From Candidatus Bathyarchaeia archaeon (GTDB taxonomy: Archaea > Thermoproteota > Bathyarchaeia > Bathyarchaeales > Bathycorpusculaceae), in contig JAVZLM010000004.1 of NCBI GenBank assembly GCA_038883775.1, positions 1 to 64,000 on the forward strand: 64,000 nt of DNA. Direction: 5' to 3'. The translations under genes and the position numbers were made by a program. Of the stretch, positions 1 through 64,000 are shown in pieces. Each line of letters begins with the position of its first letter. Within the stretch, counting starts at the first letter, position 1. The notes under the pieces are model-generated. The model saw only the letters and a list, made by a program, of their open reading frames with translations, was not told where the DNA came from and made no database searches.

Positions 1-311
1 AGAATTGAGGGCATTAAAGAAACATAGTTTTGGTTAAGTTTTGAGCCAATACGAGCCCTAGCCCCTCTATGTTTTTCCCTACCCCTTCCCCCTCTAGGCT
101 GCAGATCCGCGCACCCTAGGCCCTGTGGAGATATCTCCCGCAGCTGCGGAATCCACCAAAGTTTTCCATGGAAACATTAATAATATTTTCTCGGGCTGCT
201 GCAAGCTGCCTTATTTTGTTTCTGGACGTCTGAAGGCGTCTAAAGAATTCATACGCACTCATTAAATAGCGCCTAAGGCTACGTTCTTTTCGCAAAACGG
301 AGCTTGGGAAA

Positions 312-455
312 ATGCAGAAAGCTAAAATTAACGTTAAAGAAGGCGAATTTGGAAAAGAACGTAAATGCCAATATTGCGGGGAATGGTGGATTCAACGCTT
401 CAGCCCAGAACGGTGTCCACGCTGCGGTTACCCAATAAATCCAACGGAGCAGTGA
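312..455 (+). CDS. Small zinc-finger protein (47 aa, not in ORF track)
   Basis: Manual translation MQKAKINVKEGEFGKERKCQYCGEWWIQRFSPERCPRCGYPINPTEQ with CxxC..CxxC; GGAG-containing motif upstream; stop 4 bp before ASCH start. Confidence 0.7.
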   Translation: MQKAKINVKEGEFGKERKCQYCGEWWIQRFSPERCPRCGYPINPTEQ

Positions 456-459
456 AGCC

Positions 460-777
460 ATGGCGCTAACCTTCAAACGCCCCCTCCTTTCTCTAATACT
501 GCAAGGAAAGAAAACCCAAACCCGCCGGCTGCCAAACAACCGCCAGCTCCAGGAAGGACGCATATATGCCATAATGGACGATTGGACGGAAGGACCAAAA
601 GGCTATGTAAGGATAGTAAGGAAGTTCCAGCAGCGCCTCGGCGACATAACAATAGCCGACATACGCAAAGAAGGATTCAACACCCTGGAAGAATTCAAAG
701 CCACATGGGAAAAGCTATACGGCGAATGGAACCCAAACCAAACAGTAATCGTCTACGAATTTGAACTCATAGCCTAA
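460..777 (+). CDS. ASCH domain protein
   Basis: GKKTQTRR motif, DIRKEGF..LEEF and VIVYEFEL typical of the ASCH/PUA-like family. Confidence 0.85.
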   Translation: MALTFKRPLLSLILQGKKTQTRRLPNNRQLQEGRIYAIMDDWTEGPKGYVRIVRKFQQRLGDITIADIRKEGFNTLEEFKATWEKLYGEWNPNQTVIVYEFELIA

Positions 778-780
778 CCC

Positions 781-815
781 GCCCTTTTTTGTTTTATTAG
801 AAAATAAAAGGGGGC
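781..815. terminator. Imperfect inverted repeat with T-tract after the ASCH gene
   Basis: GCCCTTTTTTGTTTT...AAAATAAAAGGGGGC immediately after the stop codon. Confidence 0.45.
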
Positions 816-960
816 ACGGTGAAGGCTGGCTTTAGGAGCTTGGGAAACTCAAAAAGGAGCAGCCCTCAACCATGCCCCCAATTATTCTTCTGCAGATTCG
901 TACTTAAGTTTTATATAGGGATGCCAAACAGAAATAGAACCTTGCAGGAGCTTGGGAAGG

Positions 961-1116
961 ATGGAAGACAGAGAGAAAGAGGAAAAGCAACCAGCGGAAG
1001 ACAAGAGGCTAAACGACACCCAGACCCAGAGCCAACAACCAATAGAGGAAAGAACTCAAGGGGTTCAATTCCCGGCGGGCCCGCCAAAAACGTACAAATT
1101 TAAAGGAAAGAAGTAG
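961..1116 (+). CDS. Putative N-terminal fragment of a split (SSV-type) integrase, 51 aa
   Basis: ATG at 961 after GGGAAGG, TTTTATATA at ~909-917; reads in frame through the tRNA fragment (GVQFPAGPP) and stops 30 bp after it. Confidence 0.5.
   Translation: MEDREKEEKQPAEDKRLNDTQTQSQQPIEERTQGVQFPAGPPKTYKFKGKK
1061..1086 (+). repeat. tRNA 3' fragment (putative attR); likely tRNA-Lys/Arg type
   Basis: GGGTTCAATTCCCGGCGGGCCCGCCA = T-loop, acceptor 3' strand CGGGCCC, discriminator G, CCA; no D or anticodon arm upstream. Confidence 0.75.
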
Positions 1117-1194
1117 TTCATCTTCTAGTCATATGTCGTTTGTTGAAATATCATTGATATAACTTGCCAAGGGCGTAGGTTTTCGGAGAGGGCT

Positions 1195-1323
1195 TTGAAA
1201 AACAAAAATAAACCCGTAGAAGATGGTGATGAGAAGTCTCCTCAAACATCGGAGCGCTACACAATTTTTCACGCATTATTTGAAGCTTTGAAGGAAAAGG
1301 AAAGAAAGCGTAAGAAAAAGTAG
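1195..1323 (+). CDS. Small hypothetical protein (42 aa, basic C-terminus)
   Basis: TTG start after GGAGAGG; open to TAG at 1321; manual translation only. Confidence 0.3.
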   Translation: MKNKNKPVEDGDEKSPQTSERYTIFHALFEALKEKERKRKKK

Positions 1324-1326
1324 TTT

Positions 1327-1827
1327 TTATTCACTATTCGTTTTTTGGTATGCATCTATTAAGTAGTTGAAAGTGAAGTGTTTTAGCACGACGCTTCCTG
1401 ATAGGCTTACGAGGAATATTTTGAAATCTTCTAGGTATTTGCCCCAGTCTCTTCTGAAAACGTGGTAGAATTTTACGAAATCTCCATAATCCTTATGCAC
1501 AGAAACCATCAAAGCATCCGAATCCATCCCTTGACCAGTACAAACAAAAACAACATTTGGTTGCTCCTTCGCCCATTCTCTTCCCTTGTCCCAAAGCGGA
1601 TGAACCAGCTCTTTTGTACGGCAAAATGTGAAGGCTACAAGGTCAAACCCTAAATAGGTAAGGTTTGGAATTATAGTGTACTGTTGTATTGCTTGGTTTT
1701 CCAAGACTTTCCTTAAACGAGTTATTGTAGGCTGGGAAATGTCCAAGATTTTCGCTAAATCCCTGTCGCTTCGCTTTGAATTTTTGATAAGCTCAAAAAG
1801 GAGTTTAAGCAATTTTTCCTGTTTCAT
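1327..1827 (-). CDS. Lrp/AsnC-family transcriptional regulator
   Basis: N-terminal HTH (NSKRSDRDLAKILDISQPTITRLR) plus RAM-like C-terminal domain. Confidence 0.85.
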   Translation of the reverse strand: MKQEKLLKLLFELIKNSKRSDRDLAKILDISQPTITRLRKVLENQAIQQYTIIPNLTYLGFDLVAFTFCRTKELVHPLWDKGREWAKEQPNVVFVCTGQGMDSDALMVSVHKDYGDFVKFYHVFRRDWGKYLEDFKIFLVSLSGSVVLKHFTFNYLIDAYQKTNSE

Positions 1828-1863
1828 AAACTCATTTAAGCGATAATTCCTTATGAAACTTTC

Positions 1864-2898
1864 TTAAATTACAGATTTTACAGCATTCACTGTTCTTTTT
1901 AGAAGAAGCTGGGCGGCCTCCTGTGTTGGCCAACCGCCTAAACCGCAGTCTGGTCCTGTAAAGGCCATTCTTTCGCCATACTTCTCTCTGGCTTTTAGAA
2001 ACCTTCTCTGGATGGTTTCTTCGCTTTCAACTAATTGTTCAGCATTTGGTTTAGTTATGCCTTTCTCGTATAGTTCCGCCGTAATCGAGTCTATGTCGGT
2101 TCTTGATATGCCAACCCTTATTTGTTTGTCCGTTTCTTCCAACATTTTTTTGGAAACTGCTTCTATGTTTCTGGGGGAAGCTGCATACTCAAAAGATAAA
2201 ACGTCAAGATTTTTAGCCATCAACAAATCTGCAACTCTGGATGAAGAGTGTATGTGAATCTGTTTTACAACGCCTGAAAAGTCAAAGGCTTTTTCCAACA
2301 CATCCACGATTGCATCCCTATCTGCTGTGATGTCTTGAAATCCGAAGCTTGGTTCATCCAGCGAAACCACTTCGGTCTTTACATACTTGGAGTTTAAAAT
2401 GGAGTTTTTTGCGAATCGCTTTACGGTTTCTGCAAACATTAGGAGAACATCCTTGTAAGAAACGGTTCCAACCATTTTTAGGTAAAGCTCCATTGGACCA
2501 GTAACGCAAACGCGAAGCGAAATTTTCTTCCCAAATTCTTTGCTGAGCCTTTCAGCTTCTTCCCTGATTACGTATATTTCAGGTATTGTTGCGCTTTCTT
2601 CTTCGACTATGTATGTGCCTTTATTTGTGGCTTCTTGGATTACTTCTGTAAATTGCCTATGAATGTCGTAATGTTGTGGATAGTTTATAACGTCTAAGCC
2701 CGTCTCCAACTTTTTCTTAAAAGAGTTCACTATGACATTATAAAAGTTGTTTAGCAAAAATTCTTCCTTTTTCATGTCTTTTCCTTTTATTATGGCTTCC
2801 CTTGCGAGTGCATATGCTCTATCAAATAATTTTTTATCTATGGAATTGGGCAGTGGATAACTTCCCACATCATCAACTAACACGTTCATATCAAACAC
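1864..2898 (-). CDS. Core (single-domain) cobalamin-independent methionine synthase family protein
   Basis: DDVGSYP, LDEPS, HIH, FEY and GPDCGL motifs of the MetE catalytic domain. Confidence 0.8.
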   Translation of the reverse strand: MFDMNVLVDDVGSYPLPNSIDKKLFDRAYALAREAIIKGKDMKKEEFLLNNFYNVIVNSFKKKLETGLDVINYPQHYDIHRQFTEVIQEATNKGTYIVEEESATIPEIYVIREEAERLSKEFGKKISLRVCVTGPMELYLKMVGTVSYKDVLLMFAETVKRFAKNSILNSKYVKTEVVSLDEPSFGFQDITADRDAIVDVLEKAFDFSGVVKQIHIHSSSRVADLLMAKNLDVLSFEYAASPRNIEAVSKKMLEETDKQIRVGISRTDIDSITAELYEKGITKPNAEQLVESEETIQRRFLKAREKYGERMAFTGPDCGLGGWPTQEAAQLLLKRTVNAVKSVI

Positions 2899-2975
2899 TT
2901 TTGCTGTTGAGTCATTTAAGAGTAGTTGTTGTTTTCCGCAAAAAATATAAGTTACCGCTCACCCGTGAACTTTAA

Positions 2976-3953
2976 TTGGTGTTAAGAATGAGCATTTGGA
3001 AACTTCGTCTATCGCTATTTGGTTCCTTAGCCATAATAATAGGGCTTTCCACATTGTTCCTAACTTTGGTTTTAAGCTTACTTGGCATTATGGATTTTTT
3101 AACTCTTGGTGTTTTGGTTGTTGCCTTTAACATTTTTCAATGGTTAATATCGCCGTACATTATTGATGCTCTTTACCGTGTGAGAGACATTCCAGAAAGC
3201 GAAAATCCAAAGCTTCATGAAGTTGTTGAAAACCTAAGCAGGAAAAGCGGAATTAAAAAGCCTAGGCTTATGCTTGCCCAAATTCCAATACCAAACGCTT
3301 TTGCTTATGGTTCGCCCATAGCTGGCAACCGCATAGCAGTCACAACTGGACTTTTGAAAACATTAGATTTTGAAGAGGTAGAAGCTGTTATTGGGCATGA
3401 ACTTGGACATTTGAAGCACAGAGACGTTCAGGTGATGATGTTTGTTTCGCTTTTGCCAGCCCTATTCTATTATTTAGGGTATTCACTTATGCTCTCATCC
3501 ATGTACAGTAGAAGAAGAGAGGATGCAGGCGGAGGCGCCGCAATAATAGGCATAGTTCTCTTAGCTTTCTCACTTTTCTTGAACCTTATTTGCGTAAGAT
3601 TTCTAAGCCGCACCCGTGAATATTATGCTGACAGGCATAGTGCATCCATAGTTGAGGAAGGTCCCCGAAAACTTTCTGAAGGCTTAGCAAAAATAGTTCA
3701 CATGACAAAAAACATGAAATACATCAAAAAGCAGACTCAAAACATGTATGCCTTCAAAGCCCTATTCATTGCAGACCCAGACCATGCAGAAACCGATTCC
3801 ATGGCAATTTCCACCATAACGGCTCCGTCGGACCAAAAACTGGTTCAAGAATATCTATCAAAGGAGCTAACTTTAGCAGATAAGATTGCAGAAATTTTCT
3901 CAACCCATCCAAACATAATTAAACGTCTTAGAGCTTTGCAGGAATTAAGCTAA
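2976..3953 (+). CDS. htpX: Zinc metalloprotease HtpX (M48)
   Basis: PNAFA, HELGH, SRTREYYAD, FSTHP motifs; TM helices. Confidence 0.92.
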   Translation: MVLRMSIWKLRLSLFGSLAIIIGLSTLFLTLVLSLLGIMDFLTLGVLVVAFNIFQWLISPYIIDALYRVRDIPESENPKLHEVVENLSRKSGIKKPRLMLAQIPIPNAFAYGSPIAGNRIAVTTGLLKTLDFEEVEAVIGHELGHLKHRDVQVMMFVSLLPALFYYLGYSLMLSSMYSRRREDAGGGAAIIGIVLLAFSLFLNLICVRFLSRTREYYADRHSASIVEEGPRKLSEGLAKIVHMTKNMKYIKKQTQNMYAFKALFIADPDHAETDSMAISTITAPSDQKLVQEYLSKELTLADKIAEIFSTHPNIIKRLRALQELS

Positions 3954-4017
3954 AACTTTTATATTTTTTGGAAAACGTTAAAGCCATCAAGGGCATTAAG
4001 TTTAAAAGTTAACGGAT

Positions 4018-5253
4018 ATGGTGCATATGGAATTTCAGAAGGTTTCCATGGAAATTGAAAACTTGAAGAGTGAAATGGTTCAAGCGCTTATGGAGCTTAT
4101 TAGCATTCCAGCCATTGCCCCAGAAAATGGCGGAGAAGGAGAATACAAGAAAAGCGAAAAACTGCTACAAATTTTAGCCTCTGTAGGCTTTGATAAGGTA
4201 GAGCGTGTGGATGCCGAGGACAAGCGGGTTCCCACGGGGAAAAGACCAAACATCATAGCCTACCTTCACGGAGAAAGCAATGCTGAAAGATTGTGGATAA
4301 TAACCCACCTTGACATTGTTCCTGTCGGAGAAGAATCTCTTTGGACTGTTACGAAGCCTTTCAAACCAACAGTTAAGGATGAACGAATTTATGGGCGGGG
4401 AAGCGAAGACAACGGACAATCCATGATTGCCTCAATCTTTGCTGTTAAAGCCCTAAAGCGGTTGGGCATAAAACCCAAAAGAACGGTTGCCTTAGCCTTC
4501 GTAGCAGACGAGGAACAAGGAAGCAAATATGGAATTCAGCATTTAATAAATCAAGGGCTTTTCCGAAAAGACGATTTAATAGTTGTGCCAGACAGCGGAA
4601 ACGAAAATGGAAGCTTCATAGAAATTGCTGAAAAAAGCGCTTTATGGTTTAGAATTCGAACAATTGGAAAACAAACCCACGCCAGCAGACCCCACATGGG
4701 CTTAAACGCCCACCGCATAGGAATGGAATACGCTTTAGCCTTAGACAAGATGCTGCATGAAAAATATGCGCTCAAAGACCCATATTTCGACCCGCCAGAA
4801 AGCACTTTCGAACCAACAAAGAAGGAAAGGAATGTGGATGCGGTTAACATTGTTCCAGGAGAAGACATAACATGCTTTGACTGCAGAGTATTGCCAAACT
4901 ACAACATAGACGAAATACTAAAGGATATTCAAGTGCTGGCAGAAGAATTTGAAAAGAAAACAGGAGCCAAAATGAAAATAGAAATTGTCCAAAAAAGTGC
5001 TGCTCCCAAACCCACAGACCCAAACTCAAAAATTGTAATTATGCTAAAAAACGCCATAAAAACTCTAAGAGGAATAGAACCAAAAGTTGGAGGAATAGGC
5101 GGAGGAACATGCGCCGCCTTTTTCAGAAGAATAGATGTTCCAGCAGTGGTCTGGAGCACAATAGACGAAACAGCCCACCAACCAAATGAATACGCAAAAA
5201 TACAAAACATGGTTGAAGATGCAAAGGTCTACGCCTATTTAATGAGTTCTTAA
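4018..5253 (+). CDS. M20 family metallopeptidase (ArgE/DapE-like)
   Basis: HLDIVP, YGRGSED, DEE, C-terminal AHQPNE. Confidence 0.9.
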   Translation: MVHMEFQKVSMEIENLKSEMVQALMELISIPAIAPENGGEGEYKKSEKLLQILASVGFDKVERVDAEDKRVPTGKRPNIIAYLHGESNAERLWIITHLDIVPVGEESLWTVTKPFKPTVKDERIYGRGSEDNGQSMIASIFAVKALKRLGIKPKRTVALAFVADEEQGSKYGIQHLINQGLFRKDDLIVVPDSGNENGSFIEIAEKSALWFRIRTIGKQTHASRPHMGLNAHRIGMEYALALDKMLHEKYALKDPYFDPPESTFEPTKKERNVDAVNIVPGEDITCFDCRVLPNYNIDEILKDIQVLAEEFEKKTGAKMKIEIVQKSAAPKPTDPNSKIVIMLKNAIKTLRGIEPKVGGIGGGTCAAFFRRIDVPAVVWSTIDETAHQPNEYAKIQNMVEDAKVYAYLMSS

Positions 5254-5301
5254 TGTTTTAGAGCGAAAGTTTTATATGGATGGATTATCCATCCAACATA
5301 C

Positions 5302-5862
5302 ATGGGCAAACACAAGGCTTCGACTCCAAAAATTGCCCTTTTCAGCGTCTTGGCGGCCATTTGTTTAGCTTTGCAGTTGTCGCCAAGACCACCAAATGTC
5401 GAGTTCACATCTCTCTTTACCTTTATTATTGGCTTTATTTATGGCTCTCAAGCTGGAATACTGTTTGGTGGTTTTGTTATGTTTGTCAACGGATTTTTTT
5501 CTCCATGGGGCTTTGCTGGTTTAAATTTGCCTTTCCAGATGGTTGGGATGGGACTAGTTGGTTTAGCTGGAGGTTTATACCAAAAGTTTTCAAGAGGCTA
5601 CCTTTCGATAGGATTTTGTGTTGAAGTTTCAATTTTGGGAGCTTTTCTAACCGCAATTTACGACCTTATAACAAACCTTGGAGTTGCTTTTCAATTTGTG
5701 CTTTCTGGTACACCAGCTGTTTTGGCTGTGCCAACAGCCCTGGCTTACGGAACGCCTCTTTCGCTTATTCATATTTTTTCAAACATAGCGGTCTTTGGAG
5801 TTGCCTTCTTTCCGCTGGTTAAGGCAGTAAAAAACGTTATGGTGGTTGAAGCCTTTGGTTGA
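5302..5862 (+). CDS. ECF transporter S component (CbrT-like)
   Basis: Highly hydrophobic multi-TM protein, PPNVEFT motif, terminal H..SN. Confidence 0.7.
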   Translation: MGKHKASTPKIALFSVLAAICLALQLSPRPPNVEFTSLFTFIIGFIYGSQAGILFGGFVMFVNGFFSPWGFAGLNLPFQMVGMGLVGLAGGLYQKFSRGYLSIGFCVEVSILGAFLTAIYDLITNLGVAFQFVLSGTPAVLAVPTALAYGTPLSLIHIFSNIAVFGVAFFPLVKAVKNVMVVEAFG

Positions 5863-6661
5863 AAAAAGAACATTAACCTTCGCAGTATTGGCGATTTTGA
5901 CGTGGGCGCTAATTGCAACAAGCGCCATGGCATACTACTATTTAGAGCAGTTGAGATATCAAAGTCAACTCGCTGAGACGCAAGGTTTGTTGACGGAAGT
6001 AGCTGAAAACTATACAACGTCCATGGCAAAACAGGATATGTTATTGAGAGATTATAATGCATTGTTCGGTGAATATTACCAGCTTTATCCAGAAAACTGC
6101 TCTATATTTATGGATGAATATTGCCAATTGCTCTCCAATCTTGAAGGCAACTACACGCATATACTGAATACTTTTCCAAAATTAAATGAAACATATGCTT
6201 ACTTGCTGAATCAAGCTCAAGCGCTTGGCACCCAAGATATGGTAACGAGAACAGAATTTGAGGCGTTACTCAGCGAATTCCACAAACTGTTGTCAGAACT
6301 GGCAGCAAAAGAATTGGAAAACTCACTAGTCAAAGTAAGTTTGATACATGTAAACCTATGTATCGATTATGGAAACGAAACCATAGTTTGGTACAACGTC
6401 TCCACATCTCCTGGCATGACTCTTTTCGACCTAACAAAAAACCTCACCAAAGTTGAATATGGGTATTACCCGTGGATGGAGCCTGGTCATGTGCTTGTAA
6501 ATTCAATAAACGGCGTTGCTCCTGAAAATGGAATATACTGGTTCTGGTACTATTGGGATGAGACAAGTCACGAGTGGGTTTTTGGACAGGTTGGATGTGA
6601 TGCTTGGATTTTGAAAGATAATGGAACCTATAGATGGATATATAAGGTTTGGGGACCTTAG
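5846..6661 (+). CDS. Membrane-anchored protein with coiled coil and C-terminal DUF4430-like (transcobalamin beta-domain-like) module
   Basis: N-terminal TM; C-terminal TLFDLT..VNSINGV..YWFWYY..GQVGCD. Confidence 0.6.
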   Translation: MKPLVEKRTLTFAVLAILTWALIATSAMAYYYLEQLRYQSQLAETQGLLTEVAENYTTSMAKQDMLLRDYNALFGEYYQLYPENCSIFMDEYCQLLSNLEGNYTHILNTFPKLNETYAYLLNQAQALGTQDMVTRTEFEALLSEFHKLLSELAAKELENSLVKVSLIHVNLCIDYGNETIVWYNVSTSPGMTLFDLTKNLTKVEYGYYPWMEPGHVLVNSINGVAPENGIYWFWYYWDETSHEWVFGQVGCDAWILKDNGTYRWIYKVWGP

Positions 6662-6723
6662 AGACCGAATAAACCAAAATGATTTATCTTAGTAAAAAAT
6701 AAAAGAAATTAACATTTTAGAAG

Positions 6724-7428
6724 GTGCAAACTTTGACTAAAACCTCTAAAATATTCAGTGAAACACGCAAAGAAGGAAGGAAGTTCTTACTTGAACCTGA
6801 GGCTAAAGCTGTTTGCATGGAGTATGGGATTCCAGTCACCAAGTTTGAGGTTGCGAAAAGTGAGGCTGAGGCTGTTAAGTTTGCGGAGGCTATTGGTTTT
6901 CCTGTGGTTTTGAAAATTGTTTCGCCAGACATTATTCACAAGTCTGATGTTGGCGGCGTCATTGTTGGCTTGAAAAGTGCGAAGGAAGTTAGGGATGCCT
7001 ATAAAAAGATTTTAGAAAATGTGAAGAAGCATAGGGCTGATGCGAAAATTGTCGGTGTTCTTGTTCAGGAGATGGCTCCCGCTTCAACAGAAGTAATCGT
7101 AGGCGCCATTAAAGATCCACAGTTTGGTCCCGCTTTAATGTTTGGTTTAGGCGGAATTTTTGTTGAAGTTTTAAAGGATGTTACTTTTCGGATTGCTCCA
7201 ATAACAGAGGATGAAGCCCATGAAATGATTAGAGAAGTGCGGGCGTATCCACTTCTGAAAGGGTATAGGAATTTGCCCCCAGCAGATATAGACGCCATAA
7301 TAAAAATCTTGTTAAACACTTCAAGACTTGTTATCGATCACGAGGAAATCAAGGAAGTGGATTTAAATCCCATAATGGTTTATGAGAGGGGAGCAAAAAC
7401 AGTAGACGCAAGAATCATCCTCGAATAA
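6724..7428 (+). CDS. acdB: ADP-forming acyl-CoA synthetase beta subunit (ATP-grasp)
   Basis: GFPVVLKIVSPDIIHKSDVGGV, DPQFGP, DLNP motifs. Confidence 0.9.
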   Translation: MQTLTKTSKIFSETRKEGRKFLLEPEAKAVCMEYGIPVTKFEVAKSEAEAVKFAEAIGFPVVLKIVSPDIIHKSDVGGVIVGLKSAKEVRDAYKKILENVKKHRADAKIVGVLVQEMAPASTEVIVGAIKDPQFGPALMFGLGGIFVEVLKDVTFRIAPITEDEAHEMIREVRAYPLLKGYRNLPPADIDAIIKILLNTSRLVIDHEEIKEVDLNPIMVYERGAKTVDARIILE

Positions 7429-7500
7429 GCTTTTCTTGTTGTCAAATCTTGGCTAAAAGGGTAAAACTTTAATTTCAAAAACCACGTGAAAAGACGGTAG

Positions 7501-8553
7501 GTGATATTATTGACCAAAGAGATTGAGCTTTTGGCAAAATTGTCAAATGCTTTTGGGCCTTCTGGAAATGAAGAAAATGTAGCTGAAATTCTTAAAAAAG
7601 AACTTGAAGAATACGCTGATGAAACACGCATTGACAAGCTTGGAAACATATTCTTCTATCACCATGGAAAAGCTGGTTATCCAAAAATTATGCTTTCAGC
7701 GCATATGGATGAGGTAGGCTTCATAATCACCTTTATAGAAGAGAATGGTTTCCTTCGGTTCGACGCGATAGGTGGCATAACCAACAATGTTATGCCCGGA
7801 CAAAGAATACTCCTCAAGGGAGAAAAAGGATATGTCAAAGGAATAATTGGCACAAAACCTCCTCACATTATGACGCCTGAAGAACAGAACAAGGTTTTGC
7901 CAAAGGAAGACCTTTTCATAGACATCGGAGCCGACAATATTAATCAGGCGCAAGAAAAGGGCATAGATGTTGGAGCCCTGGGCGTTTTTGATGTTGAATT
8001 CGCAGATTTAGGAGACGGATATTTCAGAGGAAAAGCATTTGACGACAGAGCAGGATGCACGGTTCTTGCGGAAGTATTCAAAGCTATAAAAGATTCTCCA
8101 TATAACATTGTAGCTGTTGGTTCTGTCCAAGAAGAGCTTGGCATAAGAGGAGCAAGAACAGCAGCTTGGCAGGTGGACCCCGATTATGGATTAGCCCTAG
8201 AAGGAACTTTTGTTGCTGATGTTCCAAACACAAGACCAGATAGGGTTTCTTCCAAGATTAAAGGCGGACCGGTCCTAACAATATTGGATAGAACAACTTT
8301 CACCCATCCCACCATTCTCAAAGCCCTAGTAAAAAGTGGAAGAGAAAACTCAATTCCATTTCAGTTCAAAAAAGTGCCAATGGGCGGAACAGATGCAGGC
8401 GCAATCCATTTAACAAAAGCGGGCGTGCCAAGTGGAACGGTGGCAGTGCCATGCAGGTACATTCATGGTCCAGCATCCATCATTCACATTGAAGATTTGA
8501 AGAATACGATACGACTAGTAACCGAATTCATAAAAACCATTTCATCTTGTTGA
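7501..8553 (+). CDS. M42 family aminopeptidase (TET-like)
   Basis: AHMDEVG, KAFDDR, QEELG, GGTDAG, RYIH motifs. Confidence 0.92.
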   Translation: MILLTKEIELLAKLSNAFGPSGNEENVAEILKKELEEYADETRIDKLGNIFFYHHGKAGYPKIMLSAHMDEVGFIITFIEENGFLRFDAIGGITNNVMPGQRILLKGEKGYVKGIIGTKPPHIMTPEEQNKVLPKEDLFIDIGADNINQAQEKGIDVGALGVFDVEFADLGDGYFRGKAFDDRAGCTVLAEVFKAIKDSPYNIVAVGSVQEELGIRGARTAAWQVDPDYGLALEGTFVADVPNTRPDRVSSKIKGGPVLTILDRTTFTHPTILKALVKSGRENSIPFQFKKVPMGGTDAGAIHLTKAGVPSGTVAVPCRYIHGPASIIHIEDLKNTIRLVTEFIKTISSC

Positions 8554-9335
8554 GTAAAATTATGATTAAACAAAATTTTTCCTCAAACAAAAACTGGCTT
8601 AAACATGAAATTTTTTCAAAAACTTGCATTCCGCCAGAAACCCCATTTTTCCTAAGAATGGATGGCTGGAAATTTAAGAAACTTTCTGAAATCGTAAAAG
8701 CCGAAAAACCCTTTGACAAGGAATTTGCAAAATGCCTCGTTTCCTCTGGAAAAACTATCTTTAAAGAAGGATTTAATCCAGCTTTGATTTACGTGGTTAG
8801 CGATGAACTGAACATTTTATTTCTTGATGCTGTGCCTTTCCGCGGAAGAATTGAGAAAGTAAATTCTGTCCTTGCCAGTTTAATTTCAAGCGCCTTTACC
8901 ATATGCCTCAAAAAAGGAAAAATTGCCGCCTTTGATTCTCGTGTTGTTGTAACCGCGAATGATGAGAAGATTATTGAATATTTGGCTTGGAGGCAAATGA
9001 ATGCTTGGAGAAACCATAATAACGCTTACGCCTATTGGGTTTTAAGAAAAATTGGATATAAACCATCAGAAATTTCTAAAAAACTTAGGGGATTAAAGAC
9101 CCAAGAGCTTCATCAGCTAATGTTTGAGCATGGCATAAACCTATCAAAAACTCCTCAGTGGCAGAGGAGAGGAATTCTATTATACAAACAACCCTTCATA
9201 AAGAAAAGCCATAACCAAGTTGTGAAAAGGTGGAAAATAAATGAAGAATGGGACTTGCCGCTTTTCACGGCGAGAGAAGGAATAAAACTAATCAGAGAGC
9301 TTCTAGAATTGGCAAGGCAGAAGAGGAAAGAATAA
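8547..9335 (+). CDS. thg1: tRNA(His) guanylyltransferase Thg1-like protein
   Basis: RMDGWKF, KPFD, SDE, FDSR, WRQ, RRG motifs. Confidence 0.9.
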   Translation: MLSKIMIKQNFSSNKNWLKHEIFSKTCIPPETPFFLRMDGWKFKKLSEIVKAEKPFDKEFAKCLVSSGKTIFKEGFNPALIYVVSDELNILFLDAVPFRGRIEKVNSVLASLISSAFTICLKKGKIAAFDSRVVVTANDEKIIEYLAWRQMNAWRNHNNAYAYWVLRKIGYKPSEISKKLRGLKTQELHQLMFEHGINLSKTPQWQRRGILLYKQPFIKKSHNQVVKRWKINEEWDLPLFTAREGIKLIRELLELARQKRKE

Positions 9336-10175
9336 TTGGTTGGACAAGAGAAAATTCAGGATTTAAACCAAAGGCTTTCAGAATTAGAAGAACAAAAAAG
9401 AGAATTCACAGCGAAAGCAAAGGAATTGGCGGAAAAAAGAGATGGGTTAAATAAGCAGTTTAAGACTTTGCGGGCTGAAATAGTTAAGCTCAAAAGCGAA
9501 AGGGACAAATTAAATGAAAATGTCAAAGAGTTAAAAAAGCAAAGAGATGGAACCAAAATAGAAATTAGAGAAAAAATTGCTGAGCTAAAAAAGGTAAACC
9601 AAGAAATTAAAGCCTTAAATGAGAAAAAGCCTTCGAAAAGTCTTCAAACATTACAAAAAGAGTTTGACAGCATTGAATGGAAGATTCAAACATCATCCTT
9701 AAGCCTAAAAGACGAAAAGAAACTCATAGAACAAGTTAAACAATTGGAAATCCAAATTAACATATACAAAAAACTTGAACAGCTAAAACAGAAAAGTGTT
9801 GAACTAAAGGCTGAACTTAAAGCCCTTCAAACCAAAAGTAAAATATTTCATGAAAAACTAACGGAGACAGCGCAAACAAGCCAGAAAATTCATGAGCAGA
9901 TGCTGAAAAAAATTGAAGAGTTAAAGCGAGTGAAAATTGAGGCTGACGAATTCCACAAGCTCTTTTTGTCGGAAAAAGAAAAAATTGAGCCCATTCAAGA
10001 AGAGATTTCGAAAATTTCAAACCAAATAAAAATGTTAAGGGAGGAAGAAAGAAAGAAAACAGAGGAAAGTCTCCGCGAAAAACTCGAGAGACAGGCGAGG
10101 GAGAAGTTGAAGCGTGGCGAAAAACTGACATGGGAGGAGTTTCAACTTCTTGCGGAAAAAGGGATGGAAGCATAA
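9336..10175 (+). CDS. Archaeal coiled-coil protein
   Basis: K/E-rich heptads, IEWKIQTSSLSL and C-terminal GEKLTWEEF. Confidence 0.75.
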   Translation: MVGQEKIQDLNQRLSELEEQKREFTAKAKELAEKRDGLNKQFKTLRAEIVKLKSERDKLNENVKELKKQRDGTKIEIREKIAELKKVNQEIKALNEKKPSKSLQTLQKEFDSIEWKIQTSSLSLKDEKKLIEQVKQLEIQINIYKKLEQLKQKSVELKAELKALQTKSKIFHEKLTETAQTSQKIHEQMLKKIEELKRVKIEADEFHKLFLSEKEKIEPIQEEISKISNQIKMLREEERKKTEESLREKLERQAREKLKRGEKLTWEEFQLLAEKGMEA

Positions 10176-10221
10176 GATTAAAGTGAGTCTACATAAATAA
10201 TAGTGAGGAACAGAGGGCTGT

Positions 10222-11409
10222 ATGGCTAAAGAAGAAACCGCCGAAAAACAGGAAAAAAGAATACTCATTTTATGCGTTGACAGGGATGGCGATTTAGGGA
10301 CAAAGGCTGAAATAAAAACCCCAATTGTCGGCAGAGAAGCAAATCTAAACGCTGCAGTAGCCCTAGCCCTCCGAGACCCAGAAGAACCCGACGCAAACGC
10401 CATGTTTGAGGCAGTCCGCGTTTATGACCGCCTAAAAAGTGAAGGCAAACCAGAAGAAATTTTTGAAATAGCAACTATATCTGGTTCTGAACTTGGCGGG
10501 GTTGGCGCGGATAGAAAAATTGTGGCTGAACTTAGCGAATTGTTGAGTTCTTTTTCGGCTAATGAAGTTATTCTGGTTACTGATGGCTATTCAGATGAAG
10601 CTGTTTTACCCCTTGTGGAGTCAAGGGTTCCAGTTTCTTCTGTTAGGCGAATAGTCGTAAAACACAGCGAATCCATCGAAGAGACAGCCGCCATTTTTAC
10701 ACGATACTTAAAAATGATAATGGAAAATCCGCGTTATTCCCGCATAGCCTTAGGCTTGCCAGGGCTGCTTTTATTAATTTTGGGAGTTTTATCAATTTTT
10801 AACTTGCTTTATTATTATTGGGTGGCTTTCATTTTTGTTTTCAGCGGTTTTCTGCTTGTGAAAGGCTTTGGCGTTGACAAAACCGTCAAAAACTTTTACC
10901 AGTGGATGAAAGAATATTCCCCACCACCTCTTCAAGTGCAAGTTTCAAATTATTCAACCATCGCTGGGGCTTTATGCGTATTTGTTGGCATATACCTAGG
11001 ATGGGTAAGCGTTTCAACAAGTATTCCAGCGCAAGCAGATTTGACGGCTTGGCTTAGCATTTTACCCCAAATTTTCGGCTACTTTATAAGAGGTTCCATA
11101 GACCTAATGGTTGTGGGCATTTGCGTTGCTTTGGTTGGTAGAGCCATCCGATGGTATATGGAACGCGACGCTAAATTGTTAAGAAACGCTGCTCTTATAG
11201 TCACCATTGCATGGTCAAGATGGATTCTTGAAGGAACTTCTGCTGTGCTAATTAAGCCTGAAATGGGATATGAGAGGCTAATTTTCTCCATTATTGTTGG
11301 TGTTTTAATAGGCATAGCCTCTGTTTTAGTAATATTCGTTGTCCACAGGTCTGCGAGAGAGTTCTTTAAAGAGACAAAAGAGCAGGCTGAAGAATTTGGA
11401 GAAGGCTAA
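10222..11409 (+). CDS. DUF373 family membrane protein
   Basis: LCVDRDGDLG..DPEEPDANAMF, VTDGYSDE; C-terminal TMs. Confidence 0.85.
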   Translation: MAKEETAEKQEKRILILCVDRDGDLGTKAEIKTPIVGREANLNAAVALALRDPEEPDANAMFEAVRVYDRLKSEGKPEEIFEIATISGSELGGVGADRKIVAELSELLSSFSANEVILVTDGYSDEAVLPLVESRVPVSSVRRIVVKHSESIEETAAIFTRYLKMIMENPRYSRIALGLPGLLLLILGVLSIFNLLYYYWVAFIFVFSGFLLVKGFGVDKTVKNFYQWMKEYSPPPLQVQVSNYSTIAGALCVFVGIYLGWVSVSTSIPAQADLTAWLSILPQIFGYFIRGSIDLMVVGICVALVGRAIRWYMERDAKLLRNAALIVTIAWSRWILEGTSAVLIKPEMGYERLIFSIIVGVLIGIASVLVIFVVHRSAREFFKETKEQAEEFGEG

Positions 11410-12187
11410 AATAGCGGTTATTGGCGGAACAGGCTTCGAAAAACTGTTTAAGAACACCGAACAAATACGTTTAGGAACACCTTACGGGATTGCTCCACCA
11501 ATCACTTTTGGGAGAATAGAGGATAAGGAAGTGGTTTTTCTTCCTAGGCATGGTCCAGACCATTCCACTCCGCCACATAAGATAAATTATAGAGCGAACG
11601 TTTACGCGTTATACGAATTAAATGTTAAGCGAATTGTAGCAGTAAATGCTGTAGGCGCCATAAATAATAATTTTAAGCCAGGCGACATAGTTATTCCCCA
11701 CGATTTTATCGACTTCACGAAACTTCGCATAACAACATTTTATGATGAATCTCCCGTAACGCATATTGATGTTTCTCAGCCATACTGTCCAGAAATCCGC
11801 AAATTCCTGATTGAAAATGCGAAAAAGTTTGGAAGGCGTGTGTGGGATAAGGCTGTTTTGGCTTGCACTGAGGGTCCGCGGTTTGAAACTCCAGCGGAAA
11901 TTGAGATGTTTAGGCGTTTGGGTTGTGATATTGTTGGAATGACTGGTGTTCCAGAGGCGGTTTTGGCTAGGGAATTGGAAATTTGTTATGCCACTGTTTG
12001 TTTTGTTTCGAATATGGCTGCTGGCATGCAAGAGCGGCTAACGCCACTAGAAGTTTCAGAAGTTTCCAAGGAAATAACGCCTATCATGGAACAAGTTTTA
12101 ATTGAAACTGTAAGGGCATTACCCATTCAACGGAGCGGCAACTGTCCATGCGTTGATGCTCTTAAAAATGCGAGGTTTAGAGGATGA
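11396..12187 (+). CDS. mtnP: 5'-methylthioadenosine/purine nucleoside phosphorylase
   Basis: IGGTG, LPRHG, EGPRFETPAE, VGMT motifs; start placed at TTG 11396. Confidence 0.9.
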   Translation: MEKAKIAVIGGTGFEKLFKNTEQIRLGTPYGIAPPITFGRIEDKEVVFLPRHGPDHSTPPHKINYRANVYALYELNVKRIVAVNAVGAINNNFKPGDIVIPHDFIDFTKLRITTFYDESPVTHIDVSQPYCPEIRKFLIENAKKFGRRVWDKAVLACTEGPRFETPAEIEMFRRLGCDIVGMTGVPEAVLARELEICYATVCFVSNMAAGMQERLTPLEVSEVSKEITPIMEQVLIETVRALPIQRSGNCPCVDALKNARFRG

Positions 12188-12966
12188 TTAAGGCTTTTCT
12201 CTCATTAATTGGCGCATATAAAGTCTATGAGAAGTGGCTTTGGCATCAAATAAAAAACGGCGGCAAACCAGAACACATAGCAATAATTTTGGATGGAAAC
12301 AGAAGATGGGCTTCTGAAAAGGCTCTTGAACCATGGTTTGGCCACGAAAAAGGCGCCGAAAAGGTTGAGCAACTCCTCGATTGGTGTCTGAAGTTGAATG
12401 TTAAGTCCATAACGCTGTACGCTTTTTCCACAGAAAATTTCAACCGCCCAAAGGCTGAAGTTGAAGAAATCATGCGAATCGCCGAAGAAGAATTTCGCAA
12501 AATCTTAACCGACGAGCGCATCCACAAAAACAGGGTGCGCTTAAAAGTCATTGGCAGAGTGAACTTACTGCCAGAAAGCCTACAGCAACTTGTGAGGGAT
12601 GTGGAGAAGGCAACACAGAATTACAATGAACACTTTTTGAATATTGCCTTTGCCTATGGGGGACGGGCTGAAATTGTTGATGCTGCAAGAAAAATTGCAG
12701 AAAACGTTCAATCGGGCAAGCTTGATGTGCAAAATATTGATGAGGGCTTATTTGAAAAATACCTTTACACTTCCCACATGCCAAAGCAAGACCCAGACCT
12801 CATTATTAGAACTTCTGGAGAAGAAAGACTAAGCGGCTTCCTATTGTGGCAGTCCGCCTACAGCGAATTATGCTTTTTAGATGTTTACTGGCCAGATTTT
12901 CGTTTAATAGACCTCTTAAGGGCCGTTAGAACCTTTCAGAAGCGGAAGCGCCGTTTCGGCGCATAA
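12184..12966 (+). CDS. uppS: cis-prenyltransferase (undecaprenyl diphosphate synthase family)
   Basis: HIAIILDGNRRWA, FSTEN, IRTSGEERLSGFLLWQ, RRFG. Confidence 0.95.
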   Translation: MIKAFLSLIGAYKVYEKWLWHQIKNGGKPEHIAIILDGNRRWASEKALEPWFGHEKGAEKVEQLLDWCLKLNVKSITLYAFSTENFNRPKAEVEEIMRIAEEEFRKILTDERIHKNRVRLKVIGRVNLLPESLQQLVRDVEKATQNYNEHFLNIAFAYGGRAEIVDAARKIAENVQSGKLDVQNIDEGLFEKYLYTSHMPKQDPDLIIRTSGEERLSGFLLWQSAYSELCFLDVYWPDFRLIDLLRAVRTFQKRKRRFGA

Positions 12967-12973
12967 AGCGTGT

Positions 12974-14212
12974 TTAGGCTCTTTTTTTGGCGCTGACTAT
13001 TGAGATGACATCCCTATCTTTTAAGATGTAGTCTTCGCCAACCCGTTTTCTTTCTCTGGCTTCCACCGCGTAAATGAAAGTTTCTCCAAGTTCTGTGTGA
13101 ATTAGGTAGGCGAGTTGGCGGGCTGTCGTTCCATATGGAACAAGATAAGCGTCGGGCAAAACTCTTCCGTTATGGTCTGAAAGATGCTCTAAGTCTTCTA
13201 CTGGGTAGACTGTTATCATGTTTAGAAGCTTTGAATAAGCCATGTTTATGGCTTCCTGGACACCTGTTGACCCATGTTTTAGAAGGATTTTCTCCCTTAT
13301 GGTTTCTAATGCCTTAATTTGGCTTTCTGTTAGTTTTTCCGGATGCGTTATCTTAAAATTGCAGTCTCCCGGCGTATATTCTATGAATTGTTTTTCTGCT
13401 GCTCTTCTTAGGGCTAGTTCTGCCTCTGCGCAGCATGGAACAACTACATAATTTAGTTTTTTCAGTCTTTCCAGGTTTTCTTCGGCTTGGGGGATGTCTA
13501 TTTTGTTTGCTGCTATTAGCATGGGTTTGGCAATCTGCCTCAGCGTGTCAACAAATTTTATAAAATCTTCTTCGCTCCATTGAGTTGGTTTTTCGGCGTT
13601 TAACCCAGCCTTTCTCACTGCTTCGAAAATTTGGCTTCTTTTTATGGCTAAACCGCTCAGTCTTTCCTCCAACATTGCGTAAAGGTCTTTTGTTTCTGAT
13701 TCGGCGGTTCTTGCGATTTTTGGCCAATCCCTCTTTAGAATGTTTGCCATCCACATGGTTATTTCCCGCTCTAAGAAGCGCACGTCTTCTATTGGGTCAT
13801 GTTCGCCGGGCTTGCAGAGTCTCCCTTCAGAATCTGTTCCTCCAGAAGCATCAACAATATGGATTAGGGCGTCAGCCTTCCTAATCTCATCCAAAAACTG
13901 ATTTCCTAAGCCTCTCCCTTGCCATGCGCCGGGCACAAGGCCAGCACAGTCTATAAATTCTACGGGTATTAGGCGTACTCCGTTTAGGCATACGGAATTA
14001 ACAGGATTATCTTGAACACCGAATTCTTCATGAACGCATGGCGTACGAACATAACCAACGCCTCTGTTAGGCTTAATAGTTGTAAAAGGATAATTTGCAA
14101 TTTCAGCCGGTGCAAGGGTTGCTGCGCTGAAAAAGGTGGATTTTCCAGTGTTAGGTTTCCCAACAATGCCAAGTAGTCTTGCGTAAGATTTTTGCATTTT
14201 AATTCCTAACAA
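12974..14212 (-). CDS. ychF: YchF/OLA1-like translation-associated GTPase with TGS domain
   Basis: GKPNTGKST, YPFTT, GLGNQFL, NKID, C-terminal TGS. Confidence 0.88.
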   Translation of the reverse strand: MLGIKMQKSYARLLGIVGKPNTGKSTFFSAATLAPAEIANYPFTTIKPNRGVGYVRTPCVHEEFGVQDNPVNSVCLNGVRLIPVEFIDCAGLVPGAWQGRGLGNQFLDEIRKADALIHIVDASGGTDSEGRLCKPGEHDPIEDVRFLEREITMWMANILKRDWPKIARTAESETKDLYAMLEERLSGLAIKRSQIFEAVRKAGLNAEKPTQWSEEDFIKFVDTLRQIAKPMLIAANKIDIPQAEENLERLKKLNYVVVPCCAEAELALRRAAEKQFIEYTPGDCNFKITHPEKLTESQIKALETIREKILLKHGSTGVQEAINMAYSKLLNMITVYPVEDLEHLSDHNGRVLPDAYLVPYGTTARQLAYLIHTELGETFIYAVEARERKRVGEDYILKDRDVISIVSAKKRA

Positions 14213-14254
14213 TTATTTGTTAAGATGATTGTATATGTTTTTAGATGTTTTCAA

Positions 14255-14647
14255 TCAAGTTTTCATCAGTTTCGATTTCTTAAGGTATAGATAAAGTATG
14301 GATATTACTGGCACGACAAACCCTAAAGCTGCAGTATATTGAATTGTAAAGCCCCATATGTCAAAAACTATGGTTGCAATACTTGCCAAGATTATACCCC
14401 AAAATCCCCATTTTCGCCTCATCAAAAGACCAAAGGCTGCGATAAATCCACAGATCCCCAACAACAAAAACATTACAAACATCACCAGAGATGTTTCATA
14501 TGAAATGGGCACATCCAAAAATTGACCCATCCCTCCAGGTGTGCCAGCGATTGCAAAGAAAAGTCTGCCAAGAGATTGCACTAACCACAGAATGTATATA
14601 AGAAGAGTTCCACTTTTCTCACTCACCATACTTATCAACTTTCCCAA
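14255..14647 (-). CDS. Small membrane protein
   Basis: Four hydrophobic segments. Confidence 0.6.
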   Translation of the reverse strand: MGKLISMVSEKSGTLLIYILWLVQSLGRLFFAIAGTPGGMGQFLDVPISYETSLVMFVMFLLLGICGFIAAFGLLMRRKWGFWGIILASIATIVFDIWGFTIQYTAALGFVVPVISILYLYLKKSKLMKT

Positions 14648-15098
14648 GTTGAGTTGCTATTTTCTCTCCAAATTCTTTGCATTTCGAAAGTTCGCCTTCC
14701 ACAATGGGACTTTTCATTCCTTGAACCTTTATCGATAAGCCTGGGGCTATTTGTTTCAATTCCGGAACTTTTTCGCTTATTCTTCTCTCCATCTTCTTTA
14801 CTGCTTTTTCAAAATCTTTTCCAAGGTAAGTGTCAAAAACGGCAAACATTTTTCCTTCCAAATGCAAGCTGCCAAGTTTGTCAATAAAGCCTTTAATTCC
14901 TCTCGTTGGTCCGCCCATATGATTTGGAGATCCTATAAGAATAACATCATAGTCGGCAACTTCTTTGAGGTTGACTTCTTTAAGTTCTTCAATTGAAACT
15001 TCTATTCCTCCAACCTTTTTCATACTTTCTAAAATGGTTTCTGCTACACGTTTGGTATTACCGTACTTCGACTCATAGACAATAACTACTTTCACCAT
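14619..15098 (-). CDS. Flavodoxin family protein
   Basis: VYESKYGNTKRVA, IGSP motifs. Confidence 0.88.
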   Translation of the reverse strand: MVKVVIVYESKYGNTKRVAETILESMKKVGGIEVSIEELKEVNLKEVADYDVILIGSPNHMGGPTRGIKGFIDKLGSLHLEGKMFAVFDTYLGKDFEKAVKKMERRISEKVPELKQIAPGLSIKVQGMKSPIVEGELSKCKEFGEKIATQLGKVDKYGE

Positions 15099-15280
15099 GC
15101 AATAACCACATTACATTGTCTTCTGTTTTAGTTTTAAGATTTGTTATGCGCGCCAATGCTGCAGAAGATTTTGTGATTGGAAACATATTCCAAGGCGATT
15201 TTAATTTTTCTCAATAACAAAATAATATAAGAGTATGCGTTTATAGAAAGCACGATGATTCCTTAAAAAGAGGGAACAGA

Positions 15281-16246
15281 TTGACATTAAACTTGACCAA
15301 AGATAAGCTTGTGTATATGTTTAGGAAGATGCTTGAGATTCGACTCTTTGAAGAGAAAGTCTTTGACTTATATGCTCAGAATCTTGTTCCTGGAACAATT
15401 CATCTTTATGCTGGTGAGGAAGCAGTTGCTGTTGGCGTTTGCAGTGCACTGCGCAGGGATGATTATATTACGAGTACCCATAGGGGGCATGGTCATTGTA
15501 TTGCTAAAGGTGCTGATTTGAAGAGGACTATGGCTGAGATTTTGGGTAAAGCGACTGGCTATTGTAAGGGTAAAGGCGGCTCCATGCACATTGCAGACTT
15601 CAGCATAGGCATGTTGGGCGCTACTGCTGTTGTTGGCGCTGGAATCCCAATCGCTGTCGGTGCAGCCTTATCCATAAAACTCCGAAAAACAACACAAGTT
15701 GTCGCGTGCTTCTTCGGCGAAGGCGCCTCTAACCAAGGAACTTTTCATGAAGGCATTAACATAGCTTCCGTTTGGCAGCTTCCAGTAATCTTCATCTGCG
15801 AAAACAACCTTTACGCCATGGGAACCCGCCAATCAAGAGTCATGAACATCGAAAACATTGCTGATAGAGCCGTAGCCTACGGAATTCCAGGCGCAGTTGT
15901 GGACGGTAACGATGTTTTGGCAGTTTACGAAGCCTCTGTGAAGGCTGCGGAAAGGGCGAGAAACGGCGAAGGACCAACCCTTATTGAATGTAAAACTTAT
16001 AGGCATAAGGGTCATTCGCGAGTTGACCCAGCACGATATAGACCAAAGGCTGAAGTGGAAGAGTGGTTGGCTAAAGACCCAATTAAACGTTTTAGAGAAA
16101 AGCTTCTTCAAACAAAAACCTTAACAGAAGCCGAAATCCAGCAAATTGAAAGGGAAGTTGCGGCTGAAATCGAGGAAGCCGTCAAATTTGCCATGGAAAG
16201 CCCATATCCAAAGCCAGAAGAAGCTTTAGAAGACGTTTACGCCTAA
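15281..16246 (+). CDS. TPP-dependent 2-oxoacid/acetoin dehydrogenase E1 alpha
   Basis: STHRGHGH, GKGGSMH, FGEGASNQG..ENN, TYRHKGHS. Confidence 0.92.
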   Translation: MTLNLTKDKLVYMFRKMLEIRLFEEKVFDLYAQNLVPGTIHLYAGEEAVAVGVCSALRRDDYITSTHRGHGHCIAKGADLKRTMAEILGKATGYCKGKGGSMHIADFSIGMLGATAVVGAGIPIAVGAALSIKLRKTTQVVACFFGEGASNQGTFHEGINIASVWQLPVIFICENNLYAMGTRQSRVMNIENIADRAVAYGIPGAVVDGNDVLAVYEASVKAAERARNGEGPTLIECKTYRHKGHSRVDPARYRPKAEVEEWLAKDPIKRFREKLLQTKTLTEAEIQQIEREVAAEIEEAVKFAMESPYPKPEEALEDVYA

Positions 16247-16261
16247 ACGAGGGATGGCGTT

Positions 16262-17236
16262 ATGAGAAAGATAAGTTATAGGGAAGCCCTCCGCGAAGCT
16301 TTACGCGAAGAAATGCGCCGAGACTCAACAGTTTTCCTTTTAGGTGAGGATATTGGCAGATATTGGGGTGGGGCCTTCAAAGTTACTGAAGGTTTGGCTG
16401 AAGAATTCGGCGAAGAAAGGGTTAGGGACACGCCCATATCCGAGTCAGCTATAATTGGAGTTGGCGTAGGCGCAGCTATAACTGGAATGCGTCCAGTGGC
16501 AGAAATCATGTTTGGCGATTTAACGGCTTTAGCAATGGACCAAATTGCAAATCAAGCTGCAAAAATTCGCTATATGTTCGGCGGACAGATGAAGTGCCCC
16601 CTAGTAATTCGAACACCCTTCGGGGCTGGCGTAAACATTGCCGCGCATCATTCGCAAAGCTTAGAAGCGTGGTTTATGCATGTGCCTGGTTTGTATGTGG
16701 CTGTTCCCTCAATACCCTACGATGCAAAGGGACTTTTGAAATCAGCCATTAGGGGCGACAATCCAGTCATGTTTTGTGAACACAAACTTTTGTATCCAAT
16801 TGAAGGAGAAGTTCCAGAAGAAGAGTACACTGTTCCGTTTGGAGTGGCTGACATAAAACGTGAGGGCGAAGACGCAACAATAGTGGCTACGCTTTACATG
16901 GTGCATAAAGCACTAAACGCAGCAGAAACCCTCGAAAAGGAAGGCATAAGCGTTGAAGTTGTTGACCCAAGAACATTAACGCCATTAGACAAGCAAAAAA
17001 TAATAAGTTCCGTCAAAAAAACTGGTAGAATAGTCATAGTAAGCGAAGACTGCAAGACGGCTGGCGTAAGCGCAGAAATAGCCGCAATAATAGCCGAAGA
17101 AGCCATAGACTATTTGGATGCGCCAATAAAGCGAATCGCCGAACCAGATACGCCAATACCCTTCAGCCCACCATTAGAGCACTATGTAATTCCAGATGAG
17201 AAAGCGATAATTAAAGCCGTAAAAGAAGTTGTTTAA
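16262..17236 (+). CDS. 2-oxoacid/acetoin dehydrogenase E1 beta
   Basis: DTPISE, RPVAEIMF, AHHSQS, VVDPRTL. Confidence 0.92.
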   Translation: MRKISYREALREALREEMRRDSTVFLLGEDIGRYWGGAFKVTEGLAEEFGEERVRDTPISESAIIGVGVGAAITGMRPVAEIMFGDLTALAMDQIANQAAKIRYMFGGQMKCPLVIRTPFGAGVNIAAHHSQSLEAWFMHVPGLYVAVPSIPYDAKGLLKSAIRGDNPVMFCEHKLLYPIEGEVPEEEYTVPFGVADIKREGEDATIVATLYMVHKALNAAETLEKEGISVEVVDPRTLTPLDKQKIISSVKKTGRIVIVSEDCKTAGVSAEIAAIIAEEAIDYLDAPIKRIAEPDTPIPFSPPLEHYVIPDEKAIIKAVKEVV

Positions 17237-17272
17237 TAACTATGATTTTATGTTGCACAGAACTCTGATAAT

Positions 17273-17812
17273 CTATACGTGTCCTATACAAAGTTGGTAT
17301 GTGACAATGTTTAACTTTCTGCCCCATGGCGCTTCTATTATGGCTTCCTTTATAATTTTGAAGCCATTTTTCTCGTAAAATCGTCTGGCGTGAATTTCTT
17401 CTTTTTCTGTGCTCACAAATACTTTTTTCACTCCGTTTTGTTCTAACTCTAATAGGATATGTTGCAGCATTTGGGTGCCTATTCCTTTTCTTTCATACGA
17501 CGGAAAGATTACGATTCGATCTAACTCCGTAGTGCTTTCATCTTGTTGTATGGTTTGGGCAAATCCTATTATGTCGTTGTTTTCAAATGCAAGGTAAAAT
17601 GCTGCCTTGCCTTTTATAATTGCTTTTTGTAATGTTTCTTCTGCAAAAGCTTTTTTGGCATACTCATCTGGAATGCCAAATTTAACAACATTATCTAGAT
17701 AAATTTTGCTTTTCTTGTCTTTCAAGAGTGATAGAAGCTTTCTACTGAGGGCTTTAATGTCTTCACTGTCTGCTCTTCTTATAACGACCATGATTAGAGA
17801 GGCATCCTCCAA
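17273..17812 (-). CDS. GNAT family acetyltransferase
   Basis: RKGIGT motif A and RRFYEKNGF. Confidence 0.85.
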   Translation of the reverse strand: MEDASLIMVVIRRADSEDIKALSRKLLSLLKDKKSKIYLDNVVKFGIPDEYAKKAFAEETLQKAIIKGKAAFYLAFENNDIIGFAQTIQQDESTTELDRIVIFPSYERKGIGTQMLQHILLELEQNGVKKVFVSTEKEEIHARRFYEKNGFKIIKEAIIEAPWGRKLNIVTYQLCIGHV

Positions 17813-17944
17813 TTAGCCAAATTTTATCAGGGACAGATAGCAGATACAAGGGCATTCATAAAAAGATTTTGTGAAATTAAAACTGTTTTGTAAGCGAAAA
17901 TGAAATAAGAAACAAAAGGGACATGACAACGACGGCGAATTAAC

Positions 17945-19033
17945 ATGGTTACGAAGGTTGTTATGCCAAAACTAAGCTTAACAATGAAGGAGGGAACGGT
18001 TGGCAAATGGTATAAGCGTGAAGGCGAAACTGTTGAAAAGGGCGAACCTATAGTGGAAGTGATTTCTGAAAAAGCCACTTATGACTTAGAAGCCCCAGCC
18101 TCTGGCGTTTTAAGAAAAATTTTTGTCGGAGAAGGTGTTGACGCTGCGGTAAATGCTGTTCTCGCGGTTATAACGGTTCCAGGCGAACCGTTTTCAGAAG
18201 CAGAAATTCTTCAACCGGTTGAGGAGAAGGAAAAGCCAGTTTTGGCTTCGCCAGCTGCAAAACGCTTAGCAAGGGAGCATGGCATAGACTTGTCCCTTGT
18301 TGAGGGCACTGGTCCAGAAGGAAGAATTGTGGAAGAAGATGTTAAGCGATACATTGAAAAAACAAGCCTTGTTCAGCCAAGAGTGAAGGAAATAATCCCA
18401 TTAACTGGTTTTAGGAAAACCTCTGCGGAAAGAGTCTCCATAAGCTTCAGAACTGCGCCCCACAGCACCATAATAATGGAAGTGGACGCTTCATGGGCTA
18501 GGGAAGCCTATGAGAAGTTTCATGTTTCGTACACAGCTATCATTGCTGCTGCTGTGGTAAAAGCTTTACAAGAGCATCCCATACTAAATTCGACTTTGGA
18601 AGGGGATAGGATAAAAGTTTTTGAAGATATAAATGTGGGTGTGGCTGTTGCCACTGAACAGGGTTTGGTTGTTCCAGTCATACATAATGCTGACAGAAAA
18701 TCTTTGAAGGAGATTGATGTAGCCATTAAAGATTTAACCGAGAGGGCTAGGTATGGAAAGCTCTCTAAGGAAGAGGTTAGCGGAGGAACATTCACAATAA
18801 CAAACCTCGGCATGTACGGCGTAGAATTTTTCACCCCAATAATTAATCCTCCAGAGGCTGCAATACTTGGCATGGGAAGGATAAGAGAAAAACCAGTTTT
18901 GCTTGATGGAAAAATATGCGCAAAACCCTTTATTATGTTGAGCCTTTCCTACGACCACAGAATTGTCGATGGCGCTCCAGCAGCCGAATTTTTAGGAAAA
19001 GTAAAAGAAAAAATTGAAAAAGGCTTAGTTTAG
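17945..19033 (+). CDS. Dihydrolipoamide acyltransferase E2
   Basis: Lipoyl domain (SEKAT), ASPAAKRLA subunit-binding domain, DHRIVDG catalytic motif. Confidence 0.92.
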   Translation: MVTKVVMPKLSLTMKEGTVGKWYKREGETVEKGEPIVEVISEKATYDLEAPASGVLRKIFVGEGVDAAVNAVLAVITVPGEPFSEAEILQPVEEKEKPVLASPAAKRLAREHGIDLSLVEGTGPEGRIVEEDVKRYIEKTSLVQPRVKEIIPLTGFRKTSAERVSISFRTAPHSTIIMEVDASWAREAYEKFHVSYTAIIAAAVVKALQEHPILNSTLEGDRIKVFEDINVGVAVATEQGLVVPVIHNADRKSLKEIDVAIKDLTERARYGKLSKEEVSGGTFTITNLGMYGVEFFTPIINPPEAAILGMGRIREKPVLLDGKICAKPFIMLSLSYDHRIVDGAPAAEFLGKVKEKIEKGLV

Positions 19034-19434
19034 GATTCTTTGATTTTTTCGGCTTTTTCAACAGCCTCTTTTAGGCTTTTGCTAACAAGTTTCAATTTGG
19101 TCTCCTTAATCATTGCTATGCCGCGACTAGTAATTATTGAACCTGTCCAAACAATCACGATAAAGATGAAGAAGAAAACGCAAACATTGCTGAAAACTGC
19201 TATTGCCTTAACAAAATCGTTGGCGCCTTCTGGGATTTGGACAAACTGTGGAATTTGCGATTGGCTAACAAACGTGATGAGTGCTAAGATGGCTGGAATT
19301 ACTATTAAGATTAAGCCTAATGCAAGCAGTACATAGCCAATAATTTTTTCCACTTTCTTTTCTGGTTTCATAAAAGTAACTAGCTTCTTCATTTTATAAA
19401 AAGTTTTATTCCAAAAATCATTTTCATAAAACAA
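19030..19434 (-). CDS. Hypothetical membrane protein
   Basis: Two TM segments; true start probably downstream (MKPEKK). Confidence 0.55.
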   Translation of the reverse strand: MFYENDFWNKTFYKMKKLVTFMKPEKKVEKIIGYVLLALGLILIVIPAILALITFVSQSQIPQFVQIPEGANDFVKAIAVFSNVCVFFFIFIVIVWTGSIITSRGIAMIKETKLKLVSKSLKEAVEKAEKIKES

Positions 19435-19455
19435 AATTAATTATTTAATTTTAAA

Positions 19456-19803
19456 GTGTTTTATTTTAAAACTAGGATAGGTGAATCTATGGGAAATGGA
19501 GAAAATTACCGTTTAGTCATAACAGTTAAAGAAATGCGAGGGAAATGTCCAGTCTTCAAAGTTGGAGACAAAATAACAATAGAATCGCCGAAAATTGTTA
19601 TTAACAAAACTGATAACCTTTGCGTTCACGCTTTTGGCTCATTGCTTTCAATGATTGTTCCATTGAGCCATGGAATAAGTTTTAAACAATTAGGCTTGTC
19701 GAAGGAGGACGGAGAAAAGGGTTATATTCAATGTTTAGATCCTGGAAAACCATACACGGATGGCGGAACAGTACTCTTCGAGATAAGGCGAGAAAAAATC
19801 TGA
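19456..19803 (+). CDS. TIGR04076-like protein
   Basis: GKCPVFKVGD, LCVHA, QCLDPG motifs. Confidence 0.7.
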   Translation: MFYFKTRIGESMGNGENYRLVITVKEMRGKCPVFKVGDKITIESPKIVINKTDNLCVHAFGSLLSMIVPLSHGISFKQLGLSKEDGEKGYIQCLDPGKPYTDGGTVLFEIRREKI

Positions 19804-19856
19804 AGTTATTGTTCAAAAAACTTTTATTTTATGGTGTTGAATAGGCTAACCATTAA

Positions 19857-20354
19857 GTGGTTAACATGACTTTCATAAGCATACTTCGCTTTGTATTGCT
19901 TCTAAGCATTAGCATGATTGCGAAGAGGGGAGGATCTTGGTGGGATAATATTATCGGCGAACTTGGCAGAGGACTTGCAATAATCTTTTCCTTAGCTCTT
20001 TTCTTTGTCGGTTTATTGGGATTAACCGTCGTTCTTTATCTTTCTGGACTGATTGTTGTTGGTGAAAAACGAGCCCGTTTTTCAGATGCCTTCATCATTG
20101 CTCTTCTTGGAACCGTTTTGTCAACGCTTTTCTTTATGTTCATCCCCTATCCTCTACTAGGTTTAGCGCTTAGCATTATCACTTGGCTTCTTCTGGTCAA
20201 AAGTCTCTATGAAACGGGCTGGCTTGGGTCGTTGGCTGTTGGCATACTGGCAATAATCATTTACTTGACTGTGTTCATTCTATTGGCTTTATTCTTTGGC
20301 ATTCTCGTCATCATAATTGAACGTCTCCTCTCCTTCATGATTTTAATCCTTTAG
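19857..20354 (+). CDS. Hypothetical membrane protein
   Basis: Highly hydrophobic ORF. Confidence 0.6.
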   Translation: MVNMTFISILRFVLLLSISMIAKRGGSWWDNIIGELGRGLAIIFSLALFFVGLLGLTVVLYLSGLIVVGEKRARFSDAFIIALLGTVLSTLFFMFIPYPLLGLALSIITWLLLVKSLYETGWLGSLAVGILAIIIYLTVFILLALFFGILVIIIERLLSFMILIL

Positions 20355-20364
20355 AGGTTTCAAA

Positions 20365-20907
20365 TTGTTTGGTGAAAAAACCAGAACTGTATTTTTAGGT
20401 TTAGCCTTTCTAATTTTTCTGCTACTTTCTTATGTTGAAAACACAGTTTTCTTTCAGAGTTTGAGTATAATTCTCAGTAATCAACTTATAGCGGTTGCCG
20501 TGTTGTTTATCCATAACCTTCTTGTGATTTCGCTGATTCTTTTGGGGATGAGTTTCTACGTTAATTTGGTGGTTTTAAACTTCTTTAAGAGGGAAAGGTA
20601 TGGAAATATTGTCCTGGAGCATCCGAAAACCTTTGCGCTAGTTTTTACGGTTATGATTGTTTTTTTGAGCATTTTGAGGGGAGGTTCTCTGCTTGGCGGG
20701 ATAACTGTTGAGGCTTTGCCTTTGATTCTGCTTATAAGTGCTCCCATAGGGATTGTTGAGGGTTATGGAATTTACTTGACAATAGAGAAGACTCTGAGCA
20801 GAACTATGTCTATGAAGGATTTAGCGTACATTTACGGCATATTCCTAATTGCAGCAGTCATAGAAGTAGGCTTTGTAAATTTGCTTATAATTGTTTTGAA
20901 AGCGTAA
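20365..20907 (+). CDS. Membrane protein (SpoIIM-like)
   Basis: IHNL, P.GIVE and AAVIE motifs; multi-TM. Confidence 0.55.
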   Translation: MFGEKTRTVFLGLAFLIFLLLSYVENTVFFQSLSIILSNQLIAVAVLFIHNLLVISLILLGMSFYVNLVVLNFFKRERYGNIVLEHPKTFALVFTVMIVFLSILRGGSLLGGITVEALPLILLISAPIGIVEGYGIYLTIEKTLSRTMSMKDLAYIYGIFLIAAVIEVGFVNLLIIVLKA

Positions 20908-20958
20908 AACGTAAAACCTTAAAATGTTTATTTAAGCTATGTTTGGAGCGCCAAGCAA

Positions 20959-22167
20959 ATGAAGAGGTTGTTCCATTACGCTTCAGATGAAGAAATAAAA
21001 CGCGGCGAAACCACAGACATATACTTCGTTAGAACAAAACAAATCATGGAAGCGAAAGGCTTAGACAAAACGCCAGTAATCGCTGATGTCACGCCCGGCA
21101 AGCTTCCGCACGGTTGGTCTTGGGGAATTTTATGCGGAATCGAAGAAGTCGCCCACCTATTTGAAGGCATAACGGCGGATGTTTATGCTATGCCTGAAGG
21201 AAGTGTTTTCCGACATGAAGATTTTAGAGGCGTAAGAGAACTAGTCATGCGCATTGAAGGACCCTATGGCAATTTCTGCCTTTATGAAACGCCTCTTCTC
21301 GGCTTGATTTGTCAAGCTTCTGGCGTGGCAACAAGGGCTGCGAGGATGCGCAAGGTTGTTGGGGATAAAACGTTAATTTCCTTTGGAATTCGCCGCATGC
21401 ATCCAACGCTTTCTCCCATGATTGACCGAGCCTCCTACATAGGCGGTTTTGACGGCGTCTCAAGCCTAAGCGGAGCAAAAATTTTGGGAATAGAACCTTC
21501 TGGCACTATGCCCCACGCCTTAATAATAGTTTTTGGAGACCAAGTTAAGGCTTGGAAAGCCTTTGACGAAGTAATATCGCCTAAAGTTCCAAGAATTGCA
21601 TTGATAGACACTTATTCTGATGAGAAGATGGAGGCTATAATGGCTGCCGAAGCCCTAAAAGAACGCTTATACGCTGTGCGCCTTGACACGCCAGCCTCAA
21701 GAAAGGGCGATTTTGCAGAGCTTATACGCGAAGTAAGATGGGAGCTTGATATTAGAGGGTTTAATCATGTGAAAATTTTCGTTTCTGGCGGATTAAACGA
21801 GGAAAACATGAAAGAACTATGCGAAGCGGGAGCCGAAGGCTTCGGTGTTGGCACAGCCTTAAGCAATGCGCCAACAATTGATTTTGCCATGGACATTGTT
21901 GAAATTGATGGCAAGCTATGCGCTAAGAGGGGTAAGATGGGCGGCAAAAAACAGGTTTGGCGGTGCCAAAAATGTTTGACGGATTTAGTTTTACCTTTTG
22001 ATAAAGCGCAGCCTAAATGTCCAATTTGCGGAGGCAAAACTGAAGCTATGCTCAAACCATTAGTGAAGGATGGAAAAGTAGTTGGTAAATTGCCAAAGCC
22101 CGGTGAGATTCGTCGGTATGTGCTGAAGCAACTTGAGAAGCTTGAAGTTGAAGAAAAACTTGCCTAA
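20959..22167 (+). CDS. pncB: Nicotinate phosphoribosyltransferase
   Basis: TDIYF, FGIRR, GTMPHA, IDTY, VRLDT, SGG motifs; C-terminal Zn ribbon. Confidence 0.92.
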   Translation: MKRLFHYASDEEIKRGETTDIYFVRTKQIMEAKGLDKTPVIADVTPGKLPHGWSWGILCGIEEVAHLFEGITADVYAMPEGSVFRHEDFRGVRELVMRIEGPYGNFCLYETPLLGLICQASGVATRAARMRKVVGDKTLISFGIRRMHPTLSPMIDRASYIGGFDGVSSLSGAKILGIEPSGTMPHALIIVFGDQVKAWKAFDEVISPKVPRIALIDTYSDEKMEAIMAAEALKERLYAVRLDTPASRKGDFAELIREVRWELDIRGFNHVKIFVSGGLNEENMKELCEAGAEGFGVGTALSNAPTIDFAMDIVEIDGKLCAKRGKMGGKKQVWRCQKCLTDLVLPFDKAQPKCPICGGKTEAMLKPLVKDGKVVGKLPKPGEIRRYVLKQLEKLEVEEKLA

Positions 22168-22229
22168 ATAAGGCTTGTTCTAAACAATAGACTTAAAAAC
22201 TTCATAATGAAATCAGAATGTGATGGCTA

Positions 22230-25040
22230 ATGCCCATATTCTATGCTGTTAAGCGTGTGTTTCGTTCATGGAAACTCTTTTTGGCATTATTGATAGGAAT
22301 AACTTTAGCATCGGCATTCTTTGCAGGAATAGACATCAAAGCTAATGCAACTGCAAGACAAGCCCTTGACCAACAACTTAGAAATGTGTACGTTGACATG
22401 CAAGCAAACATACAAAACCTTAGCAACTTAACAAAGTTACTTACAGTTCGTGAAAAAGTTTTAGATGTAAGTGGAGTTGTGGATGCTGAAATAATTTCAA
22501 GGGTTTATTGGGTTCCAATAACAATTTCAGATGAAAATGACTTAGCGAAGGAGGATATAACAAGAATAACAGCCATAACAAATTATTCGCAAGTTTACAA
22601 GGGATGGTTGAACAGACCAGCGGAAGAAATCGGGGAAAATGAAACCTACATTCCAGAGAACACAGCTTTAGCAAGCATAGTGAAAATCAACGATATAATC
22701 CAAGTAAACTTTTCCACCTATAATCCCCGAATCAATATTAATGCTCAAACCAATATGTTATTAAATCTAACAGTGAAAGGTTTCGCCCAGTTAGATGATA
22801 AGGCTTCTGCAATTGCTTCTGGTTATCAGCAGTGGTTTGGAACGCCTTTTCGAACAGATATTGTATCTCCAAAAACTCAGATGGATTTTCTCCTTCTTAT
22901 AAGCTGGGAAAAAACAATGCAAAAAATTTTGGCAGCAATACGAGATTTATCATATTTGCCGTTGGAAACAAGCCTTCTCGTTTACTTAAACCGTGACGCT
23001 TTGATAAATCCATGGGACATAGGCACGTCCCTAAACAAGATTGAGAGGGTAAAAAACAGCATTGAAAACATAATATATTATCATCTTGGCTCTGGCGCTA
23101 TGAGTATTCAGAACAATTTGGAATGGCGTCTGCAAACTTTTCAATTCGTATCTATAGGCATAAGATTCATGTTTACTCTTGTTTCTCTTCCAATATTTTT
23201 TATGGCTTGGTATCTGGGAACAACCGTTTCAGACGTTTCCTTCAATTTGAGGAGACGAGAAATTGGGCTATTATTAACAAAGGGTTTTTCAAGGGGTCAG
23301 ATTCTACGCACATTCTTGACTGAGACTTTGCTGATAGGGTTGATTGGCGGAGCCCTTGGAGTATTCTTAGGCTTTCTCTTAAACCCGTTATTTACACAGT
23401 TCAGCACAGACATGCTGTTTAACCTAAATCTAATTAGCCCCTTCACTGTAAGCTTCACAATAGCCTTCGGCGTTATCATGGCTTTCCTCTCAACCTATAG
23501 CTCAGCAAGAAAGGCTTCCCAACTCCCCACAGTAGAAGCACTCAGAGAATATTTACCAATGGAAATAGAGAAATCCTACAAGAAAAGGTGGCCCATGGTT
23601 GCGTTAATTCTGGGAACATACAAAATAGCAGTCTTTCTAAGCGGCGTAAACATGACTGTGGTTTTGATGAGAATAATGTTTGGTGGCGGAAACTTCATTC
23701 TCATGCTTCTTGTTGGAATTTTCATGTTCGTAGATTCGATACTTAACTACATTGGACCATTGCTTTTCTTTTGGGGATTCACAAAAATGTTTATTCAAGG
23801 CTCATTGGAGTTTCAGCAATTAACAGCGAAGGCAGCAAAGTTCTTCGGAGATTTAGGCGTTTTAGCTACAAAAAACGTTAGACGAAACCCCGCCCGCTCT
23901 GCAGCCATCGCCTTCTTAATCGCTTTGATAGTCGGCTACAGCGTTCAAGTTAATGGGCAATTAGCCAGCGAACAAGACTACGCCATGAGAAGAATATACT
24001 ACCAAGTTGGCGCAGACATCGCCGTTACTGTTCCAAACGCTAATGATGCACCAGAAATTCTAGACGCTATTATGGCAAATGTTTCCGAATTTGTTTATAA
24101 TGCTACAATTGAATATTCGTTTTCACGTGGCAACATTCTCATGAAAGCGGTAGACCCAGATACTTGGTTAAAAGTGGCCTATTACGAAGGTGAATGGTTC
24201 AGCGGAACAGCTGTGACAACAGCATTCAGTAATCTAGCCGCAGATAACCACACAATCATTTTAGAACGTTACGTCGCCGAATCATATGTTAATCTCACAA
24301 TCGGACAAACCCTATACTTAAGCTTTGATTCGCAACCCATAGGGCTTAGAGTTGTTGGCTTTTTCGGACCAAGCTCAGAATCCCAATCCCAAATTTACCC
24401 ATTCCAAATGCCCATAAGCAGATACTGGTCCTATGTTTCTCAAGGATTCATGGAAGAAATCAGCTCCTACATAAGTCCTTCAGCAAAAATCCTATTAAAG
24501 TTAAAGAATGGAGCAGAGGGAAAAACTGTTGCCAATAACATTCGCAACTTAGAATTGCCTATCACTCTGGTGCAGTCTTTTGCTGAGGAGTGGGAGAAGG
24601 CTCAAGGAAATGTTATTGAAATGGGCACATTGGACGTTCAGAGGTTGGGCGTTGTTTTCGCGGTTTTAGCAGCCTCTGTAGGAACAGCCCTCATAAGCGT
24701 TGTCAGTTTAAAGGAGAGAAGTCGCGAAGCCACAATAATGAGCGTTAAAGGCTTATCCTATAAGCAGTTGGTCATAATGTTTTTGACGGAAAACCTTGCC
24801 CTAGTAACCTTTTCTGTAATATTTGGCATTTTTGTAGGCGTTATAATTGTGTATGGAAATATTTCCTCTTCTAACGTCATGATCTCAGAACTTGTTAAGA
24901 GGCGCCTAGTCTTCCCATTAGACACAACTTTAATGCTTGCTTCTTGTTTGGCGCTTATTTTTGCAGCAACAATCCTTCCAATCCTAATCATGTCAAGAAG
25001 ATACGTCACAAAACTGGAAAGGATGGTTCGCCTAAGATGA
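22230..25040 (+). CDS. ABC transporter permease (FtsX/MacB-like, duplicated)
   Basis: RRREIGLLLTKGFS and ERSREATIMSVKG FtsX motifs. Confidence 0.85.
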   Translation: MPIFYAVKRVFRSWKLFLALLIGITLASAFFAGIDIKANATARQALDQQLRNVYVDMQANIQNLSNLTKLLTVREKVLDVSGVVDAEIISRVYWVPITISDENDLAKEDITRITAITNYSQVYKGWLNRPAEEIGENETYIPENTALASIVKINDIIQVNFSTYNPRININAQTNMLLNLTVKGFAQLDDKASAIASGYQQWFGTPFRTDIVSPKTQMDFLLLISWEKTMQKILAAIRDLSYLPLETSLLVYLNRDALINPWDIGTSLNKIERVKNSIENIIYYHLGSGAMSIQNNLEWRLQTFQFVSIGIRFMFTLVSLPIFFMAWYLGTTVSDVSFNLRRREIGLLLTKGFSRGQILRTFLTETLLIGLIGGALGVFLGFLLNPLFTQFSTDMLFNLNLISPFTVSFTIAFGVIMAFLSTYSSARKASQLPTVEALREYLPMEIEKSYKKRWPMVALILGTYKIAVFLSGVNMTVVLMRIMFGGGNFILMLLVGIFMFVDSILNYIGPLLFFWGFTKMFIQGSLEFQQLTAKAAKFFGDLGVLATKNVRRNPARSAAIAFLIALIVGYSVQVNGQLASEQDYAMRRIYYQVGADIAVTVPNANDAPEILDAIMANVSEFVYNATIEYSFSRGNILMKAVDPDTWLKVAYYEGEWFSGTAVTTAFSNLAADNHTIILERYVAESYVNLTIGQTLYLSFDSQPIGLRVVGFFGPSSESQSQIYPFQMPISRYWSYVSQGFMEEISSYISPSAKILLKLKNGAEGKTVANNIRNLELPITLVQSFAEEWEKAQGNVIEMGTLDVQRLGVVFAVLAASVGTALISVVSLKERSREATIMSVKGLSYKQLVIMFLTENLALVTFSVIFGIFVGVIIVYGNISSSNVMISELVKRRLVFPLDTTLMLASCLALIFAATILPILIMSRRYVTKLERMVRLR

Positions 25041-25933
25041 AAGGTTTAGACATAAAAATTAGAGATTTAGTGAAAGTCTATCGCATTGGCAAGATTGAAG
25101 TGCAAGCCCTAAGAGGATTAAGCATGGACGTCAAAGCCGGCGAATTAATATCCATTATTGGGCCGAGCGGAAGCGGAAAAACAACACTTCTCAACATTGT
25201 AGGCGGCTTAGACCAAGCAACAGCTGGAAAAGTGCATGTTGGCGAAACAGAAGTAACAGCCCTCCCGACAACACAGCTCGTTAACTACCGAAGAAAAATC
25301 GTCGGCCACATATTTCAAACACTAAACCTAATCCCAACATTGACAGCCGCAGAAAACATCGAACTTCCCATGATAGCCTTGGGCGTTCCAAGAAGCAAAA
25401 GAATCGAACGCACTCAAGAACTACTAAAAATCGTCGGTTTAACAGAAAGAGCTCACCACAAACCAGAAGAACTAAGCGGAGGAGAACAACAGCGCGTCGC
25501 CATAGCAGCAGCCCTTGCAAACGATGCCCCAGTCCTCTTAGCGGATGAGCCCACAGGCGAGTTGGATACTGTTAATGCAAAAATAGTTGTCGATTATTTG
25601 GTTAAAGTGAATAGAGAGCTTGGCAAAACAATAATAATGGTAACTCATGACCCAAGTGTTGCAAGAGCCGCCGACAGAATCTTAAGAATAGAGGATGGCG
25701 TAATAAAAATGGCTTTAACGCCATCAGAAGTTATAGCAGAGGAGAGGGCTGTTTCCTATATTGACCAATTGAGGGCAAGAATAAAGGAAATAAACACTCA
25801 ATTACAGCAGCTTGATGAAGACTTTAAAGTGGGCAAAGTGACAGGAGACGAATACGTGCAAAGGAGACAAAGCCTCAAACAAGTTATGGACGGTCTAAAA
25901 GAAGAATTGCATAGAATGGGTGTTGTGACATAA
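25037..25933 (+). CDS. ABC transporter ATP-binding protein (LolD/MacB-like)
   Basis: [21 protein letters not shown]; ATGA overlap with the permease stop. Confidence 0.92.
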
Positions 25934-26013
25934 TTAAGCAAAGTATAGTTTGATTATGAATGGAAAATTTGAAAATCTTATATACTCCCATGGCAATTGT
26001 AGATTTGAGCGTC

Positions 26014-26322
26014 ATGGCTGAGATTTGTCCAATATGCGGGCTTCCTAAGGATTTGTGCGTTTGCAGCGAAATCGAAAAGGAGCAACAGAGAATCCGCATA
26101 AGACTTGAAACACGCAAATTCGGCAGACCAACAACCATAGTGGACGGCATAAACGACAAAAACACAAATTTGGCCAATATAGCCCAGCAACTAAAAAGCT
26201 TCTGCGCCTGCGGAGGAACAGCGAAAAACGGTCAAATAATGCTACAAGGAGACCACCGAGAGAAGGTTAAGCAATACTTAGTGAAGCTTGGATATCCAGA
26301 AGAAAACATTGAGCTTCAGTAA
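26014..26322 (+). CDS. sui1: Translation initiation factor aIF-1/SUI1
   Basis: CPICGLP..C.C, LKSFCACGGT, LQGDHR. Confidence 0.92.
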   Translation: MAEICPICGLPKDLCVCSEIEKEQQRIRIRLETRKFGRPTTIVDGINDKNTNLANIAQQLKSFCACGGTAKNGQIMLQGDHREKVKQYLVKLGYPEENIELQ

Positions 26323-26347
26323 TTGCCGTAAGAAGGAGTAAGCCCAA

Positions 26348-26551
26348 TTGAAACTGCTTGAAAATATACGTGAAGTATTTCGGATGCTAAAACATAGACA
26401 ACCGTCAAAAATTTATTGTCCCCGATGCGGAAGCCCAAAAATTCATCTGTCTAGCAGCCTCGATTATTGGCTTACACCAAAAAAGTATGTTTGCGAAAAC
26501 TGCGGATACACTGGTCCACTAGTCATGGAAATCGAAAAAGAAGAAAGTTAA
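26348..26551 (+). CDS. Small zinc-ribbon protein
   Basis: CPRCGS..YVCENCGY. Confidence 0.7.
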   Translation: MKLLENIREVFRMLKHRQPSKIYCPRCGSPKIHLSSSLDYWLTPKKYVCENCGYTGPLVMEIEKEES

Positions 26552-26574
26552 AACTGCATAAAGCGCAGTTATGA

Positions 26575-27513
26575 CTAATCAGGCAGTTCAAGATTCAATT
26601 GCTTCTTCAATGTTTTGTAGCGGTTTCTAACAGTTACTTCTGTAACACCAGCAGCCTCAGCAATATCTTTTTGAGTCTTCTTTTCATCGCTCTGCAAACA
26701 AGCGATATATAAGGCAGCAGCAGCCAAACCCATAGGGTCTTTTCCGGCAGCAGCCCGCCTCTTTCTTGCTTCCCTCAAAATCTGAACAGCCAAACCCTGG
26801 GTTCTGCCGCTAATCCCCGTTCGCTCAGCAATTTTTGACACATATGTTAGCGGGTCCGCAATGGGCATTTGCACATCCAACTCTCTCAAAAGCAACCTAT
26901 AGCAGCGGGCTACATCTTTCCTATCGACAAGGCTTGCCTCGGCAATCTCCCTAAGCGTTCTTGGTGTCCCGCTTCCACGACAAGCAGCATACAAGGCAGC
27001 AGCCGCTATCGCAGCAATGGATCTTCCACGAACCAAACCCTTGTCTAAAGCCTTGCGGTAAATTACAGCAGCTTTCTCCTTAATTGGTGGAGGGATATAC
27101 ACTTTATCAGAAAGTCTATCCAACTCAGCCATAGCCTGAGCCAAGTTCCTATCAATAGAACTGTGCACACGAGAGCGAATTTGCCATTTTCTCAAGCGCC
27201 ACATCTGCAACCGTGTGGAAAGAGGAAGTTTCCTTCCAAAGGCGTCGCGGTCAACCTGACTTATGGCAGTTGACAACCCTTTATCATGAACAGAATATGA
27301 TGTTGGCACTCCAACACGGCTTCTTGAAGCCTTTTCCTCTTGAGTGAAAGCTCGCCACTCGGGGCCTTTATCCATCATTTGCTCATACAAAACAAGTCCA
27401 CAATCGCCACAAACAGTCTCTCCAGTATCATAATCATGAATAAGGTTTACACTACCGCATTCTGGGCATTTATCGATTAGACGTTGGCGGGTTCCACCTT
27501 CTTTCTTGCTCAT
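26575..27513 (-). CDS. tfb: Transcription initiation factor TFB
   Basis: Zn ribbon CPECG..CGDCG, GPEWRAF B-reader, two cyclin repeats. Confidence 0.97.
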   Translation of the reverse strand: MSKKEGGTRQRLIDKCPECGSVNLIHDYDTGETVCGDCGLVLYEQMMDKGPEWRAFTQEEKASRSRVGVPTSYSVHDKGLSTAISQVDRDAFGRKLPLSTRLQMWRLRKWQIRSRVHSSIDRNLAQAMAELDRLSDKVYIPPPIKEKAAVIYRKALDKGLVRGRSIAAIAAAALYAACRGSGTPRTLREIAEASLVDRKDVARCYRLLLRELDVQMPIADPLTYVSKIAERTGISGRTQGLAVQILREARKRRAAAGKDPMGLAAAALYIACLQSDEKKTQKDIAEAAGVTEVTVRNRYKTLKKQLNLELPD

Positions 27514-27729
27514 TTTCCGTCACCCTAATGTTTGCAGAACCGTCACCTTTCGCATTCCTCATCTGGGACTTCGGAATTAGAAAACAGCACATCCGGCCCC
27601 CGGTGAGCCTAATTAGATGAAATGTTTCAATATATAAATTTTGCGGTCTGGTTGAAAATATCTAGCTCACAAATTTTGAATACTTATATAAGCTACAACT
27701 TCGTAGAGGCAAAGGCGAAGGGAAAACCA

Positions 27730-28845
27730 TTGATAAAGCTTCCAGAGAAAATAAGAAGAACCCTGGAAAGGATAGTGGCAGAGTTTAGGGTTAAAGAAAA
27801 CATTTATGGTATAGGATTGTTTGGAAGTTGGAGCCGAGGAGATGCTGCATCCTCAAGTGATGTTGACCTATTCTTTCTTGACAAAAGCAGCATTCCCGAT
27901 GAGTATGTGGAAAGGATGGAAGTTAATGGATTATTCATAGATTTGGACCATGTTCCCAAAAAATGGATTCATGGGCCCATCCCTCCAGAAATAGACCCGA
28001 AACTTTATGAGATGCAAATTCTCTACGACAGAGACTGGTCATTGACAAACACAAAAATTCTTATGACTAAATCCTATGCTTCACCTGAAAGGGTTGACAT
28101 TAGAATCGAAACCCACATTGTAGACGCCGACATTTACCTAAGCCGTGCCACTTCAGCCTTCTCCAGAGAAGACTTCCGCAGTGCACTTCTTTTTGCCAGT
28201 TTAGCCCTGGAGAATATTCTTAAAGTTTTAGTTGAAATAGCCCTTCAACCTCTTTCAAACAGTCGATTTTTAGAAAACCTCGAAGCTTCAGCAACAAAAC
28301 TTGGAATGGAAAGCCTTTTCAAGGAATTCATGGAAGAAACAAGGTTGAAAGAAGCAAATGGTGAAAAAGTTAAGGAAAAGCTAAGGCTTTTCAAAAATAT
28401 CTGGGATGAGATGCAAGCCACCACAAGACAGAACATGCAAACCCTCGATTCCATTCACTTCAAAGTCAAAGCTAAACTCAACTATTATCTGAATCCAGCC
28501 TTTCTGCAAGGCGCCATAATGCGCACAAACTCTTTAATAGAAACTGAAAAATTCTCAGAAGCCTCCCACTATTTAAAGGACATACTCCTCAGCACTATTG
28601 AAAACTATGTTTGGCTAAAATCCACCATTGAAAAGGTAAAGATAGACTATACAACTCTAATGCGCTCCTTGGAAAAACTGGAAGAGAAAAACCCAAAAAA
28701 CTATGAACGAATAATAAACTTTCTAAATCTAAACAACATCGACAAAAGCAACGCAAATCATATTATTAACAAAACTCGTGAAGTAATCTTTAAAATACGC
28801 AAGAATAGGAAAGTTTTAATCAAAAATCACTTAATAAAAACTTAG
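27730..28845 (+). CDS. Nucleotidyltransferase-domain protein with helical (HEPN-like) C-terminal region
   Basis: FGSWSRGD...SDVDL Pol-beta-type motif; start placed at TTG 27730 (ORF open from 27622). Confidence 0.75.
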   Translation: MIKLPEKIRRTLERIVAEFRVKENIYGIGLFGSWSRGDAASSSDVDLFFLDKSSIPDEYVERMEVNGLFIDLDHVPKKWIHGPIPPEIDPKLYEMQILYDRDWSLTNTKILMTKSYASPERVDIRIETHIVDADIYLSRATSAFSREDFRSALLFASLALENILKVLVEIALQPLSNSRFLENLEASATKLGMESLFKEFMEETRLKEANGEKVKEKLRLFKNIWDEMQATTRQNMQTLDSIHFKVKAKLNYYLNPAFLQGAIMRTNSLIETEKFSEASHYLKDILLSTIENYVWLKSTIEKVKIDYTTLMRSLEKLEEKNPKNYERIINFLNLNNIDKSNANHIINKTREVIFKIRKNRKVLIKNHLIKT

Positions 28846-28866
28846 CTTAACAACATGTTTCAAGGA

Positions 28867-28942
28867 AGCCCGGTGGTGTAGTGGACAAGCATAGCGGGCT
28901 TTGGACCCGCAGACGAGAGTTCGAATCTCTCCCGGGCTACCA
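28867..28942 (+). tRNA. tRNA-Gln (UUG)
   Basis: Cloverleaf AGCCCGG..CCGGGCT-A-CCA; anticodon stem GCGGG/CCCGC with loop CTTTGGA; A1-U72. Confidence 0.96.
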
Positions 28943-29009
28943 AAAAGCTTAGGGGCTAGGAGAGATACGAAATGTTTAAGGCAAACCACGTATATTCTAA
29001 AATTTTCAT

Positions 29010-29954
29010 TTGGAGCGATCGGATACAAAAATGAGCATATCAAAAATTGGAGAATACATTTACCTTATTGACGTTCAAGTTGAAGGAATAAAGAATTTTA
29101 TTGGCAGTTACATACTGAAAGAAAAACAAGTGGCAATAATTGAAACAGGTCCCACATCGTCTGTGCCAAATCTGCTTTCCGGCTTAAAAGAATTAAATGT
29201 TAAGCTTGAAGAGGTAGCTTACGTGGCTGTTTCTCATGTCCATCTTGACCATGGAGGAGGCGTTGGAACACTATTAAAGTTTCTGCCTAAAGCAAAGGTA
29301 GTTGTTCACCCAAGAGGAGCACCTCATCTGGTGAATCCGGAAAAACTTTGGCAACAATCAAAAGGCGTTCTGAAGGGCATAGCTGAAATTTATGGCAGAC
29401 CAGAGCCAGTTCCCGAAGAAAGGATCATTGCTGCCACGGATGGCATGACATTTGATATTGGAGAGGCTGATGTTAAGTTAAGAGTTGTGGAAACTTTGGG
29501 ACACGCTTCCCATCACCAAAGCTATTATGAACCATCAAGCAAAAGCCTTTTTCCAGGGGATGCTGCGGGCATTTATCTAAGCGAAATCGACGCAATCGTG
29601 CCCACAACGCCTTCGCCTTTTCGCTTGGATATCGCCTTAGCTTCCTTAGATAAGCTGATAAGCCTAAAACCTAAAGTGTTATGTTATACTCATTTTGGCA
29701 GAGCAAGCAAGCCTCTAGAAAAACTTCAGACATATTCACATCAGCTTAATCTTTGGGCACAAATTGTAAAGCAAGGCTTAGAAAACGGGGAAAGTTTGGA
29801 AATGATAAGTGAGCGAATAATTAAGAGCGATAAAGCTCTTCAGAAGGCTTTGGCGTATATTAAGGTTCATCCAGTTTTAAGCCAAACGGTGTTAAACGAA
29901 AGTTTGCGGGGTTTTATTGATTTTATAGAAAAATTCGGATGGAACCCGCAGTAA
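29010..29954 (+). CDS. Metallo-beta-lactamase fold hydrolase
   Basis: SHVHLDHGGG, GHASHH, GDA, THFG. Confidence 0.9.
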   Translation: MERSDTKMSISKIGEYIYLIDVQVEGIKNFIGSYILKEKQVAIIETGPTSSVPNLLSGLKELNVKLEEVAYVAVSHVHLDHGGGVGTLLKFLPKAKVVVHPRGAPHLVNPEKLWQQSKGVLKGIAEIYGRPEPVPEERIIAATDGMTFDIGEADVKLRVVETLGHASHHQSYYEPSSKSLFPGDAAGIYLSEIDAIVPTTPSPFRLDIALASLDKLISLKPKVLCYTHFGRASKPLEKLQTYSHQLNLWAQIVKQGLENGESLEMISERIIKSDKALQKALAYIKVHPVLSQTVLNESLRGFIDFIEKFGWNPQ

Positions 29955-30021
29955 TTGTTTTGGTATAAACGCCAAAATTGTTTATATTCCAGCCACAATA
30001 TTCGTATAAACTGGTGAAAAA

Positions 30022-31500
30022 ATGAGCGAAGAAGAAAGCCGTCCACCTCCAGAAAAAGTTCCCTTAGAAAAGATAGACAATTACACATGGCGCATACCAA
30101 AATACAAGCCAGGCATGCGAGTTCCAGGAGTAGTCTTTGCCAATGGCGAGTTACTGGAGAAAATGCAGACTGATAGAACACTTTGGCAATGCGCTAACGT
30201 TGCCCATTTACCAGGCATCTACAAATACTCCATAACGCTTCCAGACGGGCATGAAGGTTATGGTTTCCCGATAGGCGGAGTAGCTGCAACAGATTATGAA
30301 GAAGGCGTAATCAGCCCGGGTGGAGTGGGTTACGACATAAACTGTGGAGTTCGCCTATTAACAACAAACCTTTCAGAACAAGACATACGCCCAAAACTCG
30401 CCCAACTGACGAATACTATTTTCGAAAATGTTCCGTGCGGGCTTGGAAGTCGCAGAAAAGATTTCAAAGCCACAGCGCATGATTTGGAAAGGCTTGTTAC
30501 CGAAGGAGTTCAATGGGTCATCGATCAAGGGTTAGGCTGGTCTGAGGATGCTGAACATTGCGAGGAGCGCGGGTGCATGAAAAATGCAAATCCAGACAAG
30601 GTTTCAACAACAGCCAAAAATAGAGGCGTAACACAAATTGGCACCTTAGGCTCTGGAAACCATTTCCTAGAGATTCAAAAAGTAGACAAAATCTACGATG
30701 CCAAAACGGCTAAAATTTTCGGAATCGAACATGAAGGACAAGTAACAGTCATGATTCACTGCGGCTCCAGAGGCTTCGGCCACCAAATATGTTCAGACTA
30801 TTTGCGGGTTATGGAAAGAGCTGTGCATAAATATAAGATAGTTTTACCAGACCGGGAGCTTGCATGCGCTCCGGGAAAAAGTAATGAAGCAGAAGATTAT
30901 TATCAGGCGATGGCTTGCGCTGTTAATTATGCCTTTGCCAATCGTCAAGCCATAATGCATTGGGTTAGACAAAGTTTCCAACAAGTTTTCAAAGAAGACC
31001 CGGAAAGGTTTGGTTTAAAACTCGTTTATGACGTGGCTCATAACATTGCAAAAATAGAAGAGCATAGAATCAATGGAGAAAGAAGGAAGGTTTGGGTTCA
31101 CAGAAAAGGTGCAACAAGAGCCTTTCCGCCGGGGCATCCCGAAATTCCAGCCGACTACGCTTCAGTAGGTCAGCCAGTGCTTATACCAGGAAGTATGGGG
31201 ACAAGCTCTTGGCTTCTGGTGGGTACTGAAAAAGCTATGCAAATAAGTTTTGGCTCCACTGCTCATGGCGCTGGAAGAATGCTAAGCAGAAACGCTGCTA
31301 AAAGGAGGTTCTGGGGTGGAGACGTGAAAAAGGCTTTGGAGCAGCGAGGAATCTTTGTTAGGTCTGAAAGCTCTGTTGTTTTGGCTGAAGAGGCAGATCC
31401 AGCCTACAAAAATGTTGATATAGTTGCGGATGTGAGCGATAAAGTTGGAATAGCCACGAAAGTTGCTAGGTTTGTTCCAATAGCCGTGGTAAAGGGCTAA
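30022..31500 (+). CDS. rtcB: tRNA-splicing ligase RtcB
   Basis: PDGHEGYGFPIG, GYDINCG, GSGNHF, HRKGAT, HGAGR motifs. Confidence 0.97.
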   Translation: MSEEESRPPPEKVPLEKIDNYTWRIPKYKPGMRVPGVVFANGELLEKMQTDRTLWQCANVAHLPGIYKYSITLPDGHEGYGFPIGGVAATDYEEGVISPGGVGYDINCGVRLLTTNLSEQDIRPKLAQLTNTIFENVPCGLGSRRKDFKATAHDLERLVTEGVQWVIDQGLGWSEDAEHCEERGCMKNANPDKVSTTAKNRGVTQIGTLGSGNHFLEIQKVDKIYDAKTAKIFGIEHEGQVTVMIHCGSRGFGHQICSDYLRVMERAVHKYKIVLPDRELACAPGKSNEAEDYYQAMACAVNYAFANRQAIMHWVRQSFQQVFKEDPERFGLKLVYDVAHNIAKIEEHRINGERRKVWVHRKGATRAFPPGHPEIPADYASVGQPVLIPGSMGTSSWLLVGTEKAMQISFGSTAHGAGRMLSRNAAKRRFWGGDVKKALEQRGIFVRSESSVVLAEEADPAYKNVDIVADVSDKVGIATKVARFVPIAVVKG

Positions 31501-31501
31501 C
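31480..31501 (+). repeat. attL direct repeat (rtcB 3' end)
   Basis: ATAGCCGTGGTAAAGGGCTAAC, identical to 43377..43398. Confidence 0.93.
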
Positions 31502-31521
31502 TGTCACCGTAAAGGGATAAT

Positions 31522-32649
31522 TTATTTCCTTTTCCTGAAGAACATCAGCCCATCCTTCTCACATACGTATTCAAAGCCCACCTCAAGCAGCCCTTTGATT
31601 TCCTCAGGCGTCCTTGCAGTCTTCACGGTGAACTCGTCGTTTGAATCCTGGAATATCGTCCTTTCAATCTGAATATATAGCAAGGTAGTATCCAGTTTTT
31701 TGTGTCCAAGGAGCTCCTTAACGTAAAGAGGATCCTTCGTCCTGTGGTATTCCACCGTGGCTTTCCAATGCCTAAACGTGTGGAAGCTTATTTGCAGAAG
31801 CCTAGGGTTTGCAAGCTTCACCGCAATCTTTTTCCTAGCTAACATGAAGCTGCGTTTCATGGCATGATATGTTATTGGAAATATCCTCTCGCTTTTCCTC
31901 GGCAAGGCGTTAAGCATTCCAATAAGCTTTGAACTAACCTTAAAAACCCGAGGTTGACTCCCCTTTTCCGGCTGATTCAATACTATGATTTGCCTTTCAA
32001 AGTCCACATCTCTCCAGTTCAGCCTTAACGCTTCACCCGCCCTCATTCCAGTCTCCTTCAGAAGCTGCAGGAAAGCTGCAACCTTTTTTCCTGCACCAGC
32101 CACTAGATTATCAAGTTCGTTTTCAAGGGGTATAAAGGGAAGTTTCCTTTGTCTAACGCATTTAGGCTTTTCCCACGTTAACCCATGCATTTTCAGAAAG
32201 GCGTTTGCAGCACATATGGCATGATGCTTCCAGGAGTTGCTTTTATTCAGCCTAGCCAGAACATCTTTGATGCTTTCAGGGTTTAGGATATTTGCCGTGT
32301 TTTCAACCATCATTTTTAGGAATTCCACGTAATTCGCTATCGTATGCTCAGAACGCCCCTGCTTTTTAAGCCACCAGGCGAACTCTACGAGTCTTCCTTT
32401 AATGTCTGATGAAAGCTGTGTGGCCCCCGCATCCTGCCTTTCACCCTTCAATTCAAGGGTCAATGGGGCCCTCTCCAATATTATCGACTTGTGGTTTTGC
32501 TTTTGACTTTTATGGCTTGGATCCGTGAAGCGGTGTCCACAGTTTCGGCAGACAAACCTTTGAGCTGCTGAGCCATCTGTTAGGTAACGCATTCCATTCT
32601 TCCACAGAAGCGGTGAACCACATTGAGGACATCGAATGGGCTTATCCAT
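31522..32649 (-). CDS. int: Tyrosine recombinase/integrase with N-terminal Zn ribbon
   Basis: TGMRAGE, EKG, HTFRH, LGH, TLLY catalytic set; CPQC..CRNC. Confidence 0.93.
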   Translation of the reverse strand: MDKPIRCPQCGSPLLWKNGMRYLTDGSAAQRFVCRNCGHRFTDPSHKSQKQNHKSIILERAPLTLELKGERQDAGATQLSSDIKGRLVEFAWWLKKQGRSEHTIANYVEFLKMMVENTANILNPESIKDVLARLNKSNSWKHHAICAANAFLKMHGLTWEKPKCVRQRKLPFIPLENELDNLVAGAGKKVAAFLQLLKETGMRAGEALRLNWRDVDFERQIIVLNQPEKGSQPRVFKVSSKLIGMLNALPRKSERIFPITYHAMKRSFMLARKKIAVKLANPRLLQISFHTFRHWKATVEYHRTKDPLYVKELLGHKKLDTTLLYIQIERTIFQDSNDEFTVKTARTPEEIKGLLEVGFEYVCEKDGLMFFRKRK

Positions 32650-32655
32650 CGACCT

Positions 32656-33090
32656 TTATCCTTGGCTTGCTTTGTGTTCAAGCATGTGGTTCCATTGGTC
32701 GCAGATTTGCCATGCAAGTTTCCAGAAGCTTACACCGCCTAATGGAGCCCTTTTTGGTATGGGCTGCTTTATGAGGACGTATGCTTGAACTATTTTGCCT
32801 GTTTCCCTGTCGCATATTTGCTGTTGGCTTATGAAACCGAAGTCTAAGAGGCGCCTTAAAACCGTTCGGTATAGGCTTGAACGCCTATAACTGAAGCCCT
32901 TTTCTGCTTGGCCTTTCTGAAGCTTCCATGCGAAGCGGCTCAGCTGCGTGGATTTTGCATATCCTCCTCTCTTAAGCATCCAGTTGAACAGCAGCCTTGA
33001 AGCATACACTGTTTTGCGGTTTCTGAAGAGAAGCCTGAAAACGTCGCCGTTTTCAGAATTAGCCTCTTTTAAGGATTTAAGGCTTCTCAC
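32656..33090 (-). CDS. Hypothetical protein, possible winged-helix DNA-binding
   Basis: Basic; SSLYRTVLRRLLDFGFI helix followed by a wing-like hairpin. Confidence 0.55.
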   Translation of the reverse strand: MRSLKSLKEANSENGDVFRLLFRNRKTVYASRLLFNWMLKRGGYAKSTQLSRFAWKLQKGQAEKGFSYRRSSLYRTVLRRLLDFGFISQQQICDRETGKIVQAYVLIKQPIPKRAPLGGVSFWKLAWQICDQWNHMLEHKASQG

Positions 33091-33211
33091 CTTTCGTAGC
33101 CTCGAATTGCTGAGGATTAGGCTGCAGTCCTATTGTAATGGCAACCCGTAGATGCCAAGTGCAACCCATAGACGATGAAAATTTTAGCATTGAAGGGTCT
33201 AGGCTGTTTGT

Positions 33212-33550
33212 TCACCATTCAGCCTTTCCAGTGTGGTATTCGCCTTCAAGTAGGCGTATTCCTTCAGCCTCAAGCCTTTCAGCAATCCGCCTTTTGGCTT
33301 CTTCCCTATGCTTTTTAAGCTCCTCCGTCTCGCCATCAACAGCTAAGCCCTGATAGTATGTTGTTTCGTAGCGTAGTATTAGCCCATAATATGGGTCTAG
33401 GGCTGTTAGCCTAAACTTTCGGCGTTCAAACAATTCTTTGCGCTGAAGCCAATCGCTAAGCCTTGCTTCGCTTAGGTTTCTACGCTTTAGCTCCTCAATG
33501 AAGGTTTCAAGGCTTGTTAGTTGCAGGTAGACTAGAGGTTTGGAATCCAT
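33212..33550 (-). CDS. Hypothetical protein (element core)
   Basis: Overlaps the ATPase stop, co-oriented, protein-like composition. Confidence 0.65.
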   Translation of the reverse strand: MDSKPLVYLQLTSLETFIEELKRRNLSEARLSDWLQRKELFERRKFRLTALDPYYGLILRYETTYYQGLAVDGETEELKKHREEAKRRIAERLEAEGIRLLEGEYHTGKAEW

Positions 33551-34629
33551 TCGTCGCCTTCCCTTTTTATGGCCTTTAAGTGTTCAAGGTAGTTTAGTCG
33601 TCTGTAAATTGTGGCTGGGCTGTAGAGGCTTGAAAGCGCGTCTAGTATGCGGTTTGGTGTTGCTGGAAGCGTGAGCATTATGCGGAAGCTTGGCTCGTCT
33701 CCGCTGTATGGGCTTAGCCATAGAACGCTTAGGGCTTTGAGCAGTTTAACGTCGCTCTCGTCTACTTCCGTCCTGTTTCCGCGTAGGGCTGAAGCCTTAG
33801 CCATTGCCAAGACGTGGCGATGCGACCGGAAACGCGTTTCATCGCGGTTTACAGCCGCTATGACTCTTCCTAGGCGCATCAGGGCTTCTTTATGCTTTTC
33901 CGGAATTGCGATGCACACAGGCTTTTCCGGGAAGTCCAGCTTTACTGGTTTAAACGTGGGTTCAGCCCTGTATAGGGCTTGTTCCCCGCGGATTATGTCT
34001 TCAGGCGCGATGTGATAGCTTATTGGGACTGCTCGGCTGAGAAAGCCTAAGCGTATCCATTGTTTGCGTCTTGCTTTCCATTCGTCCGTTGTTAAGGCTG
34101 TTATAACGCCCGCCTTGACCGGCGTTGGCGAGTGGAATCGTATGTGGAAGGTGTCTATGTTTTGGACACCCTCTTCTATCAAAGCGTTAAGCGTCAACAG
34201 TATTTGGTGCCACACAGGGTTTCCTCTGGCTGTAAGCCGGACTAGATCCGCAACCATGACATGGCGTATAAGCCCGGCTTGGATTTGTCCAAGCAATCCC
34301 GTAAGCCCATAGCTTGTGAAATCGTTGTAAAGCGCGATGCCTCTGTTTTCTGTGTAAGCCTTAAGCAGCTCTGTTTTTCCGCTTCCTACAGGCGCGATGA
34401 TAAGCATGCTTAAAGGGTCGTATGGCTCAATGTAGCCGGTGTAAAGGGCCAGTTCAACGCTTACGGCTGTTGGAAGAAGTCCGGGCGGAAACTCTCTCAG
34501 AACAGTCGATGTCTTCTCAGAAGCGCATATATCACTAGAGATACATACACGCCTGAGATAAGAAAACTTCTCTGAGAGAAACCTTTCCAAAAGCCTAAGC
34601 CTAACCAAATAAGCCTTCTCAGCACGCAT
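33532..34629 (-). CDS. AAA+ ATPase, MCM-like, with C-terminal HTH
   Basis: Walker A APVGSGKT, degenerate Walker B VMVAD, LNALIEEG, FLSR arginine finger, RFRSHR..AKASA..EVDESDV sensor-2-like lid. Confidence 0.7.
   Translation of the reverse strand: MRAEKAYLVRLRLLERFLSEKFSYLRRVCISSDICASEKTSTVLREFPPGLLPTAVSVELALYTGYIEPYDPLSMLIIAPVGSGKTELLKAYTENRGIALYNDFTSYGLTGLLGQIQAGLIRHVMVADLVRLTARGNPVWHQILLTLNALIEEGVQNIDTFHIRFHSPTPVKAGVITALTTDEWKARRKQWIRLGFLSRAVPISYHIAPEDIIRGEQALYRAEPTFKPVKLDFPEKPVCIAIPEKHKEALMRLGRVIAAVNRDETRFRSHRHVLAMAKASALRGNRTEVDESDVKLLKALSVLWLSPYSGDEPSFRIMLTLPATPNRILDALSSLYSPATIYRRLNYLEHLKAIKREGDEWIPNL
34493..34579. other. Symmetric TCTCAG/CTGAGA array, candidate replication origin
   Basis: TCTCAG at 34495 and 34515, CTGAGA at 34553 and 34572, symmetric about CTAG 34535..34538. 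Confidence 0.45.
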
Positions 34630-34631
34630 CT

Positions 34632-35159
34632 CTAACCCTCAAAGAAGTATCGCGTAGGCGTTGTCGGGATTTTGAAGGCTCTGCCTTCGCTAACCAAAAG
34701 TTCAAAAGCAGACGTTATTACATCATCAGGATAGCCCAATCCCGCACTTTTGGCATCAGCGACAGTATACGCTTTGCCTTTCTCAAGGGTTTCAACTAAT
34801 CGTTTCTTGCAAGTTGATATCGAATCCTTTTGTGCTGCATCTGATGAAATAACAGCCTCAACTTTCCTGTCCCTATGCTTCCAAGCCAAAAACTTAACTT
34901 TCCGGCCGACCCATAGGTCCGTGTTACGTCCAAGAACAGAAATGAAGGCTCCGAGCTTAGAGTTAGGCCCAACGCGCTCCCTCTTCCATAACATCGTCGC
35001 ACATAAGCTTCCATCCCTGACATTACAAAGCGTAGCCCGCCATGCCTCAAGGCCTCGAAGCGGTGTTTTATTGATGTGCTCTACTGTTTCTATAGCGTAG
35101 GTTTCGCCTTCCTTTGGCTCCGGCAGAGGTTGGATGAACTCAACGTCTATCTCAGGCAT
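34632..35159 (-). CDS. Putative ssDNA-binding-like (beta-rich) protein with C-terminal winged helix
   Basis: Beta-rich N-half with LGAF..LG..TDLWVGRKV resembling phage SSB-like proteins; ATG overlaps the RHH stop (ATGCCTGA). Confidence 0.5.
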   Translation of the reverse strand: MPEIDVEFIQPLPEPKEGETYAIETVEHINKTPLRGLEAWRATLCNVRDGSLCATMLWKRERVGPNSKLGAFISVLGRNTDLWVGRKVKFLAWKHRDRKVEAVISSDAAQKDSISTCKKRLVETLEKGKAYTVADAKSAGLGYPDDVITSAFELLVSEGRAFKIPTTPTRYFFEG

Positions 35160-35316
35160 TTTTATCACCTAGTTTTTCTATGTTTGCTAAGCCTTGGATG
35201 ATAGATTGCCTTATAAGCTCGCTTCTGCTGATTCCCGTTTTGCGCTTGAATTCATCGACAAGCGACAGTAGCTCAAAAGGTATTGAAAAAGTTATAATTG
35301 CCGTTTTTCTTGGCAT
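35152..35316 (-). CDS. Ribbon-helix-helix (CopG-like) regulator, 54 aa (not in ORF track)
   Basis: Manual translation MPRKTAIITFSIPFELLSLVDEFKRKTGISRSELIRQSIIQGLANIEKLGDKNA: ITFSIP strand plus SRSELIR helix. Confidence 0.88.
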   Translation of the reverse strand: MPRKTAIITFSIPFELLSLVDEFKRKTGISRSELIRQSIIQGLANIEKLGDKNA

Positions 35317-35377
35317 TTTTTCACCATTTTTAAATAAAAGGTAAAATTTAAAGGCTTTTTCTTAAAATAAGCTCATT

Positions 35378-35444
35378 ATGTTAATATTAACATTTTCTTC
35401 TAATTTCAATATTGAAATTACGCCGTAAGTTTAATATTGAAATT
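35378..35444. promoter_or_regulatory. Three phased palindromic operator-like sites
   Basis: ATGTTAATATTAACAT (35378..35393), TAATTTCAATATTGAAATTA (35401..35420), TTAATATTGAAATT (35431..35444); AATATT cores at 35383, 35408, 35433. Confidence 0.65.
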
Positions 35445-36243
35445 GGGACAAATCCTTTACAAAAACTTTAAAGTTATTACAGACGTATTTAAATTGATGA
35501 ATTATCTTAAAATTAAAAGAAAAAGTCGAATTCAGAGACTGGTCAGGATAATTCTTCACTTGACCCATTGCGAAGATTACTTAGAGAGTATGCTTACAAA
35601 GTTCCGGCACTGTCACAATGAGGTAAAGGAAAGAACCTTATTATCAAAGGATATCAAATACCTAAAAAAAATGCGTATAATTAAGATCGCACGGATAGAG
35701 AAGGGTCGCGGGCTACCCAAGAAGTATTACACGCTGAATTTAGACGTCGTTTTAAATGTTCTGGGTCAAGGTAGAATTAAAGGAGCGGAAAAGCAAATAA
35801 TTATCGAAGGATGCAAGGCAGCTTCAAAAATGATCAACGCATTGAAGATCAGAAACTCTTCCAAACTAGACACTCAAATTATTTTAAAAGCTCCTTTTAT
35901 AGCAACGTTGCATATGGGTGAAATGGTGAGAAGCCCACCCCTTATTAAACTTCCACAATACCCACTAGGCAGTGAAAGTACTAGAAATGAGGAAAGGGAT
36001 TATTATAAGGCTGAGATCGGTGAAGATTCAGCAAATTGGTTTTGGAATGATGAAAAATGGAGTTCTTTCGAGAAAGCTGTTAAAAAATTTGTTACCGAAA
36101 GGGACGTAAAGGTTTTTTATGACGCCATAAGCGAAATTCCGAATGGTGATTTGGAGTCATGTTTAAAGGTTCTCTCGAAGTTTTCCTCAAAGTTTCACGA
36201 ACCCCTTAAAGTAATAATTGACATCTTTTCACGGGCTTGTTAA
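35437..36243 (+). CDS. Winged-helix transcriptional regulator-like protein
   Basis: ERTLLSKDIKYLKKMRII..GRGLPKKYYTLN wHTH wing; likely start ATG 35497. Confidence 0.65.
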   Translation: MKLGQILYKNFKVITDVFKLMNYLKIKRKSRIQRLVRIILHLTHCEDYLESMLTKFRHCHNEVKERTLLSKDIKYLKKMRIIKIARIEKGRGLPKKYYTLNLDVVLNVLGQGRIKGAEKQIIIEGCKAASKMINALKIRNSSKLDTQIILKAPFIATLHMGEMVRSPPLIKLPQYPLGSESTRNEERDYYKAEIGEDSANWFWNDEKWSSFEKAVKKFVTERDVKVFYDAISEIPNGDLESCLKVLSKFSSKFHEPLKVIIDIFSRAC

Positions 36244-36833
36244 GTATATTGCTACATGAACGGTCACCGAATAGCTATTTAGGTTCGACCATGACCAATA
36301 TAATTTTGGTCCAGCTATATACCTCGTACTCCAGCATTCAAATAATGTTGGAAAAGTAATGTCTGGAAGATATACAGGGACATCCCAATTCGCAAATATT
36401 ATAAGACCACTTGTTGATGTAAAACCGAAGGCAAATCTGACGTTAATCGTATCACCACTAGCCGCGGGCCCTTCTGCTCTGACAGCTACTGTTATTGTTT
36501 TATATCCCGTTAAATTCCCTAAATACGCGTAGCCGATCATGCCCATGGCAGGAGGTATCGTCCAATTTAATGTGATTTCTTTGCTTAAAGTTTCCATTAC
36601 TACTCGTTTTGCTGGGGGTCTCCTGTTTTTCCATATGCCTTCCATATTGCCAACGCATCTAATCCATCTATTCGCCCATCATCGTTAACGTCCAGCCATG
36701 GATCATAATCGCTGGTTCCAGCCTTGCCAGAGGATTGGCTGCGCAATGATTGACTTTCAGAAACGCATATGAAACCTAAAGCCAATATTATGGCACTGAG
36801 GCAAACAGATATCGAGTATTTTTTCCAATTCAA
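36229..36833 (-). pseudogene. Frameshifted secreted protein with N-terminal dockerin-like Ca-binding motif
   Basis: Signal peptide plus YDPWLDVNDDGRIDGLD..YGKTGDP in one frame; continues as AKRVVMET.. in the overlapping frame at G5 run 36614..36618. Confidence 0.6.
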
Positions 36834-36953
36834 AATATAATATCACCTCCTTTCTCCTCTCAAATCAAATAATGTTCAAGGTTAAGCAAATTTTAAGTTT
36901 ACGGGACAATAAACTACCCGCCCCTTTGGAGGCCATTCAGCAAATGGATCCTC

Positions 36954-37238
36954 TTAATTGCTTCTTTTAAGCTTATTTATTAGGCGTAATGCTTCAGTTA
37001 TGGCTGGATTTATCACGCCTTCATCCATCATTATGTGGTTCGCTGCAGAAATGTATGCTTTCCAGTCTCCACCTGAGATTATGAAGGTTTCGAAAGGCGT
37101 TTTAATAGGGTTGTGGCGCATCAGCCTATGATTTTTGCCTAAACGCTTATATGGCTCATCCATCCACTTATGGAGCCAACTATAACGTTTACCGAAAAGC
37201 AGCATATCCAAATATTCGTGTATACGTCTAGAGGGCAT
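36954..37238 (-). CDS. Small His-rich putative metal-binding protein
   Basis: IHEYLD, LHKWMD, HRLMRH, NHIMMD pattern. Confidence 0.65.
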   Translation of the reverse strand: MPSRRIHEYLDMLLFGKRYSWLHKWMDEPYKRLGKNHRLMRHNPIKTPFETFIISGGDWKAYISAANHIMMDEGVINPAITEALRLINKLKRSN

Positions 37239-37381
37239 ATTTTATCCACTTAACGCTAAGGCGTCGATAAATATAAACGTCGCGAAAATTGGGTTTAAAT
37301 TTAAGCTAAAAAGCGTTTTGAAGCCGTTTCAGGGTTTAAAGCTTAAATTGAAGGTCAAACTCCATATTTAGCGTGTAGGAG

Positions 37382-37603
37382 ATGGACAGGCGTTACCCAT
37401 CCTATTACAAGGTAAGCGAAGTTGCGCAAATGCTTAACGTGACAGATCAAACTGTCTACCGATGGATTAAGAAGGGCCTAATAGTTTGCATTAGGCTGCC
37501 CTCCGGCCATTTAAGAATCCCCAGCAGTCAGCTTTTCAAAATTTATGCGAATTATAGGCTTAATCGTAGACGAATAAGGCGCAAACTTTATCATTTTATA
37601 TAA
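37382..37603 (+). CDS. Excisionase-like / MerR-type HTH DNA-binding protein
   Basis: YKVSEVAQMLNVTDQTVYRWIKKG..RLPSGHLRIP; AGGAG before ATG. Confidence 0.85.
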   Translation: MDRRYPSYYKVSEVAQMLNVTDQTVYRWIKKGLIVCIRLPSGHLRIPSSQLFKIYANYRLNRRRIRRKLYHFI

Positions 37604-37737
37604 TTTAACCACAAATAACTTCAATTGACTTGTTTTGCTATAATTGACCCAAAACTTGGATAAGGGTGTTTTCCACGATGAGCTCCAAGATTATTTAATT
37701 TTAAACAGGTTAAACCTTCAAAATAGGAAAAATTGGG

Positions 37738-39810
37738 TTACGGGTCCTTTTCTCCGTATCTGCTTGTTGCTATGACAATATCGTAAATGTTTATTACGCC
37801 ATCGTCTAGCCAGTCAACATTTGGGTTATAGTTTGGCTGTCCGATTGTGGAGCCATATGTGCTTGTTATCAAAACAACATCATAAATGTCTATGTCTCCG
37901 TCAGCGTCAGCGTCCCCTGGTGTCACTATGCAAACCCATCCGTTGATGTAGTTGTTGTTGGCTTCCTCTGTTTCGCCCCGAACTGGGGGGATGTAAGCTG
38001 TTATTGTATAGTTTCCTTTCGTGAGACCTGATGGGTGCCAACAGATTATTACTGTTGTCGAGTTTTTACCGGTTATGGTTAATTCGTACGTGCCTATGGT
38101 TGTTGTGTTAGCGTAAAGTGTTAAGTGGAAGGTCTCTGTTATGTCGCCATTATTTTGAACTGTTACGGAGATTTTCAGTCTATAGCCTTCTCCGACAAGC
38201 GTTTTTTCGAGGTGGACATCTGCGATGGCAATGTCGCAGATGATGACTTTAACCTCAACCATGCCGTTAACATAATGATTATTCTCCGCATTTCTTTCGC
38301 CGGAGATTGGAGACGCATATGCGCTTATTGTATAGTTTCCCAACGCAATATTTGTGGCGTTCCATAGGAATGTTATTGTTTTTATGTTGTCCGGTGCAAG
38401 GTTGGAGACCGTTTGCGTTCCAATGGGGTTAGAATCGTAGTAAACGGTGACGTTGAAGGTTTCTGTGAAGTATCCCAGATTTGCAACAGAAACATTTATG
38501 GTCAAGAAATCCCAACCCTGCCCTAAAACGGTTTTTGAAGGAGAAACATTCGCTATGGAAACGTCGTGGAAGGGCATAACTTTAACAACCCAGAAATCAC
38601 TCTTACCAGCCCCATACGAATATGTGTAGCCAGCTGCCACATATCCTCCATCGCTTGTCTGCTGAACAGACAGCGCCCCTTCCGATCCAACTCCGCCAAA
38701 GGCTTTATTCCATTCCATGTTTCCGTAAGCGTCAACCTTAACAAGCCAAGCGTCATATTCCCCAGATCCAATTGATTTCGTTTTTCCAGCAATTATGTAC
38801 CCTCCATCAAAGGTCTTCTGAATTTCACATCCAACATCATCTTGACTCCCACCATACGTTTTATTCCATTCCATGTTTCCGTAAGCGTCAACCTTAACAA
38901 GCCAAGCGTCATATTCCCCAGATCCAAAAGACTTTGTTGAACCAATAACGATGTACCCTCCATCACTCGTCTGTAAAACATATGAAGCAAAGTCGCTCTC
39001 GGCTCCACCATACGTTTTATTCCATTCCATGTTTCCGTAAGCGTCAACCTTAACAAGCCAGAAATCTTCCATTTGACCAACTGCACTAGTGTAGCCGGCC
39101 ATTATGTATCCTGTGTCACTTGTTTGTTTAACATCCCACGCTTCTTGGAATAAAGCATCTCCATACGTTTTATTCCATTCCATGTTTCCGTAAGCGTCAA
39201 CCTTAACAAGCCAAGCGTCATAGTTGCCAGCCCCAAACGACCTAGTCCAGCCAGCAACAGCGTACCCCCCATCGCTTGTCTGCTGAACAGAATAGGCCAA
39301 ATCCCAATCCTGTCCGCCACAGGTTTTATTCCACTTCACGTTACCCTCTGAATCTACCTTAACAAGCAGAAAATCATCCCGTAAAGCTCCTATTTCAGGG
39401 ATAAAAACAGCCGTTCGTCCAGCCATTATGTATCCTCCGTCACTTGTCTGCTGAGCCGAATACGCCATGTCTGCGTATGTCCCACCGTACGTTCTATTCC
39501 ACAACGTGTTTCCGTACGCGTCGGTTTTAATCAGCCAAAAATCTGAAGATCCAATGCTGAAAGAGCCAGTCCACCCAACAATCGCGTAGCCTCCATCACC
39601 GGTCTCATGAACCCAATAAGCTACGTCAAGTTGGCTTCCACCATACGTTTGGTTCCATTCCACAATCGAATTTTGCACCAGTACTTTTTTGGTCTCGCCT
39701 ACACCAAAGCTTAAAGCCTCATCAAGCCAAAAGGTGTCACGACAAAAATTAACCAATAACCCTGCCAAAAGAATCATAATAGAAGCTAAGACAATAGCGA
39801 TCTTCACCAA
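37738..39810 (-). CDS. Secreted beta-propeller repeat protein with two CARDB-like domains and C-terminal dockerin-like domain
   Basis: Signal peptide; seven WNKTYGG..QTSDGGY repeats; HDVSI/CDIAI..GNYTI CARDB; GDADADGDIDIYD and DWLDDGVINIYD. Confidence 0.85.
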   Translation of the reverse strand: MVKIAIVLASIMILLAGLLVNFCRDTFWLDEALSFGVGETKKVLVQNSIVEWNQTYGGSQLDVAYWVHETGDGGYAIVGWTGSFSIGSSDFWLIKTDAYGNTLWNRTYGGTYADMAYSAQQTSDGGYIMAGRTAVFIPEIGALRDDFLLVKVDSEGNVKWNKTCGGQDWDLAYSVQQTSDGGYAVAGWTRSFGAGNYDAWLVKVDAYGNMEWNKTYGDALFQEAWDVKQTSDTGYIMAGYTSAVGQMEDFWLVKVDAYGNMEWNKTYGGAESDFASYVLQTSDGGYIVIGSTKSFGSGEYDAWLVKVDAYGNMEWNKTYGGSQDDVGCEIQKTFDGGYIIAGKTKSIGSGEYDAWLVKVDAYGNMEWNKAFGGVGSEGALSVQQTSDGGYVAAGYTYSYGAGKSDFWVVKVMPFHDVSIANVSPSKTVLGQGWDFLTINVSVANLGYFTETFNVTVYYDSNPIGTQTVSNLAPDNIKTITFLWNATNIALGNYTISAYASPISGERNAENNHYVNGMVEVKVIICDIAIADVHLEKTLVGEGYRLKISVTVQNNGDITETFHLTLYANTTTIGTYELTITGKNSTTVIICWHPSGLTKGNYTITAYIPPVRGETEEANNNYINGWVCIVTPGDADADGDIDIYDVVLITSTYGSTIGQPNYNPNVDWLDDGVINIYDIVIATSRYGEKDP
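38704..39213. repeat. Four identical 45-bp intragenic blocks
   Basis: TTTATTCCATTCCATGTTTCCGTAAGCGTCAACCTTAACAAGCCA at 38704, 38860, 39016, 39169. Confidence 0.85.
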
Positions 39811-39923
39811 TCATCTCCAACATTCTTAGAGAGGCAACTCTTATTTTAGGATAACGTTGCAAAGCTTAAATATGACATAAGTCAAAAATATTGAAGAAAT
39901 GTATATGTGTATATTAAAAAAAA

Positions 39924-42900
39924 TTGATCAACAAACTTGTGCTTGCCATGATTCTGACAAGCTCATTAACATCTTTTAATGTCCCGTTTATAAAAGCACA
40001 AATTAGGGATAAAGCGACTGCAATAAAGTTTCTAGAGGATATTGTAGGCCTCAAAATGGATGCTTATGATATTTGGTTTGAAGCTGAAGGCAGTTACGTT
40101 TCAGAATTCTCAGGACATTTGGAGACCTATTTTAATATAAGACTTCGTAGTGTAAATGGAGAACTTTGCGCCAATTTTGTCTTTGTAGATGGCAATGTAT
40201 ACTTCTACGCGTTGGAGAGAACATCCTCAAATGCGCTGTTGATGTTAGACTATTCTGAAAAGGATTACGTTTATATTGTAAATAGGGCACTTCAACAATA
40301 TCAGCTCAGCTTTAATAAACCCTACTACGCTGGCTTCGCCAAAATGCTTGAAAACGTCACGATCTTTCAGAACCAAACAATAGAAATAGACTCTATTACC
40401 CTTACATTGATGCACACAGAACATGACATTTGCCTATACTGGTGTAGCAACATAGATGGCACAGAAGTTCCAGACAAAACCTTCTCCATGCGCATATCTA
40501 AGGATGGTTTCATCGATAGGTTTTCGGATGGTTGGGAGATTAACAAGATAGCCACTATGAACGTTAATGTGTCAAGAGGAGAAGCGCTGAACTTTGCTTA
40601 CGGCATTGCTAAACCATATGCTGACAAAATTGGTGCCAAAATAGTGGCTAATGAGACAACGCTACATTTTTCAAGGGACATTTCACGAAAGCGCGATGAT
40701 TATTACGTGATCTATCCTTTATGGACGGTAAACTTTGAATTTAATAGCGCCGTCAAAGGCATATGTGGATATTCAGTGGGTATATGGGCAGATAATGGCG
40801 AACTTTATTATAAAGCTCCGCAAGCGTTCTATGGGCGTTCAGCCACCATACTTGGCTCATCAGACCCCTTAGACGAACAATTACGACAAGATGTTACATT
40901 GTGTATACAAAGCAGTTTCATAACCGACCCTGCTTATGATACTGTATACTATTGGTACGGGGACAACACCACAAAGGAGAACATATATATTGCTGCTACA
41001 GGGGCCGGACGAAACTATTCTATATCATTTTACGTAGGCCATGGCGAAAAATATACGGAAACTGATGGAACTACACATTGGAGAATATACGATCATGACT
41101 GCACCCAAGTAATAAGGGATACGGATATATTTCCATACTCTGTTAATCAGCGAGTAAGGTTTGTGTTTTTATGGGCTTGTTATCAAGGGGACTACATTGG
41201 AGGAAATGATTCATCAGGTAATCCTCAAGGAATGCCCTATGCGTGGCTTCATACAACAAATCTGAGTAAATATGGGTACAAGACTCCTGATTATGGCGGC
41301 TATACATTTATAGGATTCTATGGTCTATCTCCAGCCTTAACAACGCCACTGGATGGTAAACCTAACGCCAGTTACTGGTTTTTACGCTACTTCTACAATG
41401 AAGCGTTGTACCCTCGAGCTTACAATTTGAGAACCTCCCTTGATCGCGCTTCCCTTGAGCTATGGGGTAAGTACTTTGGCAGCTGTATATTGTATAACGG
41501 ATATGCGTGTCCTCAAGGTCAAGGTCAAATGGTGGTTTACGGCGACGGATCTATGTTCATTGGCACAATATCACAACTAACAGTGCGAACATACGCGCGC
41601 AATGAAATCGGTGAACCTTATGAAGAGATCGAAAATGTGACAGTTTGGGTGAACGGAACAAAATATCTTTCTCCAGCTTTCGTCGCAGTCCATGAAGGAA
41701 TATACAACGTTACCGTACCTTTAAAGTCTTACTCTCCTCAAGGGGACTTACTTTACAAGTTTGAGCGTTGGGAAAACCACAACACAAACAATTCAAGGAT
41801 TCTGAACGTTAAAAGCGACACGAGTCTAAGCGCTTATTATTTCGCGGAAACTAACGATTCTCCATTAACTCCGCATAAACCCAGCGGCAACACTTCAATA
41901 TACACGGTCCAACAGTACGCGTATACCACTAAGACCATAGATCCTGAAGGCGATTTGGTTTACTACAACTTCAGTTGGGGTGATGGCACTTATACTATGG
42001 TGGGTCCGTTTAAGTCGAATGAAACTGCAAGTGCTTCTCATACATGGGATCTTGGCGGAACATATAACATTACAGTTAAAGCCATAGATCCAGGAGGAAA
42101 AGAGAGCAGCTGGTCTGAACCGCTAGAAGTCAGCACTATTAATAGGCCGCCAAGCATTCCCTTGAAACCTTGGTGCCACACTTACACTGGATATGTTGGC
42201 GTTTCATACACGTGGAGCACAAGCACAATAGACCTTGAGGGAGACAACGTTTGTTACCTTTTCGATTGGAGCGACGGCTCAACAAGCTTAGTGGGTCCAT
42301 ACGCTTCGGGCGTTACAGCTTCAGCAACCCACAATTGGACTTCAACGGGAACATACTACGTTAAGGTTAAGGCCAAGGACGTTCATGGAAACTGGAGCGA
42401 TTGGTCTCCAAGCCAAACCATGAACATCATAGAAACGCCACCACCAAGCGGCTGCCCATTTGTCTATGTTTGGAACGGCACGCATTATGTCATTGATAAT
42501 AACGTTTTGCCAGCTGCTGAAGACTCTGGCGGACTTGATGTTAATGATTACTATGTGCTTCATCAGCCTCTCACTCCAACATTTCAAGGCGCATACCACG
42601 CGATTTACTCGCTAAAATTGTGCGAATTTGGACAAGAACACGACTATATAGACCGGGTTAGGCTTTTTGCTGTTGATCACGCTGTAGGCGTTAATGTGGC
42701 AGTTAGCCCATACGGCGAAATCCTAACATACGCCAATCCAGCCTCGCCCACAACTGCTGTAGATAACAACGGCATTGACGTTTTATCGTTGTTGAATGCT
42801 ATGGATGGAAGCTATTATCAGGGCTATAATGGAAGCTACGTAACATTAACATTCGCAGGCTCTGACGTTTCCAACGGCGCAAAACTTGTCATAAGGGAGG

Positions 42901-43328
42901 ACGGACCAGTGAGAAAATGTCCCATCCACGTTCAAGTGTTGAATGTATCTGGCTATTGGGAGAATGTGGCCACATTCTATACTAGGCATTATTGGACCAC
43001 CGACGTAATCAACATGACTGGCTGCTTGCCGGACGCTGAAGGAAAAATGCGCGTCAGACTGTGCTTCGTGGACGTGGACAGAATAGACTATGTAGGCTTA
43101 GACACAAGCCCACAAGCAGAAATCCAAATGCAAGAGGCTTATCTGGTTTCAGCATACCACTCTCAAGAAGGCCTTGTAACGTTAAAGCTGCTCTGTAACG
43201 ACAACATATACGCAGAACTAACTCCACAACAACAAATAAAATTAACATTCATCCTACTCGCGCAACCAAATGAAACCAGAACGTTCATATTCTACGCTGA
43301 AGGCCACTACTACACCATAACAGGCTAA
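39924..43328 (+). CDS. Large secreted multidomain protein: possible clan CD cysteine-peptidase-like domain, two PKD domains, C-terminal GCPF domain
   Basis: Signal peptide; FYVGHG and FLWAC; FSWGDGT and FDWSDGS PKD repeats. Confidence 0.7.
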   Translation: MINKLVLAMILTSSLTSFNVPFIKAQIRDKATAIKFLEDIVGLKMDAYDIWFEAEGSYVSEFSGHLETYFNIRLRSVNGELCANFVFVDGNVYFYALERTSSNALLMLDYSEKDYVYIVNRALQQYQLSFNKPYYAGFAKMLENVTIFQNQTIEIDSITLTLMHTEHDICLYWCSNIDGTEVPDKTFSMRISKDGFIDRFSDGWEINKIATMNVNVSRGEALNFAYGIAKPYADKIGAKIVANETTLHFSRDISRKRDDYYVIYPLWTVNFEFNSAVKGICGYSVGIWADNGELYYKAPQAFYGRSATILGSSDPLDEQLRQDVTLCIQSSFITDPAYDTVYYWYGDNTTKENIYIAATGAGRNYSISFYVGHGEKYTETDGTTHWRIYDHDCTQVIRDTDIFPYSVNQRVRFVFLWACYQGDYIGGNDSSGNPQGMPYAWLHTTNLSKYGYKTPDYGGYTFIGFYGLSPALTTPLDGKPNASYWFLRYFYNEALYPRAYNLRTSLDRASLELWGKYFGSCILYNGYACPQGQGQMVVYGDGSMFIGTISQLTVRTYARNEIGEPYEEIENVTVWVNGTKYLSPAFVAVHEGIYNVTVPLKSYSPQGDLLYKFERWENHNTNNSRILNVKSDTSLSAYYFAETNDSPLTPHKPSGNTSIYTVQQYAYTTKTIDPEGDLVYYNFSWGDGTYTMVGPFKSNETASASHTWDLGGTYNITVKAIDPGGKESSWSEPLEVSTINRPPSIPLKPWCHTYTGYVGVSYTWSTSTIDLEGDNVCYLFDWSDGSTSLVGPYASGVTASATHNWTSTGTYYVKVKAKDVHGNWSDWSPSQTMNIIETPPPSGCPFVYVWNGTHYVIDNNVLPAAEDSGGLDVNDYYVLHQPLTPTFQGAYHAIYSLKLCEFGQEHDYIDRVRLFAVDHAVGVNVAVSPYGEILTYANPASPTTAVDNNGIDVLSLLNAMDGSYYQGYNGSYVTLTFAGSDVSNGAKLVIREDGPVRKCPIHVQVLNVSGYWENVATFYTRHYWTTDVINMTGCLPDAEGKMRVRLCFVDVDRIDYVGLDTSPQAEIQMQEAYLVSAYHSQEGLVTLKLLCNDNIYAELTPQQQIKLTFILLAQPNETRTFIFYAEGHYYTITG

Positions 43329-43376
43329 AATCAAAGAAAAAGTGAGTTTGCGGGGGAGATTTCGCCAAGCATGCCG

Positions 43377-43398
43377 ATAGCCGTGGTAAAGGGCTAAC
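43377..43398 (+). repeat. attR direct repeat (copy of rtcB 3' end)
   Basis: Identical to 31480..31501; extends to 25 bp with one synonymous mismatch (CCA/CCG). Confidence 0.93.
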
Positions 43399-43400
43399 CG

Positions 43401-43808
43401 CTAAGCTTTCCTTTTCCTTGTTTTCAGCTCTTGTTCTCCGTAGCCTTGTTCAGAACTTAGTTTCCTTTGGATTTTTATTCGCTTTTCTTCTATCGAATGC
43501 GCCTTATGTATTTCCTTCATGTACCATCCTCTTTCCCTTGCATAATGAACGCTTACCATGATTCCAGCTAAGAGTAAGACCAAACCAATGGACGTTAAAG
43601 TTAAACCTAATAGGCTGTAGGGATGTGGTGTCAAATGGTATGGAATTATCAAAAGCCACTCTGGATTCTCAACTTTTATAACAGTTTCAAGTAATCCGCC
43701 CACAAAAAATATGGAGCCTATTATGATTATTAAATAGCCAACCGTTTCATTATGCCTTGATTCTTCCGCCTTTTCATGCAAATATTCGCTAAAAAGCATC
43801 AAAATCAC
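43401..43808 (-). CDS. Hypothetical membrane protein
   Basis: Two TM segments; stop codon 2 bp outside attR, so convergent with rtcB in the empty site. Confidence 0.7.
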   Translation of the reverse strand: MILMLFSEYLHEKAEESRHNETVGYLIIIIGSIFFVGGLLETVIKVENPEWLLIIPYHLTPHPYSLLGLTLTSIGLVLLLAGIMVSVHYARERGWYMKEIHKAHSIEEKRIKIQRKLSSEQGYGEQELKTRKRKA

Positions 43809-43900
43809 GGTTTGAGCAGCGGCATGGTTATCTATAAACTTTATTGCGACTTCCGAATAGGTTTATAACAAATGCCTCAAATAGTTATTAAACAAATGCC

Positions 43901-44593
43901 TTGCGTTTACTTGGGGTTTGGATGCCGTTAAAGGATGAATGTGGAATATGCGGCAGGGTTCTTCCTTATGCCTATCTTAGGCGCTGTCAAAGATGTGGAA
44001 AACTTTTCTGTAAAGATTGCATGGTTCCAGATGTTTCTACAAGTGATCCCACAAGAATGTTATGTCTCCATTGCGCAAGAAAAATAGTTTCGCCGAAATC
44101 CACAACAAAATATGGAGCGCTTACAAACTATCTAAAATTTAGGGCAACCTTCACCAACACCGTTAAGCTTTCCCTTGCTGAAATAGATGGGATAATAAAG
44201 GATAACCTGCCCATAAACGCATATAAAAACGAGGAATGGTGGAATAACAACCCAGCAAACGCTCATGCTAAGGCTTGGATCGACGTCGGATGGAAGGTGC
44301 AAGAGACAAATTTGAAAGAAGGCTATGTGATCTTTCAAAAAGTAAAGGAAGTAAAGGCAAAAGGGTTTAAGAAAAAAGCCAATGGGAAAGAAATCAAAAA
44401 GCCTTTTACACCCGTTTCCGCCCGGTTTCCAAAAAGCAAAAAACCATCAAAAACAAAAGTTTCAAAACTCTATGCCAGACTAAAAAATATAGAAAGACAA
44501 AGAAAAAACATGCCAGTATATCCGGGCAGTTTCAAACCAAAACCCACCCACGAGAAAAAACTTTTCAAGCCAGAAAAGAAACCTCAATCATAA
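43901..44593 (+). CDS. Zinc-finger protein with central W-rich domain and basic tail
   Basis: Four CxxC pairs; KYGALTNYL..WWNN..AWIDVGW. Confidence 0.7.
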   Translation: MRLLGVWMPLKDECGICGRVLPYAYLRRCQRCGKLFCKDCMVPDVSTSDPTRMLCLHCARKIVSPKSTTKYGALTNYLKFRATFTNTVKLSLAEIDGIIKDNLPINAYKNEEWWNNNPANAHAKAWIDVGWKVQETNLKEGYVIFQKVKEVKAKGFKKKANGKEIKKPFTPVSARFPKSKKPSKTKVSKLYARLKNIERQRKNMPVYPGSFKPKPTHEKKLFKPEKKPQS

Positions 44594-44647
44594 AAAGAAA
44601 TTTTATCTATCCCCGTTCTAAATATTCAATACAGAAAATGGTGAAAA

Positions 44648-44725
44648 GCGGTCGTCGTCTAGTCTGGTTAGGACACAAGCCTTCCAAGCTTGCGATCCCG
44701 GGTTCAAATCCCGGCGACCGCACCA
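44648..44725 (+). tRNA. tRNA-Gly (UCC)
   Basis: GCGGTCG..CGACCGC-A-CCA; anticodon stem CAAGC/GCTTG with loop CTTCCAA. Confidence 0.96.
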
Positions 44726-44759
44726 CCATCCTTGGTTTGGGTGAGATAAGATACTTTTA

Positions 44760-45911
44760 TTATATTGCTTCGTAAACTTTTTCGCCCTTCAAAAAAACCA
44801 TTTCAACTTTTGATTTCACTTTTAATGGATCATCTGAAAACACAACAATGTCAGCATCTTTTCCAGGCTCCAAACTTCCAACCTTGTCGCCTATTCCTAT
44901 AGCTTCCGCCGGGTTTATCGTTATAGCTTTTAACGCTTCTTTACGATTCATTCCATTTATAACAGCCACAATAGCGGATATTCTCAGGTATTTCTCTGCA
45001 ATTACTGGATGATCTGTCATTATAGAAGTTTTAACTCCCTTAGATGATAAAATAGCAGGAATTTCATCTGAAACATATTTATACATTTGAGAGAGTCTAG
45101 CTATCATAAGAGGCCCAGATATAACTGGAATGTTTGCTTCAGCAAGCTTTTCAGCTACTATTTGCGATCCAAAGCCGTGGTCTATGGTTACCTTAATATT
45201 AAATTCCTTAGCTATATTTATAACAGCTAATATTTCATCAGGATCCAAAGATGTATGGATTCTGGCGGGAATCTCTCTTCTTAGAACTCTTGACAAGGCT
45301 TGATAGGCAATTTCTTCCTCTCCTACTATTTTTTCAGTTTTAAGTTTTCCTTCCATGTATCTCTTTGCGTTTTGGAGCATACTCCTTAGCAATGCAATTG
45401 TACCCATTTTGGTGGTTGGATACGGTAGTTTTGACTTCATCTCTCTCTTTCTTTTTGCGCCGGTAGCCATTTTAACACTCGCGAAATCATTTACTATCAT
45501 CTCTTCGGGAGTTTTTCCAAATGTTTTGAGAATTACGCCTATTCCTCCAATTACATTTGCGCTTCCTGGTCCTGTGTAAACTGTTGTAACTCCTCCTTCA
45601 AGGGCATCTTTAAAACCCGGATCAAAAAGGTTCACTGCATCTATAGCTCTAAGGTGTGGAGTTAATGGACTGTAAAAGTCGTTGGCGTCACCGTATTCCC
45701 AATCTAACCCCTCAGTGGTCATTCCAATGTGACTGTGCCCGTCGACCAATCCCGGTGAAATGTATTTCCCTTCAGCTTCCACAATTTCAGCCTTTTCTGG
45801 AATCTTTAAATCTTTCCCAACTTCTAATATTTTTCCTTCATCGAATATTATGACACCTTTAGGAATTGTCTGCTCTGGAGTTAATATTGTAGCTCCCACT
45901 ATGGCTTTCAC
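44760..45911 (-). CDS. Amidohydrolase family protein
   Basis: PGLVDGHSH, TDHP, GSLEPGKDAD; start placed at GTG 45911. Confidence 0.9.
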   Translation of the reverse strand: MKAIVGATILTPEQTIPKGVIIFDEGKILEVGKDLKIPEKAEIVEAEGKYISPGLVDGHSHIGMTTEGLDWEYGDANDFYSPLTPHLRAIDAVNLFDPGFKDALEGGVTTVYTGPGSANVIGGIGVILKTFGKTPEEMIVNDFASVKMATGAKRKREMKSKLPYPTTKMGTIALLRSMLQNAKRYMEGKLKTEKIVGEEEIAYQALSRVLRREIPARIHTSLDPDEILAVINIAKEFNIKVTIDHGFGSQIVAEKLAEANIPVISGPLMIARLSQMYKYVSDEIPAILSSKGVKTSIMTDHPVIAEKYLRISAIVAVINGMNRKEALKAITINPAEAIGIGDKVGSLEPGKDADIVVFSDDPLKVKSKVEMVFLKGEKVYEAI

Positions 45912-45912
45912 T

Positions 45913-47076
45913 TCAGCTCCCTCTATGAACCACTTCTCCATCTACTATAGTATACAGAACTTTGCTTTCAACCTCTGTTGGATCTCCGCTAAAGACTGTA
46001 ATGTCAGCGTCTTTTCCAGGCTCCAAACTTCCCACATAGTTAAACACTCCAGCTATCTTCGCTGCATTCAATGTTATTGGTTTCAGTCCGTTCTGCAATC
46101 CTTCTATCTCAGCCACTCCTGCTAGTATTCTCAAATATTGTATTGGAAGGGTTGGATGATCTGTGGTTAGAGCAAACAACACCCCTGCCTTCTCCAGAAT
46201 TGCTGCAGATTTTGCTGAGAGGTTAGCAAGTTCTGGTCCTCTTTTTGAAAACAATAAAGGTCCAAATACTACTGGAATTTTTTCTTTTGCTAACGTCTCT
46301 GCAATGATATAAGCTTCAGTAGCATGTTCAAATATTACGTCAAAGTCAAACTCTTTAGCCAATCTTAAAACCGCTGTCATATCTCTGGCCAGGTGAGCGT
46401 GAACCCTTGCTGGAAATTCTTTTTGCAAAAGTCCCTTAAGCGCTTCTATTTTGGGATCTTCCTCAATTTTTTCTTCTTGGAGATTCTCGTCTTGCTGCTT
46501 TTTTTTCTCCATGGATTTCTTAGTTTTTTCTAAAATGGCTCTTATGGCAGCCATTATACCCATTCTGGTGGTAGGTGAAAGTTTGAGTTCAGCTAAATAT
46601 CTTTTTGGATGCTCCCCCACAGCCATTTTGATGCCTACACATTCTTTGACTATTCTTCCGTTAATCTTGACGAAAGCGCTTCTTCCAGGAATTATGGTTA
46701 TAGGTTCTACTATCTGTCCAAAGGACATAGGTGAACCGGGATGAACAACTACAGATGTGATTCCACCCTTTGCCGCGTCAGCAAAAGCAGGATCAAATGG
46801 ATCCAAAGCATCAACTACACTTAGTTGTGGTGTCAATGGATCTGAAGTCTCAACAAAACCTTCGGTGGTTCTCTCCAAAGGTAAAACGCCTATGTGTGTG
46901 TGAGCATCTATAAGCCCAGGAGTTATCACTTTTCCTTCAATTGTTTCTGCATCGTTTGGTATTTTGACCTCTGTGCCGACGTCAACGATTTTTCCTTTTT
47001 CCACGAGAATTATTCCGTTATTTAATGTTCCCTTTTCTGAGAGAGTTTCTATTTTTTCTCCTTTTATTGCTAACAT
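45913..47076 (-). CDS. Amidohydrolase family protein (tandem paralog)
   Basis: PGLIDAHTH, EHATE, TDHP, GSLEPGKDAD. Confidence 0.9.
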   Translation of the reverse strand: MLAIKGEKIETLSEKGTLNNGIILVEKGKIVDVGTEVKIPNDAETIEGKVITPGLIDAHTHIGVLPLERTTEGFVETSDPLTPQLSVVDALDPFDPAFADAAKGGITSVVVHPGSPMSFGQIVEPITIIPGRSAFVKINGRIVKECVGIKMAVGEHPKRYLAELKLSPTTRMGIMAAIRAILEKTKKSMEKKKQQDENLQEEKIEEDPKIEALKGLLQKEFPARVHAHLARDMTAVLRLAKEFDFDVIFEHATEAYIIAETLAKEKIPVVFGPLLFSKRGPELANLSAKSAAILEKAGVLFALTTDHPTLPIQYLRILAGVAEIEGLQNGLKPITLNAAKIAGVFNYVGSLEPGKDADITVFSGDPTEVESKVLYTIVDGEVVHRGS

Positions 47077-47082
47077 TTTACT

Positions 47083-48072
47083 TCACCTTTCAATTTTTGG
47101 AGAATTTGAAATTTTGTGACAAGCTACAAAATGACCCTTTTTAACTTCTAACAGTTGGGGTTCTTCAGTTTTGCAAATTTCTTCAACATAAGGGCATCTT
47201 GGACCCAATCTGCAGCCAACTGGATTAATGGAAAGATGAGGTTCTCCTGAAATTTTTATCTCAACTTCTGGAGCTTTTGGATTCGCCGTAAGAACACTTC
47301 CGGTGAGAGCAATCACGTAAGGATGCATCGGGTTTTCTATTATTTCTTCGGTCTCAGCGATTTCAACCACTTTTCCTAGATACATAACCACTATTCGTTC
47401 ACAAATGTGTTTGGCTGTTGCTATATCATGTGTGATGAACAAAACAGTGGATTGGTGTTCGTTTTTAATTTTCATTATAAGATTGAGGATTCCTACCCTA
47501 ATACTTGCATCGAGCATAGAAGTAGGTTCATCTGCTATCAAAAGTTGTGGATTTAAGATCATAGCTCTAGCGATGCTTGCCCGCTGGAGTTGTCCGCCGC
47601 TCATCTCATGAGGATATCTATATAGAAATTCTTCGGCTGGAAAAAGCCCTACTTCTTCTAGGATTTTAGACATAATTCCTATTTTTTCCTCTGGCGTTTC
47701 ACCAATGTCATGTGTAGTTAAAGGCTCGAGTAAGCTGGAATATAAGTTATATCTTGGATCAAAAGACGTATATGGATTTTGAAATATCATCTGAACTTTC
47801 CTTCTGAAAACCTTAAGTTGTTCTCCCTTAATTTTGGTAACATCTTCTCCACAAAAGAATACTTTTCCATCTGTAGGATCTTCAAGTTTTGCCAAAACTT
47901 TTCCTAACGTTGTTTTGCCACTTCCACTTTCTCCAACTAGACCAACTATTTCTCCAGGATTCAAGGAAACAGTTACGCCATCCACGGCTTTTATGTAACT
48001 TTTCACTTTGAAAATACTTTTTTCATATGGAAAATACTTTTTAAGATCAACCGTCTTGATTACCTCTACCAT
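47083..48072 (-). CDS. oppF: Oligopeptide ABC transporter ATP-binding subunit
   Basis: GESGSGKT, MSGGQLQR, ADEPT, C-terminal Cys cluster. Confidence 0.88.
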   Translation of the reverse strand: MVEVIKTVDLKKYFPYEKSIFKVKSYIKAVDGVTVSLNPGEIVGLVGESGSGKTTLGKVLAKLEDPTDGKVFFCGEDVTKIKGEQLKVFRRKVQMIFQNPYTSFDPRYNLYSSLLEPLTTHDIGETPEEKIGIMSKILEEVGLFPAEEFLYRYPHEMSGGQLQRASIARAMILNPQLLIADEPTSMLDASIRVGILNLIMKIKNEHQSTVLFITHDIATAKHICERIVVMYLGKVVEIAETEEIIENPMHPYVIALTGSVLTANPKAPEVEIKISGEPHLSINPVGCRLGPRCPYVEEICKTEEPQLLEVKKGHFVACHKISNSPKIER

Positions 48073-49037
48073 TCTATTTTTCCTCCCACGTCGAAGTGAC
48101 AAAGTGTAAGATGTTCTTTTTCTACCATTTTTAATGGAGGAGTTTTTTCTTCGCATATTTTTTTGGCATAAGGACAGCGTGGATGGAAAACGCATCCTTT
48201 TGGCGGATTTAAGAGATCTACAGGTGAACCTTTAATTTCTTCAATGTCTCCCCTTCTTTTTTTAATGTCCGTGTGGGATCTTAGGAGCATGAAGGTGTAC
48301 GGATTTCGTGGATTTAAGAAAATTTCTTCAGAAGGGCCATATTCAAAGATATATCCACCGTATAGGACTGCCACCAAATCGCTTACGTAAGCGCAGGCGG
48401 ATATATCATGGCTGATAAAAATTATAGTAATCCCCGTTCTTTCTTGCAGAGACCTAAATTCTTTTAAAAGTTTGTATTGCAATATGGCGTCTAAACCTGT
48501 TGTTGGTTCATCAGCTATTGCAACTTCCGGATTGAAAAGGAGGCTGGCGGCGATGAGGGCTCTTTCTTTCATTCCACCGCTCAGTTCGAAAAAATATCTG
48601 TTCATCATTTCCTCTGAAAGCCCCACTATTTTGAAAGTTTCTTTAACTCTTTGGATGGCTTGATCTTTATTTAATTTCATTCTCTCCATTAGCACTTCAG
48701 AAAGCTGGTTTCCTAATTTATGAATTGGGCTTAAAGCATTCAAGGCATTTTGCGGTATCAATGAGATATGTTTACCTCGTATTTCCTGCATTTCTTCTTC
48801 TGATAATTGAATGAGATTTTTATCGCGAAAGAAAATTTTACCTTTAACAACCCTTCCGTTTGGCGGCAAAACTCCCAATATTGTTTTTGCTAAAGTTGAC
48901 TTCCCGGATCCCGATTCTCCTAAGATTGCTGTTACTTTTCCTTGTGGAATGTTGAAGGAAACGTTGTTTAACGCTTTTACAGTTTTTCCCTTAAAATAGT
49001 ATTCCACTGACAGCTCTTCAATTTTAATTAAACTCAT
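48066..49037 (-). CDS. oppD: Oligopeptide ABC transporter ATP-binding subunit
   Basis: GESGSGKS, LSGGMKER, GCVFHPRC. Confidence 0.88.
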   Translation of the reverse strand: MSLIKIEELSVEYYFKGKTVKALNNVSFNIPQGKVTAILGESGSGKSTLAKTILGVLPPNGRVVKGKIFFRDKNLIQLSEEEMQEIRGKHISLIPQNALNALSPIHKLGNQLSEVLMERMKLNKDQAIQRVKETFKIVGLSEEMMNRYFFELSGGMKERALIAASLLFNPEVAIADEPTTGLDAILQYKLLKEFRSLQERTGITIIFISHDISACAYVSDLVAVLYGGYIFEYGPSEEIFLNPRNPYTFMLLRSHTDIKKRRGDIEEIKGSPVDLLNPPKGCVFHPRCPYAKKICEEKTPPLKMVEKEHLTLCHFDVGGKIEW

Positions 49038-49888
49038 TTTGCCACCATTCCTTTTGGAGAGAGAATCCTTGCAACAGCATCTCCTATCAAGTGAAGCGCA
49101 AATGTTGTTAGTAAAAGCATTAATCCTGGAAATAGGGAAAGCCACCAGCATGTTGTTATGAAACTCTGTCCATGGTAAATCATCTTGCCCCACGTTATTG
49201 CGTTAGGGTCTCCTAAACCCAAAAAACTTAATCCAGCTTCGGTTATCATCGCCCCAGCACTTTGGAGAATTGTGTTTGCTATAACTGGTTGAATTGAGTT
49301 GGGTATAACGTGGTAAAACAGTATTTTAAAGTTGCTTACTCCAATAACTTTGGAGGCTTGAACAAATTCTCTTTCTTTAACTGTTAAAACTTGTGCTCTT
49401 GTAATTCTGGCATTGGACGGCCAAATTAAAAACCCTATAACGATCATCACATAGAAAATATTTCCTCCATAGATTGCAACTATAAAAAGCGCCAAGAAAA
49501 AGACAGGAATAACTAGAAAAATGTCCGTAATTCTGCAGAGAAGATCATCTAATAATCCTCCATAATATCCAGCCACTCCTCCAAGGGTCAACCCTATAAC
49601 GAGGGATATAAACGCAGCCATAAATCCTATAGCTATCGAGGTTCTGCCTCCCCATATGACTCTGCTAAGGAGGTCCCTTCCAAGAGCATCTGTTCCCATG
49701 GGATGTTCAAGAGATGGTGGTTGCAAAGGTGCATACACCAGAACAACGGGATTTGCTATTGGCAAGTATGGAGCTAAAATGGCTAGTAGGGCAATAGTGC
49801 TCAAAATTATTAATCCAATAACTCCAAATTTATCTTTAGAGTAACTTACAAAAAAATTTTGAAGTTTTTTGAGGACTGTAAACCGCAA
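49034..49888 (-). CDS. oppC: Oligopeptide ABC transporter permease
   Basis: GTDALGRD, EAGLSFLGLG. Confidence 0.9.
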   Translation of the reverse strand: MRFTVLKKLQNFFVSYSKDKFGVIGLIILSTIALLAILAPYLPIANPVVLVYAPLQPPSLEHPMGTDALGRDLLSRVIWGGRTSIAIGFMAAFISLVIGLTLGGVAGYYGGLLDDLLCRITDIFLVIPVFFLALFIVAIYGGNIFYVMIVIGFLIWPSNARITRAQVLTVKEREFVQASKVIGVSNFKILFYHVIPNSIQPVIANTILQSAGAMITEAGLSFLGLGDPNAITWGKMIYHGQSFITTCWWLSLFPGLMLLLTTFALHLIGDAVARILSPKGMVAK

Positions 49889-49912
49889 CTTCTTCTTTCA
49901 CCTCTCAATCCT

Positions 49913-50893
49913 TTATCTGTATTTAACTCTGGGATCTAGGAACGTGTAGATTATATCTGTTATGAAGCTAGCCGTGGTCACCCCTATAGCCATAATTAGG
50001 TAGATCCCCATCAAGAGGGGATAATCTCTGTAGTTGGCTGCATTGAGCATTAGCCTTCCAATGCCAGGCCATGCGAAAACTGTTTCAGTTAATGCGGCGC
50101 CCGTTAGCACAAAGCCGAGTGATATTCCGAATATAGTTACTGGTGGTAACAGGGCGTTTCGTAGGATATACTTTCTAAATATTTTATTTTTAGGTAATCC
50201 ATAAGATTGAAATGTTGACACATACTCTTCATTAGACTGCTCCAAGACGCTTGACCTTGTAACTTTATAGAAAACTGGCGCATACGCACCAATGGCTAAA
50301 ACGGATGCTGGAAGAATTAAATGGTATAAAACGTCTAACCAATATCTTATACCCGTATAGCTACCTCTTGGATCCAGCATTCCAGCCACTGGAAATATTC
50401 GAAGGTGAACCGAGAATATTAAAATCATTATTATAGCAAACCAGAAAACCGGCATAGAATACAGTAGCAAGGCTGAAAATGAGAGTCCCGTATCTATTCG
50501 TGATGGGAATTTTCTTGCCGAGAAAGCTCCTAGAAGAACGCCTACCACGAAACCTATGGGTAGACTGGTTAGCGTAAGAAGTAGTGTTGGAATCATTCTC
50601 TCCATTATTAACTCAATGACAGGCGCTGTAAATCTGTATGAATAGCCAAAATCTCCCTGAATCAGATGGGACATATAAATAATGAACCGTTCATAAATTG
50701 GTTTGTCCAATCCCCATCTTTTTGTCATGGCCTCCAGATACTCTGGATCTGATACTGCGTATTCTCCAGCCATATATCTTACTGGGTTGCCTGGAGCTAA
50801 ATTTATAATGAAAAAGTTTAATGATAAAACGAATATTATCGTTATAACCATTTGAATCAGACGTCTTACGATATAACGAGTCGTTCCGCCCAT
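49913..50893 (-). CDS. oppB: Oligopeptide ABC transporter permease
   Basis: APGNP, GDFGYS, ETVFAWPGIG, RDYP, DPR. Confidence 0.9.
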   Translation of the reverse strand: MGGTTRYIVRRLIQMVITIIFVLSLNFFIINLAPGNPVRYMAGEYAVSDPEYLEAMTKRWGLDKPIYERFIIYMSHLIQGDFGYSYRFTAPVIELIMERMIPTLLLTLTSLPIGFVVGVLLGAFSARKFPSRIDTGLSFSALLLYSMPVFWFAIIMILIFSVHLRIFPVAGMLDPRGSYTGIRYWLDVLYHLILPASVLAIGAYAPVFYKVTRSSVLEQSNEEYVSTFQSYGLPKNKIFRKYILRNALLPPVTIFGISLGFVLTGAALTETVFAWPGIGRLMLNAANYRDYPLLMGIYLIMAIGVTTASFITDIIYTFLDPRVKYR

Positions 50894-50928
50894 TTTAATT
50901 TCCCTTACAAAAATAAAAAAGGGATAAT

Positions 50929-52872
50929 TTAAGTTTTCTTCTTTTTTGTGTAATAGATTCCTATCGCAAGCACTACGATTACGATTATAACAATTGCCGC
51001 TACTATCAATTCAATGGGATACGCTGGCGGTGGGGTTGGTGGAGGAGGTTGTTCCGGTGTTGTTGCACTTTCGGCTGCTGCTATAGCTTGTTGACATAGG
51101 GTTGCTGCAGCTTCGTAGTCTCCTTCTTCAAAAGCGTCAAGTGCTTGTTGATAAAGTGTCCTAGCTTGGTCGAGGCCTACTGATCTATTTTCAGCTTCAG
51201 CTTCAGCTATTGCAGCTTCTACATCATCAAAAGTTGTAGTTGAGAATCCTTGTTCCCACCATGTGTATTGGTAAGAACCGATGCCGACTGTTCTGGACCA
51301 TGGCCTTTCAAACCATAAGTCATGGAAATATGTGTGCCAAATTCCGAAGCCTGTTACTTCAAGTATCCATATATATGGAAGATCCCTTGCCACTATACTT
51401 TGTATTCTATAGTATATTTCTTTCCTAGCTTCTAAGTCTGTTTCTTGGAGACCTTGATCAAAAAGCTGGTCAACTTCCGTGTTATTGTAGCCTGCAAAGT
51501 TAATGTATTCCTTGCTTCCCACTCGCAATATGAAGTTGGCTGGATCTGGACCTTGGAAACCGTCACAGAGCGCTATGTCATAGTCGCGTTGTTTAACTAC
51601 TTTTTCCTCCCAGATGTTAAACTCAGACACTCTTAAAGTAACTTCAATTCCAACTCTTGCCAACTGATCCCTTATCACTTCGCCTATAGACTCCTCTTCG
51701 GGGCCAGTCCAACAGTCATATGTTATAGTAAACCTTATACCAGTAACTGGATCTTTAGGATAGCCAGCCTCGTCCAGCAGTCTTTCGGCCTCTGTAATGT
51801 TGTACTCTGGCAGTGTTGCACTTTCATTTATTGCCCAAGCCACCGCAGGCGTGTAATGATATTTCGCTGGAATATTCCAACCTTTACAGGCTACTTCGTT
51901 TATTTCAGTTCTGTTTATGGCGTATGCCAAAGCAAATCTCACACGAACATCTTGGAATAAAGTTCTGTTAAGGTTCATTCCTATATACCATCTGCTCGCA
52001 GTTGGATAGCTTCGAACCCTTGTATCTACAGTTGCGTTAATCAAAGGTATTAACGAAAGCTCAGGTCTTTGTGTTAATATGTCTCCTTCTCGAGCTTGGA
52101 AAGCTTGAAGGGCCACGGATGCGTCTGGAATTATTTTGAAAACTACTTTGCTCACGTAAGGTCTTCCCTTATGGTAATCATAGAATGGTTCCAGCGTTAT
52201 ATGTTCTCCTCTCATCCATTCCACTAACTTGAATGGACCGCTTCCTATGGGCTGAGTTAAATATGGAATACTTGCATCAAGCCAATTTCCTACCACACTC
52301 CAGTCTCCGTTAGGGTTGCAAATTGGTTCCCATATGTGCGCGGGCATGATCCATGTGCCATACCAGGACACCATTGTTAGGAAAGGCGCATATCCAGTTT
52401 TTAGGTGAAAGACAACAGTATGGTTATCCGGACACTCTATGCTTTCAATGTTACTAGCTTTTATTCGACCATAAGATACTCCTTTCGAATAATTAATGGC
52501 TTCGAAGGTGAACTTGACATCATGGCTTGTTACTGGAACACCATCATGCCACGTGGCATTAGGATACAAATAGAATGTCCAATTTTTAGCATCAGGTGAG
52601 GCCTCCCAAGCGTAAGCTAGGTCTGGAACCACGTCGTATTCCCTTGTTAGCACAAATAACTGATTGTAAATATTTCTAAAGATAGCTGCACCTGCATCAT
52701 CAACTTGCGCATTGGGGTTCATGCTTTTAGGATCTTCCCAGTGAATTACCACAAGGATACCGCCATATCTAGGTCCTTCTACAGTAGATTCAGCAAAAAT
52801 CGCCGTATAATTCAGAGTTGACAATAGGCAAACTAGTACAAGCGAAAAAAGGCTTCTTACTTTCTTATTCAT
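50929..52872 (-). CDS. oppA: Peptide ABC transporter substrate-binding protein (family 5), C-terminal membrane anchor
   Basis: PDLA..W, WHDGVPVTSHDVKFT, GSGPF; Pro-rich linker plus TM plus KKKT. Confidence 0.9.
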   Translation of the reverse strand: MNKKVRSLFSLVLVCLLSTLNYTAIFAESTVEGPRYGGILVVIHWEDPKSMNPNAQVDDAGAAIFRNIYNQLFVLTREYDVVPDLAYAWEASPDAKNWTFYLYPNATWHDGVPVTSHDVKFTFEAINYSKGVSYGRIKASNIESIECPDNHTVVFHLKTGYAPFLTMVSWYGTWIMPAHIWEPICNPNGDWSVVGNWLDASIPYLTQPIGSGPFKLVEWMRGEHITLEPFYDYHKGRPYVSKVVFKIIPDASVALQAFQAREGDILTQRPELSLIPLINATVDTRVRSYPTASRWYIGMNLNRTLFQDVRVRFALAYAINRTEINEVACKGWNIPAKYHYTPAVAWAINESATLPEYNITEAERLLDEAGYPKDPVTGIRFTITYDCWTGPEEESIGEVIRDQLARVGIEVTLRVSEFNIWEEKVVKQRDYDIALCDGFQGPDPANFILRVGSKEYINFAGYNNTEVDQLFDQGLQETDLEARKEIYYRIQSIVARDLPYIWILEVTGFGIWHTYFHDLWFERPWSRTVGIGSYQYTWWEQGFSTTTFDDVEAAIAEAEAENRSVGLDQARTLYQQALDAFEEGDYEAAATLCQQAIAAAESATTPEQPPPPTPPPAYPIELIVAAIVIIVIVVLAIGIYYTKKKKT

Positions 52873-53118
52873 ATTGATATTCTCCTGAAACCATTTTTTA
52901 ATAGTTATTTGAGAATTTAAATTTTATTCCCTTTATTATCAAATTAAACTGCTTAAACAGAAAAATGCATTTTAAAATTTGAAAAAGATTCTTTATCTAT
53001 AACAAAAACATAGAAGAGAGAGTCTATGCTGATTTGATTTCACACAAAATTTGATGCGATTTGTTTATGTTTAACTAATCACGCTAATATTCAGAGCCAA
53101 AAGTAAAGGTGAAAATAA

Positions 53119-54186
53119 TTGCAAACTAATAAGGGTAACATAACCATGTTGCATGGCGCCGGCGGAACCGTCATGCATGAGCTTGTTAAGAATTATATAG
53201 TTAAGTATTTTGGCGGTTTTGGCAATGCCGAGGTTCCATTAGAAGCTTTAGATGATGCAGCAGTTGTAGGCGCTATAGTGCTTAAAAGCGATTCCCACGC
53301 CGTAAAACCTATCTTTTTCCCAGGCGGAGACATTGGACGCTTGGCAGTTTCTGGCACAGTCAACGACATTGCGGTTTTAGGCGCCGAACCCTACGCTTTA
53401 ACCTGCGGCTTTGTTTTGGAAGAAGGCTTAGCCATATCTAATTTTGAAAAAATTTTGGCTAGCATGCAAAAAACATGTCGTGAAGCAGCCGTGAGCATTG
53501 TTACTGGCGATACGAAAGTTGTGGAGAAGGGGAGCCTAGGCGGCTGCATAATAAACACTTCTGGGATCGGCAGAAGAACCCAAGCCCTAGAAGAAAATTT
53601 TAAGATTGTTAAAAAGTTTAGAAGGGATTTTAGTGCTCGTTGGGTTTTGGATTCAAACCTTAAAGAAGGCGACAAAATCATATTGTCTGGAACAGTGGGC
53701 GATCATGGCTTAGCAGTTTTATCAGCCCAAGAAGGACTAAGCTTCGGAAGCAGCATAAAATCTGACGTCAAACCCCTAAATCGCTTAATTCAACGCTTAT
53801 TGGGCGAAGTTGGCGGCATAGTCGCCATGAAAGATCCAACAAGGGGCGGCTTAGCTGACGCCTTAAACGAGTTCAGCGAAAAATCCAACATTGGCATACT
53901 AATCCATGAAGAAAAAATTCCAATAAGGGAAAATGTGCGAGCAGCATGCGAAATGTTGGGATTAGACCCCTTAGAAGTTGGAAACGAAGGCAAAGTAATC
54001 ATCGGAGTTGTGAAGGAAAAAACTGAAGAAATTTTGGAAATGTTAAGGACTACAAAGGAAGGGAAAGAAGCAGAAATCATAGGCGAAACAACAAAAGGTT
54101 TCAAAGGCGTTGCCATGCAAACCGTTGTCGGCGGAAAAAGAATAATAGCCAGACCCATAGGAGATCCCGTTCCAAGGATATGTTAA
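53119..54186 (+). CDS. hypE: Hydrogenase maturation protein HypE
   Basis: HGAGG, DDAAV, GDTKV, DPTRGG, C-terminal PRIC. Confidence 0.95.
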   Translation: MQTNKGNITMLHGAGGTVMHELVKNYIVKYFGGFGNAEVPLEALDDAAVVGAIVLKSDSHAVKPIFFPGGDIGRLAVSGTVNDIAVLGAEPYALTCGFVLEEGLAISNFEKILASMQKTCREAAVSIVTGDTKVVEKGSLGGCIINTSGIGRRTQALEENFKIVKKFRRDFSARWVLDSNLKEGDKIILSGTVGDHGLAVLSAQEGLSFGSSIKSDVKPLNRLIQRLLGEVGGIVAMKDPTRGGLADALNEFSEKSNIGILIHEEKIPIRENVRAACEMLGLDPLEVGNEGKVIIGVVKEKTEEILEMLRTTKEGKEAEIIGETTKGFKGVAMQTVVGGKRIIARPIGDPVPRIC

Positions 54187-54284
54187 CTATCATGAAATCA
54201 TACAATTTTTAATCAAATTTTACAAAACGAGAATGTATAGTTTTGTTTCTGAATAAGCTCTAGAAAAATAAAGAAAGTGAAGGA

Positions 54285-54824
54285 TCATGGTGGAGGCGGA
54301 GGAGGTTGAGAAGGCGGTGGAGGTACGGCAGATATCTTTATTGAGAAGAACGCTACGGCAACAAGTATCCAAGCTACAAGCATCAATATTGCGCCGATAA
54401 TTATTATGGTTAAAATGGCGCCTATGAGTAGCAGTAATCCAGCAGTATCAAACATTTTCTCTCCGGACTTCATGGAAAGAATGTTAAAAGATTTCTTAAA
54501 GAATATAGCGCCAAGTAAATAGAAGATGAACATGAGGACCACAGCGAAAATCACGCCTCCAATAAATGCGAGGGGATCTGCAAACATACCGCCGAAGAAA
54601 GCGCCCACTAAAACAAAAGCAGCTGCTACAACTGCTATTATATAAAAGATGATCCCATAAAGTGCATTTTGGAATATAGCGTTTTCTTTGTAGTATTCAG
54701 CTAGGCCCTTAAGGGCTATCATCACTAGTATTATGCCGATAATGCCTATTATTGGAACTATAGCTCCTATTGCAACTAGTAGCGCGCCTATGCCGCCTAA
54801 TGTTTTGTTTGATTCTAAGCTCAT
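54285..54824 (-). CDS. DUF996-like membrane protein
   Basis: KTLGGIGALL, TAGLLLLIGAIL; Pro-rich tail. Confidence 0.75.
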   Translation of the reverse strand: MSLESNKTLGGIGALLVAIGAIVPIIGIIGIILVMIALKGLAEYYKENAIFQNALYGIIFYIIAVVAAAFVLVGAFFGGMFADPLAFIGGVIFAVVLMFIFYLLGAIFFKKSFNILSMKSGEKMFDTAGLLLLIGAILTIIIIGAILMLVAWILVAVAFFSIKISAVPPPPSQPPPPPP

Positions 54825-54901
54825 TTATAAAACCTCGGTGAGTGGTTTGCGTCTTTTAAATAAAAGCTTTTCTATAAATTCAAATTAAGGCAATTTTCGC
54901 A

Positions 54902-55048
54902 TCATCTTCTCTGAAGATAATTGTAGAGTTCTCTTGCATAATTTGCAAGGCTTTCAACACGTTTACTCAACTCTTCAACCCTCACTTCAAGCTTAACAAT
55001 TCTCTCTCGAAGCTCCAAAAGTTCCTTCTTTAATTCCTCTTCAGGCAT
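54902..55048 (-). CDS. Small coiled-coil protein (48 aa, not in ORF track)
   Basis: Manual translation MPEEELKKELLELRERIVKLEVRVEELSKRVESLANYARELYNYLQRR; heptad pattern; GGTG before ATG. Confidence 0.65.
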   Translation of the reverse strand: MPEEELKKELLELRERIVKLEVRVEELSKRVESLANYARELYNYLQRR

Positions 55049-55075
55049 AAGCACCAAATCCAATTGTTATTTATT

Positions 55076-56164
55076 TTATCTTGTTATATTTATCGCCTTC
55101 GCCCATATGCGGCATGTTCCTTCTATGCTAACCATGCAAGCGCCAACTGGCTTTTGTGGCGTGCACGCCTTCATGAAAAGTGGGCATTCTGTTGGTTTTA
55201 TTTTCCCGATGATGACGAGGTGGCATTTGCAGCCATGTTGTATGTCAACGCCGCTTTCAACTTTAACATCATATTTTAAATGAGCATCGTATGCCGCATA
55301 CTCCTCATTCATGGCAAGTTTGGAGGAGGGAATTGTTCCTATTCCACGCCAGTTGCCATCCGCAACACTGAAAACTTTCTGCATAATTTTTTGCGCTTTC
55401 GTGTTGCCTTCCCAACGTACAGCCCGAGTATACTCGTTTTCCAGGCGTGGTTTGCCTTCGCTTACCTGTTTCAGAATCATGTAAATGCCAAATAATACGT
55501 CTATTGGTTCGAAACCAGCCACAACAGTTGGCATGCCATAATTTTTTGGAAAAATTTTGTAAGGCTTAAGCCCAATAATTGTGCTGACATGCCCAGGGGC
55601 TATGAAACCGTTTAGGCTTAAGTCTTTCTTTTCAACGAGCACTTTCATTGCTGGAGGAATCAAACGATGCGAAACCAAGAAGCTAAGATTTTCGGGCGGC
55701 TTTTTCAGAATCTCCACCGCTGTGGAAGGCGCGGTTGTTTCAAAGCCAATGGCGAAAAAGGCAAATTCTTTATGCGGTTCTTTCTCAGCCATTTTGACAG
55801 CATCGCTAACGCTGTAGACTATCCTGACAGCGGCGCCTTCAGCTTTAGCGTCTAAAAGCGACATTTTCGAGCCTGGAACCCGCAGAACATCACCAAAACA
55901 TGTTATAATAACGCCTTTTAGGGCTAAACGTATTGCTTCGTCAACTTCTGATGCTGGTGTTACGCAAACTGGACAGCCTGGTCCAGCGATAACTTCAACA
56001 TTTTTGGGTAGGAGGCTACGGATGCCATAATGCGTGATAGTCCATTCGTGGGTGCCGCAGACATGACAAATCTTTATTTGAGCTTCTTTTGGTGTGGTTT
56101 CATGGATTTTTTCTGCTATGCGCTTCGCCAATTTTGGGTCTCTAAACCTTAACTTTTCAGCCAT
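55076..56164 (-). CDS. hypD: Hydrogenase maturation protein HypD
   Basis: CGTH, GPGCPVC, GFETT, PGHV, C-terminal Cys cluster. Confidence 0.95.
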   Translation of the reverse strand: MAEKLRFRDPKLAKRIAEKIHETTPKEAQIKICHVCGTHEWTITHYGIRSLLPKNVEVIAGPGCPVCVTPASEVDEAIRLALKGVIITCFGDVLRVPGSKMSLLDAKAEGAAVRIVYSVSDAVKMAEKEPHKEFAFFAIGFETTAPSTAVEILKKPPENLSFLVSHRLIPPAMKVLVEKKDLSLNGFIAPGHVSTIIGLKPYKIFPKNYGMPTVVAGFEPIDVLFGIYMILKQVSEGKPRLENEYTRAVRWEGNTKAQKIMQKVFSVADGNWRGIGTIPSSKLAMNEEYAAYDAHLKYDVKVESGVDIQHGCKCHLVIIGKIKPTECPLFMKACTPQKPVGACMVSIEGTCRIWAKAINITR

Positions 56165-56174
56165 ATCCCTTCAA

Positions 56175-56408
56175 CTACTGTTTAGCTTCAGTTTCTGCTT
56201 GGAGGATTTCATTCCATACGCTTATTGTTTCCAAAGCCTCTTTCTCGCTTAATACTTGAATTGCGTAACCAGCATGAACAAGAACATAATCGCCAACTTT
56301 GGCATCCACAAGCGTTACATTAACTTCTCTTAAAACACCCTCGCCGAAATCTACTTGGGCTTTATCTTCTTTGATGTTTATGACTTTTGCTGGGATAGCC
56401 AAACACAT
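56175..56408 (-). CDS. hypC: Hydrogenase maturation chaperone HypC
   Basis: MCLAIP, VLVHAGYA. Confidence 0.95.
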   Translation of the reverse strand: MCLAIPAKVINIKEDKAQVDFGEGVLREVNVTLVDAKVGDYVLVHAGYAIQVLSEKEALETISVWNEILQAETEAKQ

Positions 56409-56456
56409 CTTTATCACTAAACCCGAAAGATTAACAAAAATAAATTGGTTATGGTT

Positions 56457-58805
56457 TCAAAGGAAAAATCCGCCAAAAACCGCTTGACCAAAAGACACGC
56501 CTCCATCACCAGGCGGAACAGCCTTATGAACCACAAAACGTAAGCCAGCCCCTTCCACAATTTTTCGCATAACCAAAGACATAATTTGATTACAAGCAAC
56601 TCCACCAGAAAAACCAATGGTCTTAATGCCATTTTCTAAAGCTTTTTCTATGGCTAATGCAGCCAAGCCTTTAGCTAAATATGCATGGGCTGAATAGGTC
56701 AAATCCGCCTTAGATTGCTTTTCTCTGTTCAAGAATATTTCGTATAACATTTGCGTGGTATCCAACACTTCACCTTTTATTACTGGTTGCATTTTCAGCG
56801 CATCATTACCTTTTATGGCGGCGGATTCAAGCTTCATGGCTGGTTCACCCTCATAAGTGCGTTCATAACATATTCCCAAAACCGCCGCCACAGCATCCAA
56901 AACTCTTCCACAACTCGTCGTTTCAATAATATTACGGCTTTTTTTAAGCTGTTGGAGAATTAATTGAATTTCACTTTCTCCGTGTGGAAAGTGCTGCTTG
57001 TTTTGCCAAAGCCAATTTTCCACATTCACGATCTTGTGAAGTATTCCAACCGCCATTCTAAGCGGATAACGGGTTGCCAAATCTCCACCAAGTAAAGGCT
57101 GCCTTTGAAGGTGAGCAACTCTTTTGAAAATTGCGCTTTCTCTCGTGCCGAGTATTATTTCGCCACCCCATGCTTCGCCGTCAATGCCGTATCCATATCC
57201 GTCGCAGCATATGCCAACAATTTCGTTTAGGTTATGTTCAGCCATCAAAGCTGCAACATGCGCATAATGATGTTGAACTTGGATTAGTTGCCAGCCATTT
57301 TCTTGAGCTAATTCTTGGGCTAGTTTTGTTGTTGTGAATTTTGGATGCAAATCGCATGCTACGGCTTCTACTTTGCTGTTCGTTAAGCGAATTAGGTGGC
57401 GGGTAGCGTTTTCCAAAAAATCCCTTGTTTCAACATTTTCCACATCGCCAATATGCTGAGAAATGAACGCCTTATTATCAAGCAAAACACAAGCAGTATT
57501 ATTCAATTCCCCGCCCAAACCAACAACACAACGCTTCGCCCTTTCTTTAAGAATTATGGGTGCTGGAGCATAACCACGAGAACGCCTAATAAAAACTAAA
57601 CTTTTACCGTGCATGCGCACAACAGAGTCGTCACATCGGTGGGCTATTTGGCGATTGTGAAAAAGAAAATAATCAACGGTATCGCCCAACCTTTGCAAGG
57701 CTTCATCATTATCCTTTATTATTGGCTGGTTAGGCGGATTAGCGCTTGTCATGACAAAAGCTGGCTCATACACCCCATCAAAGAGCATGTAATGCAAGCC
57801 CGTGTATGGCAACATAACGCCAACATTATGCAAACCTGGAGCAATCAAATCTGAAAGATAATAATTCTCATTTTTGTTGAGCAAAACAATTGGGCGAGTA
57901 TAAGAAGTTAAAAGTTTTTCTTCATTTTCGCTTACTTCTGCAAAAGTTTTAATGGCTTCCAAACTTTTCGCCATAATGGCAAAGGGCTTCTGGCTTCTAT
58001 GCTTAACCCTTCTAAGCCTAATAAGAGGCGCATCCTTCAATGTGGAGGTTGCAACATGAAAACCGCCATACCCTTTTATGGCAACTATAAAACCTTCTGA
58101 AAGAAGCTTACCAGCCTCTCTAATCGGGTCTTTACACTTTAAGAGTTGACCATCATTGTTTGTAAGATATGCTTTTGGTCCACACTTCGAACACGCAACA
58201 GTTTGAGCATGAAAGCGCCTATTCAACGGATTCGTATATTCGCCATGGCAAAATGGGCACATGGTGAAATCGCGCATTGTCGTGTTTTCACGGTCATAGG
58301 GCAAAGCTTCAATAATCGTGTATCTTGGACCACAATCAGTACACGTTATAAAAAAATAGTCGTGCCGCGGGTCTTTTGGGTTTTTAAGCTCTTTTAGGCA
58401 ATTGTCACAGATGGCTATGTCTGGCGGAATAACAGAACCAGAAAGCTCCATCTCTTCAGAGCTCTTGTAAATTGTGAACGTATTAAAAGTGTTTTTTCCA
58501 CCCAACTTTTTTACAAGAATTTGGTGAATTTGCGCCAGAGGAGGCTTATTTTCCTTTAAATCCTTTAAAAAATGTTTTATTTGACTTTCTTCTCCTTCCA
58601 AAAGGATTTCTACACCAGCATCACCGCGGTTTCTAACGTAACCCTTTAAACCATTTTTTATGGCAGTGCGGTAAATGAAAGGACGAAATCCAACACCTTG
58701 AACTATGCCTGTGACGTTAACTTTGACTCGCAATTGGGCATCTCTCATTTTAGGCATGTATTCTCTCATATATATGAAAATGCCTATGAAAACCGAATTA
58801 AACAT
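56457..58805 (-). CDS. hypF: Carbamoyltransferase HypF
   Basis: VQGVGFRP acylphosphatase domain, Zn fingers, HHYAH, GDGGVSFGQ; start may be downstream. Confidence 0.95.
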   Translation of the reverse strand: MFNSVFIGIFIYMREYMPKMRDAQLRVKVNVTGIVQGVGFRPFIYRTAIKNGLKGYVRNRGDAGVEILLEGEESQIKHFLKDLKENKPPLAQIHQILVKKLGGKNTFNTFTIYKSSEEMELSGSVIPPDIAICDNCLKELKNPKDPRHDYFFITCTDCGPRYTIIEALPYDRENTTMRDFTMCPFCHGEYTNPLNRRFHAQTVACSKCGPKAYLTNNDGQLLKCKDPIREAGKLLSEGFIVAIKGYGGFHVATSTLKDAPLIRLRRVKHRSQKPFAIMAKSLEAIKTFAEVSENEEKLLTSYTRPIVLLNKNENYYLSDLIAPGLHNVGVMLPYTGLHYMLFDGVYEPAFVMTSANPPNQPIIKDNDEALQRLGDTVDYFLFHNRQIAHRCDDSVVRMHGKSLVFIRRSRGYAPAPIILKERAKRCVVGLGGELNNTACVLLDNKAFISQHIGDVENVETRDFLENATRHLIRLTNSKVEAVACDLHPKFTTTKLAQELAQENGWQLIQVQHHYAHVAALMAEHNLNEIVGICCDGYGYGIDGEAWGGEIILGTRESAIFKRVAHLQRQPLLGGDLATRYPLRMAVGILHKIVNVENWLWQNKQHFPHGESEIQLILQQLKKSRNIIETTSCGRVLDAVAAVLGICYERTYEGEPAMKLESAAIKGNDALKMQPVIKGEVLDTTQMLYEIFLNREKQSKADLTYSAHAYLAKGLAALAIEKALENGIKTIGFSGGVACNQIMSLVMRKIVEGAGLRFVVHKAVPPGDGGVSFGQAVFGGFFL

Positions 58806-58838
58806 GAAAAATAGCGTTTAATAAATGGAAATGGAGAT

Positions 58839-60578
58839 TTAGGCTTTTGCTTCTGCCTTTTTGCGTTCTTCTTCTTGGAGTACCCTTTTTAGGACTTTGC
58901 CAACCAGCGTCATGGGCAGTTCTTTGCGAAATTCTACTTCCCTTATCGCTTTGTAGGGCGCCACCTTCTCATTCACGAAATCCATGATTTCCTTTTCCGT
59001 AGCTGTCATTCCTTCTTTTAAAACAACAAAAGCCTTTGGAATTTCACCCGCCACTGGGTCTGGTTTGCCTATTACTGCGCAGAGTTTTACGGCTGGATGC
59101 TCATATAAGACGTCTTCCAATTCTCTTGGGTAGACGCTGTAGCCCTTGTATTTTATTAGGTCTTTTTTGCGGTCTGTTATGTAAAAGTAGCCATCCTCAT
59201 CCATTTTACCAATATCTCCAGTGTAAAGCCAACCATCCCTCAAAACCTGCGCTGTTTCTTCAGGCATTTTCCAATAACCCTTCATAACCTGCGGTCCCTT
59301 CACAACCAACTCGCCAATCTCACTGGGTGCAAGCTCCTTCTCGCCCGTTTCAGCATCCATTATTTTCGCATCCGTATCCGGCCAAGGAATGCCTATGGAA
59401 CCCACTTTTACGGTTTTCATTGTTTTGTCCAGTGGGTTGCAGTGAGTTACTGGCGAAGATTCGGTCAAGCCATAACCTTCTACCAAGACGCCGCCAGTTA
59501 CTTCCATGAATTTCTTCTGAATTTCCGGCGGAAGCGGCGCAGAACCAGATATGCAGAAACGCACAGAAGTGCAGTCGTATTTGCCCAAATCTGGATGAGC
59601 TAAAAGCATGGCGTACATGGTTGGTGCTCCACAGAAAACTGTAACCCTATACTTTTGTATTGCTTGGAAGGTGCTTACTGCATCAAAGCGTGGGAGCAAA
59701 ACAATTCTTCCGCCTATGTAGATGGGTGCATTCATGCCCGTTGTCATGCCGTAAATGTGGAATAGGGGTAGTACTGCCAAAAAGGTTTCTTCCCCTTCCA
59801 TCACGTCCTTAAGCCAAGCCTTACACATGACAGCGTTTGAAACCAAGTTCATATGGGTTAACATGGCGCCCTTAGACGTTCCAGTGGTTCCGCCAGTATA
59901 CTGCAGCGCCACCAAATCCTCTTTGGGGTTTATCTCCACCTTCGGCGGGTTTGGCGGATACTTATCCACAAGCTCCTTAAAGAAGTAAACGTTAGGTTTA
60001 CGTTCAATTTTTTGAGATGGAATCTTCTTCAACAAAGAACCCAGAAAGGCTGTGGCTCCAGGCATATACTCTTTCAAACTTGCCACAATTACCCTTTTCA
60101 ATTTTGTTTTCTGCCAAACCTTCTCCACGATGGAATAGAGGAGGTCTAAAACAACTATTGTTTCGGCTTCGGAATCGTTAAGTTGATGCTCCACTTCCCG
60201 CTCCTTATATAGCGGGCTTATGGCTGTTGCGATAGCTCCAGTTTTTATGGCACCATAATATGCCATTATAAATTGAGGAATGTTTGGCAAGTAAATAGCC
60301 ACTTTGTCGCCCTTTTTCACGCCGAAATCTGTGAGGGCTGTTGCAAACTTGTCCGTAATCGTATCTAACTCCTTATAACTGATTTTTCTGTCAAAATAGA
60401 CTATTGCAGTTTTTTCTGGATATTTCGCCGCCGTGTCTCTAAGAAACTGGAAAAGCGGAATTTCAGGATAATCTATATGTTTAGGAACCCCTTCAGGCCA
60501 AAACTTATACCAAGGTTTTTCGAGCGCTTCCTTCCTTTCAATTTTTTCTTCTTTCACCTTTCTTCTTCTGGGACACAT
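58839..60578 (-). CDS. Long-chain acyl-CoA ligase (AMP-forming)
   Basis: YTGGTTGTSKG, EGYGLTE, TGD, DRKKD, GKVL. Confidence 0.9.
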   Translation of the reverse strand: MCPRRRKVKEEKIERKEALEKPWYKFWPEGVPKHIDYPEIPLFQFLRDTAAKYPEKTAIVYFDRKISYKELDTITDKFATALTDFGVKKGDKVAIYLPNIPQFIMAYYGAIKTGAIATAISPLYKEREVEHQLNDSEAETIVVLDLLYSIVEKVWQKTKLKRVIVASLKEYMPGATAFLGSLLKKIPSQKIERKPNVYFFKELVDKYPPNPPKVEINPKEDLVALQYTGGTTGTSKGAMLTHMNLVSNAVMCKAWLKDVMEGEETFLAVLPLFHIYGMTTGMNAPIYIGGRIVLLPRFDAVSTFQAIQKYRVTVFCGAPTMYAMLLAHPDLGKYDCTSVRFCISGSAPLPPEIQKKFMEVTGGVLVEGYGLTESSPVTHCNPLDKTMKTVKVGSIGIPWPDTDAKIMDAETGEKELAPSEIGELVVKGPQVMKGYWKMPEETAQVLRDGWLYTGDIGKMDEDGYFYITDRKKDLIKYKGYSVYPRELEDVLYEHPAVKLCAVIGKPDPVAGEIPKAFVVLKEGMTATEKEIMDFVNEKVAPYKAIREVEFRKELPMTLVGKVLKRVLQEEERKKAEAKA

Positions 60579-60643
60579 TATACAACCCTAATCTTAAATA
60601 TTAGAGGCGATGGGGTAATAATACTTTCTACAATGGGGTTGCC

Positions 60644-61447
60644 TTGAAAACTGAAACGGTTTGGATAGATTGCGGAGACTTGCGACTTTACGGCGAATTG
60701 TATATTCCAGACCATGTTCCAGCACCAGCCTTACTCATATGCCACGGCATGAACGCCCAAGGCTTTCACGCCATCAAAATTTATGAAAAATTAGCAAAAA
60801 AGGCATGCGAAAACGGTTTTGTAGTGTTGCTCTTTGATTTTAGAGGAGTTGGAAAAAGCCTTGGAAGTTTTGACTATGGCTTTGGCGAACAGAAAGACGC
60901 GAAATGCGCCATCAACTATTTAGCCTCGCGGGCAGAGGTTATTTCTGATAAAATTTTTGTTGTGGGACACAGTTTGGGCGGAGCGGTTTCACTTTATTCT
61001 GTCCAAAATGATAAGCGCATTAAAGGACTTATTTTGTGGTCCACACCAAACAACCATGACTACAATGTTAGAAAGTTCATTACTCACACAAGGGGAAAGA
61101 GCGGCTTACATTGGTTTATGCTTTTCTCTTGGATTGACAAGCTTTTTGACACTTCAAAATTGTTTAAACTGGAAGTTTTTGGAATAAAGTTACGCCCAAG
61201 ATATGTTAGGGAGAAACTCATGAAGTTAAACGAATGCGAAGCAGTAACAAAATTGAGTGCTGTTCCCTTGTTAGTTGTGATTGGTGATGCTGACGTTCTC
61301 GTGGGCGTTGAAGAAGCCCGCCAAGTGTTTGAGTTGGCAAAAGAACCAAAAACTTTCTTGATAGTTAATGGCGGCGACCACATTTATAGTGGGAAAGAAG
61401 AAGTAGTTATAACTGAAACTTTGAATTGGATAAAAAAGTGGAAATAG
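60644..61447 (+). CDS. Alpha/beta hydrolase
   Basis: CHG, FDFRGVG, GHSLGG, D..V, GDH triad. Confidence 0.88.
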   Translation: MKTETVWIDCGDLRLYGELYIPDHVPAPALLICHGMNAQGFHAIKIYEKLAKKACENGFVVLLFDFRGVGKSLGSFDYGFGEQKDAKCAINYLASRAEVISDKIFVVGHSLGGAVSLYSVQNDKRIKGLILWSTPNNHDYNVRKFITHTRGKSGLHWFMLFSWIDKLFDTSKLFKLEVFGIKLRPRYVREKLMKLNECEAVTKLSAVPLLVVIGDADVLVGVEEARQVFELAKEPKTFLIVNGGDHIYSGKEEVVITETLNWIKKWK

Positions 61448-61457
61448 AAACGCATTT

Positions 61458-61895
61458 TCAGGGCGGAACAAATTCGTATGTGGCGTAGCCTTCAGGCGAA
61501 ATTTTCGCCACAAGCTTAACCCTCATACCAACGCTGATTTGCGATAATTTGAAACCCGTCAACCAAGCCAAAACACGCACACCTTCTTTTAGCTTGCCAA
61601 TCGCCACGGTATAAGGCTTATAATGCTGAAACGTTGTGGGTCGGATAACTACATGCGTGAAAGTTTCGATTTCTGCTTCGCTGCTTAATTCGATCCAGTC
61701 CATTTCAGATGATAAGCATTCTGGGCAGTCAGCTGATGGCGGAAAGTACATTTTTCCACATTTTTTGCATTTTGTTGCGTAAACCTTCCCTTCCTTTAAG
61801 CCTTCCCAAAACTTTAATGTCTTGCTTATTGGTATATCTTGAACAATTTTTATTTCCCTAGATTTTATTGTCGGCATTCCTGACATATCCATCAT
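61458..61895 (-). CDS. DUF35 Zn-ribbon/OB-fold protein (thiolase partner)
   Basis: CKKCG..FPP..CPEC; overlaps the thiolase stop. Confidence 0.88.
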   Translation of the reverse strand: MMDMSGMPTIKSREIKIVQDIPISKTLKFWEGLKEGKVYATKCKKCGKMYFPPSADCPECLSSEMDWIELSSEAEIETFTHVVIRPTTFQHYKPYTVAIGKLKEGVRVLAWLTGFKLSQISVGMRVKLVAKISPEGYATYEFVPP

Positions 61896-63064
61896 CTCCT
61901 TAATATGGTAACGTAGCAGTAATGCCCAGTTCCACCCACGTTATGCGCTAATCCCACATAATTTTTCAGTGGAACTTGCCTTCCGCGTTCCACAGCCTCT
62001 TCACGAAGCTGTTTTGTAAGCTCGTATATCATGGAGCAACCCGTCGCGCCGATCGGGTGTCCTTTAGCCTTTAAGCCTCCGTCCATGTTCACTGGAATTT
62101 TTCCGCCAATTTCCGTCTGCCCTTCACGAATGAGTTTGGCGCCTTCGCCTTTTCTGCAGAACCCCAAATCTTCATAAGCCATTATTTCAGCTATCGTAAA
62201 ACAGTCGTGAACTTCTGCGAAGTCAACCTGTTCTGGGCTGATTCCAGCCATTTTGTAAGCCATTTTGGCTGCGTGCACGCTGGCTTCTAAACTAACATAA
62301 TCAAGTCTTTTGCTAAGGTTTGCTGTTCCAGAGGAATAGCCAATTCCCGCAACCCAAACTGGCGTATCTACGCCTAACTCTTTGACTTTCTCCTCTGAAG
62401 CAAGAACCACTGCTGCGGAACCGTCTGTCATTGGGCAGCAGTCGAAGAGTTTCAATGGCGAAGCTATAACCATGGAAGATAAGACATCATCAACCGTTAT
62501 TCTATTCTGAAGATGGGCTATGGGGTTCATAGAACCATACTTATGGTTTTTAACAGCCACCAAAGCCAAATCCTCCTCCGTAGTTCCGAACTTTGCCATA
62601 TGCGCAGTGGCATGCAGAGCATAATAGGCTGGAAAGGTTAATCCAAAATTGTGAAATTCCCATAGGTAGTATCCAGCCCTGCCAATCCACTCCATAGCCG
62701 TTGGCGTATCAATTTCCCTCATCTTCTCAACACCCAAAGCCATAGCAATTTCCGCCTGCCCACTCGCAATTGTGGAGTACGCTGCTTGGAAGGCTGCGCT
62801 ACCACTTGCACATGCCGCTTCGCATCGAACTAATCCCGCCCTTGTTAGACCACAGTATTCAGCTGCCACAACGGCTGGAAGCAGCTCCTCATACCATGCT
62901 CCAGCCCCCGTGGTTCCTAACGCTACAAATTCTACATCTTTTGTGGTTATTCCAGCGTCCTCCAAGGCAGGCTTTACAGCTTCGAAGGCTAATTCCGCAA
63001 CGTTCACGTCGCTTCTATTTCCAAACTTGGAGTTGCCAACTCCTATAACAGCTACTTTCCTCAT
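61892..63064 (-). CDS. Thiolase (archaeal/SCP2-type)
   Basis: EAACASG, EVHDCF, GHPIGATG, HNVGG. Confidence 0.92.
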   Translation of the reverse strand: MRKVAVIGVGNSKFGNRSDVNVAELAFEAVKPALEDAGITTKDVEFVALGTTGAGAWYEELLPAVVAAEYCGLTRAGLVRCEAACASGSAAFQAAYSTIASGQAEIAMALGVEKMREIDTPTAMEWIGRAGYYLWEFHNFGLTFPAYYALHATAHMAKFGTTEEDLALVAVKNHKYGSMNPIAHLQNRITVDDVLSSMVIASPLKLFDCCPMTDGSAAVVLASEEKVKELGVDTPVWVAGIGYSSGTANLSKRLDYVSLEASVHAAKMAYKMAGISPEQVDFAEVHDCFTIAEIMAYEDLGFCRKGEGAKLIREGQTEIGGKIPVNMDGGLKAKGHPIGATGCSMIYELTKQLREEAVERGRQVPLKNYVGLAHNVGGTGHYCYVTILRR

Positions 63065-63129
63065 CCCAATCCCTTTTTGATTTATTATTAATATAGTATA
63101 GAAAAGAGGGAAATATTAGAAAAGCGTGG

Positions 63130-63933
63130 TTATTTGCCTTTAAACTCGGCTTTTCTCCTCGACATAAAGGCTTCTACGCCCTCTTTCAAATCTTCTGTGG
63201 AAAATGTTAGTCCCATCAGCCCAGCCTCAAGTCTTAATCCAACTTCTAATGGCACCTGTGTTCCAAAGTTTAGGGCATGCTTTGCATATTTCATGGCTAT
63301 GGGCGGGCCTTCTGCAAGTTTTGTTGCCAAGGTGCGGGCTTCTTCTCGCAATTTTTCGTAATGCACAACTTTATGCACAAGTCCTATTTTTAAGGCTTCT
63401 TCCGCTTTCATTCTGCCGCCGAGCATAACCATCTCTTTCGCCTTCGCCAAGCCTACAATTCGCACAAGCCTCTGGGTTCCACCCCATCCTGGAATCAAAC
63501 CTAAGCCTATTTCTGGGCTTCCAAGCTCGGCGTGTTCGGCTGCTATCCTAAAGTCGCATGCTAAGGCTAGTTCTAAGCCTCCTCCTAGGGCGAAGCCATT
63601 TATTGCAGCTATTACTGGTTTTGACATTTCCTCTATTTTGCCGAAAACTTTCTGTCCAGCCCTCGAAAATTCCTCCGCCTTTGTTGGAGTAGCCTTTGGA
63701 AACATTGTCACGTCTGCCCCTGCACTGAAGGATCTGTCTCCTTCACCTGTTATTATTAAGCATCTTATGGAGGGATCTTTTTCAGCCGTGTCTAATGCGT
63801 CAGCAAGCTCTTCCATTAAGACGTCATTGAAGGCGTTTAACCTATGGGGCCTGTTTAGTATTATCCACAAGAGATTTTGTTCCCTTTCAATTTTTATTGT
63901 TTCGTAGGCTTTACTCAAATTTTCACCACACAA
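63130..63933 (-). CDS. Enoyl-CoA hydratase/crotonase
   Basis: LNRP..LNA, FSAGAD, GGGLELALACD, PEIGLGLIPGWGGTQRL. Confidence 0.92.
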   Translation of the reverse strand: MCGENLSKAYETIKIEREQNLLWIILNRPHRLNAFNDVLMEELADALDTAEKDPSIRCLIITGEGDRSFSAGADVTMFPKATPTKAEEFSRAGQKVFGKIEEMSKPVIAAINGFALGGGLELALACDFRIAAEHAELGSPEIGLGLIPGWGGTQRLVRIVGLAKAKEMVMLGGRMKAEEALKIGLVHKVVHYEKLREEARTLATKLAEGPPIAMKYAKHALNFGTQVPLEVGLRLEAGLMGLTFSTEDLKEGVEAFMSRRKAEFKGK

Positions 63934-64000
63934 TCACTTTTGTAACCGTTACATATATTATTTTTAATTCACTTTCCTAGTACTTTCTCAATAGATATTT

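Follow-up and report, generated by a model that had tools for sequence, protein, structure and literature searches.

A putative operator array between divergent regulator genes

The spacer between two divergent regulator genes of an integrated element in a hot-spring Bathyarchaeia genome carries three regularly phased dyads, which, judged from sequence, form an operator array that very probably represents control sites of the element. The two genes encode a 54-amino acid (aa) ribbon-helix-helix (RHH, CopG-type) regulator on the reverse strand (35152–35316) and a 248-aa winged-helix regulator, p248, on the forward strand (35497–36243); all coordinates refer to the window, the whole 64-kb stretch of DNA that was analysed. 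The intergenic spacer (35317–35496) is 180 bp long and has a GC content of 22%, compared with 41% for the genome. Dyad P1 (35378–35393, ATGTTAATATTAACAT) is a perfect palindrome of 16 bp that conforms to ATGT-N8-ACAT, and dyad P2 (35401–35420, TAATTTCAATATTGAAATTA), which occupies the centre of the spacer, is a perfect palindrome of 20 bp. The third site of the array (35431–35444, TTAATATTGAAATT) is a hybrid that has the word TTAATATT in common with P1 and the word AATATTGAAATT in common with P2; taken as a dyad (P3), it extends over 35427–35444 and is imperfect, with 7 of 9 pairs matching and two mismatches to the P2 core. The AATATT cores begin at 35383, 35408 and 35433, giving a spacing of exactly 25 + 25 bp. 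The three sites and the 25-bp phase of their cores, which had been reported in an initial annotation, were thus confirmed on the sequence.

The window contains seven perfect palindromes of at least 14 bp, and the 1.69-Mb genome contains 40 of at least 16 bp, seven of which, including P2, are at least 20 bp in length. Within the set of at least 16 bp, P1 and P2 are the sole pair in the genome that lies less than 200 bp apart. The form ATGT-N8-ACAT is found at 36 sites in the genome, P1 being one of them, which corresponds to 0.004 expected per 180 bp. The word AATATTGAAATT has three copies in the genome, all in this array, and neither of the two long palindromes is repeated at another genomic position. 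No further copies of the dyads within three mismatches were found elsewhere in the element, a confinement to the array that would be expected of a target for local autoregulation.

As a chance test, we generated 20,000 dinucleotide-preserving shuffles of 35317–35496. A palindrome of at least 16 bp arose in 750 of them, one of at least 20 bp in 97, and one of at least 20 bp together with a second of at least 16 bp in 5; at least three AATATT were present in 173 shuffles and three equally spaced ones in 2. The palindromes, whose probability under the local composition had been listed as a check in the initial annotation, are thus non-random (5/20,000 shuffles). Contigs from other metagenomes that are ~95% alike also span the array, one (X3) covering 34890–35693 with 38 differences and 4 gaps and the other (X5) covering 35188–35586 with 18 differences and 4 gaps. 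Exact P1 and P2 words were detected in viral contigs at 63 and 11 loci, respectively. None of these 74 loci encodes a relative of the 54-aa RHH protein or p248, and in no case do three AATATT follow one another at intervals of 25 bp, a pair at this distance being present once, at one locus; we rejected them as related arrays and regard them as chance AT-rich matches.

The integrated element and its leftward operon

The element, which is ~11.9 kb in length, sits in the 3' end of rtcB (30022–31500; Pfam RtcB, E = 1.6e-178) between two exact copies of a 22-bp direct repeat, namely the left att (31480–31501), which overlaps the 3' end of rtcB, and the right att (43377–43398). A contig of the X4 run, from another metagenome, joins 31500 to 43399 with four letters between and thus represents the empty site; further contigs join 31499 to 43915 (X2) and 31287 to 43922 (X3 and X5), all of these joints having been found at a likeness of at least 80%. 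The direct repeats and the contig joining 31500 to 43399 establish the integrated state. With a tyrosine recombinase, direct repeats on both sides and relatives in which the site is unoccupied, the element shows the features of an integrated mobile element.

The RHH gene is the first gene of a tightly packed operon on the reverse strand, in which it is followed by p178 (34632–35168, 178 aa), the start of which overlaps the end of the RHH gene by 17 nt, a P-loop ATPase gene (33532–34629, 365 aa), p112 (33212–33550, 112 aa), p144 (32656–33090, 144 aa) and, as the last gene, a tyrosine integrase gene (31522–32649, 375 aa). The integrase has an N-terminal zinc ribbon and matches Pfam Phage_integrase (E = 1.2e-17) and the PHROG integrase family (E = 4e-27). 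The proteins p178, p112 and p144 belong to no curated family, and they are 55–66%, 82–83% and 77% identical, respectively, in the loci L026 and L027; p112 and p144 are conserved together with the operon, and p144 had no Pfam, PHROG or NCBIfam match. A 73-aa protein encoded on the forward strand of the same element (37382–37603) belongs to the excisionase family (NCBIfam TIGR01764 'excise', 35 bits, cut-off 28.8; Pfam HTH_17, E = 1.8e-12) and is 81% identical in L027.

The 365-aa ATPase likewise belongs to no curated family. It gave only weak AAA-type Pfam matches, and the PDB sequence and profile searches yielded no sequence match and otherwise only P-loop stretches. Its atlas look-alikes are viral hypothetical proteins, in one cluster of which 10% of the members carry RNA_helicase; relatives are encoded in 21 of the 401 class genomes, G000 being one of them. 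It may be a replication helicase, which we treat as a lead only, and no replication initiator family was recognised among the element proteins in Pfam, PHROG, NCBIfam and PDB searches. In the initial annotation, the RHH gene was considered to head a replication/integrase operon; the integrase part of this description holds, but the 'replication' part is no more than a lead, given an ATPase of no curated family.

The two regulators

The 54-aa protein is a true RHH protein, as had been proposed for this gene facing the spacer: it matches Pfam RHH_1 over residues 8–43 above the cut-off (E = 1.1e-7; 31.9 bits, cut-off 20.5) and is a member of PF01402 (RHH, CopG type). It also matches PHROG transcriptional repressor families, and an identical 54-aa protein with PF01402 exists in a public protein collection. 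The match to the aCcr1 cell-cycle RHH family (NCBIfam NF053762; 35.1 bits, E = 9e-9) is below the cut-off of 60 bits and represents a resemblance only. The sequence GGTGA is present 5–9 nt ahead of the ATG of the RHH gene.

The start of p248 was assigned to the ATG at 35497 because the N-termini of its relatives align with residues 1–11; a TTG start at 35437 and a 217-aa database call were rejected on the same ground. Judged from profile and model, the N-terminal part of p248 (approximately residues 9–80) is a winged helix of the PadR/ArsR type. The profile of the p248 family matched PadR-like 5h20_A best among PDB entries (E = 6.9e-5), followed by ArsR and MarR entries, and the match list consists of winged-helix regulators. 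An AF2 model built from a 5-row alignment had a pLDDT of 78 overall and ~90 in the winged-helix part (a single-sequence model, with a pLDDT of 38, was unusable), and its topology (H9–24, H29–39, H42–58, E62–68, E75–80) corresponds to the three helices and the subsequent two-strand wing of this fold. A VIA search with the model gave Z-scores of 10.1 to 2cwe (76 residues, rmsd 2.6) and 10.0 to 4g6q. PadR/LmrR entries dominate the structure matches, and archaeal ArsR-type proteins score equally well structurally; a Foldseek search of the PDB gave no match at E ≤ 0.001. The gene had been called a winged helix-turn-helix gene in the initial annotation, with which profile, model and structure search agree. 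In the search for Pfam PadR (PF03551), p248 had no match and one of the four family members reached E = 0.028, short of the cut-off. The C-terminal ~160 residues are predicted to form a helical domain without recognised kinship, and the homodimer prediction for p248 had a score of 0.02 and a mark of 0.42.

The p248 family is rare, consisting of four proteins, including p248 itself, at E ≤ 0.001 among 1.84 billion. Two closer relatives, P0003 (ArsR-family by its source name) and P0004, are both located on short contigs. In the word-index searches for close relatives of both regulators, just the proteins themselves were found, and a single-protein scan of genome contigs and an alignment scan of viral contigs found none. 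The p248 profile matched 2 of 332 genomes in the family (G000 and the L041 genome), 1 of 401 in the order sample (G000) and 133 of 401 in the class sample. The class-sample matches are mostly ~320-aa reading frames and, besides G000's own gene, cover only profile positions ~5–121 (mostly 17–80, the winged helix), with no full-length relative.

Recurrence of the regulator pair in other loci

In a Bathyarchaeota MAG (L041) and a metagenome contig (L042), an RHH homologue (39% identity over 44 aa, E = 1e-10) is encoded divergently from a p248 homologue. None of the seven other element proteins tested is present within the 9.7 and 5.4 kb of L041 and L042, respectively. By sequence comparison, the RHH/winged-helix pair is therefore a conserved, portable divergent cassette that recurs at two loci with unrelated neighbours, although L041 and L042 are 84% alike and count as one comparison.

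The spacers of both loci contain elements of the same site vocabulary. AATATT is present at three sites in L041 (2970, 3010 and 3037, with a spacing of 40 and 27 bp; 12/5,000 shuffles) and at two in L042 (2534 and 2561; 206/5,000 shuffles), and TGTTAA is present four times in L041 (a number reached in 2/5,000 shuffles) and twice in L042 (167/5,000); these motifs were picked after looking at the sequences of the two loci, which, together with their 84% likeness, makes the comparative support thin. AATATTAACAT, the right part of P1, is present at 3037–3047 of L041. The strict half-site from the window is found once in L041 and is absent from L042, the P2-type half-site is absent from both spacers, and neither contains a perfect long palindrome. 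The conservation of the phasing in related elements, which had been suggested as a check on the switch geometry, thus fails in the only related cassettes available.

The converse comparison was provided by two elements that have the same operon (ATPases 87% and 84% identical) and carry other regulators at the equivalent place. G396 lacks the RHH gene and has a divergent protein that is weakly TrmB-like; G322 encodes an RHH protein of only 25% identity and a small divergent protein. Neither spacer contains TGTTAA, AATATT or such palindromes. Since the same operon occurs without the sites and the relatives of the cassette have the site vocabulary, the sites track the regulators and not the replication/integration genes.

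Predicted core promoters and proposed mode of control

With a BRE/TATA matrix built from the tRNA promoters of the same genome, which is rough because the motif position is scattered among the 36 upstream regions used, the best predicted promoter of the leftward operon is located at 35347–35362 on the reverse strand (score 8.7; TTTAAA at 35347–35352) and that of the winged-helix gene at 35458–35473 on the forward strand (score 11.0; TTTAAA at 35467–35472). A score of 8.7 is reached by ~0.04–0.09% of genome positions, and 11.0, which is higher than the tRNA-promoter median of 10.3, by ~0.01%. The latter TTTAAA lies 30 nt ahead of the ATG at 35497, a spacing that fits a leaderless mRNA if the prediction is correct, and no Shine-Dalgarno-like motif was found ahead of this ATG. 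Both predicted promoters flank the array, 13–16 bp outside it, and none of the dyads scored 7 or more with this matrix or is promoter-like. The dyads are ~52–72 bp upstream of both predicted transcription starts, and a position off the predicted BRE/TATA would be an unusual one for archaeal repressors. A promoter-proximal block, GTTATTAC ... ACGTATTTA (35473–35491, forward strand), is common to the related cassettes, with its 8- and 9-mers in the same order near the gene start in L041 (3086–3100) and L042 (2616–2625), and is a candidate for a second kind of operator. The spacer as a whole is roughly mirror-symmetric, with TTTAAA at 35329, 35347, 35467 and 35488 around the P2 centre.

We consider it fairly probable that 35317–35496 is the control region of the element and that the dyads are operators for the RHH protein and p248. 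As to which protein binds where, the sign of the regulation and any switch behaviour, we infer the following. Dimers of p248 would bind P1, P2 and P3, an assignment that we prefer by a small degree only. P1 is the perfect ATGT-N8-ACAT dyad and P2 and P3 appear to be variants of it, so that the affinity should be graded. The RHH protein would autoregulate its own operon in the manner of CopG and F55, and its target may be the same dyads or ATTAC-type boxes near both core promoters. Control would be exerted through cooperative binding of multiple dimers, by wrapping, spreading or contact with TFB/TBP; the distance of the dyads from the predicted starts makes this more likely than direct occlusion.

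A strict lambda-type bistable switch, in which the RHH and winged-helix proteins would be mutually antagonistic on the same three operators with opposite orders of affinity, one state being dormant and the other turning on the replication/integrase operon, is rather unlikely. The presence in an integrative element of two divergent regulator genes separated by three dyads of 16–20 bp with centres 25 bp apart, the graded half-sites and the exchange of the cassette as a unit among related elements, much like that of immunity regions, are all in line with it, and an archaeal precedent exists in the RHH protein F55 of SSV1, described as reminiscent of lambda CI (PMC5569661). However, the best predicted promoters lie outside the array, so that one occupied dyad alone would block neither and the sequence does not suggest a lambda-style occlusion of both; the phasing and the number of sites are not kept in L041 and L042; and identical sites for a β-ribbon and a recognition-helix reader would be unusual. 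The lambda-like geometry proposed in the initial annotation stands as regards the divergent regulator genes, the several tandem sites and the 25-bp spacing; the analogy is weakened by the promoters, which are predicted to flank the array, and by the phasing, which is not kept in relatives.

Our proposal of cooperative control by the regulator pair can be carried further, in a form that we hold to be decidedly unlikely: the mobile elements of Bathyarchaeia would have, in the RHH–three dyads–winged-helix unit, a self-contained 'immunity cassette' that is portable and is swapped between unrelated elements like lambdoid immunity regions. It would act as a true two-state switch via a mirror-symmetric nucleoprotein complex, with dyads at −25, 0 and +25 and TATA near −61 and +59, upstream of both core promoters, steering TFB/TBP recruitment to one side. 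If true, Bathyarchaeia would thereby gain their first defined genetic switch, one with a logic unlike promoter occlusion.

It is very improbable that the phased dyads are the iterons of a replication origin, to which an initiator encoded in the neighbouring operon would bind. In favour of this reading, the regularly spaced repeats lie in DNA of very high AT content and adjoin the operon of the P-loop ATPase, but the elements with the same ATPase (84–87%) and p178 (55–66%) have no such repeats at the corresponding position, the words of the repeats recur in L041 and L042 without those proteins within 9.7 and 5.4 kb, and an initiator family was not recognised. We give equally little credence to a reading in which the sites are recognised by a host factor, for example a chromosomal winged-helix protein of the Lrp or another type, or have no role other than as symmetric AT-rich promoter DNA. 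Arrays of palindromes with an AT centre serve as targets of archaeal Lrp-type regulators, as in the three regularly spaced 15-bp boxes described for Ss-LrpB (PMC1802622), the ~320-aa proteins of the 133 class genomes have a winged helix resembling that of p248, and the rough mirror symmetry of the spacer would be compatible with promoter DNA of this kind; however, a host regulon is unlikely because the genome has no copies of AATATTGAAATT or of the two long palindromes outside the array, and the shuffles speak against chance. We dropped readings of the array as arm sites for integrase/excisionase (3.9 and 7.9 kb from the repeats) and as a terminator (the genes diverge), and of the RHH protein and p178 as a toxin–antitoxin pair (p178 is present in G396 without the RHH protein).

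Comparison with known systems

Bathyarchaeia are an abundant uncultivated archaeal group, and to our knowledge gene control in their mobile elements has not been studied by experiment. Among papers on integrated elements, integrases and RHH proteins in Bathyarchaea, none dealt with such a cassette according to title or abstract. Divergent regulators with multiple operators are a common means of self-control in phages, plasmids and archaeal viruses; the array is an arrangement of this familiar kind, and its principle is not new. The locus provides a compact test case, with a 180-bp spacer, three sharp dyads, two small regulators amenable to recombinant production and related elements that serve as natural 'swap' controls. 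Should the sites function in the proposed way, they would be part of the first operator/regulator pair for the lineage and might also be of use in building genetic tools for thermophilic archaea.

In lambda OR, the three operators OR1–OR3 lie between cI/PRM and cro/PR with a centre spacing of 24 and 23 bp, overlap both promoters and are read by two regulators that are both helix-turn-helix proteins. The present array is similar in its three tandem dyads of similar size, ~23–25-bp centre spacing, gradation, divergent regulators and location in an integrative element, whereas archaeal BRE/TATA promoters are predicted to flank it and its regulators are an RHH and a winged-helix protein.

F55 is a small RHH lysogeny regulator of the Sulfolobus virus SSV1 that is reported to bind several sites with graded affinity, its own promoter among them, and to keep early genes off (PMC5569661). 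It resembles the 54-aa protein as a small RHH protein of an integrating archaeal element, with kinship compared at the level of the RHH fold family only; the F55 sites described there are tandem repeats over the transcription start site and BRE, whereas ours are palindromes upstream of the predicted BRE/TATA. In the archaeal plasmid-virus pSSVx, C68 and ORF60 (a CopG homologue) are likewise two divergent small regulators, one of them CopG-like, and their spacer reportedly contains at least two operators, including one midway between the promoters. C68, however, is described as an AbrB-like swapped-hairpin protein with two non-palindromic sites, in contrast to the 248-aa winged-helix protein and three dyads found here.

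The best functional analogy for dyads upstream of a core promoter is provided by Ss-LrpB of Sulfolobus, for which three similar, regularly spaced AT-centred palindromic boxes are reported to bind one dimer each and, when fully occupied, to wrap ~100 bp (PMC1802622). It belongs to the chromosomal Lrp family and its 15-bp boxes have another consensus, whereas the present locus has neither an Lrp nor a RAM domain. In the haloarchaeal provirus SNJ2, likewise an integrated archaeal element, the winged-helix protein Orf4 reportedly controls integrase expression via a palindrome (PMC10123103). By the same account, SNJ2 differs in that a single palindrome lies inside the integrase promoter and an Orc1/Cdc6-based anti-repressor module is present; no such module was recognised here.

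The published consensus dyad of PadR repressors is ATGT-8N-ACAT, and padR is divergent from its target. P1, near a regulator gene, has exactly this form at the sequence level, the regulator gene is similarly divergent from its putative target, and the best match of the p248 family among solved structures is PadR-like; p248 differs in being below the Pfam PadR cut-off and in carrying the ~160-residue helical C-terminal part. CopG of pMV158 and ORF56 of pRN1 are plasmid copy-number controls in which an RHH gene heads the replication operon, with a single operator at its own promoter and no divergent second regulator. The present locus differs from these in its divergent second regulator and three dyads, but the small RHH gene is likewise the first gene of an operon with the maintenance genes of the element, which would imply autoregulation of the whole operon.

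Three palindromic sites between divergent regulator genes

The spacer at 35317-35496, between a gene for a ribbon-helix-helix (RHH) protein and the divergent p248 gene, contains three dyads, and inspection of the sequence agrees with the initial annotation on these sites, their coordinates and the positions of their cores. P1 (35378-35393, ATGTTAATATTAACAT) and P2 (35401-35420, TAATTTCAATATTGAAATTA) are perfect palindromes, and P3 (35431-35444; dyad extent 35427-35444, 7 of the 9 pairs matched) has TTAATATT in common with P1 and AATATTGAAATT in common with P2. Their AATATT cores begin at 35383, 35408 and 35433.

The GC content of the spacer is 22%, and the AT richness of the region had been raised as a caveat. 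When the spacer was subjected to 20,000 dinucleotide-preserving shuffles, a perfect palindrome of at least 16 bp arose in 750 and one of at least 20 bp in 97; a 20-bp plus a second 16-bp palindrome arose in 5, and three equally spaced AATATT in 2. Genome-wide (1.69 Mb in 28 contigs, 41% GC) there are 40 perfect palindromes of at least 16 bp and 7 of at least 20 bp, among which P1 and P2 form the sole pair less than 200 bp apart. AATATTGAAATT was confined to this spacer in a genome-wide search, and the rest of the integrated element contains no additional dyad copy at up to three mismatches. The dyads are not a product of chance.

The stretch 35329-35493 is roughly mirror-symmetric around the centre of P2 (35410.5), with P1 at -25 and P3 at +25. 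TTTAAA, a common word in AT-rich DNA, occurs at 35329, 35347, 35467 and 35488, and the inverted repeat pairs I9 and I12 correspond to the two promoter-like sides of the spacer.

The two regulators

The 54-aa ORF at 35152-35316(-) matches Pfam RHH_1 above the cut-off (31.9 versus 20.5 bits), which confirms its identification as an RHH gene. PHROGs classes the protein among transcriptional repressors, and its closest NCBIfam model, the aCcr1 cell-cycle RHH, scores below cut-off (35 versus 60 bits). GGTGA is located 5-9 nt ahead of its ATG; GGTGA-like motifs are in use in this genome, peaking 10-14 nt ahead of the starts of 1,025 long ORFs.

The facing 248-aa protein, p248 (35497-36243(+)), has no family in Pfam, PHROG or NCBIfam, and among 1.84 billion proteins searched exhaustively, four matched at E<=0.001, including p248 itself. 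Because its three relatives (31-36% identical) have N-termini at most a few residues away from ATG 35497, this codon was taken as the start; the same N-termini disfavour a start at TTG 35437 and the 217-aa database version. The profile of the four proteins matched, among solved structures, the PadR-like 5h20_A (residues 1-74, E 6.9e-5), with ArsR, MarR and Lrs14 entries ranking next. The AlphaFold model (five-row alignment, pLDDT 78) contains a canonical winged helix (H9-24, H29-39, H42-58, E62-68, E75-80) and a helical C-terminal part. VIA related this model to an archaeal ArsR-type protein (Z 10.1) and several PadR entries (Z 8.3-9.3), and Foldseek listed the same kinds of protein, none at E<=0.001. 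The profile, model and VIA agree with the earlier winged-helix call; within this fold, p248 may be of either the PadR or the ArsR type.

The integrated element

A 22-bp direct repeat is present at 31480-31501, over the rtcB stop codon, and at 43377-43398. In a contig of the hot-spring metagenome run X4, 31500 is joined to 43399 with four letters between (at least 80% likeness), and contigs of three other runs (X2, X3 and X5; hot-spring metagenomes, at least 80% likeness) have joints near those of X4, from rtcB to the far flank. These repeats and joints indicate that the ~11.9-kb stretch enclosed by the repeats was inserted. The element has inserted at the 3' end of rtcB (30022-31500), which encodes a tRNA ligase, and not in a tRNA gene. 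To the left of the element, at a distance of 4 kb, is a TFB gene (26575-27513; E 2.9e-41 for TFIIB repeats).

The leftward genes form a tightly spaced string, RHH, p178, P-loop ATPase and p112, and p144 and a tyrosine integrase come after a 121-nt gap beyond p112. The ATPase shows weak AAA-type matches and has viral look-alikes. The label 'replication operon' for the leftward genes is thus a lead. On the other side are p248, a small conserved p94/HTH pair and two large secreted-type proteins with CARDB and PKD domains. The divergent pair (36954-37603) consists of a 94-aa protein without a family and a 73-aa excisionase-family HTH protein that passes the excisionase model; it is kept in genome G322 (L027:6104-6758; 53-78% and 81% identical), where the 94-aa gene is interrupted. 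The region 37738-43328 encodes two proteins, one of 690 aa in which CARDB domains are accompanied by a recurring WNKTYGG-like unit, and one of 1134 aa with PKD domains. Together with a small dockerin-like ORF (36600-36833), these proteins are an unusual cargo for a 12-kb integrative element.

Regulator cassettes in related loci

The same operon was found in two genomes of the family, G396 (locus L026) and G322 (locus L027), with ATPases 87% and 84% identical and the order of p178, p112, p144 and the integrase conserved. The operon head in G396 (L026:6597-7232) lacks an RHH gene, and the divergent gene there encodes 187 aa that match TrmB weakly; that in G322 (L027:7156-7680) has a 25% identical RHH protein and a small divergent protein. 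Neither TGTTAA nor AATATT is present in either spacer. Three elements with the same backbone carry three regulator sets (RHH and p248; another RHH and a small protein; no RHH and a TrmB-like protein), which amounts to replacement of the cassette at a fixed position.

Relatives of p248 were found at two loci only, L041 in a Bathyarchaeota MAG and L042 on a metagenome contig, which are 84% alike and therefore count as one comparison. Each has a divergent RHH homologue (39% identity over 44 aa, E 1e-10) and none of the seven other element proteins tested. Their spacers have words in common with the window, among them AATATTAACAT, the right part of P1 (L041 3037-3047), and a collinear block, GTTATTAC...ACGTATTTA, adjoins the p248 start in the window and in these cassettes. 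Among words chosen after inspection of the sequences, TGTTAA has four copies in the L041 spacer (reached by 2 of 5,000 shuffles) and two in that of L042 (167 of 5,000), and AATATT has three sites (12 of 5,000) and two (206 of 5,000), respectively. Since the sites are absent where the operon has other regulators and the related cassettes share these words, the sites appear to belong to the regulator pair, not to the ATPase and integrase genes. One backbone with differing cassettes and one cassette in differing backbones recall lambdoid phages, which have mosaic immunity regions.

Phasing and predicted promoters

The 25-bp phase on which a lambda-like switch had been proposed is not conserved in these cassettes: in L041 successive cores are separated by 40 and 27 bp, and L042 has two cores with a 27-bp spacing. 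Neither spacer contains a long perfect palindrome or a P2-type half-site, and a strict half-site derived from the window occurs once in L041 and not in L042.

A BRE/TATA matrix (consensus TACGAAAACTTAAAAA) was derived from the 60 nt upstream of 36 predicted tRNA genes of this genome and is rough, because the motif position is scattered across these regions. Its best predictions in the spacer are 35458-35473(+) (score 11.0, reached by about 0.01% of genome positions) and 35347-35362(-) (score 8.7); no dyad scores as high as 7. TTTAAA 30 nt ahead of ATG 35497 would fit a leaderless p248 mRNA. By prediction, the dyads are flanked on both sides, at 13-16 bp, by core promoters that face away from each other, and lie at about -52 to -72 relative to either start. 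Lambda operators overlap promoters; in archaea, sites overlapping or downstream of the TATA box usually repress, and upstream sites often activate. A 25-bp step is ~2.4 helical turns, which would place adjacent dimers on different faces of the DNA. What stands of the lambda-like interpretation is the presence of real, non-random sites between the RHH and winged-helix genes; with the core spacings altered in L041 and L042 and the predicted promoters flanking the dyads, a strict lambda-type bistable switch is unlikely.

The tRNA-Gln promoter region (contig C2, upstream of 46834) holds AAAGTTATTACG, nearly the same words as the block beside the p248 start (window 35470-35480; L041 3086-3094), so this block is possibly promoter DNA rather than an operator.

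Possible function and precedents

The dyads probably form an operator array of the element's own regulators. This array would be the cis-acting target of the cassette's proteins, with p248 dimers favoured on the three dyads, because P1 has the exact form of the published PadR dyad, ATGT-N8-ACAT, because this form is rare (36 in the genome) and because a perfect palindrome of 20 bp would fit a winged-helix dimer that also makes wing contacts. The RHH protein, product of the operon's first gene, may autoregulate, as is reported for CopG-type and viral RHH proteins. Its sites could be the same dyads or ATTAC-type boxes, of which one is at 35417-35424 and the other immediately follows the TATA box predicted for p248, a placement shared with the aCcr1 box. 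Which protein acts at which site, whether it represses or activates, and any two-state behaviour are inferences from the sequence.

The tie between the sites and the regulator pair argues for operators and against an origin of replication, which is improbable given that the same-operon elements of G396 and G322 lack these words and the regulator-pair loci have them. We give equally little weight to binding by a host factor or to an absence of function.

For an operator array, the nearest functional precedent is Ss-LrpB, with three regularly spaced AT-centred palindromes upstream of the core promoter; its boxes bind one dimer each, and about 100 bp are wrapped at full occupation (PMC1802622). 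Lambda OR and PadR boxes are precedents for the ingredients of the array and for the dyads, respectively, as are CopG and ORF56, which head replication operons, for the position of the RHH gene. So are SSV1 F55 (PMC5569661) for the ingredients, the divergent C68/CopG pair of pSSVx for a site midway between promoters, and SNJ2 Orf4 for action on a palindrome in an integrase promoter (PMC10123103). Every ingredient has precedents; new here are the Bathyarchaeia lineage, the rarity of the p248 family, and a clean layout close to mirror symmetry. For elements of Bathyarchaeia the array is of interest as a first regulatory module amenable to study, although in principle an unsurprising one.

Other features of the related elements

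The copy in G322 (L027:2141-3302, 7681-8204 and 8365-9309) shows apparent decay: two frames are needed to read p178, the ATPase is shortened by ~36 residues at its start, and another integrase-like stretch, in three pieces, is found 7 kb away. In G396, a stand-alone Cas1 gene (L026:5335-6378; Pfam Cas_Cas1, E 6.3e-47) is located directly left of the divergent regulator, near genes for a small RHH protein (4436-4633) and a DNA methylase (1696-2514), and this locus could be a casposon-like or Cas1-carrying element.
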